In this document: one piece after another, positions 1-32,000 of the stretch
Position numbering within the stretch: the stretch's first letter is position 1
Layout of the letters: each line of letters begins with the position of its first letter
NCBI RefSeq assembly: GCF_035285525.1
Contig: NZ_JAYKGW010000092.1
Location: forward strand, 1 to 32,000
Length of the DNA: 32,000 bases
Direction: 5' to 3'
From: Okeania sp.
Lineage (GTDB): Bacteria; Cyanobacteriota; Cyanobacteriia; Cyanobacteriales; Microcoleaceae
Notes under the pieces: model-generated
The model's database searches: none
Told to the model about the DNA's origin: nothing
What the model saw: only the letters and a program-made list of their open reading frames with translations
Position numbers and translations under genes: made by a program

Positions 1-323
1 GTGGCTTTCCGTCGAGAAACGAGAAACGCCACACCCAAAGGCACAGCAGTCATGGCATCCCCGATGTTGTGAATCAGATCGGCCAGGAGAGCGACACTGC
101 CAGAAAGCCAGAATACCCCTGCCTGTAGGACAGCAGTGATTAGCAAACCCACTAGCGACCATTTCACAGCCCAGATGCCTCGTTCCGAACTAGCGATTTC
201 GGGGTCTATTATTCCGTGGGTATGGGTATGACCATCGTGGTGGTGGTGATGGTGGTGTTTTACATGAGGTGTGTTGACTTTAGAAATATCTTCAATTGGG
301 ATAGATGTGGGAAGTTGCGTCAT
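1..323 (-). CDS. Cation diffusion facilitator (CDF) family metal efflux transporter, N-terminal part; the gene continues past the window start
   Basis: My own reverse-strand translation from the ATG at 323-321 is open to position 1: MTQLPTSIPIEDISKVNTPHVKHHHHHHHDGHTHTHGIIDPEIASSERGIWAVKWSLVGLLITAVLQAGVFWLSGSVALLADLIHNIGDAMTAVPLGVAF. It has a His-rich N-terminus followed by TM helices with the CDF-type LLAD-x2-H-x3-D metal-site motif. It is absent from the ORF track because it is truncated at the window edge. Confidence 0.8.
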   Translation of the reverse strand, partial: MTQLPTSIPIEDISKVNTPHVKHHHHHHHDGHTHTHGIIDPEIASSERGIWAVKWSLVGLLITAVLQAGVFWLSGSVALLADLIHNIGDAMTAVPLGVAFLVSRRKA

Positions 324-360
324 TTTAGTTATCAGTTATGAGTACCTCTATACAATAAGC

Positions 361-517
361 AGGATTTACGCAGGGAGAACCCAGAAACCACGTTTCTCAG
401 GTAAATAATTATTTTTAACTTCCCTGGCGGTAAGTCCCGCGATCTCCCGCAGGGGAGCGTCGGGAGTATGTCAATAATAGATATTTACGAGAAACCCGGT
501 TTCTTTGCGTAAGCCCT
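361..517. mobile_element. MITE-like element with AGGAyTTACGCA-type terminal inverted repeats
   Basis: The left end aggatttacgca (361-372) and right end tgcgtaagccct (506-517) are inverted repeats. The same termini occur at 2767/2886, 28080/28470 and 30944/31072. The interior carries GAAACC-N-GGTTTC palindromes also found at 4334-4368 and 25908-25946. Confidence 0.5.
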
Positions 518-876
518 GACATTGATTAACTCTTTTACGATTCCAAATCTGGTATAAATCTACCCGTTATACCCCTCGCTCTAGAGACTTTGCATTCAAG
601 GTCTCTACAGCGTTTTCGTATTTTTTTGTAAACGGGTTTGTTGCACTCTGATTTGATATGACATCCTCTGGAACTTCTTTGTGCAAGGTAAGCCTGGAGG
701 TCTCTTCTAGGCCAATTTTTTAGAATCGTGCATACTTTTTGACTTAATGTACTGGTAAGCTATCTATGTGAATAAGCCAAAATTATAACTTTCTAAGTTA
801 TAGAAATTAAATAACTATTTTTTGATTAATATTAGTTTTAGTTATAAAATTAAGTGCTACAAAAATAAGTTTGTTA

Positions 877-1881
877 ATGGATATCAATAATATTAAAACT
901 AACCACACTAAAGATGCTCTTGGAACAGGTAATCAGAATATTCTCTCGAAATCCTGTACAGATGTGGATCATTTCAAAGAATTTTTTGATTATAAAAATA
1001 AAGAAATAATACAACTCACTCCTGGTTTTGTTAAAGCTGAGTTTTTGTCGATTCAGGTTGGTGACATATTTTTTTTATTTCATCAGGTGAACCAGGGATT
1101 TCAATTTTCAGGTGATGGTACAAAGGAATACATAGCGTTTGCGATAATTTGGTCTGAAAATGAAAGGGAATATTACTCCTGTCGTCACCCTGTCGAACCT
1201 CAAAAAACTGTTTTTGGTTTCAATAACACTGAAGCACACGAAATATTTCTTCAAGGTGGAGCATTTACAAACATTTTTATCCCTGTTACAACTTTTGATG
1301 CTTATGCAAACCAACTACAACGCCACGATCTAGACGATAATTTCCGCAGTAAAAATCATGTCAACTTGCCTCTAACTGCGATGAAAGAAATTAAAGATTA
1401 CCTGAAACCACTGATTTGGCTAGCAGTACACCAACCTACTTGGTTTCAAAACCCTCATATTGAAAAACTCGTTGCCGATGATTTCGTTCCTTTGTTGATT
1501 AGTAAAATTCCCATTAAGTTAAATTCTAAGTCTTTTCTCAAACCTTCCCGAAGAGCAAAATTGATTGCCAAAGCTGAAAAAGAGATGTTAGCGCACTTAG
1601 ATAAACCTTTGACTTTAAAACAACTCGCTGAAAATTTAGAGTCTAGCAGTTGTGCATTATCTTTTGGTTTTAAAGACTTATTTGGTGTGAGTCCGATGCG
1701 CTATCTCAAGATACGACGACTTAATGCAGTGCGACAACACCTGAAGGTAAGGGAACCCGAAAATTGTACCATTGTCTTCCTTGCTAATGAATATGGGTTC
1801 TACTGTCCGAGTCATTTTACTAGAGATTACAAAGCTATGTTTGGGGAGTTGCCTTCAGAGACGTTGCGAAAGAAAGCATAG
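877..1881 (+). CDS. AraC family transcriptional regulator
   Basis: The C-terminal ~100 aa is a typical AraC/XylS double helix-turn-helix (LTLKQLAENLESSSCALSFGFKDLFGVSPMRYLKIRRLNAVRQHL ... ANEYGFYCPSHFTRDYKAMFGELPSE). I do not recognise the N-terminal ~230 aa. The ORF track starts at TTG 871; the ATG at 877 is the more likely start. Confidence 0.85.
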   Translation: MDINNIKTNHTKDALGTGNQNILSKSCTDVDHFKEFFDYKNKEIIQLTPGFVKAEFLSIQVGDIFFLFHQVNQGFQFSGDGTKEYIAFAIIWSENEREYYSCRHPVEPQKTVFGFNNTEAHEIFLQGGAFTNIFIPVTTFDAYANQLQRHDLDDNFRSKNHVNLPLTAMKEIKDYLKPLIWLAVHQPTWFQNPHIEKLVADDFVPLLISKIPIKLNSKSFLKPSRRAKLIAKAEKEMLAHLDKPLTLKQLAENLESSSCALSFGFKDLFGVSPMRYLKIRRLNAVRQHLKVREPENCTIVFLANEYGFYCPSHFTRDYKAMFGELPSETLRKKA

Positions 1882-2011
1882 AGAGGAGAAAAAAATCACG
1901 GAACATGAAAGTTGTGTTACTAAGACTAAACTTCACGACAACTAAGCTATAGTAATAGTCCATCTATGTAACTTCGGAAAATATCAATTTAATTTTCCAG
2001 TGATTGTGAAC

Positions 2012-2064
2012 AAAAAAAACCTCCACCAAAGCTAGGCAGAGGTTGCTTCCAGGGTGCATCTACC
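2012..2064 (-). ncRNA. NsiR1-like small RNA, copy 1
   Basis: Minus strand: TCCGGA at 2100-2095, conserved transcript core TAGATGCACCCTGGAAGC, terminator hairpin AACCTCTGCC/GGTGGAGGTT, then a T8 run (A-run 2012-2019 on the plus strand). The 5' end is estimated to +/-5 nt from where inter-copy conservation begins. Confidence 0.55.
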
Positions 2065-2134
2065 TCTTCTTTTTTCTCAGTTCATCTATGTAACTCCGGA
2101 AAATCATCAATTTAATTTTCCAGTGTTTGTGAAC

Positions 2135-2188
2135 AAAAAAAACCTCCACCAACGCCAGGTGAAGGTTATCTATCAGGGTGCATCTACA
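2135..2188 (-). ncRNA. NsiR1-like small RNA, copy 2 (diverged stem)
   Basis: Same layout, with TCCGGA at 2224-2219. The terminator stem is weakened (aacctcc...gaaggtt) and the region just 5' of the stem differs (atctatcagggtg instead of gcttccagggtg). Confidence 0.45.
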
Positions 2189-2258
2189 ATTTTCTTTTTC
2201 CTAAGTTTCTCTATTAACTCCGGAAAATCATCAATTTAATTTTCCAGTGGTTGTGAAC

Positions 2259-2310
2259 AAAAAAACCTCCACCAACGCTAGGCAGAGGTTACTTCCAGGG
2301 TGCATCTACC
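2259..2310 (-). ncRNA. NsiR1-like small RNA, copy 3 (promoter element mutated)
   Basis: The transcript and terminator are intact, with a T7 run. The upstream hexamer is TCCAGA/TCTGGA (2340-2345) rather than TCCGGA, and a MITE lies immediately upstream in transcript sense (2360-2514). Confidence 0.4.
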
Positions 2311-2359
2311 TTTTCCTTTTCTTCAGTTCCTCTATCAACTCCAGAAAATCATCAATTTA

Positions 2360-2514
2360 CAGCGCTTTTCACTCTTGATGAACCACCGGAGCCATAATCA
2401 AAATATAGTAGGGACGTTGGATAACAAAAATGCGTTTTCCGTTCCGGAATGCTCCGCAAACATGTCGCGTAGCGATATGTCCCTACTGTGGTTTACCGTG
2501 CAGGAAAACCGCTG
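2360..2514. mobile_element. 155-bp MITE with CAGCGsTTTTC terminal inverted repeats and a TA target-site duplication, inserted in the sRNA array
   Basis: The TIRs are cagcgcttttc (2360-) and gaaaaccgctg (-2514). They are flanked by TA (2358-2359) and TA (2515-2516). Removing the element and one TA restores the unit sequence caatttaatttttcag exactly. The interior contains a GTAGGGACG...TGTCCCTAC hairpin (2408-2486). Confidence 0.7.
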
Positions 2515-2540
2515 TAATTTTTCAGTGGTTATTTGGGAGC

Positions 2541-2594
2541 AAAAAAAAACCTCCACCAACATTAGGCAGAGGTTGCTTCCAGGGTGCATCTACA
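2541..2594 (-). ncRNA. NsiR1-like small RNA, copy 4
   Basis: TCCGGA at 2630-2625, conserved core, and a 10-bp stem (two G-U pairs) with a 7-nt loop and a T9 run (A-run 2541-2549 on the plus strand). Confidence 0.6.
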
Positions 2595-2667
2595 ATTTTC
2601 TTTTTCCTAATTTTCTCTATTAACTCCGGAAAATATCAATTTAATTTTTCAGTGGTTATTTGGGAGC

Positions 2668-2720
2668 AAAAAAAACCTCCACCAACATTAGGCAGAGGTT
2701 GCTTCCAGGGTGCATCTACA
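2668..2720 (-). ncRNA. NsiR1-like small RNA, copy 5
   Basis: TCCGGA at 2756-2751. The unit is nearly identical to copy 4, with the terminator stem followed by a T8 run. Confidence 0.6.
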
Positions 2721-2766
2721 ATTTTCTTTTTCCTAAGTTTCTCTATTAACTCCGGAAAATATCAAT

Positions 2767-2887
2767 AGGACTTATGCATGAACGCTATTGGTAGGGTGTG
2801 TTTTGCGTTCCGCAAAGCTACGCGACATATAAAGCCTATCTCGTAACTAAGCAATACTCCATATATAGTGCCTTTGCGTAAGTCCTG
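2767..2887. mobile_element. ~120-bp MITE of the AGGACTTAyGCA TIR family, flanked by an ATCAAT duplication, inserted in the sRNA array
   Basis: The TIRs are aggacttatgca (2767-) and tgcgtaagtcct (-2886). ATCAAT at 2761-2766 is repeated at 2888-2893. Uninterrupted units read aaaatatcaatttaattt, which serves as the empty site. Confidence 0.7.
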
Positions 2888-2920
2888 ATCAATTTAATTT
2901 TTCAGTTGTTATTTAGGAGC

Positions 2921-2973
2921 AAAAAAAACCTCCACCAACATTAGGCAGAGGTTGCTTCCAGGGTGCATCTAGT
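2921..2973 (-). ncRNA. NsiR1-like small RNA, copy 6
   Basis: TCCGGA at 3007-3002. Same core and terminator, with a 3-nt shorter promoter-proximal region (catctagtttt instead of catctacaatttt). Confidence 0.55.
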
Positions 2974-3112
2974 TTTCTTTTTCCTAAGTTTGTCTATTAA
3001 CTCCGGAAAATATCAATTTAATTTTTGATACCAAATCCGGTTATTAGAAAGTTATTTTCCAAATTTATCTCTAATTCTTGGCGCGGGGTCGCACCGCTGC
3101 TGCCCTCTGCCT

Positions 3113-3889
3113 TTATATTTGATGTCGGTGAATCATTGTGCCATTGGCCTGATCTGTCGGAACTACCAATAACTCACTTATATTAACATGGAGCGATCGC
3201 GTCGTACAAAAAAATACTAAGTCTGCGATATCATCTCCGGTCAAAGGTGTCAAGTCTTTGTAAACATTCTTAGCTTTTTCTGCATCCCCATGAAACCGGA
3301 CTTCACTAAATTCTGTTTCGACTAAACCTGGTTGAATTTCAGTTACTCGGACTGGAGTTCCTAATAAATCCTGTTTTAAACCCTCAGAAATTGCCCTAAC
3401 AGCCGCTTTAGAAGCACAATAAACATTACCTCCAGGATAGGCAGCACGACCAGCAATAGAACCAATATTGACTACATGACCTCGACCTCGACTTACCATT
3501 CCTGGAACTATATAACGAGTCATATATAGCAATCCTTTAATATTAGTATCAATCATTTCTTCCCAATCGTTGAAGTCGCCGAGATGGAGTTTATCTAAAC
3601 CCCGACTTAAGCCAGCATTATTAATTAAAATATCAATATTTTGCCAAGGTTCAAGTAAAGAATTTATTGCGGATTCAACTGCTAGGCGATCGCGCACATC
3701 TAGCTTTAATAAATAAACTTTACTTGGGAATTTTTTAGTTAATTCATCAGCAAGTTTTTCTAATTTTTCTTGACGACGAGCAACTAAAATTAGTTTGGCT
3801 CCTGCTTCAGCAAATATCTTGGCACAAGATTCTCCAATACCACTACTTGCACCTGTAATTAAAACTATTTGATCTTTAATAGAAATCAT
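3113..3889 (-). CDS. SDR family NAD(P)-dependent oxidoreductase (YdfG / 3-hydroxy-acid dehydrogenase-like)
   Basis: It has a TGASSGIG cofactor motif near the N-terminus, an NNAG motif, the catalytic Y-x3-K (YCASK), and a typical classical-SDR length of 258 aa. Confidence 0.9.
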   Translation of the reverse strand: MISIKDQIVLITGASSGIGESCAKIFAEAGAKLILVARRQEKLEKLADELTKKFPSKVYLLKLDVRDRLAVESAINSLLEPWQNIDILINNAGLSRGLDKLHLGDFNDWEEMIDTNIKGLLYMTRYIVPGMVSRGRGHVVNIGSIAGRAAYPGGNVYCASKAAVRAISEGLKQDLLGTPVRVTEIQPGLVETEFSEVRFHGDAEKAKNVYKDLTPLTGDDIADLVFFCTTRSLHVNISELLVVPTDQANGTMIHRHQI

Positions 3890-4054
3890 TTTTACTATTA
3901 CAAATTTTGATTGGTTTTCCTAATTTTTAACACCATATTATAACTTTATTTTGACAGTTATAATTAGAGTTATTAGGAGTTACGCAGAAACAACATATTT
4001 ACATATTTAGGGAATAGCAGAATATAAATTATCCGAGTTTTCTACCTAACCTCT

Positions 4055-4110
4055 GTAGGGACGTTTTGCTGCGCAACATGAAACGCATTTTTGTTATGCA
4101 ACGTCCCTAC
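4055..4110. repeat. GTAGGGACGTT ... AACGTCCCTAC palindromic dispersed repeat
   Basis: Inverted arms gtagggacgtt/aacgtccctac with a ~34-nt loop. Shorter-loop copies lie at 28545-28572 and 30333-30360, and a diverged copy lies inside the MITE at 2408-2486. Confidence 0.7.
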
Positions 4111-4333
4111 TCCTCCCTATTTTTATAACTAAATGGGATAATTTTTACTTGGAAGTCCCTTAGTAGGAGTGAATAAAAATCACCCCGCCAACTTTAGGCG
4201 ATGTTCAGAGTTACATCCCCCTTAACTTTGGGGGAGTTTAAGGGTTTTGTTCCTCCCAAAATTGAGAGGCTTGGGGGCTTGCATCATAACCCATAACCCT
4301 ACGCAGGACAATTATAGGATTCATAGGAAAGCC

Positions 4334-4368
4334 AAGAAACCCGGTTTTTTTGAAAAACCGGGTTTCTT
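4334..4368. repeat. Perfect 16-bp-arm palindrome (AAGAAACCCGGTTTTT ttg AAAAACCGGGTTTCTT), GAAACCCGG repeat family
   Basis: Read directly from the sequence. Related GAAACC(C)GGTTTC palindromes lie at ~385-400, 491-505 and 25908-25946. It could act as a bidirectional terminator or insulator in the long intergenic region. Confidence 0.6.
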
Positions 4369-4461
4369 TATTTAGCAATGAGGGTAATAATCTCAAGAGC
4401 AATAATATAGAATCCGTTTACATACCTCAAAAGTTAGAAGGGAAGAGGAAGGATTTTTTTT

Positions 4462-4623
4462 ATGGCTAATTATTACAATATAATGTCATACCAATTGCAA
4501 TACATTAGCACTATACTTGGGCAATACTTCAGCCATCAACTAGATAGCACAAGTCGAATCACTTTTTTGTTAATTTTAGCTAATTTAATGTTAATTATTG
4601 TTATGTTTGCTTGTCCTGTATAA
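4462..4623 (+). CDS. Possible 53-aa small membrane protein (speculative)
   Basis: ATG 4462 to TAA 4621-4623 translates as MANYYNIMSYQLQYISTILGQYFSHQLDSTSRITFLLILANLMLIIVMFACPV. A purine-rich stretch (ggaagaggaagga) lies ~10 nt upstream and the C-terminal segment is hydrophobic and helix-length. It falls below the ORF-track cutoff and I recognise no homology. Confidence 0.2.
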   Translation: MANYYNIMSYQLQYISTILGQYFSHQLDSTSRITFLLILANLMLIIVMFACPV

Positions 4624-4888
4624 ACCTTGTATGCAGCCTCTAGATCCTACTCTCCGGCTCAACAAGATGTAAAAAAGTTTTTGATAAAAAGTATTATTCG
4701 GAGGCTATATAAAAATATTTCCGATTTATTTACTTTCTGTTGTTAGCTTAGAAATAACAAGGCATTCAACCCGAATTGAATCTTAGTCAAGGGCTTTTTT
4801 AGCACATTTTTTTAGATCATCAAGTAATTAATTAAAAAATAATTAAAACCAGCTTTAATTATTAATAAAAATTAATGTTCTAATTCTC

Positions 4889-4916
4889 TTGACAAACCCA
4901 AATATTGTGTTAGATT
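4889..4916 (+). promoter_or_regulatory. Candidate sigma70-type promoter for the giant exoprotein gene
   Basis: TTGACA (4889-4894), a 16-nt spacer, then TAGATT (4911-4916), in an AT-rich tract ~270 nt upstream of ATG 5184. A second candidate is TTGACA 5000-5005 with TACTAA 5023-5028. This is sequence match only. Confidence 0.3.
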
Positions 4917-5183
4917 TGAACTTCAATAGAGTTTAGTTTAACAATTATCAAAGTTAATTAAGTACAAAGGCTAGTAAACTTGAACAGCCAAAACTCATAT
5001 TGACATATTGAAAAGATTTAATTACTAAATATCGGCGATTTCTCGGGATCTAGCTGAGTTGTGGGGAGCCATTTCAAGTCTCCTTTCTCTAGGGGAATCG
5101 CGAGTATATTTGACTCAAAAGAAAAATATTAAATAAACAAATAACTAACTACTAACCGCTGAGAAAAAAGGAAAACAAACATC

Positions 5184-6026
5184 ATGGCAAATGTAAGTTA
5201 TAACTTCGGTAGCCCCAAATTTACTCCCATTATTAAAGAAGCAACCAATAAACAGATTCTTTTATTAGATGGAGTCAACGATTATCTTGAAATTCCCGAT
5301 GCCAATGCTATTGACTTTGGCACGAATCAAAACTTTACCGTTGAGTCTTGGTTCAAAGTCGATCCGAGTCAAAATACCGAAGGCGACATCATCGAAAAAT
5401 GGAAAGACCCCACTGGCTATCCTTATGTGATTCGCTACGATGGAGGCAGTGGTAAAGTCGTTGCTGCTCGCTACGATCGCTCTAATAATCCTAGTATTGT
5501 TTCGACGAGAACTTTTAACGATGGCCAATCTCATCACGTTGCTTTTGTCAAAGATGGTAATCAATTAAAACTTTACGTTGATGGCCAACTAGACGGAACG
5601 ACTACAGACACCACAACGGGTAATACCCAAAATAACTCGCCTCTGTTCATTGGTAATCGAGGAGGTATTGCCAACCATTTCAAAGGCGAAATAGAGGAAC
5701 TCCGCATTTGGAATGTGGCCCGGACTCCAGCAGAAATCCAGAGCAACTTAAACACAACTTTCCAAGGGACTGAAGCAGGGCTGGCAGGTTATTGGAATTT
5801 TGACCAGGATAATATCGATGGGACGATCGCTCAGGATGCTACGGCTAATGGCAATGACGGTACTCTCAAAAATGGGGCGAAGTTGGAGATAGATGACTCT
5901 TTCATCGGTTATGTAGAGATAGTTTTGGACCAAGCGGTGACTGTTGCACCGGGGGCTATTATTGAATATCGGATTGAGGGGCCTCTACTGCTACCCAACA
6001 GACAGATTTTTATAATGCTCAATTAG
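5184..6026 (+). CDS. N-terminal fragment of the giant RTX exoprotein: LamG (concanavalin A-like lectin) cassette 1 plus the start of a Calx-beta domain, cut off by a frame change
   Basis: LLLDGVNDYLEIPDANAIDF...FTVESWFKV...HHVAFVKDGNQLKLYVDG...ELRIWNVART...GYWNFD is a LamG/Laminin_G_3-type module ~85% identical in DNA to the cassettes at 6219-6765 and 8347-8905. The ORF ends in nonsense-looking residues (PLLLPNRQIFIMLN). The -1 frame, open from 5978, continues the Calx-beta domain. Confidence 0.85.
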   Translation: MANVSYNFGSPKFTPIIKEATNKQILLLDGVNDYLEIPDANAIDFGTNQNFTVESWFKVDPSQNTEGDIIEKWKDPTGYPYVIRYDGGSGKVVAARYDRSNNPSIVSTRTFNDGQSHHVAFVKDGNQLKLYVDGQLDGTTTDTTTGNTQNNSPLFIGNRGGIANHFKGEIEELRIWNVARTPAEIQSNLNTTFQGTEAGLAGYWNFDQDNIDGTIAQDATANGNDGTLKNGAKLEIDDSFIGYVEIVLDQAVTVAPGAIIEYRIEGPLLLPNRQIFIMLN

Positions 6027-6103
6027 ATGTCAGCACCACCGATGGGAATCCACCAACTAATTCTGTTTTTATTCCTCAAGGGGAAAATACAGCCCGCATC
6101 CAC

Positions 6104-9100
6104 TTGACAGCTTTATCGGATGCGGTGGTCGAGGGAGACGAAAACGTTAAAATTACTCTACTTTCTGGTACGGACGCTTTTGGTGGAACTTACAACCTTG
6201 CTAATAACCGGGAAGTCTTATCTTTAAACGGTACGACCGATTATGTGGAAATTCCCGATGCCAATGCTATCGATTTCACCAAGGATCAAAACTTTACTGT
6301 TGAGTCTTGGGTGAAAGTCGATCCGAGCCAAAATACCGAAGCTGACATATTTGAAAAATGGAGCGGTCCTGGTGGCTATCCTTATGTGATTCGCTTAGAC
6401 GGAAGCACTGGTAAAATCAATGCTGCTCGCTACGATGGTTCTCGTAATCCTAGTATTGTTTCGACTGCAACTTTGAACGACGCACAATATCATCACATTG
6501 CTTTTGTCAAAGAAGGTTCGGTTCTCAAACTTTACATTGATGGTAAGCTAGACGGAACGACTACAGATACGACGACTGGCAATACCCAAAACAGCTCACC
6601 CCTTTTTGTCGGTCAGCGGGGAGATAATAGTAACCGTTTCAACGGGGAAGTTGACGAACTCCGCATCTGGAATATATCTCGCACTCAAAACGAAATTCGC
6701 CAGAATATGTATGGCTCTCTGACTGGGAATGAAGTCGGTTTGGCCGGTTATTGGAGTTTTGACTCAGGAAGTGTTAATGGTAATACGATTACAGATTTAA
6801 GCTCTAACAACAATAATGGTACTCTGAATTCTTCTAATAACAAAGCTCTGTTAACAACAGGAACGGCACCGCTTAATCTAGATTCATTCGTCAACTACGA
6901 CAATATATATCCTGCTATCAGTAGAGGGTCTGCTACCCTTACATCTTCCACACAAGTAACAGGGCAAGTAAACCACTATATGGAACTAGGAGGTAATGCT
7001 ACCACAGACCTGGCTTTTGCTGGAACAGCTAACTACACGATCGCGGCTTGGGTGAAGCCAGACGGTGAAGGAACCATTGTAGGTAAACATAACAGTGGAG
7101 TAATTGGTTCCCATTTCCTTAGAGTCCAAAATGATGGACGTATTCAGGCTCATCGCGAAGTTTCCCCGTGGGAGTTGGTTTCTGATACTGCTATTCCCTT
7201 CGGTCAGTGGAGTCATGTAGCGACCACTTATGATGGTGCGACGCTAAAAATTTATATTAACGGTCAACTATCAGGTTCTCGGGCTTTTGGTGCTCAAGTT
7301 AGTACCGATACTCAAACTCCCGTAATCGTTGGGGCGCGTCAAAGTAGTGGAAACCCAATTGATATTTTACCAGGCTCTATTGATGAGGTGCAAATATGGA
7401 ATAAGGCTCTATCAGAAACTGAAATTCAAAACGCCCAGGGTCGTTCTATATCAGGAAACGAATCGGGACTTGTGGGATATTGGGATTTTAATGCCAGTGA
7501 TAGTAGTGGAGCTAGCGTTGTTGACTTGAGTGGCAACGGCTATAATGGTACAGTTAAAGCTGAAGTTGCAGACCTAACTTATATAGGACATTACTCAAAT
7601 GGAGGTAGATTATCCTTTAATCTTTCTGGACGCACACTTTCTAGCACACCAAATGTTATTGGTACGCTCACCTCCGTATTAACAGATAACCCAGAACCAA
7701 GTTTTTTCATCCAATCTTCCGATCCATCTGTCTCCTTCTTTGTAGAAGACAGTTCTGCCTATCAAGCAGGTATAGCTTTTAGCGATCGCTTTGGAGACCA
7801 AATAACAGCTAACAACGCCATTGTGGCCGACAGCCAAGGTGAAGCCACCTTCCAAGTCAAACTCACCTCCCAACCCACTAACAACGTAACCATTAATCTC
7901 ACGTCAGGAAGTGGGACTCTCAACAACAATAGCCTGACCTTCACCCCCAATAACTGGGATACTTATAAAACCGTCAACGTCACTGGTTTGGGAGCAACCT
8001 TCAATAACTTCAACGTCAGCGCCAGTGTCACCAGTAATGACAGTAAGTATAGCAGCTTAAGCAACTCTACATTAGGTGTCATCGACTCTACCCCAAGGGA
8101 CACCACTAAAATCAAAGTAACAGAAGGAGCAGTAGAACAAGACATCCCTCCTATAATTGCTACCGTTAGTGCCTCTCAAGACGCCCAGGAAGGACAGCCA
8201 GAACCAGGTCAGTTTACAGTTAATTTGAGCGATATTGCTCCCCAAGGCGGATACGTTGTCCCCTATAAAGTATCCGGCGGTACGGCCACAGAAGGCACTG
8301 ATTACAACGTTACTACCAGTGACAATAATACCAAGCTGGGAAAAAGTCTGAACCTGGACGGACAAAACGATTATCTGGAAATTCCCGATACCAATGCCAT
8401 TGATTTTGCTAAAGACCAAAACTTTACCGTTGAGTCTTGGGTACAAGCCGATCCCAATCAAACACCAGGGGGCAATACCGACCGTGACATCATTGAAAAA
8501 TGGAGTGGCCCCGGTGGCTATCCTTATGTGATTCGCTACGACAGAAATAACGGTAAAATCGTTGCTGCTCGCTGGGATGGTACAAATGGTCCTGCCATTG
8601 TTTCTACGAAAACTCTTAACGATGGACAATATCATCACATTGCTTTTGTCAAAGATGGTTCTGCTCTAAAACTTTATATTGACGGTCAGCTAGAGGGAAC
8701 GACTACAGATACAACCACTGGGAATACCCAAAATAATTCGCCCTTGTTTATTGGTAATCGAGGAGGTGTGGCGAACCATTTCAAAGGGAAAGTTGACGAA
8801 CTCCGCATCTGGAATGTGGCGCGAACCGAAGCCGAAATCCAGGACAGCTTAAATGCTACCTTCACAGGGAACGAAACTGGCTTAGTTGGCTATTGGAACT
8901 TTAATAATGATAGCGGCACAACTGCAACGGATTTAACCAGTAATAATAATGACGGCACATTAAAGAATGGTGCGTCTTTGGTTGACAGCAGTATCGGTTT
9001 GCTAAAAATAGATGCGGGTCAAACCTCAACCAATATTGGTATCGAAGCCATAGATAACCAAATTGCTCAAGGGGATAAAACCGTAACCGTAGCTATAGAA

Positions 9101-12100
9101 AGGAGTAACCCCGCGAGCCAAGCAACCCTAAATATCAAAGATGACGAAAAAGCAGGAATAGAATTTGCCCAACTCAGCAAAACAGCTACTATCGAAGTTC
9201 CCGCTATCAAATTAGAAGTAACCACTGCTTACAATTCTAGCACGGGAGCGATCGGCTTAAAAATCGCCCAAGGCGCTCAAAGCTATACTTTTGCAGCCGA
9301 CACCACCATAACCTTTACTAATGGTGTCGAAATAATTATTCCGGCTGGCACGACTCTGAGTAATAATGCAGCCACAGTCACTGTCGCCCAAAATCTAGGC
9401 AGTATCCCCATTGCCGAAACCAGCACTACGGAAAATCGGCTGTTGGATGTAGGCATTCTCTCCTACAACGAAGATTCTAACGGCAACGTCACCGCCAACG
9501 TCCAAGTACGTTTAACCCAAAGACCAGCGGGAAATATCAGTGTCACCCTTACTGATGCTAACGGTAGCGACAGTGCCATTTTCAACTTCACCAATACTAA
9601 CTGGAATAAATACCAACAAACCAACGCCAGCAACTTCCTACAATTAACCTCTGCCAACAACGCAGTTGCTTTAACCGCCAAAGTTGGCAACGCTAATACC
9701 ATTAACTTGCCTTTATCAGCTAACGTTGTGGCAACTCCATTAGGAAATATCAACACTGGTACTGGCAACCAACTGATAACCACAGAAGGGGAACGAATAG
9801 AATTTACTGCTACCAAAGCCTACGATGCTAACGCGGGTACTGTAGAAATAGAACTATTCAACCGTTCTAGCGATTACACCCTTACTGCGGATCAAGTTAT
9901 CGTCTTCAATAACGGTACTCAGGCACGAGTTACAACAGACACCGCCCTGAAATTAGGTCAGGCAAAAGCAGTTCCTGTAACCCTAACTCAGGGCACAGCT
10001 ATTCCTGTTAACCAAGAAGGTTCGGTAGTATTGCCGTCAGGTGAAACTACGGTGGCAGTGCGGTTGTCGTCACAACCTACTAGTGGCAATGTGGGTTTAG
10101 ATTTAACTATCGACAACAGCAGGGAAGGTAAATTTAAGAGCAACAATACCCAAGCCGAAACCCTCACCTTCACTCAGCAAAACTGGAACCAGTACCAAGA
10201 AGTGACAGTGAAAGGGGAAGACGATCTACTTGTTGATGGTAATATAACTTACAATTTGAACGTCAAAGGTCAAAACGGCAACGCTGACAGCAATTATAAG
10301 GGTACCTTACTACAATCCATATCAATAACTAACGAAGATAACGACAGAACTCCCGATCCAACCCAAACAACTAACAATTTCAACCAACCTCCGATAATTG
10401 CCGATCTGACCGCAGATAAAACCCAGATCGACGAAAATGGCGGTAAAGTTATTGCTACCTTCAAGTTAAACAAACCCGCACCTGTAGGAGGCTTAAACAT
10501 TGAATATGAAGTCATCAGTGAAACTGCATCGACTTCACAAGACTTGCAAACACCTTTTGTGTTTGTAGAGAACAACCCCTTAAGTATGGCGGATCGAATA
10601 CCACCAGCTAATTTGGCATCAACTAATGGCGATTACCTACCGTCAATCGTTCCAGTTTTTGTGGACTGGGATCAGGACGGAGATTTAGATGTTTTTGGAG
10701 GGGAATACGCATTTTTCAAGCCAGCTTACACCGAAGGTATTACTTATTACGAAAACACAGGGGATAAAAACAATCCTGTATTTGTACAACGCACTGGCGC
10801 CCAAAATCCTTTGAGCAGCATTGTTAATATTGATGCTCCTGCTCCCGCATTTATAGATATTGGTAACGATGGAGATTTAGACGTTTTTATTGGCGATGTA
10901 GATGGGCAAATTCACTACTTTGAAAATACGGCTTCTGGATTCGTGAAAAGAACCGGGGCTAATAATCCTTTTAATTCTATAAATGGTGGCGATCCAGCCA
11001 GACGCTTTCCCCTTACTCCTACTTTTGTAGATATAGATGCGGATAAAGATTTAGATTTCTTTGCAGTGTATCGGGATGGAATAGCTCGAGATACAGTTGT
11101 TTTCTTTGAAAATAATGGAGGGAATTTTGTTCAACGCACTGGAGCAGATAATCCCCTAAATGGAAAAGGAAGTATTGATGGTGCCGTAAAATTTGGAGAC
11201 CTAGATAACGATGGCGATTTTGATGCAGTTTTTGATGGTGTCTATGGAACAGTTTACTATCGAAACATAGGAAATGCTATAAATCCAGTTTTTGAAATCA
11301 GTGAGCAACTTTCCCCATTTAGGGGATTGGGTCTCAATATTTTTGGGCGACTGGACTTAGTAGATATTGATAACGATAACCAATTAGAGTTGTTCGTTGG
11401 TTATCGTAACGTGGCGTTTTACGAGCAGTTGTCCTACCAGAACCCGCTTACAGTTAATATACCTGAAGGTAAATCGCAAGCAACTGTCGAGATTAGAGCG
11501 ATGGATGACGCCATCGTAGAAAACAAAGAAAACTTCACCGTTCGACTGATTGACAGAAATGATGAAAGCGATGTCAATGAGACCCTAACTCTCGAAGTAA
11601 CAGAAAACTATCAGGTATACACTCCTCCAGGAAGTCAAAGTTTTTCTAGCAACTCTGTCGGGCTGCAAATTAAACAGTCAAGCACTTTACCGAAAAACCT
11701 GGTAACAACAGATAATCGTTTCAAAATAACCAATGCTTTTGATTCTGTTAACAAAAAAGTAACCTTAGATATCAATAATGCCAGCGGCTCTATTGCAATC
11801 CCAGCAGGAGAAACACTGACATTTAAAAATGGCACCGTTGTAGAAGTGAGTACTGCTACTACTGTGCAAGCAGGAAGCCCTCAAGTAGTGAATGTTGTAC
11901 TCAAAGAAGTTCCTCCTTATAGTATCCCTCTAGGCACTCAACTGACATTCAACGACGGTAGTAAAGTCACTGTCGCCGAAACAATATCAATATCTGCTTT
12001 CAATAGCACATCAGTGCAAGTACAAGCGCAAAGCGACACTGCTCTCCAGCCTAATACAGGAGATACAACTAAACTCAGTCGCAGCAACCAATTGCGAACA

Positions 12101-15100
12101 TTTGTAAATGTAGATGTTACCAGCGCTTATGACGGATCGACCGATAGCAACCTGCAACTGAAGTTAAACGAAAGCCAACTAAATAAATTCACCCTAAAAC
12201 AGGGAACCGAAATAAGTTTCAACAACGGACAAACCATTGTTACTGTTGGCAGTGATACAGAAATAAACCCATCGACAGCCACAGCAGTACCAGTAACTAC
12301 AACCAGTGCAACCAAAACCATAGCTGCCAACCAAAGCACAACAGCCAGCACCCCATTTGAAGCCCAAATAACCATCCTTGACAACGACACTCCTGGAGTT
12401 CGTGTCACCACCGATTTAGCTAGCAAAAACGTCGTTTCTGGCACATTCAACACCACCGAAGCTGGAGGGGAGCAAACGTTCTACTCTCGCCTAGAAAGCG
12501 AACCCCTAGAACCAGTATCAGTGTTTGTGGGTAGTAGCAAGAAAGAGGAAGGATTATTAGATGGCAAAGAAGTCATCGAACTCCAATTTGACAGAACCAA
12601 CTGGAATATTCCCCAAGCATTTACAGTCAAAGGTGTCGATGACCTAATTCAAGACGGCAATGTTGCCTACAACCTGAAAACCACTGTCGAAAGTCGTGGC
12701 GACCTCAACTATCGCGAAGGCGCAATAGATATTGATGTCCTCCAAGGCTTAAATAACGGTAAAGTTCAACTAGAACTAAACGAACTCAACATAGAGAAAG
12801 CTCAACTACCTCAAGGAACTAAGTTAAACTTCAGTAACGGTACTGTAGCCACAGTAGGTCAAACCGTCACCCTAGATAATGACGAAACTAACACTCCAGT
12901 TGATGTCAGTGTCACCATAGAACCAAACACCCTGGGATTTGGTGCCACAAGCAGCAACGGTAGTTGGCAGGTAAGCGAAGCATATAACCACGGCCTCAAA
13001 CAGGTAGAATTAAGAAATACCACTGGCAACCCCATCACCCTCACCAAAAACCAAACCATCAAATTTAACAACGGTGGGGAACTGAGAATAGATGCAGACA
13101 TCACTATCGCCGAAAACAGTCGGGACTTAGCTAAGGCTACATTAACGACAAACCCCAATACGCTCCCACTCCTAGCAGTAGGCACAACTAATAATAACGG
13201 TAACTTTGAAGTAACTACCACCTACAACAACACCCAAAAACAATTAGGATTAAAAAATACCACCGGTACTGCCAAGAATCTCAAAACAGGAGATATTATC
13301 AGCTTTACCGACGGTACATCTTTCATTGTAACTACGGATGTGACGATTGCAGCCAACAGTACGAGTAAGGTATCGGGTGCATTAGAGGTATCTGGACTGA
13401 CAACCTCCTTCATTAAAGACATCTCCCCAGATATCAACCTCAGTAACACCGACAACGATGTCGCCGGCCTAGTTTTAGTAAACGTAGAAGAAATAGCAGC
13501 CAAAGAGGGAGTTTCTAACAACTTCTATAAAGTCGAGCTAAAAACTGAACCCACAGATACTGTCACCGTAGTAATGACGCCCTCCGACGACCAAATCGCC
13601 CTAGAAGGGAAACTTCCCGGAGAACCTTTAACTATTACTTACGATGCCACTAACTGGAATGTTCCCCAAACCATCGGCGTCACCGCAGTAGATGACTTTG
13701 AAGTAGAATTTGACCATACCACAAATATTGCCTTCGACACCTCTAATAGTGCCGACAGTGTTTACGCAGGATTGAACGTTAGCAATGCTGGAGTCAAAGT
13801 CAATATTATTGACAACGATTTACCAACAGCCAGCGTCTTGTCAGTAGCAGGAGCCATAGAAGCAAACGCCCCCGGTTACTTCACCATCAACCTAGATAAA
13901 CCCCTGCCAGACAAATTCGATGACACAGGTTTAAAAATCAACTACACCGTCAGTGGTACTGCGGATACGAATGGAGTCAGTCCTACAGATGACCTGCAAC
14001 CCATAGCTACCGGAAGCGCTCGTATTGCTCCTGGAGAAAGTAGAACGCCATTGATAGCCTTCCCCATAGATGACTTCAAAGCAGAAGGTACTCCTTTAGA
14101 GGTTGTCGGTGCTTACAATGGAACCAGCATCAGCCTGAAAGTCAAAAATGGCGTCAGTTTAGATAATCCAGCTACGAGCGTGGTAGAGAATACAGTCACT
14201 CTGAAGGCAGGAACGAAATTAACCTTTAGTAATGGAGCGATCGGAACAGTTGGCAGTGACGTTACTTTCAACCAAACAGGCAATAAAGCAGTTAATATTA
14301 CCAAAGCTCCGGAAAGTTCCAAAGCCCTAAATACCATTGCTGTTGCGGATACCACTCGCATTGCTTCAGAAACAGTAATCGTTGAAGTTACTGCCGGAAA
14401 TGGCTACCAAGTCAGTAGCGACGAAAATATTGCTACCCTAGAAATAGAGGATAATGATATCCCTGGAGTGCGGGTAGTGGAGGCATCGGAACGAACTACC
14501 GTCACTGAAGGAGAAGCACCAGCCCAATACTTCATCTCCCTCTTGACTGAACCCACTGCTGACGTTACGATTAATATCGCCCCAGTGCAAAAAACTCGAA
14601 ATTTAACTGTTACCAAAGATTTAAGTGGTGGTGTAGTAGAGTTAAAAGTTAACGATCCTAAAGTTAACTCTCTCTTGTTGCCAGTAGGAACAGTCCTCAA
14701 TTTTGGTGGTGGTAAAACAGCAACCGTAGCAGCGGATACTTTCGTAGGTTCAAAGGGGAATAGCGTTAATGTCAACACTGTCTCTGGCAGCATTACCACA
14801 GGGAACACGACCACCTATTCTTACCAAGAACTATCATCTACCAACTCCCTAACATTTAACTCCAACAACTGGTATCAGTTACAGCCAGTTAACGTTACAG
14901 GTTTAGATGACAACGTAGCCGAAGTCGGAAATACCCATGAGGCGACCCTAGAATATACCATCACCAGTGGCGACAGTGACTACAACAATCTCAAGGTTCC
15001 AGCTCAGATTATTGATATTAAAGATCGTCCTTTCGATCCCAATACCACCGCTAGCAGTCTCACCCAAGGATTACTAACATTCCAAGAGAGTCTCGACACC

Positions 15101-18100
15101 CTCAGTCTGCCTCTGATAGGAACACTAGAAGGTACAGCTCCTCCCTTTATCCGCAACGTTATTACTGACGTAGTAGCAGAAGTGCGGGCGATGGAGTTCG
15201 TGACTGGAGAAAAACTAGCCAAAGCCTTCACTAACTCATTTAACAACAACATCAACAATGGTGGAGCAGTAACCGTAGAAATCACCGATCTATCGAGCAG
15301 CAATATTAGCTTTAAAGTTAACGCGACAGACAAGTTCAATAACACACCCATATCTCTCGCCAGCGATTTAGGATTGCCTGCATTAGGCATTGGTATGGAA
15401 ACAAATGGTAACCTCAATGCCAACTTTGACTACAACTTCGACTTCGCTTTCGGACTCAATGACACCGACGGTTTCTATATAGATACCGCCAATACTAACC
15501 TCAATGCCAATGCCGCAGTTAAATTAAGCGACAACTTCAATGCTAAAGGTAGCTTAGGCTTTTTGCAACTGGATATGACTAACGGTATCAATGTTGCTCA
15601 AGGAGACACCAAAGGAACGGAAGTCAATGCTACTTTCGATATTGGCTTAAAAGACGCCAACAACAAACTAACCGTAACCGAATTGAAAAACTTGCGTAAA
15701 CAAGGAAAGCTATCGAGCATTCTTGATTATGGTTTCGCTGGGGATGCAGCTTTAGACGTGGATGTAGTTACCTCAGTCAAAGGCAGCACAGCATTACCAT
15801 CTTACAGTTTCAATCTCTTTAGTGACTTACCGCTGTTCAACTATACCAATGCAGCTCAACAACCACCTCAACCCACAACCGTATCCATTGCCGGATCGAC
15901 TAATGTCAGCATTGAAGAAAAAACGGCTAAGTCAATTAACATCAGCATTGCCGACAACGGTAACAATAAGCCTAACGAAAATATCCGACTGCCAAAAGGC
16001 ACTCAGTTAGTCTTCACCTGGGGTAACAATAATCAAGAGACAGCCATCATAGATAAAACTGTCACCATCGCTGAAGGTAGCATCGGTGCAGCCTTAGTTA
16101 AACTGAAAAGTGATAACGTCAAAGACAACAATAAAACAGTAACCATTAATAGTAATGCTAGTGCCAAGTTAGAAGCAGGTGCATTTAATATCGCTTTCAA
16201 TAACATGACCTTAGACTTTGGTAGCTTTGTTACCGGAGTAGTCAGCCCCGTAGTCGATTTCCTTGCCAACGTTGTCGAACCCATTACCCCTGTAGTCAAT
16301 GCCCTCAACGAGCCAATAGGTTTCTTCAACGACGTCGGTTTAACATCAGAATTTGACCAAAACGGCGACGGACAAGCAAATATTATCGAAGTCGCAGGCA
16401 CTATTATCGAAAAACTGCCTTCTCGTGGTGGTAAAGCCAAAATTGATTACATCCAATTCTTCGATGCCATTGTCGGCGTCACTGAGTTAGTCGGAGCAGT
16501 GAAAGACTTGCAAAGTAGCCTCGGAGCTGGAAACAACTTTGCTATCGACTTTGGCAGCTATACCCTACAAAACTTCCAAGGTGCTTCTCCCACCACCAGC
16601 GCTGCTGATGTCAACCCCCAAACCCAAGGCAGCAGTCAACTCAACTCTAATACCAGAAACCAAAGCCAAAATAAAGGTTTGGGCAAACAAAGCCTTTCTC
16701 AAAAGGTTGATAAAATGTTTGGCGCCTTAGACAAACTCGGTATTAGCATCCCCGTCTTGGAAGACCCCTTCACTGCTATCAACCTCTTCCTGGGCAACGA
16801 CATCGACTTGATTACCTACGATATGCCAGCCTTGGATATCCAATACGAAATTAATAACAAGTTCACAATTCTAAATTTACCGCCAGTAGATGGATTAATT
16901 CAAGGTGAATTTTCCGTGTTTTCAGATTTAGTCTTCGGTTTGGATACAGTAGGTTTCAGCGCTTGGGAGAAAACAGGATTCGACCCAGCTCAAAGCTATC
17001 TAGTCTTAGACGGTTTATACCTCAGTGATGTAGACCCCAATACGGGTGTAGATGTGGATGAGCTTTCCGTCGATGCTACAATGGCAATAGGAGCCAAACT
17101 GAATGCGGTAGTTGCTTCGGCTACAGTTCTCGGTGGCATCACGGGTGAAGTTGGTTTGGATGTGGTAGATATCGGGGAATACACCGGACAAAGCGATGGT
17201 AAGATTCGGGGTTCCGAAGTGTTCTCACGGATTAGTAATCCTTTGAGTCTGTTCGAGTTAGCAGGTTCCATTGAAGCATTCTTCCGGGCTATTGTGAAAG
17301 TCGGAGTAGATTTAGGTTTCTTTGAAATCACCAAGACAGTTTACGATAAAGAATTGGCTCGCGTTCCCATCTTTGAGTTTGCTCTGGGAGGTGCCCCAGG
17401 TGGTGGCGGTAGTACAGGTGGCGGTAGCGGTAGCAATGCCGGTACTGCTGCTAGCGGTTATATTGAGGGAGGGACAGTATTTCTGGATACTAACTTTAAT
17501 TTAGCACCAGATCCCCTAGAACCGAAGACAACTACGGACGAGTTAGGAAACTATAATCTGGAGTTTGAACTGGCATTATTTGATGCCAATGAAAATGGCA
17601 AAATAGATGATGATGAAGGTCAAATTGTGGTAGTTGGTGGTACAGATGTAACTACTGGTTTGCCTCTAGCTATTTCTCTGGTTGGTAATGCCACAACTGG
17701 CAGTGTGGTGACACCTATTACTACCATTAAAAATGGTTTGGAACAACTAGGTTTAGATGTGAAAACTGCCAACAAAATCCTCAGTAAAACTTTGGGATTA
17801 GATTCAGACTTAGACGATTTCGATGCTTATGAAGCGCAAGGAGAAGACTTGACGGTAGGAGTAAATACAGCTCTATCTCATATCTTGCTGCACAGTTTAA
17901 CAATTAACGGTGCTGCCTTCTTAAAAGGCGCTGGTTTTGATGGCAATGCTGCCGAATCTGCGAAAATTTTAACCGATGCAATTGTTAAAAAATTAAGCAC
18001 GGAAGATGAGGTGGAATTAGAAGAAAAAGCTGATATTGAAGCTATTTTCAATTCTGCTCTTCAGGAGATAGGAATAGATTCTGTCGATCCCACAACTGTG

Positions 18101-19963
18101 AGCAATGTTGCTACTTTAGTAAGTGCTTTTAATGATTTCATGGAGGATTTATTAGAGATTGAACAGGAAGATGATGATGACGAGGATGAGGACGAGGGAA
18201 ATAAACCAAAATCTGTAAATGATATCATACCAACCATCACTCCTTTCAAAAATTTATTGTTAGGAGATTTACCAGAATTGACGGAACGATTAACTCGCGG
18301 TGAGTTAACTTTAGAGGAAGTTTATGAGAGTTTAGATTCTAAATTAAACCAGACTGGTTATCAGTTGCGAGTAGTAGAAGAAGTCGAGGGAGAAGATGGG
18401 GAAATTGAGATTGAAGTTGAGTTTATCATCGAAGAGATTACCCAAGGTGCAACAGGAAAAATTGCTAATATTCAGGGAGGTACAGTTTTCTTAGATACCA
18501 ACTTCAATGAAAAATTCAATGGCAAAGACACTTCTACTGTAATAGAGAAATCCGGTAAATTCGTTCTTGATTTTGAGAATGCTACCTACGACAAAAATGG
18601 TAATAATAAGGTTGACAGCGACGAAGGTCAAATAGTAGTTATCGGTGCGGTAGATGCTCTTACTGGTGTAGCTTTAAATGTTCCTTTAGTTGCTAATGTA
18701 GCATCTCCCGATGTGGTTTCTGGTTTAACTACTCTTAAAGTCGGTTTGGAACGCTTGGGAATTACTTCTTTGGAAGCAGGCAAGATTATTAACCGCATCT
18801 TTGAATTAGCAGCAGAAGATTTAGAGAGCTTTAATCCTTATAAGGAGAAAGGAGATGATTTTGATGAGGGTATTGATGGTGTAAGAGCAGATATTTTGAT
18901 TAAGAGTCTGTTGGTTCACGGCGATACTTTATTGAAGAATGCTGGTTTTAGCGGTAATTCTTTTGATGTTGTTCTTGAGGGTATTGCACAGAAACTCAAT
19001 TCTGTTGGTAATAATTTCCGCTTGAATAATACTAATCGCATCCGACAGGTTTTTGAGGAGATTTTGACCGTTGCTGAGGTAACTGTGGAGCCAGAAGTTG
19101 TAGAAACTGTGGCTGAGTTAATTAATTCCTTTAATAATTCAATAGGGAATATCTTGGAGGAGAAAAAAGACCGACAGGAGTCCGTTGTGAATCGTTCTCT
19201 CGGTCAAATTGCACCTCTACAAGAGATGCTGTTGGCAGAGTTGCCTAAAGTTACTCGTCGTTTAACCCGTGGAAATATGACTGTAGAACAGGCGTTTGAA
19301 TCTGTTGAGTCTCAGTTGAGCGAACGCGGTTTCGATTTCATAGTCAAGAATAATGGTAAGACCGAGATAGACTTTACCAACCAAGAATTGAAAGGTAATG
19401 CAGAAGACGATACTATCAACGGTAGTGGTGGTGACGATACTATCATCGGCGGTTTCGGTAACGATATGTTGCGTTCCCTTGGTGGCCAAGATGTTCTGGA
19501 AGGCCGTCCAGAAAACGACCATTTGTTAGGTGGTTCTGGGGACGATGTCCTTAATGGGGGTATCGGCCGCGATCGCCTGAATGGTGGTCTGGGTAAAGAT
19601 ACTATGACTGGTGGGGCAAGTATTGATCGCTTTATCTTCGCGATAAATGGAGAGTTTGATGATGAGTTGATGGGTAGTGATCGGATTACTGACTTTAATC
19701 CTGGTCAGGATATTATCTTGTTGGATAAAGATACGTTTACTGAGTTGGAGAGCAATTCGGGAACAGGTTTCAGCGTACAAACTGAGTTTGCATCTGTTAC
19801 TGAGGGAGTGAGAACTTCTGAGGCGTTAATTGTTTATAACAGTAATAATGGCAGGTTGTTCTACAACCAGAACGGTAGTGAACCTGGCTTTGGTGAAGGT
19901 GGTGAATTTGCTGTGTTAGCAGGCAAACCCGATATTAGTGCTGAGGATTTCTTTGTGAGGTAA
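6104..19963 (+). CDS. Giant multidomain RTX / type I secretion-type exoprotein (putative adhesin): LamG x3, Calx-beta, FG-GAP/VCBS propeller, beta-sandwich modules, RTX repeats
   Basis: A 4619-codon ORF. Its frame is already open from 5978 and encodes the rest of the Calx-beta domain that begins in ORF 5184-6026. The C-terminus has GGxGxD nonapeptides (GSGGDDTIIGGFGNDML...GGSGDDVLNGGIGRDRLNGGLGKDTMTGG) followed by a typical cyanobacterial RTX tail (...LFYNQNGSEPGFGEGGEFAVLAGKPDISAEDFFVR). There is no N-terminal signal peptide, as expected for T1SS substrates. Confidence 0.92.
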   Translation: MTALSDAVVEGDENVKITLLSGTDAFGGTYNLANNREVLSLNGTTDYVEIPDANAIDFTKDQNFTVESWVKVDPSQNTEADIFEKWSGPGGYPYVIRLDGSTGKINAARYDGSRNPSIVSTATLNDAQYHHIAFVKEGSVLKLYIDGKLDGTTTDTTTGNTQNSSPLFVGQRGDNSNRFNGEVDELRIWNISRTQNEIRQNMYGSLTGNEVGLAGYWSFDSGSVNGNTITDLSSNNNNGTLNSSNNKALLTTGTAPLNLDSFVNYDNIYPAISRGSATLTSSTQVTGQVNHYMELGGNATTDLAFAGTANYTIAAWVKPDGEGTIVGKHNSGVIGSHFLRVQNDGRIQAHREVSPWELVSDTAIPFGQWSHVATTYDGATLKIYINGQLSGSRAFGAQVSTDTQTPVIVGARQSSGNPIDILPGSIDEVQIWNKALSETEIQNAQGRSISGNESGLVGYWDFNASDSSGASVVDLSGNGYNGTVKAEVADLTYIGHYSNGGRLSFNLSGRTLSSTPNVIGTLTSVLTDNPEPSFFIQSSDPSVSFFVEDSSAYQAGIAFSDRFGDQITANNAIVADSQGEATFQVKLTSQPTNNVTINLTSGSGTLNNNSLTFTPNNWDTYKTVNVTGLGATFNNFNVSASVTSNDSKYSSLSNSTLGVIDSTPRDTTKIKVTEGAVEQDIPPIIATVSASQDAQEGQPEPGQFTVNLSDIAPQGGYVVPYKVSGGTATEGTDYNVTTSDNNTKLGKSLNLDGQNDYLEIPDTNAIDFAKDQNFTVESWVQADPNQTPGGNTDRDIIEKWSGPGGYPYVIRYDRNNGKIVAARWDGTNGPAIVSTKTLNDGQYHHIAFVKDGSALKLYIDGQLEGTTTDTTTGNTQNNSPLFIGNRGGVANHFKGKVDELRIWNVARTEAEIQDSLNATFTGNETGLVGYWNFNNDSGTTATDLTSNNNDGTLKNGASLVDSSIGLLKIDAGQTSTNIGIEAIDNQIAQGDKTVTVAIERSNPASQATLNIKDDEKAGIEFAQLSKTATIEVPAIKLEVTTAYNSSTGAIGLKIAQGAQSYTFAADTTITFTNGVEIIIPAGTTLSNNAATVTVAQNLGSIPIAETSTTENRLLDVGILSYNEDSNGNVTANVQVRLTQRPAGNISVTLTDANGSDSAIFNFTNTNWNKYQQTNASNFLQLTSANNAVALTAKVGNANTINLPLSANVVATPLGNINTGTGNQLITTEGERIEFTATKAYDANAGTVEIELFNRSSDYTLTADQVIVFNNGTQARVTTDTALKLGQAKAVPVTLTQGTAIPVNQEGSVVLPSGETTVAVRLSSQPTSGNVGLDLTIDNSREGKFKSNNTQAETLTFTQQNWNQYQEVTVKGEDDLLVDGNITYNLNVKGQNGNADSNYKGTLLQSISITNEDNDRTPDPTQTTNNFNQPPIIADLTADKTQIDENGGKVIATFKLNKPAPVGGLNIEYEVISETASTSQDLQTPFVFVENNPLSMADRIPPANLASTNGDYLPSIVPVFVDWDQDGDLDVFGGEYAFFKPAYTEGITYYENTGDKNNPVFVQRTGAQNPLSSIVNIDAPAPAFIDIGNDGDLDVFIGDVDGQIHYFENTASGFVKRTGANNPFNSINGGDPARRFPLTPTFVDIDADKDLDFFAVYRDGIARDTVVFFENNGGNFVQRTGADNPLNGKGSIDGAVKFGDLDNDGDFDAVFDGVYGTVYYRNIGNAINPVFEISEQLSPFRGLGLNIFGRLDLVDIDNDNQLELFVGYRNVAFYEQLSYQNPLTVNIPEGKSQATVEIRAMDDAIVENKENFTVRLIDRNDESDVNETLTLEVTENYQVYTPPGSQSFSSNSVGLQIKQSSTLPKNLVTTDNRFKITNAFDSVNKKVTLDINNASGSIAIPAGETLTFKNGTVVEVSTATTVQAGSPQVVNVVLKEVPPYSIPLGTQLTFNDGSKVTVAETISISAFNSTSVQVQAQSDTALQPNTGDTTKLSRSNQLRTFVNVDVTSAYDGSTDSNLQLKLNESQLNKFTLKQGTEISFNNGQTIVTVGSDTEINPSTATAVPVTTTSATKTIAANQSTTASTPFEAQITILDNDTPGVRVTTDLASKNVVSGTFNTTEAGGEQTFYSRLESEPLEPVSVFVGSSKKEEGLLDGKEVIELQFDRTNWNIPQAFTVKGVDDLIQDGNVAYNLKTTVESRGDLNYREGAIDIDVLQGLNNGKVQLELNELNIEKAQLPQGTKLNFSNGTVATVGQTVTLDNDETNTPVDVSVTIEPNTLGFGATSSNGSWQVSEAYNHGLKQVELRNTTGNPITLTKNQTIKFNNGGELRIDADITIAENSRDLAKATLTTNPNTLPLLAVGTTNNNGNFEVTTTYNNTQKQLGLKNTTGTAKNLKTGDIISFTDGTSFIVTTDVTIAANSTSKVSGALEVSGLTTSFIKDISPDINLSNTDNDVAGLVLVNVEEIAAKEGVSNNFYKVELKTEPTDTVTVVMTPSDDQIALEGKLPGEPLTITYDATNWNVPQTIGVTAVDDFEVEFDHTTNIAFDTSNSADSVYAGLNVSNAGVKVNIIDNDLPTASVLSVAGAIEANAPGYFTINLDKPLPDKFDDTGLKINYTVSGTADTNGVSPTDDLQPIATGSARIAPGESRTPLIAFPIDDFKAEGTPLEVVGAYNGTSISLKVKNGVSLDNPATSVVENTVTLKAGTKLTFSNGAIGTVGSDVTFNQTGNKAVNITKAPESSKALNTIAVADTTRIASETVIVEVTAGNGYQVSSDENIATLEIEDNDIPGVRVVEASERTTVTEGEAPAQYFISLLTEPTADVTINIAPVQKTRNLTVTKDLSGGVVELKVNDPKVNSLLLPVGTVLNFGGGKTATVAADTFVGSKGNSVNVNTVSGSITTGNTTTYSYQELSSTNSLTFNSNNWYQLQPVNVTGLDDNVAEVGNTHEATLEYTITSGDSDYNNLKVPAQIIDIKDRPFDPNTTASSLTQGLLTFQESLDTLSLPLIGTLEGTAPPFIRNVITDVVAEVRAMEFVTGEKLAKAFTNSFNNNINNGGAVTVEITDLSSSNISFKVNATDKFNNTPISLASDLGLPALGIGMETNGNLNANFDYNFDFAFGLNDTDGFYIDTANTNLNANAAVKLSDNFNAKGSLGFLQLDMTNGINVAQGDTKGTEVNATFDIGLKDANNKLTVTELKNLRKQGKLSSILDYGFAGDAALDVDVVTSVKGSTALPSYSFNLFSDLPLFNYTNAAQQPPQPTTVSIAGSTNVSIEEKTAKSINISIADNGNNKPNENIRLPKGTQLVFTWGNNNQETAIIDKTVTIAEGSIGAALVKLKSDNVKDNNKTVTINSNASAKLEAGAFNIAFNNMTLDFGSFVTGVVSPVVDFLANVVEPITPVVNALNEPIGFFNDVGLTSEFDQNGDGQANIIEVAGTIIEKLPSRGGKAKIDYIQFFDAIVGVTELVGAVKDLQSSLGAGNNFAIDFGSYTLQNFQGASPTTSAADVNPQTQGSSQLNSNTRNQSQNKGLGKQSLSQKVDKMFGALDKLGISIPVLEDPFTAINLFLGNDIDLITYDMPALDIQYEINNKFTILNLPPVDGLIQGEFSVFSDLVFGLDTVGFSAWEKTGFDPAQSYLVLDGLYLSDVDPNTGVDVDELSVDATMAIGAKLNAVVASATVLGGITGEVGLDVVDIGEYTGQSDGKIRGSEVFSRISNPLSLFELAGSIEAFFRAIVKVGVDLGFFEITKTVYDKELARVPIFEFALGGAPGGGGSTGGGSGSNAGTAASGYIEGGTVFLDTNFNLAPDPLEPKTTTDELGNYNLEFELALFDANENGKIDDDEGQIVVVGGTDVTTGLPLAISLVGNATTGSVVTPITTIKNGLEQLGLDVKTANKILSKTLGLDSDLDDFDAYEAQGEDLTVGVNTALSHILLHSLTINGAAFLKGAGFDGNAAESAKILTDAIVKKLSTEDEVELEEKADIEAIFNSALQEIGIDSVDPTTVSNVATLVSAFNDFMEDLLEIEQEDDDDEDEDEGNKPKSVNDIIPTITPFKNLLLGDLPELTERLTRGELTLEEVYESLDSKLNQTGYQLRVVEEVEGEDGEIEIEVEFIIEEITQGATGKIANIQGGTVFLDTNFNEKFNGKDTSTVIEKSGKFVLDFENATYDKNGNNKVDSDEGQIVVIGAVDALTGVALNVPLVANVASPDVVSGLTTLKVGLERLGITSLEAGKIINRIFELAAEDLESFNPYKEKGDDFDEGIDGVRADILIKSLLVHGDTLLKNAGFSGNSFDVVLEGIAQKLNSVGNNFRLNNTNRIRQVFEEILTVAEVTVEPEVVETVAELINSFNNSIGNILEEKKDRQESVVNRSLGQIAPLQEMLLAELPKVTRRLTRGNMTVEQAFESVESQLSERGFDFIVKNNGKTEIDFTNQELKGNAEDDTINGSGGDDTIIGGFGNDMLRSLGGQDVLEGRPENDHLLGGSGDDVLNGGIGRDRLNGGLGKDTMTGGASIDRFIFAINGEFDDELMGSDRITDFNPGQDIILLDKDTFTELESNSGTGFSVQTEFASVTEGVRTSEALIVYNSNNGRLFYNQNGSEPGFGEGGEFAVLAGKPDISAEDFFVR
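10660..11400 (+). other. FG-GAP/VCBS repeat region (probable beta-propeller) within the giant protein
   Basis: Motifs recur roughly every 60 aa: VDWDQDGDLDVFGG, FIDIGNDGDLDVFIGDVDGQIHYFENT, FVDIDADKDLDFFAV...VVFFENNG, FGDLDNDGDFDAVFDG...YYRNIG and LVDIDNDNQLELFVGY. Each is followed by F(V/E)xRTGAxNP. Confidence 0.8.
17456..19350 (+). repeat. Intragenic tandem duplication of a ~300-aa module (17456-18380 and 18461-19350) preceding the RTX block
   Basis: Both copies run GGTVFLDTNFN...(D/N)xNGKxDxDEGQIVVxG..D..TG..L, then a helical region (LEQLGL/LERLGI ...NGAAFLKGAGFDGN/GDTLLKNAGFSGN), then ...LTRGELTLEEVYESLDSKLNQTGY / LTRGNMTVEQAFESVESQLSERGF. Copy 1 contains an acidic run, EQEDDDDEDEDEG. 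Confidence 0.8.
19391..19650 (+). other. RTX (hemolysin-type Ca-binding) nonapeptide repeat block
   Basis: Roughly eight consecutive GGxGxDxLx-type nonamers, read directly from the translation. Confidence 0.9.
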
Positions 19964-20068
19964 TTTACAGCGGTTTTTATTTCAGTAGATGAGAGTAGGG
20001 GCGAAATGGCATTCCTCCTTACTAAACCGTTTCATATCATGTCCGGTTAAGTAATTACTGCAATAGCT

Positions 20069-20097
20069 GTAGGTTGGGTTGAGGGACGAAACCCAAC
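20069..20097. repeat. GTAGGTTGGGT-N-ACCCAAC palindromic dispersed repeat
   Basis: The sequence gtaggttgggttgagggacgaaacccaac also occurs, in inverted orientation and as two tandem copies, at 31088-31165. Confidence 0.7.
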
Positions 20098-20108
20098 AAT
20101 AATTTTTC

Positions 20109-20187
20109 TCCCCTACTCCCCTACTCCCCTACTTCCCTACTTCCCTACTTCCCTACTCCTACTCCCCTACTCCCCTACTTCCCTACA
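20109..20187. repeat. Tandem octamer repeat (C/T)CCCTACT, ~10 units
   Basis: cccctact x3, tccctact x3, cctact, cccctact x2, tccctac. It lies between the two convergent genes and supplies the last codons and the stop of the minus-strand ORF ending at 20175. Confidence 0.9.
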
Positions 20188-21026
20188 TCAATAACTCTTA
20201 AACGATAGGTACTAATAGAAATACCACCTTTTCGCATTAAAACTGCTGACAACCACTTATCTTCAGAATTTTCTGGAGCTTCACCAATTTTAAAAAGTCC
20301 GCCAGAAGACAATAATTCTAAAGTAAAATCAGTCGGTTCAAAATTATAAGAATTTTCATTAATTGGTTCTACCAAAGCAGCCCCTAAAATAATTTCTTCA
20401 CCCAAAGGTTCTTGAACAACCGCATCAAAATTATACTTTTCACCTGGTTTTACTTCTGCTGGTAAATTAATATTAACATTAGGTGGTTTTTCACCTGTTG
20501 TGATTTGATTTTCCTCGGCTAAAATTTCTTGTTCAACAATTTTTCCATTTTCATAACGCTGCTTAGAAGTAATAGTAGACTTTAGAGTAAAGTCTCTATT
20601 TTTAATTTTTTGCACACCAGTAATATAGGTAATAGTTTCTGCCACAATAGTATTACCATCATTTTCCCAAGATTGAACTTTTGTCTGATATTTAACTGAC
20701 TTATATAGTCGCCAAAAATTAGCTAAAGCTTTAGCTAAACTTTCCCGATTTAAACCATCAGAATTGGTAAAATCATTACTATAAAAATTTATGACATTTT
20801 CTAAGTTTTGACCACTGGCAGCTCGATCAATTTCTTGCAATAATTCTGTAAGTTTTTTAGGTGCTTGTTCTGGAGTTTTAGCTAATGTCAAATTAGAGGA
20901 AAAAACTACCCCGACAAAAACTGTTAAACTAAGTAATAATGAACTAGATAATGTTGTTGAGAATTGTTTAAACTTCATCGAAAATTTGCTTTGCATTTGA
21001 AAAATATTCATTTGTAATTTATACAT
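20175..21026 (-). CDS. Hypothetical secreted protein (signal peptide; possible NTF2-like N-terminal domain)
   Basis: The likely true start is the ATG at 20978 (MKFKQFSTTLSSSLLLSLTVFVGVVFSSNLTLA|KTPEQ), which is a signal-peptide-like N-terminus. The region INFYSNDFTNSDGLNRESLAKALANFWRLYKSVKYQ... weakly resembles NTF2/SnoaL-like folds. I recognise no confident family. Confidence 0.6.
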   Translation of the reverse strand: MYKLQMNIFQMQSKFSMKFKQFSTTLSSSLLLSLTVFVGVVFSSNLTLAKTPEQAPKKLTELLQEIDRAASGQNLENVINFYSNDFTNSDGLNRESLAKALANFWRLYKSVKYQTKVQSWENDGNTIVAETITYITGVQKIKNRDFTLKSTITSKQRYENGKIVEQEILAEENQITTGEKPPNVNINLPAEVKPGEKYNFDAVVQEPLGEEIILGAALVEPINENSYNFEPTDFTLELLSSGGLFKIGEAPENSEDKWLSAVLMRKGGISISTYRLRVIDVGK

Positions 21027-21631
21027 GATATCAAATCCGCTGGCTTTGGAGAATAAGATTTACTATCAGAAAAAAGCAAAAACTCCTAATTTTTAGAGGG
21101 TAAGGTTCCCGAAAAATTGGAGACCAAACCCCTACGATATTAAATTATACCTATGCTATCGGATTTGATATGATTTATACAGAAACTGGGTTGATGAACT
21201 AACAATTTACCAAAGAATTAATAATTAAATAATTCGCGCCTTGAAGGCTCCCCTTGAAAAGGGAAAAAAAATTTATTTTTTCCTTTTATTCAATCCTATC
21301 TGTTTTAAAGAGAGGTAATTATCAATTATCCATTATTGAAAATATTAACCTAAGCATTTCCTGGGGAATGCTTTCCCATTCAGCAATGATACCCTGTTCT
21401 TAAGCACAGGGTTTAAATGAATATTGACTTTAGAGCTGGCTTTTGTAGTAATATTTTTCTATCTTAATTAAATATTTTTGGCAAATGATAAAAGCACTCT
21501 TCTGATAGCTGAATGCTTACATATTAACTATTAAATTACGACAATAAATCCAGTTTCTTCCTTGGAGTACATAAGTTCTATTATATAAAGTTGTTAGCTG
21601 AAAATTGACTGGTTGTGAAAAGTCAGTTCTA

Positions 21632-21792
21632 TGGCCATAAGTTAAATTTTGCTCCATGTTACTACTGGATTAACACTGAAAAAGCTGATAACTGTTAAGT
21701 GGCCATAAGTTAAATTTTGCCCCATGTTACTACTGAATTGACACTGATCAGCAATAACGGTTAACTGAAAAAGCTGATAACTGATAACTGAA
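21632..21792. repeat. Two ~63-bp direct repeats plus CTGATAA heptamer repeats immediately upstream of murG
   Basis: Copy A (21632-21694) and copy B (21700-21790) share tggccataagttaaattttgcYccatgttactactgRattRacactga...aaaagctgataactg. Copy B has a ~21-bp insertion. It ends in ctgataactgataactgaa directly before ATG 21793. Confidence 0.75.
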
Positions 21793-22857
21793 ATGACTAA
21801 TAAAAAAATTAAATTGTTAATCGCAGCAAGTGGAACTGGTGGACATTTATTTCCAGCGATCGCCACTGCTAATCAATTAAAGGATTATCACATCGAATGG
21901 TTAGGAGTTCCTGACCGTCTAGAAACTAAGTTAGTTCCATCCCAATACCCTCTCCATACTATATCAGTTGAAGGATTTCAACAGAAATTGGGTTTAGGAA
22001 CTTTCAAGATTTTAATTCGACTTATTCGCTCTATCTTGCGGGTAAGAGGGATATTGAAGCGGGGAAAATTTCAAGGGTTATTTACCACAGGGGGTTACAT
22101 TGCTGCTCCAGCAGTTATTGCAGCTCGGACTCTAGGTTTACCAGTTATTCTCCATGAATCTAATGTTTTACCAGGAAAAGTGACACGCTGGTTTAGTCGT
22201 TTCTGCAGTGTCGTAGCAGTAGGGTTTGAGGAAGCAACAAAATATCTTCCTACTAAGAAAACTGTGTATGTGGGTACTCCTGTCAGAGGAGAATTTTTAT
22301 CTAGGAAGCCTTTAGACTTACCTATTCCAGAAAATGTTCCCGTCATTGTAGTTGTTGGAGGTTCTCAAGGAGCAGTGGCAATTAATCAATTAGTCAGAGA
22401 ATGTGTTCTAGCATGGGTAGAAACTGGAGCTTGGATTATTCATCAAACAGGGGAAAATGATCCTAATGCTTTTAGTGTGGAGCATCCCCAATATTTTCCT
22501 ATGGTATTTTATCAAAATGTAGCTGGTTTATTTCAGCGGGCTAATTTAGTAATTAGTCGTGCTGGAGCCGGTAGTTTAACAGAATTAGCAGTTACTCATA
22601 CACCATCAATTTTAATTCCTTATCCTTATGCTGCGGATAATCATCAAACTTATAATGCTAAGGTTTTTTCTAATCAGAATGCTGCCCTAGTTTTTAATCA
22701 AGCAGAATTAACTGCAGAAAAGCTTAAGACTGAAGTTTTAGAGTTATTAAAATCACCAGAAAAGTTAAAAGAAATGACTGTAGGAGCAGCAAATTTAGCA
22801 GTAGAAGATAGTGCTAAAAAATTAGCTAATTTAATTCATAAATTTTTGCATAATTAA
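21793..22857 (+). CDS. murG: UDP-N-acetylglucosamine--N-acetylmuramyl-(pentapeptide) pyrophosphoryl-undecaprenol N-acetylglucosamine transferase
   Basis: It has the N-terminal G-loop IAASGTGGHLFPAIATA, a 354-aa GT28 length, and C-terminal motifs GGSQGA and ISRAGAGSLTELA, which are characteristic of MurG. Confidence 0.95.
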   Translation: MTNKKIKLLIAASGTGGHLFPAIATANQLKDYHIEWLGVPDRLETKLVPSQYPLHTISVEGFQQKLGLGTFKILIRLIRSILRVRGILKRGKFQGLFTTGGYIAAPAVIAARTLGLPVILHESNVLPGKVTRWFSRFCSVVAVGFEEATKYLPTKKTVYVGTPVRGEFLSRKPLDLPIPENVPVIVVVGGSQGAVAINQLVRECVLAWVETGAWIIHQTGENDPNAFSVEHPQYFPMVFYQNVAGLFQRANLVISRAGAGSLTELAVTHTPSILIPYPYAADNHQTYNAKVFSNQNAALVFNQAELTAEKLKTEVLELLKSPEKLKEMTVGAANLAVEDSAKKLANLIHKFLHN

Positions 22858-23171
22858 TATGTAATAATTGAGCTATTAACAATCAGTTATCAGCTTTATT
22901 ATAACAATTTATCTGGGAATTTTCTAGAGATAATAGTAGCAATAGTAGCGGAAAATGCTGTATGATAATTTTTAACACATAGAAGAAACTAGATTTGATA
23001 TGATCAAAAAAAAGTCGATATTAGCAGCAAACGTATAATTGGAATTGAAAAAAAAATAAGCTGACAAACCTCCCCTTTCAAGGGGATAAAAAAATCAACT
23101 TCAATATTTCAAGCTTCTGGCTGAAGCTAGAGGTACTGATAACTGATAACTGATAACTGAAAAGGTGGGAT

Positions 23172-23432
23172 ATGGCAGTTTTACAACAATCTCCTTGGTA
23201 TCAACAAATCTGACAAGAAGGAATTTTAATTGGTGAGCAACGAGGTGAACAAAGAAGAATACTTTCTGGAATAGAAATAGGATTAGAATTTAAATTTGGG
23301 GAATTAGGAAAACAGATATTTTCAGAAATTAATACTATTGAAAATATTCAGGTTCTAGAAACAATTCTTAGCTCTCTTAAAACTGTAGAAACTATTGATA
23401 AATTAAGGCAAATTTATCAACCACATTCTTAA
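23172..23432 (+). pseudogene. Remnant of a DUF4351 / Rpn-family (putative transposase-nuclease) C-terminal domain gene with an in-frame stop
   Basis: My translation is MAVLQQSPWYQQI*QEGILIGEQRGEQRRILSGIEIGLEFKFGELGKQIFSEINTIENIQVLETILSSLKTVETIDKLRQIYQPHS*. The SPWYQ-I-xEG...GEQRGEQR...FGEL...L pattern is typical of cyanobacterial DUF4351 tails. The TGA at 23211-23213 interrupts it, and the large N-terminal nuclease part is missing. Confidence 0.5.
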
Positions 23433-23587
23433 ATATAGATTGCATCTCAATGCCTGAATAAAGGCAAAAAATTATCACTTTTAGGGAACAGGAAATAGAG
23501 AATAGGTATGAAGCAAAAAAGTATTTTTGCAAATATTTAAGATGTACCCTAAATATAGCAATACTAAATAAGTTGTAAAATTTATCC

Positions 23588-23621
23588 TAGGGGTTTGATA
23601 TCCAAACCCCTACATTTTTTT
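23588..23621 (+). terminator. Intrinsic terminator-like hairpin with no annotated gene upstream
   Basis: TAGGGGTTTG atatc CAAACCCCTA (10-bp stem), then CA and a T7 run (23615-21). It lies ~155 nt downstream of the DUF4351 remnant and ~165 nt upstream of the MscS start. Confidence 0.5.
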
Positions 23622-23785
23622 CTCACGAATGATTTTATATTTCTGTAATATTTAAACATTTAGCCGTTGACTATTAGCGAAAAAGCCGATCTAGCTCATC
23701 AAATGTGAAGCTTTATTAATTTTTGGGAAAACCCGCCCCTAAAAATTTAGTATTAATACATTTCATTCAATAGCATTTTTTAACT

Positions 23786-25864
23786 ATGAATATGTGGCAT
23801 AAACATTTGTGGCTAAAGTTGCAAAAAATAGCAAAATATGAACCAGTAACAGTAAGTTACCTGAGAATAACACATAGTTCCTTAGATTTTCCTAGAAGCA
23901 GAAGAATCCCAACCAGGCAAATTTTCAAAATATTAATCATTGCTAGTTTAATAATATCTTTACTATTTTTCATAGTACCAACCTGGGCGCAAAGCAATGA
24001 TAATTTAGAAACAGCTCCAGTAGAATTAAATGGTAAAGAATTGTTTGAAGTAGCAGGTCATAATGGAACAAATTTGACTGCTATGGAACGAGCTGCAAAT
24101 ATTAGTTCCAAATTAGAAAATTTCTCCAGTTCAGGTAAACCTATAAGCATAAATATAGATCGAGAAAATAAACAGTTTATTCTGCGTATTAATAATGACT
24201 ATCTAGTAACTATAACTGCTGGAGACGTGAAAGAAGGAATAAACACAGAAGAGCAAGCAGCTATCTGGAAATATAAAATTGAACAAGCTTTTAAATTTGT
24301 CAAAAAAGAGAGTCAGCCTCGCAATATCTTCATAATATTATTAATCAGTATTTGTTTGATTTTGGCAGCCTTCGCCCTAGAACTTTTTTTAAAATGGTTT
24401 GAGTTTCAAATTAATCATATTTGTGAGCAAAAATATCCTCAATTTGTCAAATTTTTACCAAAATTTTTACCAATTATTGGGGTTTCTATCAGAGTAATAG
24501 TAGGCATAGGAATCACTCTTTATATCACTTATATAATACCATTTACTCGTGGCTATCGCGAAGAACTATTACGAATTTTGTCTGATAGTTTTACTTCTCC
24601 TATTTTTAATTTAGGCAACAAAGGTCTTTCTATTATTGATGTGGTGTTTTTAACTGCATTAACTATTGGAATGTGGAAAGGAGTTGGGTACTTTATTGAG
24701 ATATTTAGAACTAAAATTATTAGTTTAACAGGAGCAGAACGAAGTGTTCAAGATACAATTAGTTTTTTAACTAGATATGGATTGATTTTTCTAGGCATAA
24801 TAATTATCCTACAACTTTGGGGTGTAGATATTAGTTCTTTAGCTATTATTGCTAGTGTTCTTGGTGTAGGTATTGGTTTTGGTTTCCAGAATATTGCTAA
24901 TAATTTTATGAGTGGTATTATTATAATTTTTGAGCGACCAATTCAAGTGGGTGATTTTATTGAAGTAGGAAGTTTAGTTGGTGTTGTTGATAAAATAGGT
25001 TTGCGTAGCACTCACATTACAACTTTAGATAAAATTTCTTTGATTGTTCCTAATTCTCGATTTCTAGAAAATGAGGTTTTAAATTGGAGTCATGGCAACC
25101 CTATTTCTCGGATAAAAGTACCAGTAGGAGTTGCTTATGGTTCTAATATTAAGTTAGTGAGAAAAGCTATTTTAGAAGTAGCAAAAAGTCATCCAGAAGT
25201 TTTATTACATCCCTCTCCTCAACTTTGGTTTCAAGAATTTGGTGATAGTTCTCTGAATTTTGATTTATTAGTTTGGACGAGAGAACCCAAGAAACAATAT
25301 CAACTCAAAAGTGAGTTAAATTATCGCATCGAAGCTAGTCTACGAAAATATAATATTGAGATTCCTTTTCCTCAAAGAGATTTGCATTTAAAGTCTCCTG
25401 AAATTCAACAAATGATTGATACTTGGATGCAGAAAAATGCTCCTCCTGAAGTAGAAATTTGTTATCCGGAAAATGTTCGATTTAATTTAAGAAATAATGT
25501 TTATAAGTCACATATAGGAGCAGGAAAAGAAAATCATACTAAAGTATTAATTAAAGATGATATTAACCATCAAGAAGTAAAGACAAATGAAGATATAGAT
25601 ATATATAAATTAGTTGCAGAAATGCGTAGTCCAAATGGAATATCAATTAAAGAACGTCAACATCGGTGGGATGTTTACTCTAAATGTTTTGTGGGTTCTG
25701 AAGCTGTAGATTGGTTAATTAAAACTCAAAAAATGAATTTGAATGAAGCAATTTCTATGGGTCAATTATTAATAGACCGTGGTTTAATTCATCATGTTAC
25801 TAATAAACATGGTTTTAAAAATGAGTATCTTTTCTATCGTTTTTATGAAGATGAACAATATTAA
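23786..25864 (+). CDS. Mechanosensitive ion channel (MscS family) with a C-terminal DEP domain
   Basis: The MscS pore and beta-domain core is GVDISSLAIIASVLGVGIGFGFQNIANNFMSGIIIIFERPIQVGDFIEVGSLVGVVDKIGLRSTHITTLDKISLIVPNSRFLENEVLNW. Several TM helices lie upstream. The last ~85 aa (nt ~25601-25861), IKERQHRWDVYSKCFVGSEAVDWLIKTQKMNLNEAISMGQLLIDRGLIHHVTNKHGFKNEYLFYRF, fits the DEP-domain consensus closely. Confidence 0.9.
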   Translation: MNMWHKHLWLKLQKIAKYEPVTVSYLRITHSSLDFPRSRRIPTRQIFKILIIASLIISLLFFIVPTWAQSNDNLETAPVELNGKELFEVAGHNGTNLTAMERAANISSKLENFSSSGKPISINIDRENKQFILRINNDYLVTITAGDVKEGINTEEQAAIWKYKIEQAFKFVKKESQPRNIFIILLISICLILAAFALELFLKWFEFQINHICEQKYPQFVKFLPKFLPIIGVSIRVIVGIGITLYITYIIPFTRGYREELLRILSDSFTSPIFNLGNKGLSIIDVVFLTALTIGMWKGVGYFIEIFRTKIISLTGAERSVQDTISFLTRYGLIFLGIIIILQLWGVDISSLAIIASVLGVGIGFGFQNIANNFMSGIIIIFERPIQVGDFIEVGSLVGVVDKIGLRSTHITTLDKISLIVPNSRFLENEVLNWSHGNPISRIKVPVGVAYGSNIKLVRKAILEVAKSHPEVLLHPSPQLWFQEFGDSSLNFDLLVWTREPKKQYQLKSELNYRIEASLRKYNIEIPFPQRDLHLKSPEIQQMIDTWMQKNAPPEVEICYPENVRFNLRNNVYKSHIGAGKENHTKVLIKDDINHQEVKTNEDIDIYKLVAEMRSPNGISIKERQHRWDVYSKCFVGSEAVDWLIKTQKMNLNEAISMGQLLIDRGLIHHVTNKHGFKNEYLFYRFYEDEQY

Positions 25865-25907
25865 TAATTAATTATTAATTATTAGGGCTTCCTGATTTAA
25901 TCTGGGG

Positions 25908-25946
25908 TAGAAACCCGGGGTTTCTTTAAGAAACCGGGTTTCTTTG
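25908..25946 (+). terminator. Paired GAAACC(C)GG-GGTTTC hairpins downstream of the MscS gene (terminator-like; member of a dispersed repeat family)
   Basis: Two short GC-cored palindromes, tagaaacccggggtttctttaagaaaccgggtttctttg, each followed by TTT. They begin ~45 nt after the stop codon. Confidence 0.4.
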
Positions 25947-26393
25947 TCGTTTCCAACTAATCCGCATTAAACCCTGCGGCTATTTCAGTTATCAGTTATC
26001 AGCATAGAGTTAAGCGATCGCCACCATAAAAAAAACCGCTGTCTTACCAAAGAGGTTTCCAAAAGCTATTGCTATTTATTCGTAAAGTTTATTTATACCG
26101 ATTTAGGAATTTCTCATTCTAATCCTAATCTGACAAAATTTCAACCCAAAATCAACATTTTTCCTCAGAAAACATTAGCCATCAAATCAATATAACTTTT
26201 TATCATATCAAATATCCAATAGAAATATCCAAAAATCACCTATTACCCACTGCCTACTCCCTACTAATAAGTTTAACTTAACGTTATTATTCAAAATAAA
26301 TATTTACAATTTCTGCCAAAACTCTTTACAAAGGTTTACAAAATTTAGTAAGATGAAAAAAAACAAAGGTAAGTATTTGTTCTCATTGTTATC

Positions 26394-28076
26394 ATGGCTA
26401 CTCAATTTCCCTGGCTAACAACCATAGTGCTTCTGCCTCTTCTGGCAGCCCTAATCATACCCCTCATACCCGATAAAAACGGAAAAACCATGAGATGGTA
26501 TGCTCTAGGAGTAGGTGTTACAGACTTTGCTTTAATGTGCTACACGTTCTGGAACCACTACAATGCTAGCGACTCTGGTTTTCAACTCGTAGAAAAATAT
26601 GCTTGGCTCCCTCAAATAGGATTAAGTTGGGCAGTCTCAGTAGATGGTTTATCTATGCCACTGGTGCTTCTAGCTGGCCTAGTCACAACACTTTCAATGT
26701 TCGCAGCGTGGCAAGTAGACTATAAACCACGTCTTTTTTATTTCCTAATGTTGGTCTTATACTCCGCCCAAGTAGGGGTGTTTGTAGCTCAAGATCTAAT
26801 GTTACTCTTCATCATGTGGGAACTAGAATTAGTTCCTGTTTACCTACTCATATCAATTTGGGGTGGTCAAAAGCGTCGGTACGCTGCAACTAAATTCTTG
26901 CTCTACACAGCAGCCGCATCTATATTTATTCTCGTGGCAGCTTTGGGAATGGCCTTATACGGTGGTGGCGATATTACCTTTGACATAGTGGAACTGGGTC
27001 TGAAAGATTATCCACTAGCTTTTGAACTTTTAATGTACGCAGGATTACTAATTACATTCGGTGTTAAGTTAGCCGTATTCCCTCTACACACATGGCTACC
27101 TGATGCCCACGGCGAAGCTTCTGCACCTGTGTCGATGATTTTAGCTGGTGTTTTGTTGAAAATGGGTGGATATGGATTAATTCGCCTCAACTTAGAAATG
27201 CTATCTGATGCTCATGTTTACTTCGCTCCAGTTTTAGCAATTTTGGGTGTAGTAAATATTGTATACGGTGGGTTAAATTCTTTTGGTCAATCTAACATGA
27301 AGCGCCGTTTGGCTTACTCTTCTGTTGCTCACATGGGTTTTGTGTTATTAGGTATTGCTTCTTTTACTGACTTAGGAGTAAGTGGAGCTTTACTACAAAT
27401 GATTTCTCACGGATTAATAGCAGCAGTATTATTCTTCCTTGCAGGTATAACTTACGACCGTCTCCACACTTTAGCATTAGACGAAATGGGTGGTCTTGGT
27501 CAAGTAATGCCAAAAGTATTTGCTCTATTTACTGTCAGTGCCATGGCATCTTTAGCTCTTCCTGGAATGAGTGGTTTTGCTAGCGAACTAATGGTATTTG
27601 TGGGCATGACTAGCAGCGATGTTTACAGCTCCACATTCCGCACAGTGACAGTATTTTTAGCAGCAGTTGGTCTGATATTGACTCCAATATATCTACTCTC
27701 AATGTTGCGTCAAATGTTTTATAGCACTGGTCATGCACCAGCTTGTTTACTGAAGGATACTCCTTACGAGAATGAGATTTTAGATGAGGCAGTTTGTTTC
27801 GGTACTAGCTGTGTGATACCTGCAAAAGCTGTTTATACCGATGCCAGACCAAGAGAAGTAGCGATCGCTGCTTGTTTCCTAGTATTGATTATCGGTATTG
27901 GTTTATATCCGAAGATAGCAACTAATATGTATGATGCCAAGACTGTAGCAGTAAATACTCAAGTAAGAGAGTCATACACATTTGCCAAAGCTAATCCTCA
28001 ATTGTTTGCTAAAAGAGCTTTATTCCCCAGGATTCCTGAGTCTGAAGTATTATCAGTTTCTGGTGTGATTAAATAA
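26394..28076 (+). CDS. ndhD: NAD(P)H-quinone oxidoreductase (NDH-1) subunit 4, NdhD (D1/D2-type)
   Basis: The N-terminus [35 protein letters not shown] resembles plastid and cyanobacterial NdhD. It has antiporter-like conserved stretches ([46 protein letters not shown]) and is a 560-aa polytopic membrane protein. A candidate promoter is TTTACA 26325-30 with TAAGAT 26349-54. Confidence 0.93.
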
Positions 28077-28079
28077 TTT

Positions 28080-28472
28080 AGGACCTACGCAAAGGTACTA
28101 CATAAGGAGTATTAGTGCCTTACGAAGTAGGGTAACGCACCCTACTCGACCGCTTCATCTAAAATGGTGCAATAGGTAGGGGCGGGTTTGATCAGAAATT
28201 TTCATCTCTTTCTAGGATTTACATAAACCCGCCCCTGAGACGTTGGCTTACATCACTGGGGGCGGGTTTATCTAGTTTACTAAGAAAGCTCGTTAACTCA
28301 CTTGTAAAACCCGCCCCTACTGCATTGTTTCATCTTAATGGTGTAATAGGAAGTTGGCCTGAGATTGCTTTCGGTCCGGAATGCTACGCAAACACATTCC
28401 TTCGCAATGACAAGTCTAATGCACTATTTTAGGTGAAATAGTCCACTACCAATAGCGTTTATGCGTAAGTAC
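28080..28472. mobile_element. ~390-bp composite MITE of the AGGAyyTACGCA TIR family carrying two nested GGGGCGGGTTT...AAACCCGCCCC hairpin repeats
   Basis: The ends aggacctacgca (28080-) and tgcgtaagtac (-28472) and the subterminal sequence match the 2767-2887 element in reverse orientation (acttacgcataaacgctattggtag / acttatgcatgaacgctattggtag). The nested hairpins are at 28178-28236 and 28258-28320. Confidence 0.6.
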
Positions 28473-28544
28473 GTATAATTAATAATTGATAATGAATAAT
28501 TAATAATTAAGCTTTATTGCATTTATTATTAATAGTAGGGACGT

Positions 28545-28572
28545 TTCATAGAACGTCCCTACTTTAGTTTAT
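28545..28572. repeat. GTAGGGACGTT tcatag AACGTCCCTAC palindromic repeat
   Basis: A perfect 11-bp inverted repeat of the same family as 4055-4110 and 30333-30360. Confidence 0.75.
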
Positions 28573-28632
28573 GGACAGGTGTTATAAGAATAGAACTTAC
28601 CTTGTAGAAGCAAATATAAACAGGAGTTAGTT

Positions 28633-28947
28633 ATGACAATTTTGGTAAATCAATCTGGTGGCCAAGTTCAGCATATTCATGGTTCTGTCGATTCAGAGGG
28701 CAATAAAATGTGGGGTGAAGGTTTTAATTGCCGTAGATTAAGTAAAGGTGCTTATTTAATAGAGTTCGACATCCCATTTGTGGGTCAACCAACAGTTGTA
28801 TGTACAATTAAAGGAGACCCTCAATCTACCTTTAACATATCAGTTGGAATTGTAGAAACTGATATCTCGAAATTTGTCTGCTTCACTTCAGCACCAGATC
28901 AGGTTGTAGATTGTGGTTTCTCGTTTATTGTTTTTGGTGATGCATAA
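28633..28947 (+). CDS. Hypothetical protein, 104 aa
   Basis: A good Shine-Dalgarno-like caggag lies 7 nt upstream of the ATG, and the composition looks compact and globular. The pattern GAYLIEFDIPFVGQPTVVCTI...GFSFIVFG is faintly reminiscent of H-type-lectin-like beta sandwiches, but I cannot assign a family. Confidence 0.6.
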   Translation: MTILVNQSGGQVQHIHGSVDSEGNKMWGEGFNCRRLSKGAYLIEFDIPFVGQPTVVCTIKGDPQSTFNISVGIVETDISKFVCFTSAPDQVVDCGFSFIVFGDA

Positions 28948-29389
28948 AGAGGCAAAAAAATGAAATTACCATTATAAAAAAGATGATAAATTTTAGAACA
29001 TTATCAGCAAAACAGAGAATGGCAAGAATTACAAACCTGAGATTAATTAGGGCTTACTGATTAAATATCCCTCGCATTTAGAGATAAAGGTTTGAGCAAT
29101 TTTAGGTGTTCAAAAAGTACCAGCTTTTTGCTTGATGGCGGGGAAAAAGTGAGAATTTTTGGGTCATTATGACAGAAAAACTAAGGGTAGATTATGAATG
29201 ACCACCTTTTCTAGAACTCCGGTCAATCTTAACTCTTAACTACTCCCTACCTTAACAAAAAAACTTTTACGGTTCCCGATAAATCAGCAAACCCTAATGA
29301 GGTTAAGTAATCATAATTTACCTAAACTACGCAAAGAAAAGCTATGCTAAAATAATATAATTGTATAATCAAAAAAAACAATTTCAGTC

Positions 29390-29449
29390 GATAGTTTTTT
29401 AACTAAAGAACAAATCTATGATAGCTTTTTAACTAGAAAACAAATCTAT
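29390..29449 (+). promoter_or_regulatory. Two tandem 30-bp direct repeats upstream of the antitoxin gene (candidate operator)
   Basis: gatagttttttaactaaagaacaaatctat (29390-29419) and gatagctttttaactagaaaacaaatctat (29420-29449), 26/30 identical. They sit between a TATAAT hexamer (29364-29369) and ATG 29480. Confidence 0.4.
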
Positions 29450-29479
29450 TTTTATTGACTATTATATCCTTGAAAAAAA

Positions 29480-29734
29480 ATGAAAGCCATTGAAGCAACA
29501 GGAATTATTGATGAAAAAGGGCAATTATTCCTGGACCAACCTATTGAAAATTCAGTCCCAGTCAAAGTGCGAGTTATCTTACTTTTTACCGAAATAACAG
29601 CAGAAATTCAACCCGAGTTTGATGATACTTCTGTTGCAGAAATAAAAGCTAGTCTCACAAGAGCATTGCAAGAAGCAAAATCTGGACAAACTAGACCAGT
29701 TTCTCAATTATGGGAGAGAATAGATGCAGAATGA
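29480..29734 (+). CDS. Putative type II antitoxin (partner of the RelE/ParE-family toxin)
   Basis: An 84-aa ORF overlapping the downstream toxin gene by 11 nt (ATGCAGAATGA). The N-terminal MKAIEATGIIDEKGQLFLDQPI...VKVRVILL and C-terminal SLTRALQEAKSGQTRPVSQLWERIDAE resemble small cyanobacterial antitoxins paired with RelE-like toxins. Confidence 0.6.
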   Translation: MKAIEATGIIDEKGQLFLDQPIENSVPVKVRVILLFTEITAEIQPEFDDTSVAEIKASLTRALQEAKSGQTRPVSQLWERIDAE

Positions 29735-30080
29735 AGCCAACCCAGTTTATATCATATTCTCAGATGAATTTGAGGAAAGATTGTATAGATTATCAAAAAA
29801 ATATCGACACGTCCGCTCCGATATTCAACCTATTATTGAAGAAATACAAACAGGTAATTTTCTTGGGGATTGCTTTAGCGGAATAGGTGAAGAACTTTTC
29901 ATCTTTAAAGTAAGAGTTCAAAATAGCAACATTCAAATAGGGGAAAGTGATGGTTATCGACTTATCTATCAAGTTGAGTCAGACACTAGGGTGCTTTTAC
30001 TAACAATTTACTCTAAAACGGGACTAGAAGATATTAGTTCTAATGAAATTCGCAGTATCTTAGCTGAGTTTTATGTTTGA
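29724..30080 (+). CDS. RelE/ParE superfamily type II toxin
   Basis: 118 aa. The C-terminal signature GYRLIYQVESDTRVLLLTIYSKTGLEDISSNEIRSIL is typical of RelE/ParE (Gp49/HigB-like) toxins, and the gene is translationally coupled to the small upstream gene. Confidence 0.75.
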   Translation: MQNEANPVYIIFSDEFEERLYRLSKKYRHVRSDIQPIIEEIQTGNFLGDCFSGIGEELFIFKVRVQNSNIQIGESDGYRLIYQVESDTRVLLLTIYSKTGLEDISSNEIRSILAEFYV

Positions 30081-30332
30081 GAGGAGTCATATCATGTCCG
30101 GTTGAGGCGAGGATGGGGAGGAAGAGTCTTGTCTACAGTCCTCACTCATAGTGTATTTTTAAATAGGGTTGGCGTATGGAAATATGAAAGCATTGACATA
30201 CTAATAGTTTTAGGAACTTTAGGTGGGGAAAAAGTACCAGCTTTTAGGTCAAAAAGGTACGGTTCCCGAAAAATCAAAAAGTTAGCAATCAACACCTCAC
30301 CCTTAACAAAAAAATTAAGAGACAATTCTTCT

Positions 30333-30360
30333 GTAGGGACGTTCCATGGAACGTCCCTAC
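30333..30360. repeat. GTAGGGACGTT ccatgg AACGTCCCTAC palindromic repeat
   Basis: A perfect 11-bp arm palindrome. It overlaps the 5' extension of ORF 30346-30933, which argues for the downstream start at 30394. Confidence 0.75.
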
Positions 30361-30393
30361 TCCTCTATAAGTCCCATTCTTACTACATTTTAT

Positions 30394-30933
30394 ATGAAAA
30401 AATTTTCTTTCTTACTTCTACCTTTTTTATTATTTGCCACTCCTTCTTTAGGTATTGAGACAAGAGATGGTAAGGTTTATTTTGCTCAACCACCTCGTTT
30501 GGTTAAAGCGGTAACTACCCGAAGCGAAACTTATGTCTGGGGTGCTACTTATTATTTTACTCTCAATTTATTGCCTGATGCTGGAGTACCACTCAAACAG
30601 GTGACTATTAGTAACAATGATAGTCTTGGGGATATTCGATATAACCCAAGAGAAATAATTGCCTTTGAAGGAAATCATCGAAAAAATGGTGAACAGTTGA
30701 ATATTGAGGATGTTGTAATAGACAGGAAAACTAATAGTGTCTCTGTAATTTTCAATCCTCCAATACCTCCAGGGAAAACTTTTACTATTGGTTTGCGTCC
30801 AGTACGGACTCCTGGATATGGGGGGGTGTATTTATTTGGTGTGACTGCTTTTCCTGTGGGAGAAAAATCTTATCCTTATTTTCTTGGGTATGGTAGACTT
30901 CATTTTTATAGTGGTTATGATCATTATGATTAA
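30394..30933 (+). CDS. DUF2808-like cyanobacterial secreted protein
   Basis: The start at ATG 30394 gives MKKFSFLLLPFLLFATPSLG, a signal peptide. The body (YFAQPPRLVKAVTT...YYFTLNL.PDAGVPLKQVTIS...IAFEG...VSVIFNPPIPPGKTFTIGLRPVRTPGYGGVYLFGVTAFPVGEK...FLGYGRLHFY) matches my recollection of the DUF2808 family. Confidence 0.65.
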   Translation: MKKFSFLLLPFLLFATPSLGIETRDGKVYFAQPPRLVKAVTTRSETYVWGATYYFTLNLLPDAGVPLKQVTISNNDSLGDIRYNPREIIAFEGNHRKNGEQLNIEDVVIDRKTNSVSVIFNPPIPPGKTFTIGLRPVRTPGYGGVYLFGVTAFPVGEKSYPYFLGYGRLHFYSGYDHYD

Positions 30934-30943
30934 TCAAATTAAT

Positions 30944-31072
30944 AGGACTTACGCAAAATAACGTACTTCTGTCATTGCGCTGACAGCGTTTTGCTCCGGG
31001 ACATGTTTGCGGAGCATGACATTAGGAAAGCAATCTCAAACCTTGAAACTGCCTTCTTAATGCGTAAGTCTT
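30944..31072. mobile_element. 129-bp MITE of the AGGACTTACGCA TIR family
   Basis: The ends are aggacttacgca (30944-) and tgcgtaagtctt (-31072). The interior (gcgttttgctccgggacatgtttgcggagcatgac...aaagcaatctcaaacc) is related to the interior of the 28080-28472 element. Confidence 0.6.
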
Positions 31073-31087
31073 GATAGAAAGATTGTG

Positions 31088-31165
31088 GTTGGGTTTCGTT
31101 CCTCCACCCAACCTACACTTATTACTCAATGTTGGGTTTCGTCCCTCTACCCAACCTACACTTAT
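31088..31165. repeat. Two tandem copies of a ~43-bp GTTGGGTTTCGTyCCTCyACCCAACCTACACTTAT repeat
   Basis: The copies are at 31088-31122 and 31131-31165, each an internal palindrome (GTTGGGT...ACCCAAC). They sit directly downstream of the ftsH stop on the opposite-strand reading and may serve as its terminator. An inverted copy lies at 20069-20097. Confidence 0.75.
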
Positions 31166-31180
31166 CACTTCCCAAACTTC

Positions 31181-32000: not shown

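Follow-up and report, generated by a model that had tools for sequence, protein, structure and literature searches.

Textbook accounts treat NsiR1 and the TCCGGA (DIF1) promoter as markers of heterocyst development. In Nostoc/Anabaena sp. PCC 7120, the NsiR1 RNA (RF02399; Ionescu et al. 2010; Brenes-Alvarez et al. 2020, 2022) measures ~60-62 nt, has UAGAUGCACCCUG at its 5' end with a terminator hairpin after it, and is encoded in tandem copies that each carry their own TCCGGA (DIF1) -35 element and their own terminator, while the single-stranded part diverges among the copies ("sibling" sRNAs). Sibling copies of NsiR1 with differing targets are known in Nostoc (PMC9045159), and reviews place NsiR1 in heterocyst-forming cyanobacteria, adjoining hetF. 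The Nostoc literature further characterizes NsiR1 by a HetR- and NtcA-dependent rise after nitrogen step-down, confined to differentiating cells, and by base-pairing control of hetF and/or a hetP-like mRNA. Sibling sRNAs of E. coli, Pseudomonas, Bacillus, and Sinorhizobium (PMC9045159) are likewise near-identical genes with additive or partly diverged targets, but compared with the array described here they are unrelated in sequence, depend on other sigma factors, and are rarely tandem complete transcription units. As for the promoters, those dependent on HetZ (DIF1 or DIF+) in Anabaena (Mitschke 2011; Wegelius 2018; Hu et al. 2026) carry TCCGGA from -35 to -30, with a -10 element resembling TGnA 16-17 bp further on. 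The published HetZ consensus comprises T-35 CCGG A-30 as the -35 element and, at a spacing of 16-17 bp, TGnA as the -10 element, in which A may stand in for T-13 (PMC13342950).

The present study analyzed a stretch of 32,000 nucleotides, referred to as the window, in which six related units (repeat search: six copies with a 99-nt core) occupy positions 1960-3026 on the minus strand. This locus quite probably represents an amplified array of NsiR1-family sibling sRNA genes in a non-heterocystous cyanobacterium of the Trichodesmium/Okeania clade. Unlike the NsiR1 locus of PCC 7120, the array follows an SDR gene and not hetF, consists of six copies together with two MITEs, contains five copies with a GGAAGC-type central segment, and belongs to a host without heterocysts.

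Units, promoters, and predicted RNAs of the array

Tandem repeat analysis (TRF) detected a period of 123 with 3.2 copies (score 601) at 1963-2359 and a period of 126 with 2.0 copies (98% matches, score 490) at 2515-2766, and the start-to-start spacings of the units were 124, 122, 284, 126, and 253 nt. The preliminary description of a ~123-bp unit repeated six times head-to-tail is correct in its copy number but not in its unbroken order, as two MITE-like elements (2360-2514 and 2767-2886) act as dividers and split the array into 3+2+1 units. The tandem multi-copy arrangement known from NsiR1 is nevertheless present, with six units at a period of 122-126 nt and these two interruptions. The division into two sequence subfamilies was also recovered, with members 84-89% alike in c1-c3 and 92-96% alike in c4-c6, against 77-81% between the two groups. 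As described earlier, the array sits between an AraC-type regulator gene (871-1881, plus strand; Pfam HTH_18 and HTH_AraC), which is convergent with it, and the SDR gene (3113-3889, minus strand; Pfam adh_short), which lies upstream on the same strand. Searches of the 32-kb window by tblastn and a HetF HMM revealed no hetF, so the position adjoining and divergent from hetF that marks NsiR1 is not found here. A hetP-like gene is likewise absent from the window. The plus-strand ORFs within the array (61-112 aa) had no NCBIfam family match and span repeats and MITEs, for which reason a protein-coding reading was rejected and their designation as repeat artefacts was retained.

Every unit would form a self-contained transcription unit, in which a -35 TCCGGA (DIF1) element and, at a distance of 16-17 nt, an AG(G/A)A -10 element precede a start site predicted 35 nt past the first base of the hexamer, and a Rho-independent terminator would close an RNA of ~52-55 nt. 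All units are on the minus strand. Unit c1 (2012-2100) has TCCGGA at 2100-2095, AGAA at 17 nt, and an Rfam NsiR1 score of 50.4 bits, and its predicted RNA (2065-2012, 54 nt) contains a central GGAAGC and a terminator stem at 2044-2018. Unit c2 (2135-2224) has TCCGGA at 2224-2219, AGGA at 16 nt, and a score of 44.1 bits, with a predicted RNA of 55 nt (2189-2135) whose central segment, GAUAGAUAACC, is of the type common to its relatives. In c3 (2258-2345; 44.8 bits), a mutated hexamer, TCTGGA, at 2345-2340 is followed by AGAA at 17 nt and a predicted RNA at 2311-2258 with a central GGAAGU. The units c4 (2542-2630; TCCGGA at 2630-2625) and c5 (2668-2756; TCCGGA at 2756-2751) both have AGGA at 16 nt and a score of 42.5 bits, and their predicted RNAs (2595-2542 and 2721-2668, respectively) are identical. 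Finally, c6 (2921-3026; TCCGGA at 3007-3002; AGGA at 16 nt; predicted RNA at ~2974-2921) has a leader 2 nt shorter than the other units and has lost the 5' mini-helix (AACUAGAUG).

The presence of a TCCGGA-type promoter element and a terminator of its own in each unit, as previously proposed, is borne out by the hexamer being exact in five of the six units and by AGGA or AGAA occurring 16-17 nt downstream of it in all six. The one mutated hexamer had been given as TCCAGA, which is the plus-strand reading; the mutation itself is real. TCCGGA stands 36-38 nt upstream of TAGATG in five units, and for four units of the six, counting 35 nt from the first base of the hexamer arrives exactly at the position where the Rfam match has its 5' end (2065, 2189, 2595, and 2721). 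Against an expectation of 0.54, the 32-kb window has six matches to the pattern TCCGGA-N16/17-[TA]GNA, of which five are array promoters. Across 62 cyanobacterial loci, the same -10 motif was found at a spacer of 16 in 21 loci and of 17 in 14, compared with 0-3 at each spacer of 8-15 and 18; a second 4-mer peak at a spacer of 23 in this set shows the region to be purine-rich, which inflates chance matches.

The -10 element of the array has A instead of the consensus T at -13, a replacement tolerated according to PMC13342950, and the array promoters thus fit the published HetZ (DIF1) consensus at the level of their sequence. In Anabaena, this architecture has been shown to be read by the ECF-type sigma factor HetZ, and transcription of the array would probably be HetZ-dependent. 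The Anabaena promoters have T at -13, and recognition by HetZ has been shown in Anabaena only. The change in c3 (C-33 to T) falls outside the positions listed as tolerant for HetZ promoters and is likely damaging. Ordinary sigma-70 promoters for the units were rejected (one weak match versus 2.6 expected), and a further TCCGGA at 2448-2443, located inside MITE 1 and lacking an RNA body, was taken as a chance occurrence.

The Rfam covariance model RF02399 (NsiR1) matched five units at 42.5-50.4 bits, above its gathering score of 39 bits, and c6 just below it (36.2 bits, E = 6e-5), confirming the NsiR1 family membership put forward earlier. The predicted RNAs, all ~52-55 nt long, would have three parts, namely an invariant 5' segment (UAGAUGCACCCUG), a short copy-variable central segment, and the terminator hairpin. 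The invariant stretch, formerly given as 18 nt, must be shortened to a core of 13 nt, TAGATGCACCCTG, which is present in all six units and after which c2 continues with ATAGAT and c3 with GAAGT. Four of the six units do not maintain the 3-bp helix that the Rfam model has at the 5' end, and the 5' segment is probably single-stranded.

Each unit contains a 10-bp stem that includes five G-C pairs and encloses a loop of 7 nt, after which come 7-9 U residues. Six terminator-like sites were found on the minus strand of the array and none on the plus strand, versus 1.1 +/- 0.9 in shuffled sequences, in agreement with the earlier view that each unit ends at an intrinsic terminator and that the plus strand has none. 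A terminator stem said to be weakened in one copy was not found: the c2 stem (AACCUUCACC/GGUGGAGGUU) has all its bases paired and folds at -15.4 kcal/mol, as compared with -15.7 kcal/mol for c4 and c5, and its changes preserve the pairing. On a wider scale, per-sequence folding revealed a hairpin of at least 6 bp ahead of the U-tract in 57 of 60 loci, with 52 distinct sequences, so that across loci the structure of the terminator hairpin is kept and its sequence is not. RNAalifold detected no convincing covariation in a MAFFT sequence-only alignment of 13 diverse RNAs, in which the stems were misaligned (consensus of -2.1 kcal/mol). Conservation over 15 units (window and relatives) was 96% for the hexamer, 100% for the 13-mer at the RNA 5' end, 44% for the central segment, and 53% for the downstream spacer.

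Host clade and related loci

The Trichodesmium/Okeania clade forms no heterocysts. The window shares synteny with T. erythraeum IMS101 over the SDR gene, murG, MscS, and one further gene, with nucleotide identities of 81-86%, the SDR gene being 86% (protein) and 86.5% (DNA) identical to that of IMS101 and 90.5% (DNA) identical to that of the related locus L129. NdhD4 is 92% identical to Okeania and IMS101 and at most 81% identical to other named cyanobacteria, Nostocales included, among the matches listed, and the GC content is 0.33-0.38 outside the giant gene. By this synteny and identity the sequence belongs to the Trichodesmium/Okeania clade, and the host, in contrast to the heterocyst-forming hosts of NsiR1, is thus one without heterocysts. 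The designation "heterocyst sRNA locus" in the preliminary description therefore had to be abandoned, considering both the host clade and the TCCGGA-bearing NsiR1-like genes at no fewer than 26 non-Nostocales loci of the sample.

It would be conceivable that a heterocyst-specific NsiR1 locus of a Nostocales cyanobacterium had merely moved away from hetF, as the Rfam NsiR1 matches and the TCCGGA hexamers are both tied to heterocysts in the literature. Such an origin is hardly credible in view of the four-gene synteny with IMS101, the NdhD4 identities, the GC content, and the orthologous unit in IMS101. The units also differ from hetF-linked Nostocales units: those are 60-63 nt long with scores of 43-78 bits (mostly 62-78, with 31 of 35 exceeding 60), whereas the RNAs of the window are 54 nt long with 36-50 bits. 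In eight loci of the Nostocales type, the canonical arrays are flanked by HetF (NCBIfam NF045509). A sigma-factor gene adjoining the array of Nostoc FACHB-280, queried as a possible hetZ, had no match among PDB sequences.

The orthologous place in IMS101 (NC_008312.1, ~310,760-310,940, minus strand), directly downstream of the same SDR gene, contains one intact and one decayed unit. Its promoter is the same as in the window (ATTTCCGGAGT...GGGAAAGAGAAAAAG), and its RNA, predicted at about 310,833-310,886, resembles that of c2, which is the best window match to the IMS101 unit (83.6%). The decayed unit has a TCTGGA hexamer and lacks a terminator, and the GGAAGC variant is absent from IMS101. Moreover, IMS101 has an IS630-type transposase where the window has the AraC-type gene, and it lacks the 16-kb block that lies past the SDR gene in the window. 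The main text of the IMS101 dRNA-seq paper makes no mention of this NsiR1-like RNA.

Beyond this clade, putative TCCGGA-driven NsiR1-like genes were located at at least 26 non-Nostocales loci in the sample and, judging from their sequences, are widespread in non-heterocystous filamentous cyanobacteria, so TCCGGA cannot mean "heterocyst-specific" in these hosts. Four copies were detected in Lyngbya sp. PCC 8106, seven in Symploca SIO2C1, four in Microcoleus, at least five in Coleofasciculaceae, and a single one in Crinalium, with scores above the Rfam gathering score in these taxa. Like the array, these genes have TCCGGA or TCCTGA 36-39 nt before UAGAUGCACCCUG and a terminator after it, and many form short tandem arrays, but they differ from it in their hairpin sequences and neighboring genes. 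The single Crinalium gene is divergent from an adjoining hetF homologue, unlike the array of the window, and an NsiR1-like gene in an Elainellales MAG is probably likewise divergent beside a hetF homologue. A search with the Crinalium HetF returned no Trichodesmium entry among the best 120 of 1,841 matches; IMS101 is described as having hetR, hetC, hetF, and patB (PMC3655545).

Candidate roles of the RNAs and their promoters

By analogy with NsiR1 of Nostoc, the RNAs would most likely act in trans by pairing with the translation-initiation regions of mRNAs. With one copy of the ancestral type (c2) and five copies carrying a lineage-specific central variant, the array would produce high-dosage sibling sRNAs, probably with partly different targets. 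The alternative of a mainly cis role, in which the array serves as a terminator battery or exerts antisense action or interference in the interval separating the SDR gene from the convergent AraC-type gene, is decidedly improbable. Such a role, for example as antisense to read-through from the AraC-type gene, would resemble that of Nostoc NsiR1.1, whose antisense action on the hetF leader is documented, and it would suit both the convergent orientation of the array and an orphan seventh promoter fragment (1957-1990, minus strand; 92% match to 2079-2104), which has no RNA body, forms the distal end of the array, and faces the 3' end of the AraC-type gene. However, the hexamer of this fragment (TCCGAA, 1978-1973) is mutated, corresponding to G-31 to A in HetZ-promoter numbering. 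The neighbors of the units are also unrelated genes in IMS101 and in the related loci L129 and L124-L127 (transposase, ABC ATPase, and IS605 TnpB), indicating that no neighbor is conserved, and the 5' 13-mer is common to 90-odd loci in differing contexts, a pattern more in keeping with a seed acting in trans or a site for protein binding than with local antisense action.

For the sibling sRNA array favored here, transcription would probably depend on HetZ or HetR, and it may be induced by nitrogen stress or restricted to certain cells (diazocytes). In its most specific form, a module leading from HetR through HetZ and the DIF1 promoter to NsiR1 would predate heterocysts and, in Trichodesmium/Okeania, be switched on only in diazocytes and help to commit them. 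This proposal is rather unlikely as it stands; if true, the six-copy array would be the amplified and partly retargeted output of the circuit, and its ~70-nt promoter a ready-made diazocyte marker.

It is also possible, though doubtful, that the same RNA genes and promoters belong to a circuit unrelated to the specialization of N2-fixing cells, with the array as its high-dosage output. This possibility differs from the favored explanation in the biological trigger only. In non-heterocystous filaments, the HetR/HetZ-type program may serve some other process at the level of the filament, for example fragmentation or necridia, a response to stress in general, or one to nitrogen in every cell. Nothing contradicts this possibility directly; in Trichodesmium, hetR expression has reportedly been linked to diazocyte development (El-Shehawy 2003). 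The possibility gains support from the many taxa that have TCCGGA NsiR1-like genes but no N2 fixation in specialized cells, and from Limnospira, which has neither N2 fixation nor heterocysts and in which the NsiR1-like RNA162 is expressed and stress-responsive (PMC8400943). In Nostoc, moreover, the DIF1 hexamer alone is insufficient for cell-specific expression (PMC6133370). In a set of strains including IMS101, most of the filamentous ones of section III are reported to carry hetR, hetZ, and patU3, whose role in section III strains is stated to be unknown (PMC12669612).

The complete unit, comprising a DIF1-type -35 element, a HetZ-type -10 element, the NsiR1 5' sequence, and a terminator, is thus amplified six-fold in a relative of Trichodesmium, and it offers a handle on the role of a "heterocyst" regulatory circuit in organisms that make no heterocysts. 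The roles of hetR, hetZ, and patU in filaments without heterocysts are an open question in the literature (PMC12669612), and the existence of specialized N2-fixing cells in Trichodesmium is disputed, to judge by the titles of the papers concerned. A short promoter with a predicted small RNA could serve as a practical probe for both questions.

Copy types, insertions, and turnover of the array

The central segment of c2 matches units of the related loci L127 and L124b, and c2 (2135-2189), the supposed odd copy, is the one that carries the ancestral sequence type. The other five copies have the derived central variant GGAAGC or GGAAGU. The GGAAGC variant was seen in the window and nowhere else, and a 28-mer of the derived variant (TAGATGCACCCTGGAAGYAACCTCTGCC) had no match in a metagenome scan; it appears to be lineage-specific and, for these reasons, has no cross-species conservation behind it.

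Several features could be taken as signs of a decaying or selfish repeat, that is, a relic amplified by unequal crossing-over, invaded by MITEs, and no longer expressed or functionless. These are the two MITEs, the mutated hexamer, the truncated seventh unit, the sixth unit below the Rfam threshold, the restriction of the derived variant to the window, and the decay of a unit at the same locus in IMS101. Decay is nonetheless an improbable explanation for the array as a whole, since five of six hexamers and all six -10 elements, 13-nt 5' segments, and terminators are intact, the changes in the c2 stem preserve its pairing, the promoter and the RNA 5' end are conserved far above the spacers, and both MITEs are situated in spacers, 11-16 nt upstream of hexamers, leaving every functional element untouched. 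The hexamer change in c3 and the two MITEs near hexamers could reflect relaxed constraint on parts of the array. The array may thus be viewed as a record of the evolution of an sRNA family, with one ancestral-type copy retained, a new variant amplified, and MITEs that spare the functional elements.

Both insertions show the hallmarks of MITEs: they are short and non-coding, have inverted repeats at their termini and a duplicated target site, and recur, in related termini or fragments, elsewhere in the window. Insertion 1 (2360-2514, minus strand; 155 bp) interrupts the AT-rich spacer that precedes the c3 promoter, with the terminal inverted repeat CAGCG[G/C]TTTTC (10 of 12 matching), a TA/TA flanking duplication, and a fold energy of -46 kcal/mol. 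Its partial copies are found at 4081-4111, 28369-28394, and 30993-31017. Insertion 2 (2767-2886, minus strand; 120 bp) lies 11 nt upstream of the c5 hexamer and has the terminal inverted repeat AGGACTTA[C/T]GCA (11 of 12 matching) and an ATTGAT flanking duplication. The same termini also bound a ~390-bp element at about 28080-28470.

Family assignment and layout of the array

The Rfam model of NsiR1 (RF02399) matched five of the six minus-strand units at 42.5–50.4 bits, above its gathering score of 39, and the sixth at 36.2 bits (E = 6e-5) in a permissive search, and nothing else in the window exceeded an Rfam gathering score. Therefore, the proposed assignment to the NsiR1 family, checked here by running the Rfam model, is correct as far as sequence and structure are concerned. 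One unit was found six times on the minus strand of 1957–3026 (c1, 2012–2100; c2, 2135–2224; c3, 2258–2345; c4, 2542–2630; c5, 2668–2756; c6, 2921–3026). TRF analysis delimited two blocks, at 1963–2359 (period 123, 3.2 copies, 86% matches, score 601) and 2515–2766 (period 126, 2.0 copies, 98% matches, score 490), and a repeat search placed a 99-nt core six times in register, with start-to-start distances of 124, 122, 284, 126, and 253. These spacings indicate that the array is composed of 3 + 2 + 1 units; thus, the six related units of the preliminary description were recovered, but its pure head-to-tail run was not, as two gaps hold insertions.

Both gaps are occupied by mobile-element-like sequence, namely MITE-like insertions of 155 bp (2360–2514; TIR CAGCG[G/C]TTTTC, TA duplication at the flanks) and 120 bp (2767–2886; TIR AGGACTTA[C/T]GCA, ATTGAT duplication at the flanks). 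The two insertions lie in AT-rich spacer 11–16 nt upstream of a hexamer, and all hexamers, RNA bodies, and terminators are untouched by them. An orphan seventh promoter fragment (1957–1990; TCCGAA), with no RNA behind it, marks the array end. The array is real, yet had been described too tidily. Elsewhere in the window, the two MITE-like families recur as further copies or as fragments at 28080–28470, 4081–4111, 30993–31017, and 28369–28394; the first of these, an element of ~390 bp (~28080–28470), carries the same termini as the second insertion.

Within the units, TCCGGA (the DIF1 hexamer) is located 36–38 nt ahead of TAGATG in five copies, and c3 carries TCTGGA on the minus strand, the mutated hexamer TCCAGA reported previously being its plus-strand reading. 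The stretch TAGATGCACCCTG is unchanged in all six units. The bases following it differ between units (GAAGC in c1, c4, c5, and c6, GAAGT in c3, and ATAGAT in c2), so the invariant stretch comprises 13 nt instead of the 18 nt first suggested, with c2 and c3 diverging afterwards. The terminator search revealed six sites on the minus strand, all of them 10-pair stems that close a 7-nt loop and are followed by a T-run (shuffles, 1.1 ± 0.9), versus none on the plus strand of the array, in agreement with the strand assignment made initially. No stem was weakened, contrary to what had been noted for one copy: the c2 stem AACCUUCACC/GGUGGAGGUU is paired throughout, with a fold energy comparable to that of its neighbours. 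Unit comparison bore out the two sequence subfamilies and also revealed c2 to be a mosaic, with a promoter identical to that of c5 and a spacer of the c1/c3 type. Because c4 and c5 are identical, the six units correspond to five distinct RNAs.

Promoters and predicted transcripts

A 2026 study identified TCCGGA as the -35 element (T-35 to A-30) of the ECF-type sigma factor HetZ, with the -10 element 'TGnA' (A being allowed at T-13) and 16–17 bp between the two (PMC13342950). All six window units had AGGA (spacer 16) or AGAA (spacer 17), and the combined -35/-10 pattern was observed six times in the window versus 0.54 expected, five of the six being array promoters. The remaining match (TCCGGA-N17-AGGA; 25444–25470, minus strand) lies antisense within the MscS-type channel gene (23786–25864, plus strand), and may be either a chance occurrence or an antisense promoter of the HetZ class. 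In a set of 62 loci drawn from many taxa, this 4-mer peaked at spacers 16 (21 loci) and 17 (14 loci), with only 0–3 loci at each of spacers 8–15 and 18. There was a further peak at spacer 23, which reflects the purine-rich stretch ahead of the start site and calls for caution.

Adding 35 nt to the first base of the hexamer gave positions 2065, 2189, 2595, and 2721, which are the 5' ends of the Rfam matches of c1, c2, c4, and c5, respectively, and in c3 and c6 the predicted start was off the Rfam 5' end by 1–2 nt. As C-33 and G-31 are absent from the change-tolerant positions of HetZ promoters (PMC13342950), weak promoters are predicted for both c3, with T in place of C-33, and the orphan fragment, with A in place of G-31. 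Thus, judging from the fit of hexamer, -10 element, and start site, each unit appears to be a complete transcription unit of the HetZ type that makes a 52–55-nt RNA.

In Nostoc, NsiR1 copies that have diverged from one another use base pairing to repress hetF and the hetP-like alr3234 (PMC9045159). By analogy, we expect that the array RNAs would act in trans as sibling sRNAs. Within a strain set that includes Trichodesmium erythraeum IMS101, the genes hetR, hetZ, and patU3 have been reported for most filamentous members of section III, in which their role was stated as unknown (PMC12669612).

Host clade and linkage to hetF

The SDR gene beside the array (3113–3889, minus strand) shares 86.5% DNA and 86% protein identity with that of T. 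erythraeum IMS101, and the order NsiR1-like unit, SDR, homologue of window 20175–21026, murG, and MscS-type channel gene is retained at 81–86% nucleotide identity between the window and a marine metagenome contig identical to IMS101. Moreover, the NdhD4 encoded in the window shares 92% identity with its counterparts in Okeania spp. and IMS101, with two further database entries at 94–95% and other named cyanobacteria at no more than 81% among the matches listed. Considering the synteny, the NdhD4 identity, and a GC of 0.33–0.38 outside the giant gene, the window derives from the Trichodesmium/Okeania clade, which consists of filamentous cyanobacteria without heterocysts, and the label of a heterocyst sRNA array was therefore wrong.

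At exactly the same site, IMS101 carries one intact unit (53.5 bits; TCCGGA 37 nt ahead of TAGATG), followed by a decayed one (L038, the IMS101 locus, 6756–6830, minus strand), in which TCTGGA precedes GCAGATGCACTTT, the terminator is missing, and the C-33 to T change is shared with c3 of the window. Other relatives, from metagenomes, harbored 1–3 units, some of them beside an ABC-ATPase gene or an IS605 TnpB gene. A ~16-kb block of the window (3948–20189), encoding a 280-aa Laminin_G_3 protein and a 4,619-aa giant protein, has a higher GC (0.41–0.44) and is missing at the syntenic site of T. erythraeum (L038/L128) and of a relative (L129); its right edge falls at an octamer repeat, (CTCCCCTA)x10, at 20108–20186. 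In addition, a 43-nt unit beginning GTTGGGTTTCGTCCCTCCACCCAACC occurs in 1.9 copies at 31088–31169, just downstream of an FtsH-like gene fragment.

In eight Nostocales-type loci, HetF, identified with the NCBIfam HetF equivalog model or a HetF HMM, is encoded divergently beside the canonical array. Neither tblastn nor the HetF HMM detected HetF in the 32-kb window, as had been stated from the sequence alone. The literature places NsiR1 'in the vicinity of hetF', a position that the window array does not have, and hetF has been reported elsewhere in the IMS101 genome (PMC3655545). Taken together, these features describe a putative NsiR1-type array in a diazotroph clade that forms no heterocysts; the array is not linked to hetF and has promoters of the DIF1/HetZ type. 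It is chiefly useful for probing what role the hetR–hetZ circuit plays in non-heterocystous filaments, and it could possibly also serve as a diazocyte marker.

In the non-heterocystous Crinalium (L022), a full-length HetF homologue (4384–7221, minus strand; 946 aa, E = 1.6e-221 with the HetF HMM) was found ~270 bp from a single divergent TCCGGA-driven NsiR1-like gene (7489, plus strand), and the start of the same arrangement is present in an Elainellales MAG (L045; 2–115, minus strand, and 447, plus strand), suggesting that the hetF–NsiR1 linkage may predate heterocysts. Nostoc sp. FACHB-280 harbored a three-copy canonical NsiR1 array away from hetF (L060, 2199–3825), neighbouring an NAD kinase gene and a gene for a 417-aa ECF-like sigma factor; a comparison of the latter with PDB sequences, addressing whether it is hetZ or hetZ', gave no match.

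Distribution and evolution of NsiR1-like units

NsiR1 has been presented in the literature consulted as a feature of heterocystous strains, with the exception of an NsiR1-like 57-nt RNA mentioned in passing for Limnospira (PMC8400943), and our literature search found no link of NsiR1, DIF1, or TCCGGA with Trichodesmium. The 14-mer scan (one genome per species, at least 120 tiles as the sample behind the counts) revealed at least 26 non-Nostocales cyanobacterial loci with exact TCCGGA 36–39 nt ahead of UAGAUGCACCCUG and then a T-run, and at least 12 further ones with a one-mismatch hexamer, mostly TCCTGA. Many non-Nostocales loci exceeded the Rfam gathering score and formed short arrays, with four copies in Lyngbya PCC 8106, four in Microcoleus, seven in Symploca SIO2C1, at least five in Coleofasciculaceae, and three in Plectonema. 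The NsiR1-like unit is thus widespread outside heterocyst formers.

Alignment of the six window units with nine units of relatives revealed mean identities of 96% for the hexamer, 100% for the RNA 5' 13-mer, 44% for the central RNA segment, and 53% for the downstream spacer. In 57 of 60 loci, folding placed a hairpin with 6 bp or more ahead of the U-tract, with 52 different sequences; hence, the hairpin is conserved in structure, not in sequence. The central segment was of the AUAGAU or AUGGAU type in all relatives, as in c2, which therefore retains the ancestral type. In the lineage of the window, a derived variant has been amplified to the five GGAAGC/GGAAGU copies, and the GGAAGC variant was absent from the metagenome scan.

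Eight Nostocales loci (L001, L044, L078, L082, L094, L096, L103, and L107), with Raphidiopsis brookii D9 among them, contain a separate single-copy 51-nt NsiR1-like gene in addition to the hetF-linked arrays, with TCCGGA 37 nt ahead of TAGATG, cobM (precorrin-4 methyltransferase) divergently upstream in all eight, and lgt downstream in all seven with that side covered. A second NsiR1-like class, comprising 5' UAGAUGCACCCUGAUG and a terminator, has a promoter with the palindrome GGGGTGACACCCC and a TATAnT -10 element but no TCCGGA; it scored 35–38 bits on RF02399, just below the gathering score, and no other Rfam family matched it. This class was found in Scytonema sp. HK-05 (L099, 3839–4750), in L079, L075, and L076, and in ~20 further loci among the matches listed, often in tandem, with seven copies at a 143-nt period in Scytonema.

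What the first reader, a model, noticed from the sequence alone, without database searches (positions are those of the whole stretch)
9180..16130. Eleven copies of a ~65-80-aa repeat (core G-T-x-L-x-F-x-N-G-x-x-x-T-V) that I cannot assign to any named domain
- **Seen:** A motif recurs at these nt positions:
  - ~9304 (TITFTNGVEIII)
  - ~9895 (VIVFNNGTQARV)
  - ~11807 (GETLTFKNGTVVEV)
  - ~11931 (GTQLTFNDGSKVTV)
  - ~12200 (GTEISFNNGQTIVTV)
  - ~12811 (GTKLNFSNGTVATV)
  - ~13049 (NQTIKFNNGGELRI)
  - ~13289 (GDIISFTDGTSFIV)
  - ~14207 (GTKLTFSNGAIGTV)
  - ~14685 (GTVLNFGGGKTATV)
  - ~15996 (GTQLVFTWGNNNQETAII)
- **Seen:** Most are preceded ~30 aa upstream by a strand such as V(T/S)xAY(N/D)...(V/L)xLxL, for example VTSAYDGSTDSNLQLKLNESQLNKFTLKQGTEISF or VSEAYNHGLKQVELRNTTGNPITLTKNQTIKF. 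Each is followed by a T/S/V-rich strand.
- **Seen:** The repeats are interleaved one or two at a time between the NW(N/D)xxQ beta-sandwich modules.
- **Inference:** This is a distinct small beta-domain, possibly uncharacterised. I do not recognise it as Calx-beta, Ig-like/Big, cadherin or VCBS.
Basis: inference. Interest (0 to 1): 0.65.

Follow-up and report, generated by a model that had tools for sequence, protein, structure and literature searches.

The report
Rare insertable beta-domain in cyanobacterial giant adhesin
The repeated motif marks eleven copies of a real, rare and so far unnamed ~75-residue all-beta domain. The copies sit between, or bud out of the middle of, the stalk modules of a giant calcium-binding surface protein of a cyanobacterium, and the only distant look-alike is a small barrel in phage baseplate proteins.

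Summary
All 11 motif sites lie at the stated positions in one 4,619-aa ORF (6104-19963, +). They define a ~75-80-aa all-beta unit with consensus L.VT.AYD..G.IgL.i....TL.AGT.L.FsNG...TV..DTTI.......V.VTL. In leave-one-out HMM tests each real copy scores 25-61 bits; the best composition-matched shuffle scores 14 or less.

No Pfam-A, NCBIfam or PDB-sequence family matches the repeats, singly, as a consensus, or across 65 family members. An exhaustive HMM search of 1.84 billion representative proteins found only 46 hits, 23 of them at E<=1e-10. Every named hit is cyanobacterial (Hormoscilla, Crocosphaera, Trichodesmium, Cyanobacterium sp.).

AlphaFold2 predicts a seven-strand domain (pLDDT 78, core 86-91). 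It has no significant Foldseek match. Weak hits to the barrel of phage baseplate J/Mu gp47 recur, and hhalign agrees (probability 70-75%, P~3e-5, controls about 10).

The new point is that the domain is an insert. It splits a Calx-beta-like sandwich at the same position in the window and in at least 10 homologues. In Trichodesmium it splits a CHRD domain.

Most likely it is a laterally projecting module of an RTX-type surface fibre. Its function is inferred, not shown. It is a new domain family of moderate interest.

The parts
6104..19963 (+). Host gene: a giant ORF of 4,619 aa. It carries LamG x3, Calx-beta-like sandwiches, an FG-GAP region, the repeats, and C-terminal RTX nonapeptides.
5184..6026 (+). 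Probable true N-terminus of the same gene (a fourth LamG domain). It is separated from the giant ORF by a 1-nt frame shift in a G-run near 5986-5989.
9179..9409 (+). Repeat r1 (aa 1026-1102)
9770..10012 (+). Repeat r2 (aa 1223-1303)
11564..11686 (+). Orphan N-terminal hairpin of a repeat (aa 1821-1861, HMM 4-35, iE 9e-4). It may be the first half of the copy whose core is r4, split by r3.
   Evidence: inference for the split
11696..11923 (+). Repeat r3 (aa 1865-1940)
11903..12055 (+). Repeat r4, core only (aa 1934-1984, HMM 31-81; aa 1939-1980, HMM 38-79)
12092..12325 (+). Repeat r5 (aa 1997-2074). r3-r5 lie before the last strand of a Calx-beta domain.
12701..12937 (+). Repeat r6 (aa 2200-2278)
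12932..13168 (+). Repeat r7 (aa 2277-2355). This copy was modelled with AlphaFold2.
13172..13408 (+). Repeat r8 (aa 2357-2435)
14084..14329 (+). Repeat r9 (aa 2661-2742). It follows an '...IAFPIDDFKAEG' Calx-beta-like motif; the host domain was not confirmed by Pfam.
14450..14599 (+). First half of the split Calx-beta-like sandwich (aa 2783-2832, sandwich HMM 1-49)
14567..14806 (+). Repeat r10 (aa 2822-2901), nested inside the split sandwich
14825..15001 (+). Second half of the split sandwich (aa 2908-2966, sandwich HMM 49-106)
15881..16120 (+). Repeat r11 (aa 3260-3339), the most divergent copy. It lies inside a ~780-aa region with no Pfam family.
19421..19603 (+). RTX nonapeptide repeats (aa ~4440-4500). 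They mark the host as a Ca2+-binding protein that is probably secreted by type I secretion.

Best explanation
**What is shown**
- The eleven motifs are copies of one autonomous all-beta domain of ~75-80 residues. The model has seven strands: an N-terminal hairpin plus a ~50-residue core.
- The domain belongs to a rare sequence family, seen in cyanobacteria wherever a member has a name, that no Pfam, NCBIfam or PDB entry describes.
- The copies arose by old duplications and each is conserved at its own position in orthologues.
- The domain behaves as a self-contained insert. It sits between Calx-beta-like sandwich modules, or is spliced into a loop of one (profile position ~50, or before the last strand). 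In Trichodesmium it is spliced into a CHRD domain.
- The host is a giant protein carrying LamG, FG-GAP, Calx-beta and RTX elements.

**What is inferred**
- The host protein is exported by type I secretion and forms a Ca2+-stiffened surface fibre.
- The inserted domains project sideways from that fibre as knobs. They would bind ligands or neighbouring fibres, as the domains that bud from 'split' Ig-like domains do in RTX adhesins.
- The core is a distant relative, or at least a fold-mate, of the barrel of phage baseplate J/Mu gp47, a protein-protein contact module.
For: - **Real repeat.** Searches place and score the copies.
- **Unnamed.** Searches find no Pfam, NCBIfam or PDB-sequence family.
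- **Rare.** The exhaustive search found 46 proteins at E<=1e-3 among 1.84e9 representatives.
- **Cyanobacterial wherever named.** Named members are Hormoscilla, Crocosphaera, Trichodesmium, Cyanobacterium sp. DS4 and unclassified cyanobacterial MAGs.
- **Shared architecture.** Homologues carry the same LamG and FG-GAP domains.
- **Position-specific conservation.** Nine of the ten full-length copies are 49-84% identical to their best match in another protein, which for eight of them is the same-order repeat of fragments P0005 or P0022, but only 29-37% identical to their best paralogue in the window. r11 is the exception (32% versus 27%).
- **Fold.** AlphaFold2 gives pLDDT 73 and then 78, with the core at 86-91 and seven strands.
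- **Nested insertion in the window.** The sandwich HMM is split 1-49 | r10 | 49-106.
- **Nested insertion in homologues.** The same split occurs in P0005, 6, 7, 8, 11, 12, 16, 23, 32 and 44.
- **Calx-beta host.** Removing r3-r5 restores a PF03160 match to the profile end, E 3.8e-5.
- **CHRD host.** Removing the single Trichodesmium copy turns a CHRD match of 1-76/117 into 1-117/117 and raises it from 50.0 to 57.3 bits.
- **RTX C-terminus.** PF00353 scores E 2.7e-14.
- **Split-domain precedent.** PMC12077191 describes ligand-binding domains budding from split domains in RTX adhesins.
- **Baseplate J link, structure.** Baseplate J is the most recurrent Foldseek family, with rmsd 2-3.5 A over ~50 columns.
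- **Baseplate J link, profiles.** hhalign versus the Mu gp47 family scores 28.7, P 2.6e-5, probability 75%. The hit lands on the barrel (aa 88-133) within the full-length protein.
- **Controls.** Reversed profiles score 8-10 and 200 column shuffles reach at most 17.4. Sandwich modules score 10.4 and P2 gpJ scores 9.6. The hit is reproduced with window-only repeats and with non-window repeats.
- **PHROGs.** phrog_6 'baseplate wedge subunit' is weakly hit by 4 of 65 members.
Against: - No functional residue cluster is conserved. The invariant positions (Phe, Gly, the AGT turn) look structural, so binding is only an analogy.
- Ten or eleven copies along the stalk fit a spacer role as well as a ligand-binding role.
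- No type I secretion genes lie in the 32-kb window.
- Only single-domain models were made. The sideways projection and the adjacency of the termini are inferred from the insertion pattern and were not modelled.
- Every Foldseek hit has E>=0.1 and TM<=0.54, and hhalign probability stays below 80%. Homology to baseplate J is therefore not established.
- HMMER sees no PF04865 match.
- The first strand of several copies coincides with what looks like the last strand of the preceding sandwich (r6, r9, aa 1821), so the N-terminal boundary is uncertain.
- The host of r9 was not recognised by Pfam even after splicing.
Confidence: 0.6

Rival explanations
1. The domains are passive extender or spacer modules. 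They only add length, bulk or rigidity to the fibre and have no binding role.
For: There are many copies spread along ~2,300 residues of stalk. The conserved residues look structural. Tandem runs r6-r7-r8 resemble extender arrays, and the protein is rich in T, S and N.
Against: In RTX adhesins the extender repeats are usually near-identical tandem copies, whereas domains budding out of split domains are the ligand binders (PMC12077191). Here the copies are only 13-37% identical to each other, while nine of the ten full copies are 49-84% identical to their best match in other proteins. Several copies are nested rather than in line.
Confidence: 0.3
2. The unit is a highly divergent Calx-beta, Ig-like or cadherin-type sandwich, that is, a known family beyond HMMER's reach, and not a separate domain type.
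For: It lies among Calx-beta-like modules. Its first strand resembles their last strand. Weak single hits to Ig-like Pfam families occur, such as Ig_VWA7 at E 0.0011 and Big_2 at E 0.015, each in 1 of 65 members. Some Foldseek hits are lamin-tail or chaperone Ig folds.
Against: No Ig or Calx family is hit by more than one of 65 members. hhalign against the neighbouring sandwich profile gives a background score of 10.4. The unit (~75 aa, core ~50 aa) is shorter than those ~110-aa modules and is inserted inside them. The Ig-fold Foldseek hits have rmsd 8-12 A, against 2-3.5 A for baseplate J barrels.
Confidence: 0.07
3. The resemblance to the baseplate J/gp47 barrel is convergence of a simple beta-hairpin pattern ('aGT.h.h..dG...h'), not common descent. 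On this reading the domain is an orphan fold family.
For: All Foldseek E-values are >=0.1. Identity in the hhalign match is ~10%. Other hairpin-repeat proteins also give partial hits to the same motif (P0019 and P0029). Column-shuffle controls destroy strand periodicity and are therefore lenient.
Against: The match spans five consecutive strands (46-54 columns) in the same order. It lands on the barrel within a 360-column profile. It is reproduced by two disjoint subsets of the family. It agrees with structure searches that used no gp47 information.
Confidence: 0.4
4. The motif recurrence is a compositional artefact of a protein rich in T, S, N, V and G, and there is no real domain.
For: The host region is compositionally biased and rich in beta-strand-forming residues.
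Against: Leave-one-out scores of 25-61 bits compare with shuffle maxima of 14 or less. The same unit is found at E down to 1e-129 in other proteins. A confident AlphaFold2 core was obtained.
Confidence: 0.01

Closest known systems
Barrel domain of phage baseplate J / Mu gp47 / T4 gp6-type wedge proteins (front part of Pfam PF04865 Baseplate_J)
   Same: Both are small all-beta barrels of ~50 residues. The strand-by-strand sequence pattern is shared: gp47 'TTIPAGTRWQRADGVVYSLADTIVIDRAGTTEITVTA' against the repeat 'TL.AGT.L.FsNG..aTV..DTTI.......V.VTL'. This is the best recurring Foldseek family. hhalign gives P 2.6e-5 on exactly that region.
   Different: There is no HMMER-level match and the similarity is below any accepted threshold. 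The repeat has an extra N-terminal hairpin. It occurs in up to 11 copies in a cellular extracellular protein, without the other baseplate J domains and without tail genes. P2 gpJ gave only a background match (score 9.6) and aligned with Mu gp47 only C-terminal to the barrel.
Ligand-binding domains that bud from 'split' Ig-like domains in RTX adhesins (AhLap, FrhA, MpIBP; PMC12077191, PMC10865825)
   Same: The host is a giant protein with C-terminal RTX repeats and a stalk of beta-sandwich modules. The domain leaves and re-enters a sandwich module part-way through its fold.
   Different: The known budding domains are CBMs, peptide-binding domains, vWFA domains or beta-rolls. They occur in one to three copies near the C-terminus of proteobacterial adhesins. 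Here an unrelated ~75-aa domain recurs about 11 times along the stalk of a cyanobacterial protein. Binding was not tested.
Calx-beta domain (PF03160) and the related 'NWNxPQ' sandwich modules of the same protein
   Same: Both are all-beta and extracellular, occur in the same proteins, and probably sit in a Ca2+-dependent context.
   Different: Neither a sequence nor a profile match exists. The unit is shorter, lacks the DDD/DxDG Ca2+ motifs, and is a guest inside these modules rather than one of them.
Pfam DUF6799 (PF20606) and hairpin-repeat proteins such as P0029
   Same: They share a 'L.aGt.v.l.dGt.v' beta-hairpin motif. Weak hits occur at E 0.011-0.013.
   Different: Only the ~20-residue hairpin matches and the scores are below the cut-off. 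Those proteins repeat the hairpin alone, not the 75-aa unit.

Membership tests
Baseplate_J barrel (PF04865 / Mu gp47-like) | Sequence match to the Pfam model above its gathering score | tested here: not met
   PF04865 does not appear for the single repeats or the family consensus at E<=10. It is not among the listed families for the 65 members at E<=1. Mu gp47 itself scores 265.8 bits.
Baseplate_J barrel (PF04865 / Mu gp47-like) | Profile-profile similarity to the barrel region | tested here: inconclusive
   hhalign probability is 70-75%, P 2.6e-5 to 4.2e-5, score 28-29 over 38-54 columns. The hit lies on gp47 aa 88-133. Controls score 8-17.
Baseplate_J barrel (PF04865 / Mu gp47-like) | Same fold by structure comparison | tested here: inconclusive
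   Foldseek hits include 9ki1_H, 8kea_d, 9euf_I, 9b45_j and at least 12 BFVD entries annotated as baseplate J, baseplate wedge or Mu gp47 homologues. They have E 0.15-1.2, TM 0.39-0.51 and mostly rmsd 2-4 A over 43-57 columns. None reaches E<=1e-3.
Baseplate_J barrel (PF04865 / Mu gp47-like) | Accompanied by the other baseplate J domains and tail-module neighbours | tested here: not met
   The host is a LamG/FG-GAP/Calx/RTX protein. Its neighbours are an AraC regulator, an SDR, MurG, an MscS channel, an Ndh subunit and FtsH.
Calx-beta (PF03160) | Match to the Pfam model or to the protein's own Calx-like modules | tested here: not met
   No hit. hhalign against the sandwich profile scores 10.4.
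Bacterial Ig-like (Big_x), cadherin, VCBS/FG-GAP | Match to any of these Pfam models in a consistent fraction of copies | tested here: not met
   No family is hit by more than 1 of 65 members at E<=1. FG-GAP hits lie elsewhere, at aa ~1500-1750.
RTX adhesin / type I secretion substrate (host protein) | C-terminal RTX nonapeptide repeats | tested here: met
   PF00353 scores E 2.7e-14 at aa ~4440-4500. Four GGxGxD motifs are present, about 120 aa before the C-terminus.
RTX adhesin / type I secretion substrate (host protein) | Cognate ABC transporter, MFP and TolC genes nearby, and an N-terminal retention module | tested here: not met
   No such genes were found among the nine other ORFs of 150 aa or more in the window. 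The N-terminus is a LamG domain. The rest of the genome is not available.
Split-domain-borne (budding) domain of RTX adhesins | The domain is inserted inside a beta-sandwich whose two halves flank it | tested here: met
   r10 splits the sandwich HMM as 1-49 | r10 | 49-106. The same split occurs in at least 10 homologues. Splicing restores Calx-beta and CHRD.
Split-domain-borne (budding) domain of RTX adhesins | Binds a ligand | not testable with these tools
   This needs recombinant protein and binding assays.

The most novel reading that the evidence does not exclude
The unit is a lineage-specific exaptation of the phage baseplate J/gp47 barrel into a portable 'plug-in' domain, found so far only in cyanobacteria. 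It can be spliced into loops of at least three different host folds: the Calx-beta-like sandwich, Calx-beta itself, and CHRD. The eleven position-specifically conserved copies would be distinct binding knobs that give one giant surface fibre a multivalent, multi-specific adhesion surface.
Probability: 0.2. Interest if true: 0.55.

Novelty: new variant of a known kind. Interest (0 to 1): 0.4.

Why it matters
- **Annotation.** Giant cyanobacterial surface proteins are almost unannotated between their LamG, FG-GAP and RTX landmarks. Defining this unit and its boundaries explains roughly 850 residues of this protein and similar stretches in about 30 related proteins from Trichodesmium, Crocosphaera, Hormoscilla and others.
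- **Candidate binding sites.** The repeated nesting inside other domains marks the unit as an independently folding insert. In RTX adhesins that criterion has successfully pointed to ligand-binding domains, so these copies are candidate sites for cell-cell or cell-surface contact in colony- and mat-forming cyanobacteria.
- **Evolution.** If the link to the phage baseplate J barrel holds, it would be an example of a virion assembly module reused in a cellular adhesin.
- **Limit.** On present evidence this is a sound new domain family, not a new principle.

Tried and rejected
- **Genome scan with r6-r8.** 129 pattern matches were found but no tblastn relative, so the source species is not among the GTDB representatives.
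- **P2 gpJ as a second baseplate J test set.** The 120 hits were at least 79% identical. A2 gave only a background match to the set (score 9.6), and P2 gpJ aligned with Mu gp47 only C-terminal to the barrel. It served only as a negative control.
- **Splicing r9 out of its presumed Calx-beta host.** This gave no Pfam hit, so that nesting remains a reading by eye.
- **Low-scoring hits of the exhaustive search** (P0019, P0024, P0026, P0029, P0035, P0039, P0040, P0049, P0050). These are unrelated hairpin or low-complexity repeats and were set aside.
- **Literature search** for giant cyanobacterial RTX/Calx/FG-GAP proteins found nothing on this unit.
- **AbrB-like swapped-hairpin barrel.** I recalled this from memory because of the 'G..L.F....G' pattern, but did not test it. 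No structure or family search pointed there.
- **PHROGs.** Only sub-threshold hits were returned.

Full report
**1. The observation**

The window contains one very long ORF, 6104-19963 on the + strand, of 4,619 aa. They lie at nt 9305, 9896, 11807, 11933, 12203, 12815, 13049, 13289, 14210, 14687 and 15998.

Aligned on the invariant Phe of 'L-x-F-x-N-G', the surrounding ~80 residues share more than the core motif:
- an upstream strand 'h-x-V-T-x-A-Y-(D/N)';
- a second strand 'x-V-x-L-x-L';
- the 'T-L-x-A-G-T-x-L-x-F-x-N-G' hairpin;
- 'x-x-T-V-x-x-D-T-T-I';
- a closing 'V-x-V-T-L' strand.

In a leave-one-out test an HMM built from ten copies scores the eleventh at 24.8-60.6 bits. Two hundred shuffles of the same residues average about 1 bit and never exceed 14. 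The value for r4 is inflated because its window overlaps r3. The recurrence is therefore real and not compositional.

There is no repeat at the DNA level. The copies are only 13-37% identical to each other.

Ten copies are full length. r4 (aa 1934-1984) matches only the C-terminal two-thirds of the profile (HMM 31-81 with the window-only profile; HMM 38-79 at aa 1939-1980 with the family profile). An orphan N-terminal hairpin lies at aa 1821-1861, just upstream of r3 (profile positions 4-35, iE 9e-4). One reading is that r3 is itself inserted into another copy, whose halves are the hairpin and r4. That reading is an inference.

**2. Is it a named domain?**

No named family was found with the libraries at hand.
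- For the whole protein, Pfam-A finds three Laminin_G_3 domains, FG-GAP_3, a weak Calx-beta and C-terminal RTX repeats. It finds nothing over the repeats. NCBIfam finds nothing.
- Single repeats scanned at E<=10 give only scattered, mutually inconsistent hits with E>0.005.
- After the family was collected (section 3), all 65 members were scanned individually. No Pfam family was matched by more than one member at E<=1.
- The family consensus sequence has no hit.
- Profile searches of all PDB chain sequences give nothing better than E 0.25.
- hhalign against a profile of the neighbouring 'NWNxPQ' sandwich modules gives a background score of 10.4. Those modules themselves weakly match Calx-beta at E 5.7e-4.

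**3. Distribution**

A profile of the ten window copies was scored against every one of 1.84 billion representative proteins. Only 46 reach E<=1e-3, 23 reach E<=1e-10 and 8 reach E<=1e-30. A handful of the weakest are unrelated hairpin or low-complexity repeats. About 30 representative proteins carry proper full-length copies.

Every member that has a name is cyanobacterial:
- Hormoscilla sp., 6,366 aa, 'LamG-like jellyroll fold domain-containing protein';
- Crocosphaera sp.;
- Cyanobacterium sp. DS4, WP_330203720.1, 'FG-GAP-like repeat-containing protein';
- Trichodesmium spp.;
- several unclassified cyanobacterial MAGs.

None of these names refers to the repeat. Most members share the LamG, FG-GAP, sandwich and repeat architecture.

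Nine of the ten full-length window copies are 49-84% identical to their best match in another protein. For eight of them that match is the same-order copy in the fragments P0005 or P0022. They are only 29-37% identical to their best paralogue in the window. r11, the most divergent copy, is the exception at 32% versus 27%. The duplications are therefore old and the copies are individually maintained.

**4. Predicted fold and nearest relatives**

AlphaFold2 on r7 gives pLDDT 73 with the ten window copies as alignment and 78 with the 65-member family alignment. Both models have seven strands. Residues ~31-70 reach pLDDT 86-91, while the N-terminal hairpin is less confident.

Foldseek finds no match at E<=1e-3 in the PDB or in BFVD. 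Among the weak hits one family recurs: the barrel of phage baseplate J/wedge proteins.
- PDB hits are Mu gp47 (9ki1_H), cyanophage A-1(L) (8kea), phi812 (9euf) and Pa193 (9b45).
- At least a dozen BFVD entries annotated as baseplate J, baseplate wedge or Mu gp47 homologues also appear.
- Most of these hits have rmsd ~2-4 A over 43-57 columns, TM 0.39-0.51 and Foldseek probability up to 0.98.

Read side by side, the sequences are suggestive:
- Mu gp47: '...TTIPAGTRWQRADGVVYSLADTIVIDRAGTTEITVTA...'
- repeat consensus: 'TL.AGT.L.FsNG..aTV..DTTI.......V.VTL'

I tested this with hhalign against an 83-sequence alignment of Mu gp47 relatives.

| Comparison | Score | Other measures |
|---|---|---|
| A2 vs gp47 barrel segment | 28.7 | P 2.6e-5, probability 75%, 46 columns |
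| A2 vs full-length gp47 profile (360 columns) | 30.2 | top hit at gp47 aa 88-133, the barrel |
| Reversed profiles | 9.5 and 8.4 | – |
| 100 column shuffles each way | mean ~9, maximum 17.4 | – |
| A2 vs sandwich profile | 10.4 | – |
| A2 vs P2 gpJ | 9.6 | aligns with gp47 only C-terminal to the barrel |
| Window copies only vs gp47 barrel | 29.5 | probability 69.6% |
| Family without window copies vs gp47 barrel | 28.4 | probability 71.5% |

PHROGs adds a faint echo. 'Baseplate wedge subunit' phrog_6 is one of only two families hit by four members, with best E 0.074.

These lines agree, but none reaches an accepted threshold and HMMER sees no PF04865 match. I treat the baseplate J barrel as the closest known relative in form. 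Membership is not established.

**5. The domain is an insert**

This is the main new point. A profile of the 'NWNxPQ' sandwich modules matches the window protein in two pieces around r10. Profile positions 1-49 match aa 2783-2832 and positions 49-106 match aa 2908-2966, with r10 (aa 2822-2901) between them.

The same split, sandwich 1-~50 | repeat | sandwich ~50-106, is found in P0005, P0006, P0007, P0008, P0011, P0012, P0016, P0023, P0032 and P0044. In P0012 two copies lie between the halves.

Removing r3-r5 and their linkers joins a Calx-beta fragment to a terminal strand. The PF03160 match then improves from E 0.002-0.004, ending at profile position 100, to E 3.8e-5, running to position 117 of 119.

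A 1,010-aa Trichodesmium protein has a different architecture (DUF4347, CHRD, RTX) and a single copy. That copy interrupts the CHRD domain. The unspliced match covers CHRD 1-76 of 117 at 50.0 bits. With the copy removed it covers 1-117 at 57.3 bits.

A unit that can sit inside loops of three different host domains must fold on its own and bring its ends together. This supports calling it an autonomous domain more strongly than the repeat statistics do.

Two cautions apply. For r9 the apparent Calx-beta host ('...IAFPIDDFKAEG | repeat | ETVIVEVTAGNGY...IEDND') was not recognised by Pfam even after splicing. In r6, r9 and the aa 1821 hairpin the first strand of the unit coincides with what looks like the last strand of the preceding module. 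The N-terminal boundary of the unit is therefore uncertain.

**6. Host protein and likely role**

The host protein has:
- LamG domains at the N-terminus;
- Calx-beta-like sandwiches;
- an FG-GAP region;
- a ~780-aa stretch without any family;
- two ~300-aa copies that are 37% identical to each other;
- four RTX nonapeptides about 120 residues from the C-terminus.

The ORF just upstream (5184-6026) encodes another LamG domain. It continues into the giant ORF if one G is added to the run near 5986-5989. The gene is probably ~4,900 codons long and is interrupted by an assembly error, a phase-variable tract or a mutation.

The RTX C-terminus makes a type I-secreted, Ca2+-dependent surface fibre the most likely identity. 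No secretion genes lie in the window.

In proteobacterial RTX adhesins, domains that bud out of 'split' Ig-like domains are the ligand-binding domains. The split domain serves to project them away from the fibre axis (PMC12077191). By analogy I propose that these units are lateral knobs on the fibre, used for binding ligands or neighbouring fibres. Their position-specific conservation and mutual divergence fit distinct roles better than a pure spacer role.

No conserved functional site is visible, however, and ten or eleven copies along the stalk are also compatible with a structural role. The function is inferred, not shown.

**7. Verdict**

This is a distinct small beta-domain without a name in Pfam-A (2025 copy), NCBIfam 20 or the PDB.

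This analysis adds four things:
- a defined family that is rare and cyanobacterial wherever named;
- a predicted fold;
- a reproducible but sub-threshold link to the phage baseplate J barrel;
- the demonstration that the unit is a nested, portable insert.

It is a new sequence family of a familiar kind: an accessory beta-domain of a giant adhesin. It is useful for annotation and as a pointer to candidate binding sites, and of moderate rather than high interest.

Noticed in passing
window 5184-6133 (shift near 5986-5989): ORF 5184-6026 encodes a LamG domain and ends in a short out-of-frame tail. The next frame reads 'GASTATQQTDFYNAQLDV...', a Calx-beta-like motif, and runs into the giant ORF. 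One extra G in the GGGG run would fuse them into a gene of ~4,900 codons. This could be an assembly error, a phase-variable tract or a pseudogene.
   Followed up: partly
window ~17462-18373 and ~18467-19342 (aa 3787-4090 and 4122-4413): Two ~300-aa copies, 37% identical (blastp E 3e-56), lie just before the RTX repeats. Each starts with 'GGTVFLDTNFN'. There is no Pfam family, only weak MC7 and EF-hand hits.
   Followed up: partly
window ~15040-17380 (aa ~2980-3760): A ~780-aa stretch of the giant protein has no Pfam hit at all. Repeat r11 sits inside it, so r11 may again be an insertion into an undescribed larger domain.
   Followed up: no
window 23786-25864 (+): A 692-aa MscS-type mechanosensitive channel has a C-terminal DEP domain (PF00610, E 3.7e-22). 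I did not check how common this fusion is.
   Followed up: no
P0038 (Trichodesmium, 1,010 aa), residues ~548-636: A single copy of the repeat is nested inside a CHRD domain of a DUF4347-CHRD-RTX protein. Removing it restores a full-length CHRD match (1-117/117).
   Followed up: yes
window 20175-21026 (-): A 283-aa ORF directly downstream of the giant gene, on the opposite strand, has no Pfam family at E<=0.001.
   Followed up: no
window 8072-8638 (-): A 188-aa ORF lies antisense inside the giant gene. It is most likely a chance ORF in a long coding region.
   Followed up: no

Follow-up and report, generated by a model that had tools for sequence, protein, structure and literature searches.

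An MscS-superfamily channel of Okeania with a C-terminal DEP domain on a disordered tether, and a tentative role for the domain in lipid binding

The gene and its product

The window analysed here is a stretch of 32,000 nucleotides of Okeania sp. DNA. The gene under study is a single open reading frame of 692 codons without internal stops (Table 1), and its C-terminus is the sequence cited in an earlier, sequence-only reading of this DNA. We conclude that it encodes a presumably heptameric channel of the MscS superfamily, with an MscK-like pore and vestibule and a cytoplasmic DEP domain carried on a disordered acidic tether. All homologues in the alignment begin at the second methionine (M3), and thus the ATG at 23792 is likelier to be the true start than the first ATG at 23786.

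Table 1. Positions of the channel gene, its domains and the flanking transcription signals in the window.
Feature	Position	Strand	Basis
Terminator-like hairpin, 10-bp stem and T run, ~175 nt upstream of start	23588..23612	+	Consensus scan, pattern match only
Whole gene, MscS-family channel with C-terminal DEP	23786..25864	+	ORF, Pfam, homologue alignment
Hydrophobic segment aa 47-69, signal peptide or anchor	23924..23992	+	Hydropathy 2.93; family consensus; model helix 42-59
Extracytoplasmic alpha/beta domain aa ~70-187	23993..24346	+	Alignments; full-model pLDDT ~90-96
Membrane domain aa 188-385	24347..24940	+	Hydropathy, model helices, MS_channel_1st
TM3 pore helix aa 352-385, motif LGVGIGFGFQ	24839-24940	+	Hydropathy, model, MscK alignment
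Cytoplasmic vestibule aa 386-538: beta and alpha-beta domains, terminal PFPQRDLHLKSP barrel strand	24941..25399	+	Pfam, phmmer, Foldseek
Amphipathic helix aa ~538-551, then disordered acidic tether aa ~556-599	25400..25591	+	Model pLDDT; family linker statistics
DEP domain aa 603-692, with three helices, a basic beta-hairpin between the first and the second, and a C-terminal beta wing (HHV...FYRF)	25592..25861	+	Pfam, PDB matches, model
Basic beta-hairpin aa 622-636, IKERQHRW...	25649-25693	+	Conserved K622, R624, R625, R627
Two overlapping terminator-like hairpins, 37 nt past stop codon	25901..25935	+	Consensus scan, pattern match only

In the window and its relatives the gene is preceded by MurG and followed by an NdhD-like gene. 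A consensus scan found three terminator-like sites, where 1.5 +/- 1.4 would be expected by chance. There is a weak indication that the transcript ends at the overlapping hairpins beyond the stop codon, and the upstream hairpin, itself a pattern match only, may separate the gene from upstream transcription. The upstream gap also holds the remnant of a 72-aa open reading frame with no Pfam match, which we take to resemble a DUF4351-type tail.

A basic tail of ~45 aa, specific to an Okeania/Dapis/Trichodesmium-like clade, comes before the hydrophobic segment near the N-terminus. The segment had been described as a signal-anchor. Since it ends in PTWA|QS (family consensus P..AQ), it may be a cleavable signal peptide instead. 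The extracytoplasmic domain that follows spans ~118 aa rather than the ~170 aa first proposed; the larger figure had also taken in the hydrophobic segment and the cytoplasmic tail before it. Its motif, APVxLDG..LF.V...TA.ERA..IN, is kept throughout the aligned cyanobacterial branch of the family. When modelled alone the domain reached a pLDDT of 87.7 and a pTM of 0.77. It gave no significant PDB fold match in Foldseek (best E 0.57) and no Pfam match in hmmscan.

The membrane domain comprises two extra TM helices followed by MscS TM1, TM2 and the pore helix TM3, for a total of five. With the N-terminus outside, hydropathy and the AlphaFold2 model both indicate a cytoplasmic DEP domain, in line with the assumption of the sequence-only reading. 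Within the core, the Pfam models MS_channel_1st (residues 328-368), MS_channel_2nd (369-436) and MS_channel_3rd (443-526) each scored above cutoff in hmmscan. Searches of the PDB with phmmer matched MscK, MscM and MscS at E values of 1e-46 to 1e-28, with MscK 7uw5 the best (E 1.4e-46). The AlphaFold2 monomer model, with a core pLDDT of 80-96, ranked MscK, MscS and YnaI highest in Foldseek, and the best 50 matches were all MscS-family structures. V361 and F365 align with the gate residues L105 and L109 of MscS. The pore helix motif, the beta and alpha-beta domains and the predicted protomer fold place the protein in the MscS superfamily, and the MscS pore and cytoplasmic domain recognised in the first reading are borne out by Pfam, phmmer, Foldseek and the model alike. 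Like its relatives, the channel would be expected to open under membrane tension and to act as an osmotic release valve.

Between the end of the core (~538) and DEP helix 1 (~606) lie ~66 aa, a length compatible with the ~80-aa linker proposed earlier. About 45 of these residues are predicted to be disordered, and AlphaFold2 gave a pLDDT below 50 for residues 554-597. Among 115 homologues the linker ranges from 32 to 108 aa (median 61) and carries a median net charge of -6. The disordered acidic tether itself is ~45-60 residues long.

The C-terminal domain was identified as DEP by several independent routes, in full agreement with the initial assignment. In Pfam hmmscan, residues 618-686 matched DEP (PF00610) over the whole profile (1-72/72) with an E value of 3.7e-22 and 78.5 bits (cutoff 32.7). 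A chance match to DEP can be excluded, as a plain sequence search with the segment also recovers solved DEP domains, namely P-Rex1 DEP1 (domain E 5.8e-15), DEPTOR, Epac2, Iml1 and GPR155. BLASTP aligned the domain with human P-Rex1 DEP1 at 42% identity over 71 residues. Finally, the AlphaFold2 model of the segment (pLDDT 92-98) has the predicted order H, E-E, H, H, E, E, which is the DEP topology.

Spread of the MscS-DEP architecture

The MscS-DEP architecture is widespread among bacteria of several phyla and is not rare. All 360 best matches, pooled from three database searches, combine MscS with DEP, and they represent 297 distinct clusters at 90% identity. The family has two branches: a long cyanobacterial one, to which the window protein belongs, and a shorter one with names from Acidobacteriota, Margulisiibacteriota and Deltaproteobacteria. 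Public Pfam pre-annotation already flags the combination. The named hosts include Trichodesmium, Okeania, Crocosphaera, Coleofasciculus, Moorena, Lyngbya and Trichocoleus, which we take to be organisms of marine, mat and crust habitats, presumably with strong osmotic swings.

This distribution also bears on whether the fusion is an artefact, with two genes joined by an error of assembly or gene calling. That explanation is refuted because the fusion is conserved: it is present in 67 of the 80 retrieved species genomes, which are independent of one another, and it recurs in each of the distinct protein clusters. The window gene also reads through in one frame without stops, and DEP-less siblings (L067) end cleanly after the channel core. 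We therefore assign an artefact a vanishingly small probability. In a separate locus (L004) a free-standing DEP reading frame proved not to be an independent gene: it is a duplicate of the channel gene's 3' end, next to an inserted cassette. A tblastn search for plasmid-borne DEP gave no match among 72,556 plasmids. A DEP-only search of 1.84 billion representatives gave a ranking dominated by multi-DEP proteins and thus unsuited to counting MscS-DEP proteins.

The sequence-only reading had believed this architecture to be rarely discussed, and had held that its novelty would be lowered if it were already common and characterised. It is common, but no paper that connects DEP with a mechanosensitive channel of bacteria was found in the searchable literature, where DEP domain and cyanobacteria are mentioned together only incidentally. 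The suggestion that such channels are rarely discussed stands in that sense.

Bacteria withstand osmotic down-shock mainly by means of MscS-family channels. To our knowledge, the individual regulation of many MscS paralogues is largely unknown. Here a whole widespread MscS subclass bears, on a flexible tether, a eukaryotic membrane- and partner-docking module that is well understood. MscS-DEP proteins offer a testable handle on channel regulation, a simple prokaryotic system for what DEP recognises, and a bearing on the origin of the eukaryotic P-Rex/DEPTOR-type DEP.

Possible roles for the tethered DEP domain

We tentatively favour a reading in which a putative lipid-binding hairpin of the DEP domain tunes channel gating or placement, while holding it to be somewhat short of an even chance. 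The seven tethered DEP domains would act as peripheral membrane-binding modules, with the basic hairpin reaching back to the anionic inner leaflet beside the channel. Reversible lipid engagement could then bias gating, by way of portal access, inactivation or the tension threshold; alternatively, it could confine the channel to a certain part of the membrane. Either way, solute release would come to depend on lipid composition or surface charge.

Support for this reading comes from eukaryotic domains, among which P-Rex1 DEP1/2, DEPTOR and Epac2 are the closest solved relatives. P-Rex1 DEP domains have membrane-binding loops (reviewed in PMC11668296), and the Dishevelled DEP domain favours anionic lipids via helix 3, a finger (R429, R431, W433) and a loop (PMC11776049). 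In our alignment IKDRRRKLS of P-Rex1 pairs with IKERQHRWD of the window protein, and we infer that the basic hairpin corresponds to the RRRKLS hairpin of P-Rex1 DEP1 and to the Dishevelled finger. The equation of hairpin with loop depends on our taking the Ser of RRRKLS to be Ser436 of the P-Rex1 membrane-binding loop. The basic hairpin positions K622, R624, R/Q625 and R627 are conserved in 83%, 98%, 58% and 76% of 115 family members, respectively. The sequence-only reading had suggested that lipid or partner binding might control gating, and this hairpin together with the disordered tether lends that suggestion indirect support. The retention of the fusion in all 360 best matches and in most of the genomes also counts in favour of the lipid-binding reading.

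Several observations count against lipid binding. Over the same 115 members the DEP domain is net negative overall (median -4), unlike a classical polybasic membrane binder, and the hairpin of the window protein is less basic than the family consensus, with Q625 and H626 in place of R and Y. The distance from the bottom of the vestibule to the membrane is estimated at ~70 A, which a tether of 32 aa, the shortest length in the family, could span only with strong extension. Furthermore, eukaryotic DEP domains also serve as protein-docking modules and as latches.

Under the first of these other functions, DEP would bring a signalling protein of the cytoplasm or membrane to the channel, or the channel to that protein, such that gating or a non-channel output would be set by protein-protein contact rather than by lipids. 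Eukaryotic DEP domains dock proteins, and P-Rex1 DEP1 binds the DH domain. The genomic neighbourhood is consistent with docking in one cyanobacterial clade, where a gene for a membrane-anchored FHA-domain protein is conserved directly upstream on the same strand (20/80 loci) and is accompanied in 15 of the 20 by a divergent Ser/Thr kinase-TPR gene further upstream. This arrangement is confined to that clade, however, and neither the window nor its relatives show it; no neighbour gene is conserved in every one of the 80 loci. A precedent is the cyanobacterial MscS-like protein PamA, whose cytoplasmic or C-terminal region binds PII (PMC6243067; PMC8042125), although the link to PamA is unsupported, with no Synechocystis protein among the 240 best cyanobacterial matches. 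We regard partner docking as rather unlikely.

A second function would be intramolecular, with the DEP domain docking on its own vestibule, at the side portals or under the beta-barrel, as an autoinhibitory or inactivating latch or plug that a signal releases. P-Rex1 DEP1, the closest solved relative, is an autoinhibitory latch on a neighbouring domain. In the channel, the length of the tether allows the DEP domain to fold back, and the amphipathic helix between barrel and tether is conserved. The tether is nevertheless variable in length and sequence and predicted to be disordered, which fits a free domain better than one fixed in a docked position, and we consider a latch improbable.

A role in clustering, in which DEP-DEP self-association or binding to separate multi-DEP proteins would gather channels into patches, appears more improbable still. 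It draws on family members with two tandem DEP domains (P0028) and on small TM-anchored proteins with two to three closely similar DEP repeats (P0179 and P0194). An example of such self-association is the domain swapping of Dishevelled DEP.

A more speculative proposal, which we consider improbable, concerns the origin of DEP. MscS-DEP would be a widespread ancient class of channel whose DEP domain senses lipid or surface charge, and the eukaryotic P-Rex/DEPTOR/Epac-type DEP would descend from this bacterial module, possibly cyanobacterial or endosymbiont-derived. If this were true, the ancestral task of DEP would have been docking onto the membrane beside a channel.

Comparison with known systems

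The best match to the pore helix and vestibule, in both sequence and fold, is to E. coli MscK (KefA) and MscM. The pore motif LSVGL(G)FGLQ of MscK corresponds to LGVGIGFGFQ here, and in both cases the MscS core comes after additional TM helices and an N-terminal part outside the cytoplasm. MscK and MscM, each with 11 TM helices and a large periplasmic domain, are ~1100 aa long, against 692 aa for the protein described here, which has five TM helices and a ~118-aa periplasmic domain without detectable similarity to theirs. The NCBIfam models for MscK (215 bits, cutoff 991) and MscM (141 bits, cutoff 809) align only over their last ~220 residues, and by this measure the protein is not an MscK/MscM orthologue. 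Additionally, the MscK matches in Pfam and NCBIfam stop at the channel core, and DEP is not part of them.

The bacterial cyclic-nucleotide-gated (bCNG) channels, reportedly described by Caldwell in 2010 and by Malcolm and Maurer in 2012, share the overall design: an MscS core is joined by a linker to a C-terminal domain that binds a ligand or partner and presumably modulates gating. In bCNG channels this is a cNMP-binding domain, whereas here it is DEP; Pfam hmmscan gave no cNMP_binding match at E<=1, which sets the protein apart from the bCNG channels.

PamA-type proteins bind PII and release it in response to ATP and 2-oxoglutarate. We considered whether the family might be PamA (Sll0985) itself and dropped the idea as unsupported, with no Synechocystis entry among the 240 best cyanobacterial matches or the 80 genome loci, for queries that included Xenococcaceae and Crocosphaera members. 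PamA probably represents a different MscS subfamily. PamA of Synechocystis PCC 6803 is likewise a cyanobacterial membrane protein of the MscS family, and it binds a signalling protein through its cytoplasmic or C-terminal part (PMC6243067; PMC8042125).

Among eukaryotic proteins, P-Rex1 DEP1 shares with the domain described here the IKDRR... hairpin and the motifs CF.G.E.V.WL, GQ.L...G.IHHV and F.YRF, and the fold predicted for it is that of the DEP domains of P-Rex1/2, DEPTOR and Epac. A PKA-type RRxS site is missing from the window DEP. In contrast to P-Rex1/2, DEPTOR and Epac, the host here is a prokaryotic ion channel, which ends in a single DEP domain borne on a disordered tether. MscS channels with appended cytoplasmic domains are known, and the variant described here has DEP as the appended domain.

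An MscS core with a C-terminal DEP domain

The channel gene is a single uninterrupted ORF (23786..25864, +) of 692 aa, and the C-terminal sequence quoted in the sequence-only reading is the true end of this frame. Pfam hmmscan of the protein returned four significant matches with no overlap among them. The MscS pore and cytoplasmic beta-domain recognized in that reading were borne out by three MS_channel domains and by matches to MscK, MscM and MscS. Its proposed C-terminal DEP domain was recovered by PF00610 (E 3.7e-22, 72/72 profile positions) and also by phmmer, in which the C-terminal 90 residues, compared with every PDB sequence, matched DEP-containing proteins exclusively. The best of these were P-Rex1 and P-Rex2 (both DEP domains), DEPTOR, Epac2, Iml1 and GPR155/LYCHOS, with scores falling through Dishevelled, pleckstrin and RGS7. 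In BLASTP, human P-Rex1 DEP1 and the channel DEP share 42% identity and 70% positives over 71 residues, a striking identity to a human DEP domain. Because the PDB phmmer and P-Rex1 BLASTP results agree with Pfam, the combination of MscS and DEP is confirmed far beyond chance, and the DEP call is independent of any single model. On the features tested, the protein belongs to the MscS superfamily and its DEP domain is bona fide.

The layout of the protein was drawn from hydropathy, two family alignments and an AlphaFold2 model built with 115 homologues (mean pLDDT 79.5), all in agreement. Since the homologues in the family alignment all begin at the window protein's second Met, nt 23792 is the likelier start; residue numbers here run from the first ATG. 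The hydrophobic segment would serve as a signal peptide or as an anchor. Modelled alone, the extracytoplasmic domain reached pLDDT 87.7 and pTM 0.77; hmmscan gave it no Pfam match, and a Foldseek search for structural neighbours in the PDB gave none that was significant (best E 0.57). It may represent an as yet undescribed type of extracytoplasmic sensor fold. The DEP domain is cytoplasmic because the N-terminus lies outside and five TM helices follow, and its modelled elements are arranged in the DEP topology (helix, beta-hairpin, helix, helix, strand, strand). Together, the results describe an intact MscK-like MscS core with a genuine DEP domain held in the cytoplasm on a disordered acidic tether.

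Features of the window, of the channel protein (aa) and of related loci
Feature	Position	Strand	Remarks
AraC-type regulator	871-1881	+	
Short-chain dehydrogenase	3113-3889	-	
Separate Laminin_G_3 protein	5184-6026	+	280 aa; precedes giant ORF
Giant ORF	6104-19963	+	4619 aa; three Laminin_G_3/ConA-like domains, FG-GAP-like repeat, C-terminal RTX calcium-binding repeats
MurG-type glycosyltransferase	21793..22857		upstream neighbour of channel gene
Upstream gap	22858-23785		930 bp, ~30% GC, no ORF of at least 60 aa listed
Terminator-like hairpin	23588-23612		~175 nt upstream of start; strong; pattern match only
N-terminal tail	before aa 47		basic, specific to window's clade
Hydrophobic segment	aa 47-69		ends PTWA|QS; family consensus P..AQ
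Extracytoplasmic alpha/beta domain	aa ~70-187, nt 23993-24346	+	conserved, confidently modelled
TM helices			five; last three are MscS TM1-TM3
MS_channel_1st	aa 328-368		Pfam hmmscan
MS_channel_2nd	aa 369-436		Pfam hmmscan
MS_channel_3rd	aa 443-526		Pfam hmmscan
Vestibule	to aa ~527-538		runs to PFPQRDLHLKSP strand
Short amphipathic helix	aa ~538-551		
Tether	aa ~556-599		pLDDT <50
DEP domain, modelled	aa ~603-692		pLDDT 92-98
DEP (PF00610)	aa 618-686		78.5 bits, gathering score 32.7
Terminator-like hairpins	25901-25935		37 nt after stop; pattern match only
NdhD-like Proton_antipo_M protein	26394..28076		downstream neighbour of channel gene
DUF2808 protein	30346-30933	+	
FtsH-type protease, C-terminal part	31181-31939	-	Peptidase_M41 + AAA lid
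DEP-less sibling	L043:2059-3810	-	
FHA-clade loci	L001, L003-L008, L010, L012, L013, L016, L017, L028, L033, L036, L039, L044, L048, L060, L065		

Distribution and genomic setting

Searched against 5.8 billion proteins, the window protein gave 4652 matches, and all of the best 120 of these (120/120) carry PF00610 and MscS domains. Named sources among the matches listed are cyanobacteria throughout, with Okeania, Dapis and Trichodesmium members at 71-75% identity and those of Symploca, Moorena, Lyngbya, Coleofasciculus, Geitlerinema PCC 7407, Leptolyngbya and Trichocoleus at ~42-46%. With a Crocosphaera watsonii member as query, DEP was present in 120/120 matches listed. Scanning a single genome for each GTDB species turned up 332 relatives. 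One locus with the fusion, L068 (5154-6686), comes from an Acidobacteriota MAG, on a contig of 67% GC, and has no periplasmic domain. As query it retrieved a second, shorter branch (P0353-P0472; ~500-545 aa, also without this domain), with DEP in 120/120 matches listed and with Acidobacteriota, Candidatus Margulisiibacteriota and Deltaproteobacteria as the named sources among them.

Since MscS-DEP recurs across the matches listed, in two branches and, with core and DEP in one reading frame, in 67 of the best 80 of the 332 loci, we conclude that the fusion is a widespread, selected bacterial architecture. That it is an assembly artefact is excluded by its conservation, and we give that explanation practically no credence. 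The architecture had been taken to be rarely discussed. This stood as regards discussion: the searchable literature, with subscription-only papers outside its scope, contains no paper on a bacterial MscS channel with a DEP domain, its searchable part joining mechanosensitive channels and DEP domains holds nothing on bacterial channels, and for DEP domains and cyanobacteria it offers incidental co-mentions only. The architecture itself is not rare, with 297 distinct 90%-identity clusters among the matches listed in all searches together, besides the 67/80 loci. Source annotations pass over the DEP domain ("mechanosensitive ion channel", "potassium efflux system protein" and similar).

DEP-less siblings share the periplasmic domain and core and end shortly after the core (L067, L069-L071, L074 and others). 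In Crocosphaera sp. XPORK-15E, DEP-bearing and DEP-less copies both lie within 4 kb. One channel from the searches (P0028, 801 aa) has two tandem DEP domains. At L004:8178-9369, the stretch of ~90 codons that ends the channel gene and encodes its DEP part occurs a second time ~1 kb downstream, and the copies flank two small inserted genes, which run in the opposite direction; a separate DEP gene was rejected here, as this looks like duplication from an insertion event.

The channel gene looks monocistronic, given the terminator-like hairpins on both sides. Within the upstream gap, a run of (CTGATAA)n-like repeats lies near 23136-23160; an ORF-like remnant at ~23203-23432 (~72 aa) gave no Pfam match. 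The MurG-type/channel/NdhD-like arrangement is also seen in Okeania and Dapis loci.

Elsewhere in the window, five tandem copies of NsiR1 (nitrogen-stress-induced sRNA, Rfam RF02399) lie at 2012-2721 (-) with ~125 nt spacing; their scores of 42-50 bits exceed the gathering score of 39. NsiR1 arrays are known from heterocyst-forming cyanobacteria; the window, by contrast, resembles the Okeania/Trichodesmium/Dapis group. Two ORFs overlapping the array (2300..2623 and 2430..2768) are probably spurious. The product of the 4619-aa ORF, which has a strong A-over-T skew along most of its length, is probably adhesin-like and either secreted or located at the surface, and the FtsH-type ORF as listed is probably N-terminally truncated through start-codon choice.

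Possible roles of the DEP domain

Across 115 homologues, the linker between core and DEP has a length of 32-108 aa, with a median of 61, and a net acidic charge (median -6), and the whole DEP domain is slightly acidic (median -4). The first hairpin strand stays basic (K622 83%, R624 98%, position 625 58%, R627 76%), and conservation extends to R614, R665, K678 and R685. The family consensus IKDRRYR aligns with IKDRRRK(LS) of P-Rex1, whose DEP domains have membrane-binding loops (PMC11668296, a review of P-Rex regulation); since RRRKLS is a PKA-type site, the P-Rex1 membrane-binding loop would be this hairpin. The Dishevelled DEP domain prefers anionic lipids, with contacts through helix 3, a hairpin "finger" (R429, R431, W433) and a loop (PMC11776049).

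We tentatively propose that the channel is a tension-gated osmotic valve whose seven DEP domains would bind, through the basic hairpin, to anionic inner-leaflet lipids next to the channel, and that this engagement would tune the gating or placement of the channel. The MscS vestibule is ~70 Å tall. By our own estimate at 3.6 Å per residue, the disordered tether of 44 residues would have ~160 Å of contour length, so the membrane would be reachable for the DEP domain; on the same estimate the shortest family tethers (32 aa) would be tight. That the DEP domain instead acts as an intramolecular latch or plug, akin to the P-Rex1 DEP1 latch, seems improbable to us, and DEP-mediated clustering of channels very improbable.

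A docking site for a signalling partner is a rather unlikely alternative, to which synteny in one clade lends some weight. In 20/80 loci (Coleofasciculus, Moorena, Xenococcaceae and some Leptolyngbyaceae), the gene directly upstream of the channel, on the same strand, encodes a conserved FHA-domain protein of 190-220 aa that carries a TM anchor at its C-terminus, and in 15 of these 20 a divergent Ser/Thr kinase-TPR gene lies further upstream. This hints at a phospho-signalling input to the channel in the FHA clade only; the arrangement is absent from the window. PamA, the Synechocystis PII-binding MscS-like protein, provides a precedent for partner docking (PMC6243067, PMC8042125). However, no neighbour common to the whole MscS-DEP family was found, which counts against a docking role.

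A DEP-only search of 1.84 billion cluster representatives yielded 2852 proteins at the E<=1e-3 level (P0179, P0194, P0216, P0208 and many others), 972 of them at E<=1e-10; its upper ranks consist mostly of proteins with 2-7 DEP repeats. The list includes protist proteins (Chrysoparadoxa, MMETSP transcriptomes) and DEP fusions to kinase or START domains. Its bacterial-looking members include small TM-anchored 2-3xDEP proteins, with repeats very like the DEP of the channel, and Ala/Arg-rich ~350-aa proteins with two C-terminal DEP domains and an N-terminal half without assignment. It is a doubtful, speculative idea that DEP is an ancient bacterial membrane-sensing regulator of mechanosensitive channels from which eukaryotic P-Rex/DEPTOR/Epac-type DEP domains derive. 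The MscS-DEP class is large, cross-phylum and experimentally tractable.

Comparison with known MscS-family systems

The closest PDB relative of the core is E. coli MscK (7uw5, E 1.4e-46), followed by MscM and then MscS, and MscK also ranks first in Foldseek for the channel model. The pore motif LGVGIGFGFQ resembles LSVGL(G)FGLQ of MscK, and V361 and F365 align with the MscS gate residues L105 and L109. The protein is no orthologue of MscK: it scores 215 on the NCBIfam equivalog model, whose cutoff is 991, with the alignment limited to the core, and an MscK/MscM orthologue reading was ruled out. A bCNG channel, an MscS core with a cyclic-nucleotide-binding domain, was also ruled out, as the protein has no cNMP domain. 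With PamA it shows no demonstrable kinship. That MscS paralogues carry appended domains is to be expected in principle, and MscS-DEP is already visible in automatic Pfam annotation. The type of sensor, DEP, is new on an MscS paralogue within the searchable literature (subscription-only papers outside scope), and by analogy the channel would work as do other MscS paralogues with an appended cytoplasmic sensor.
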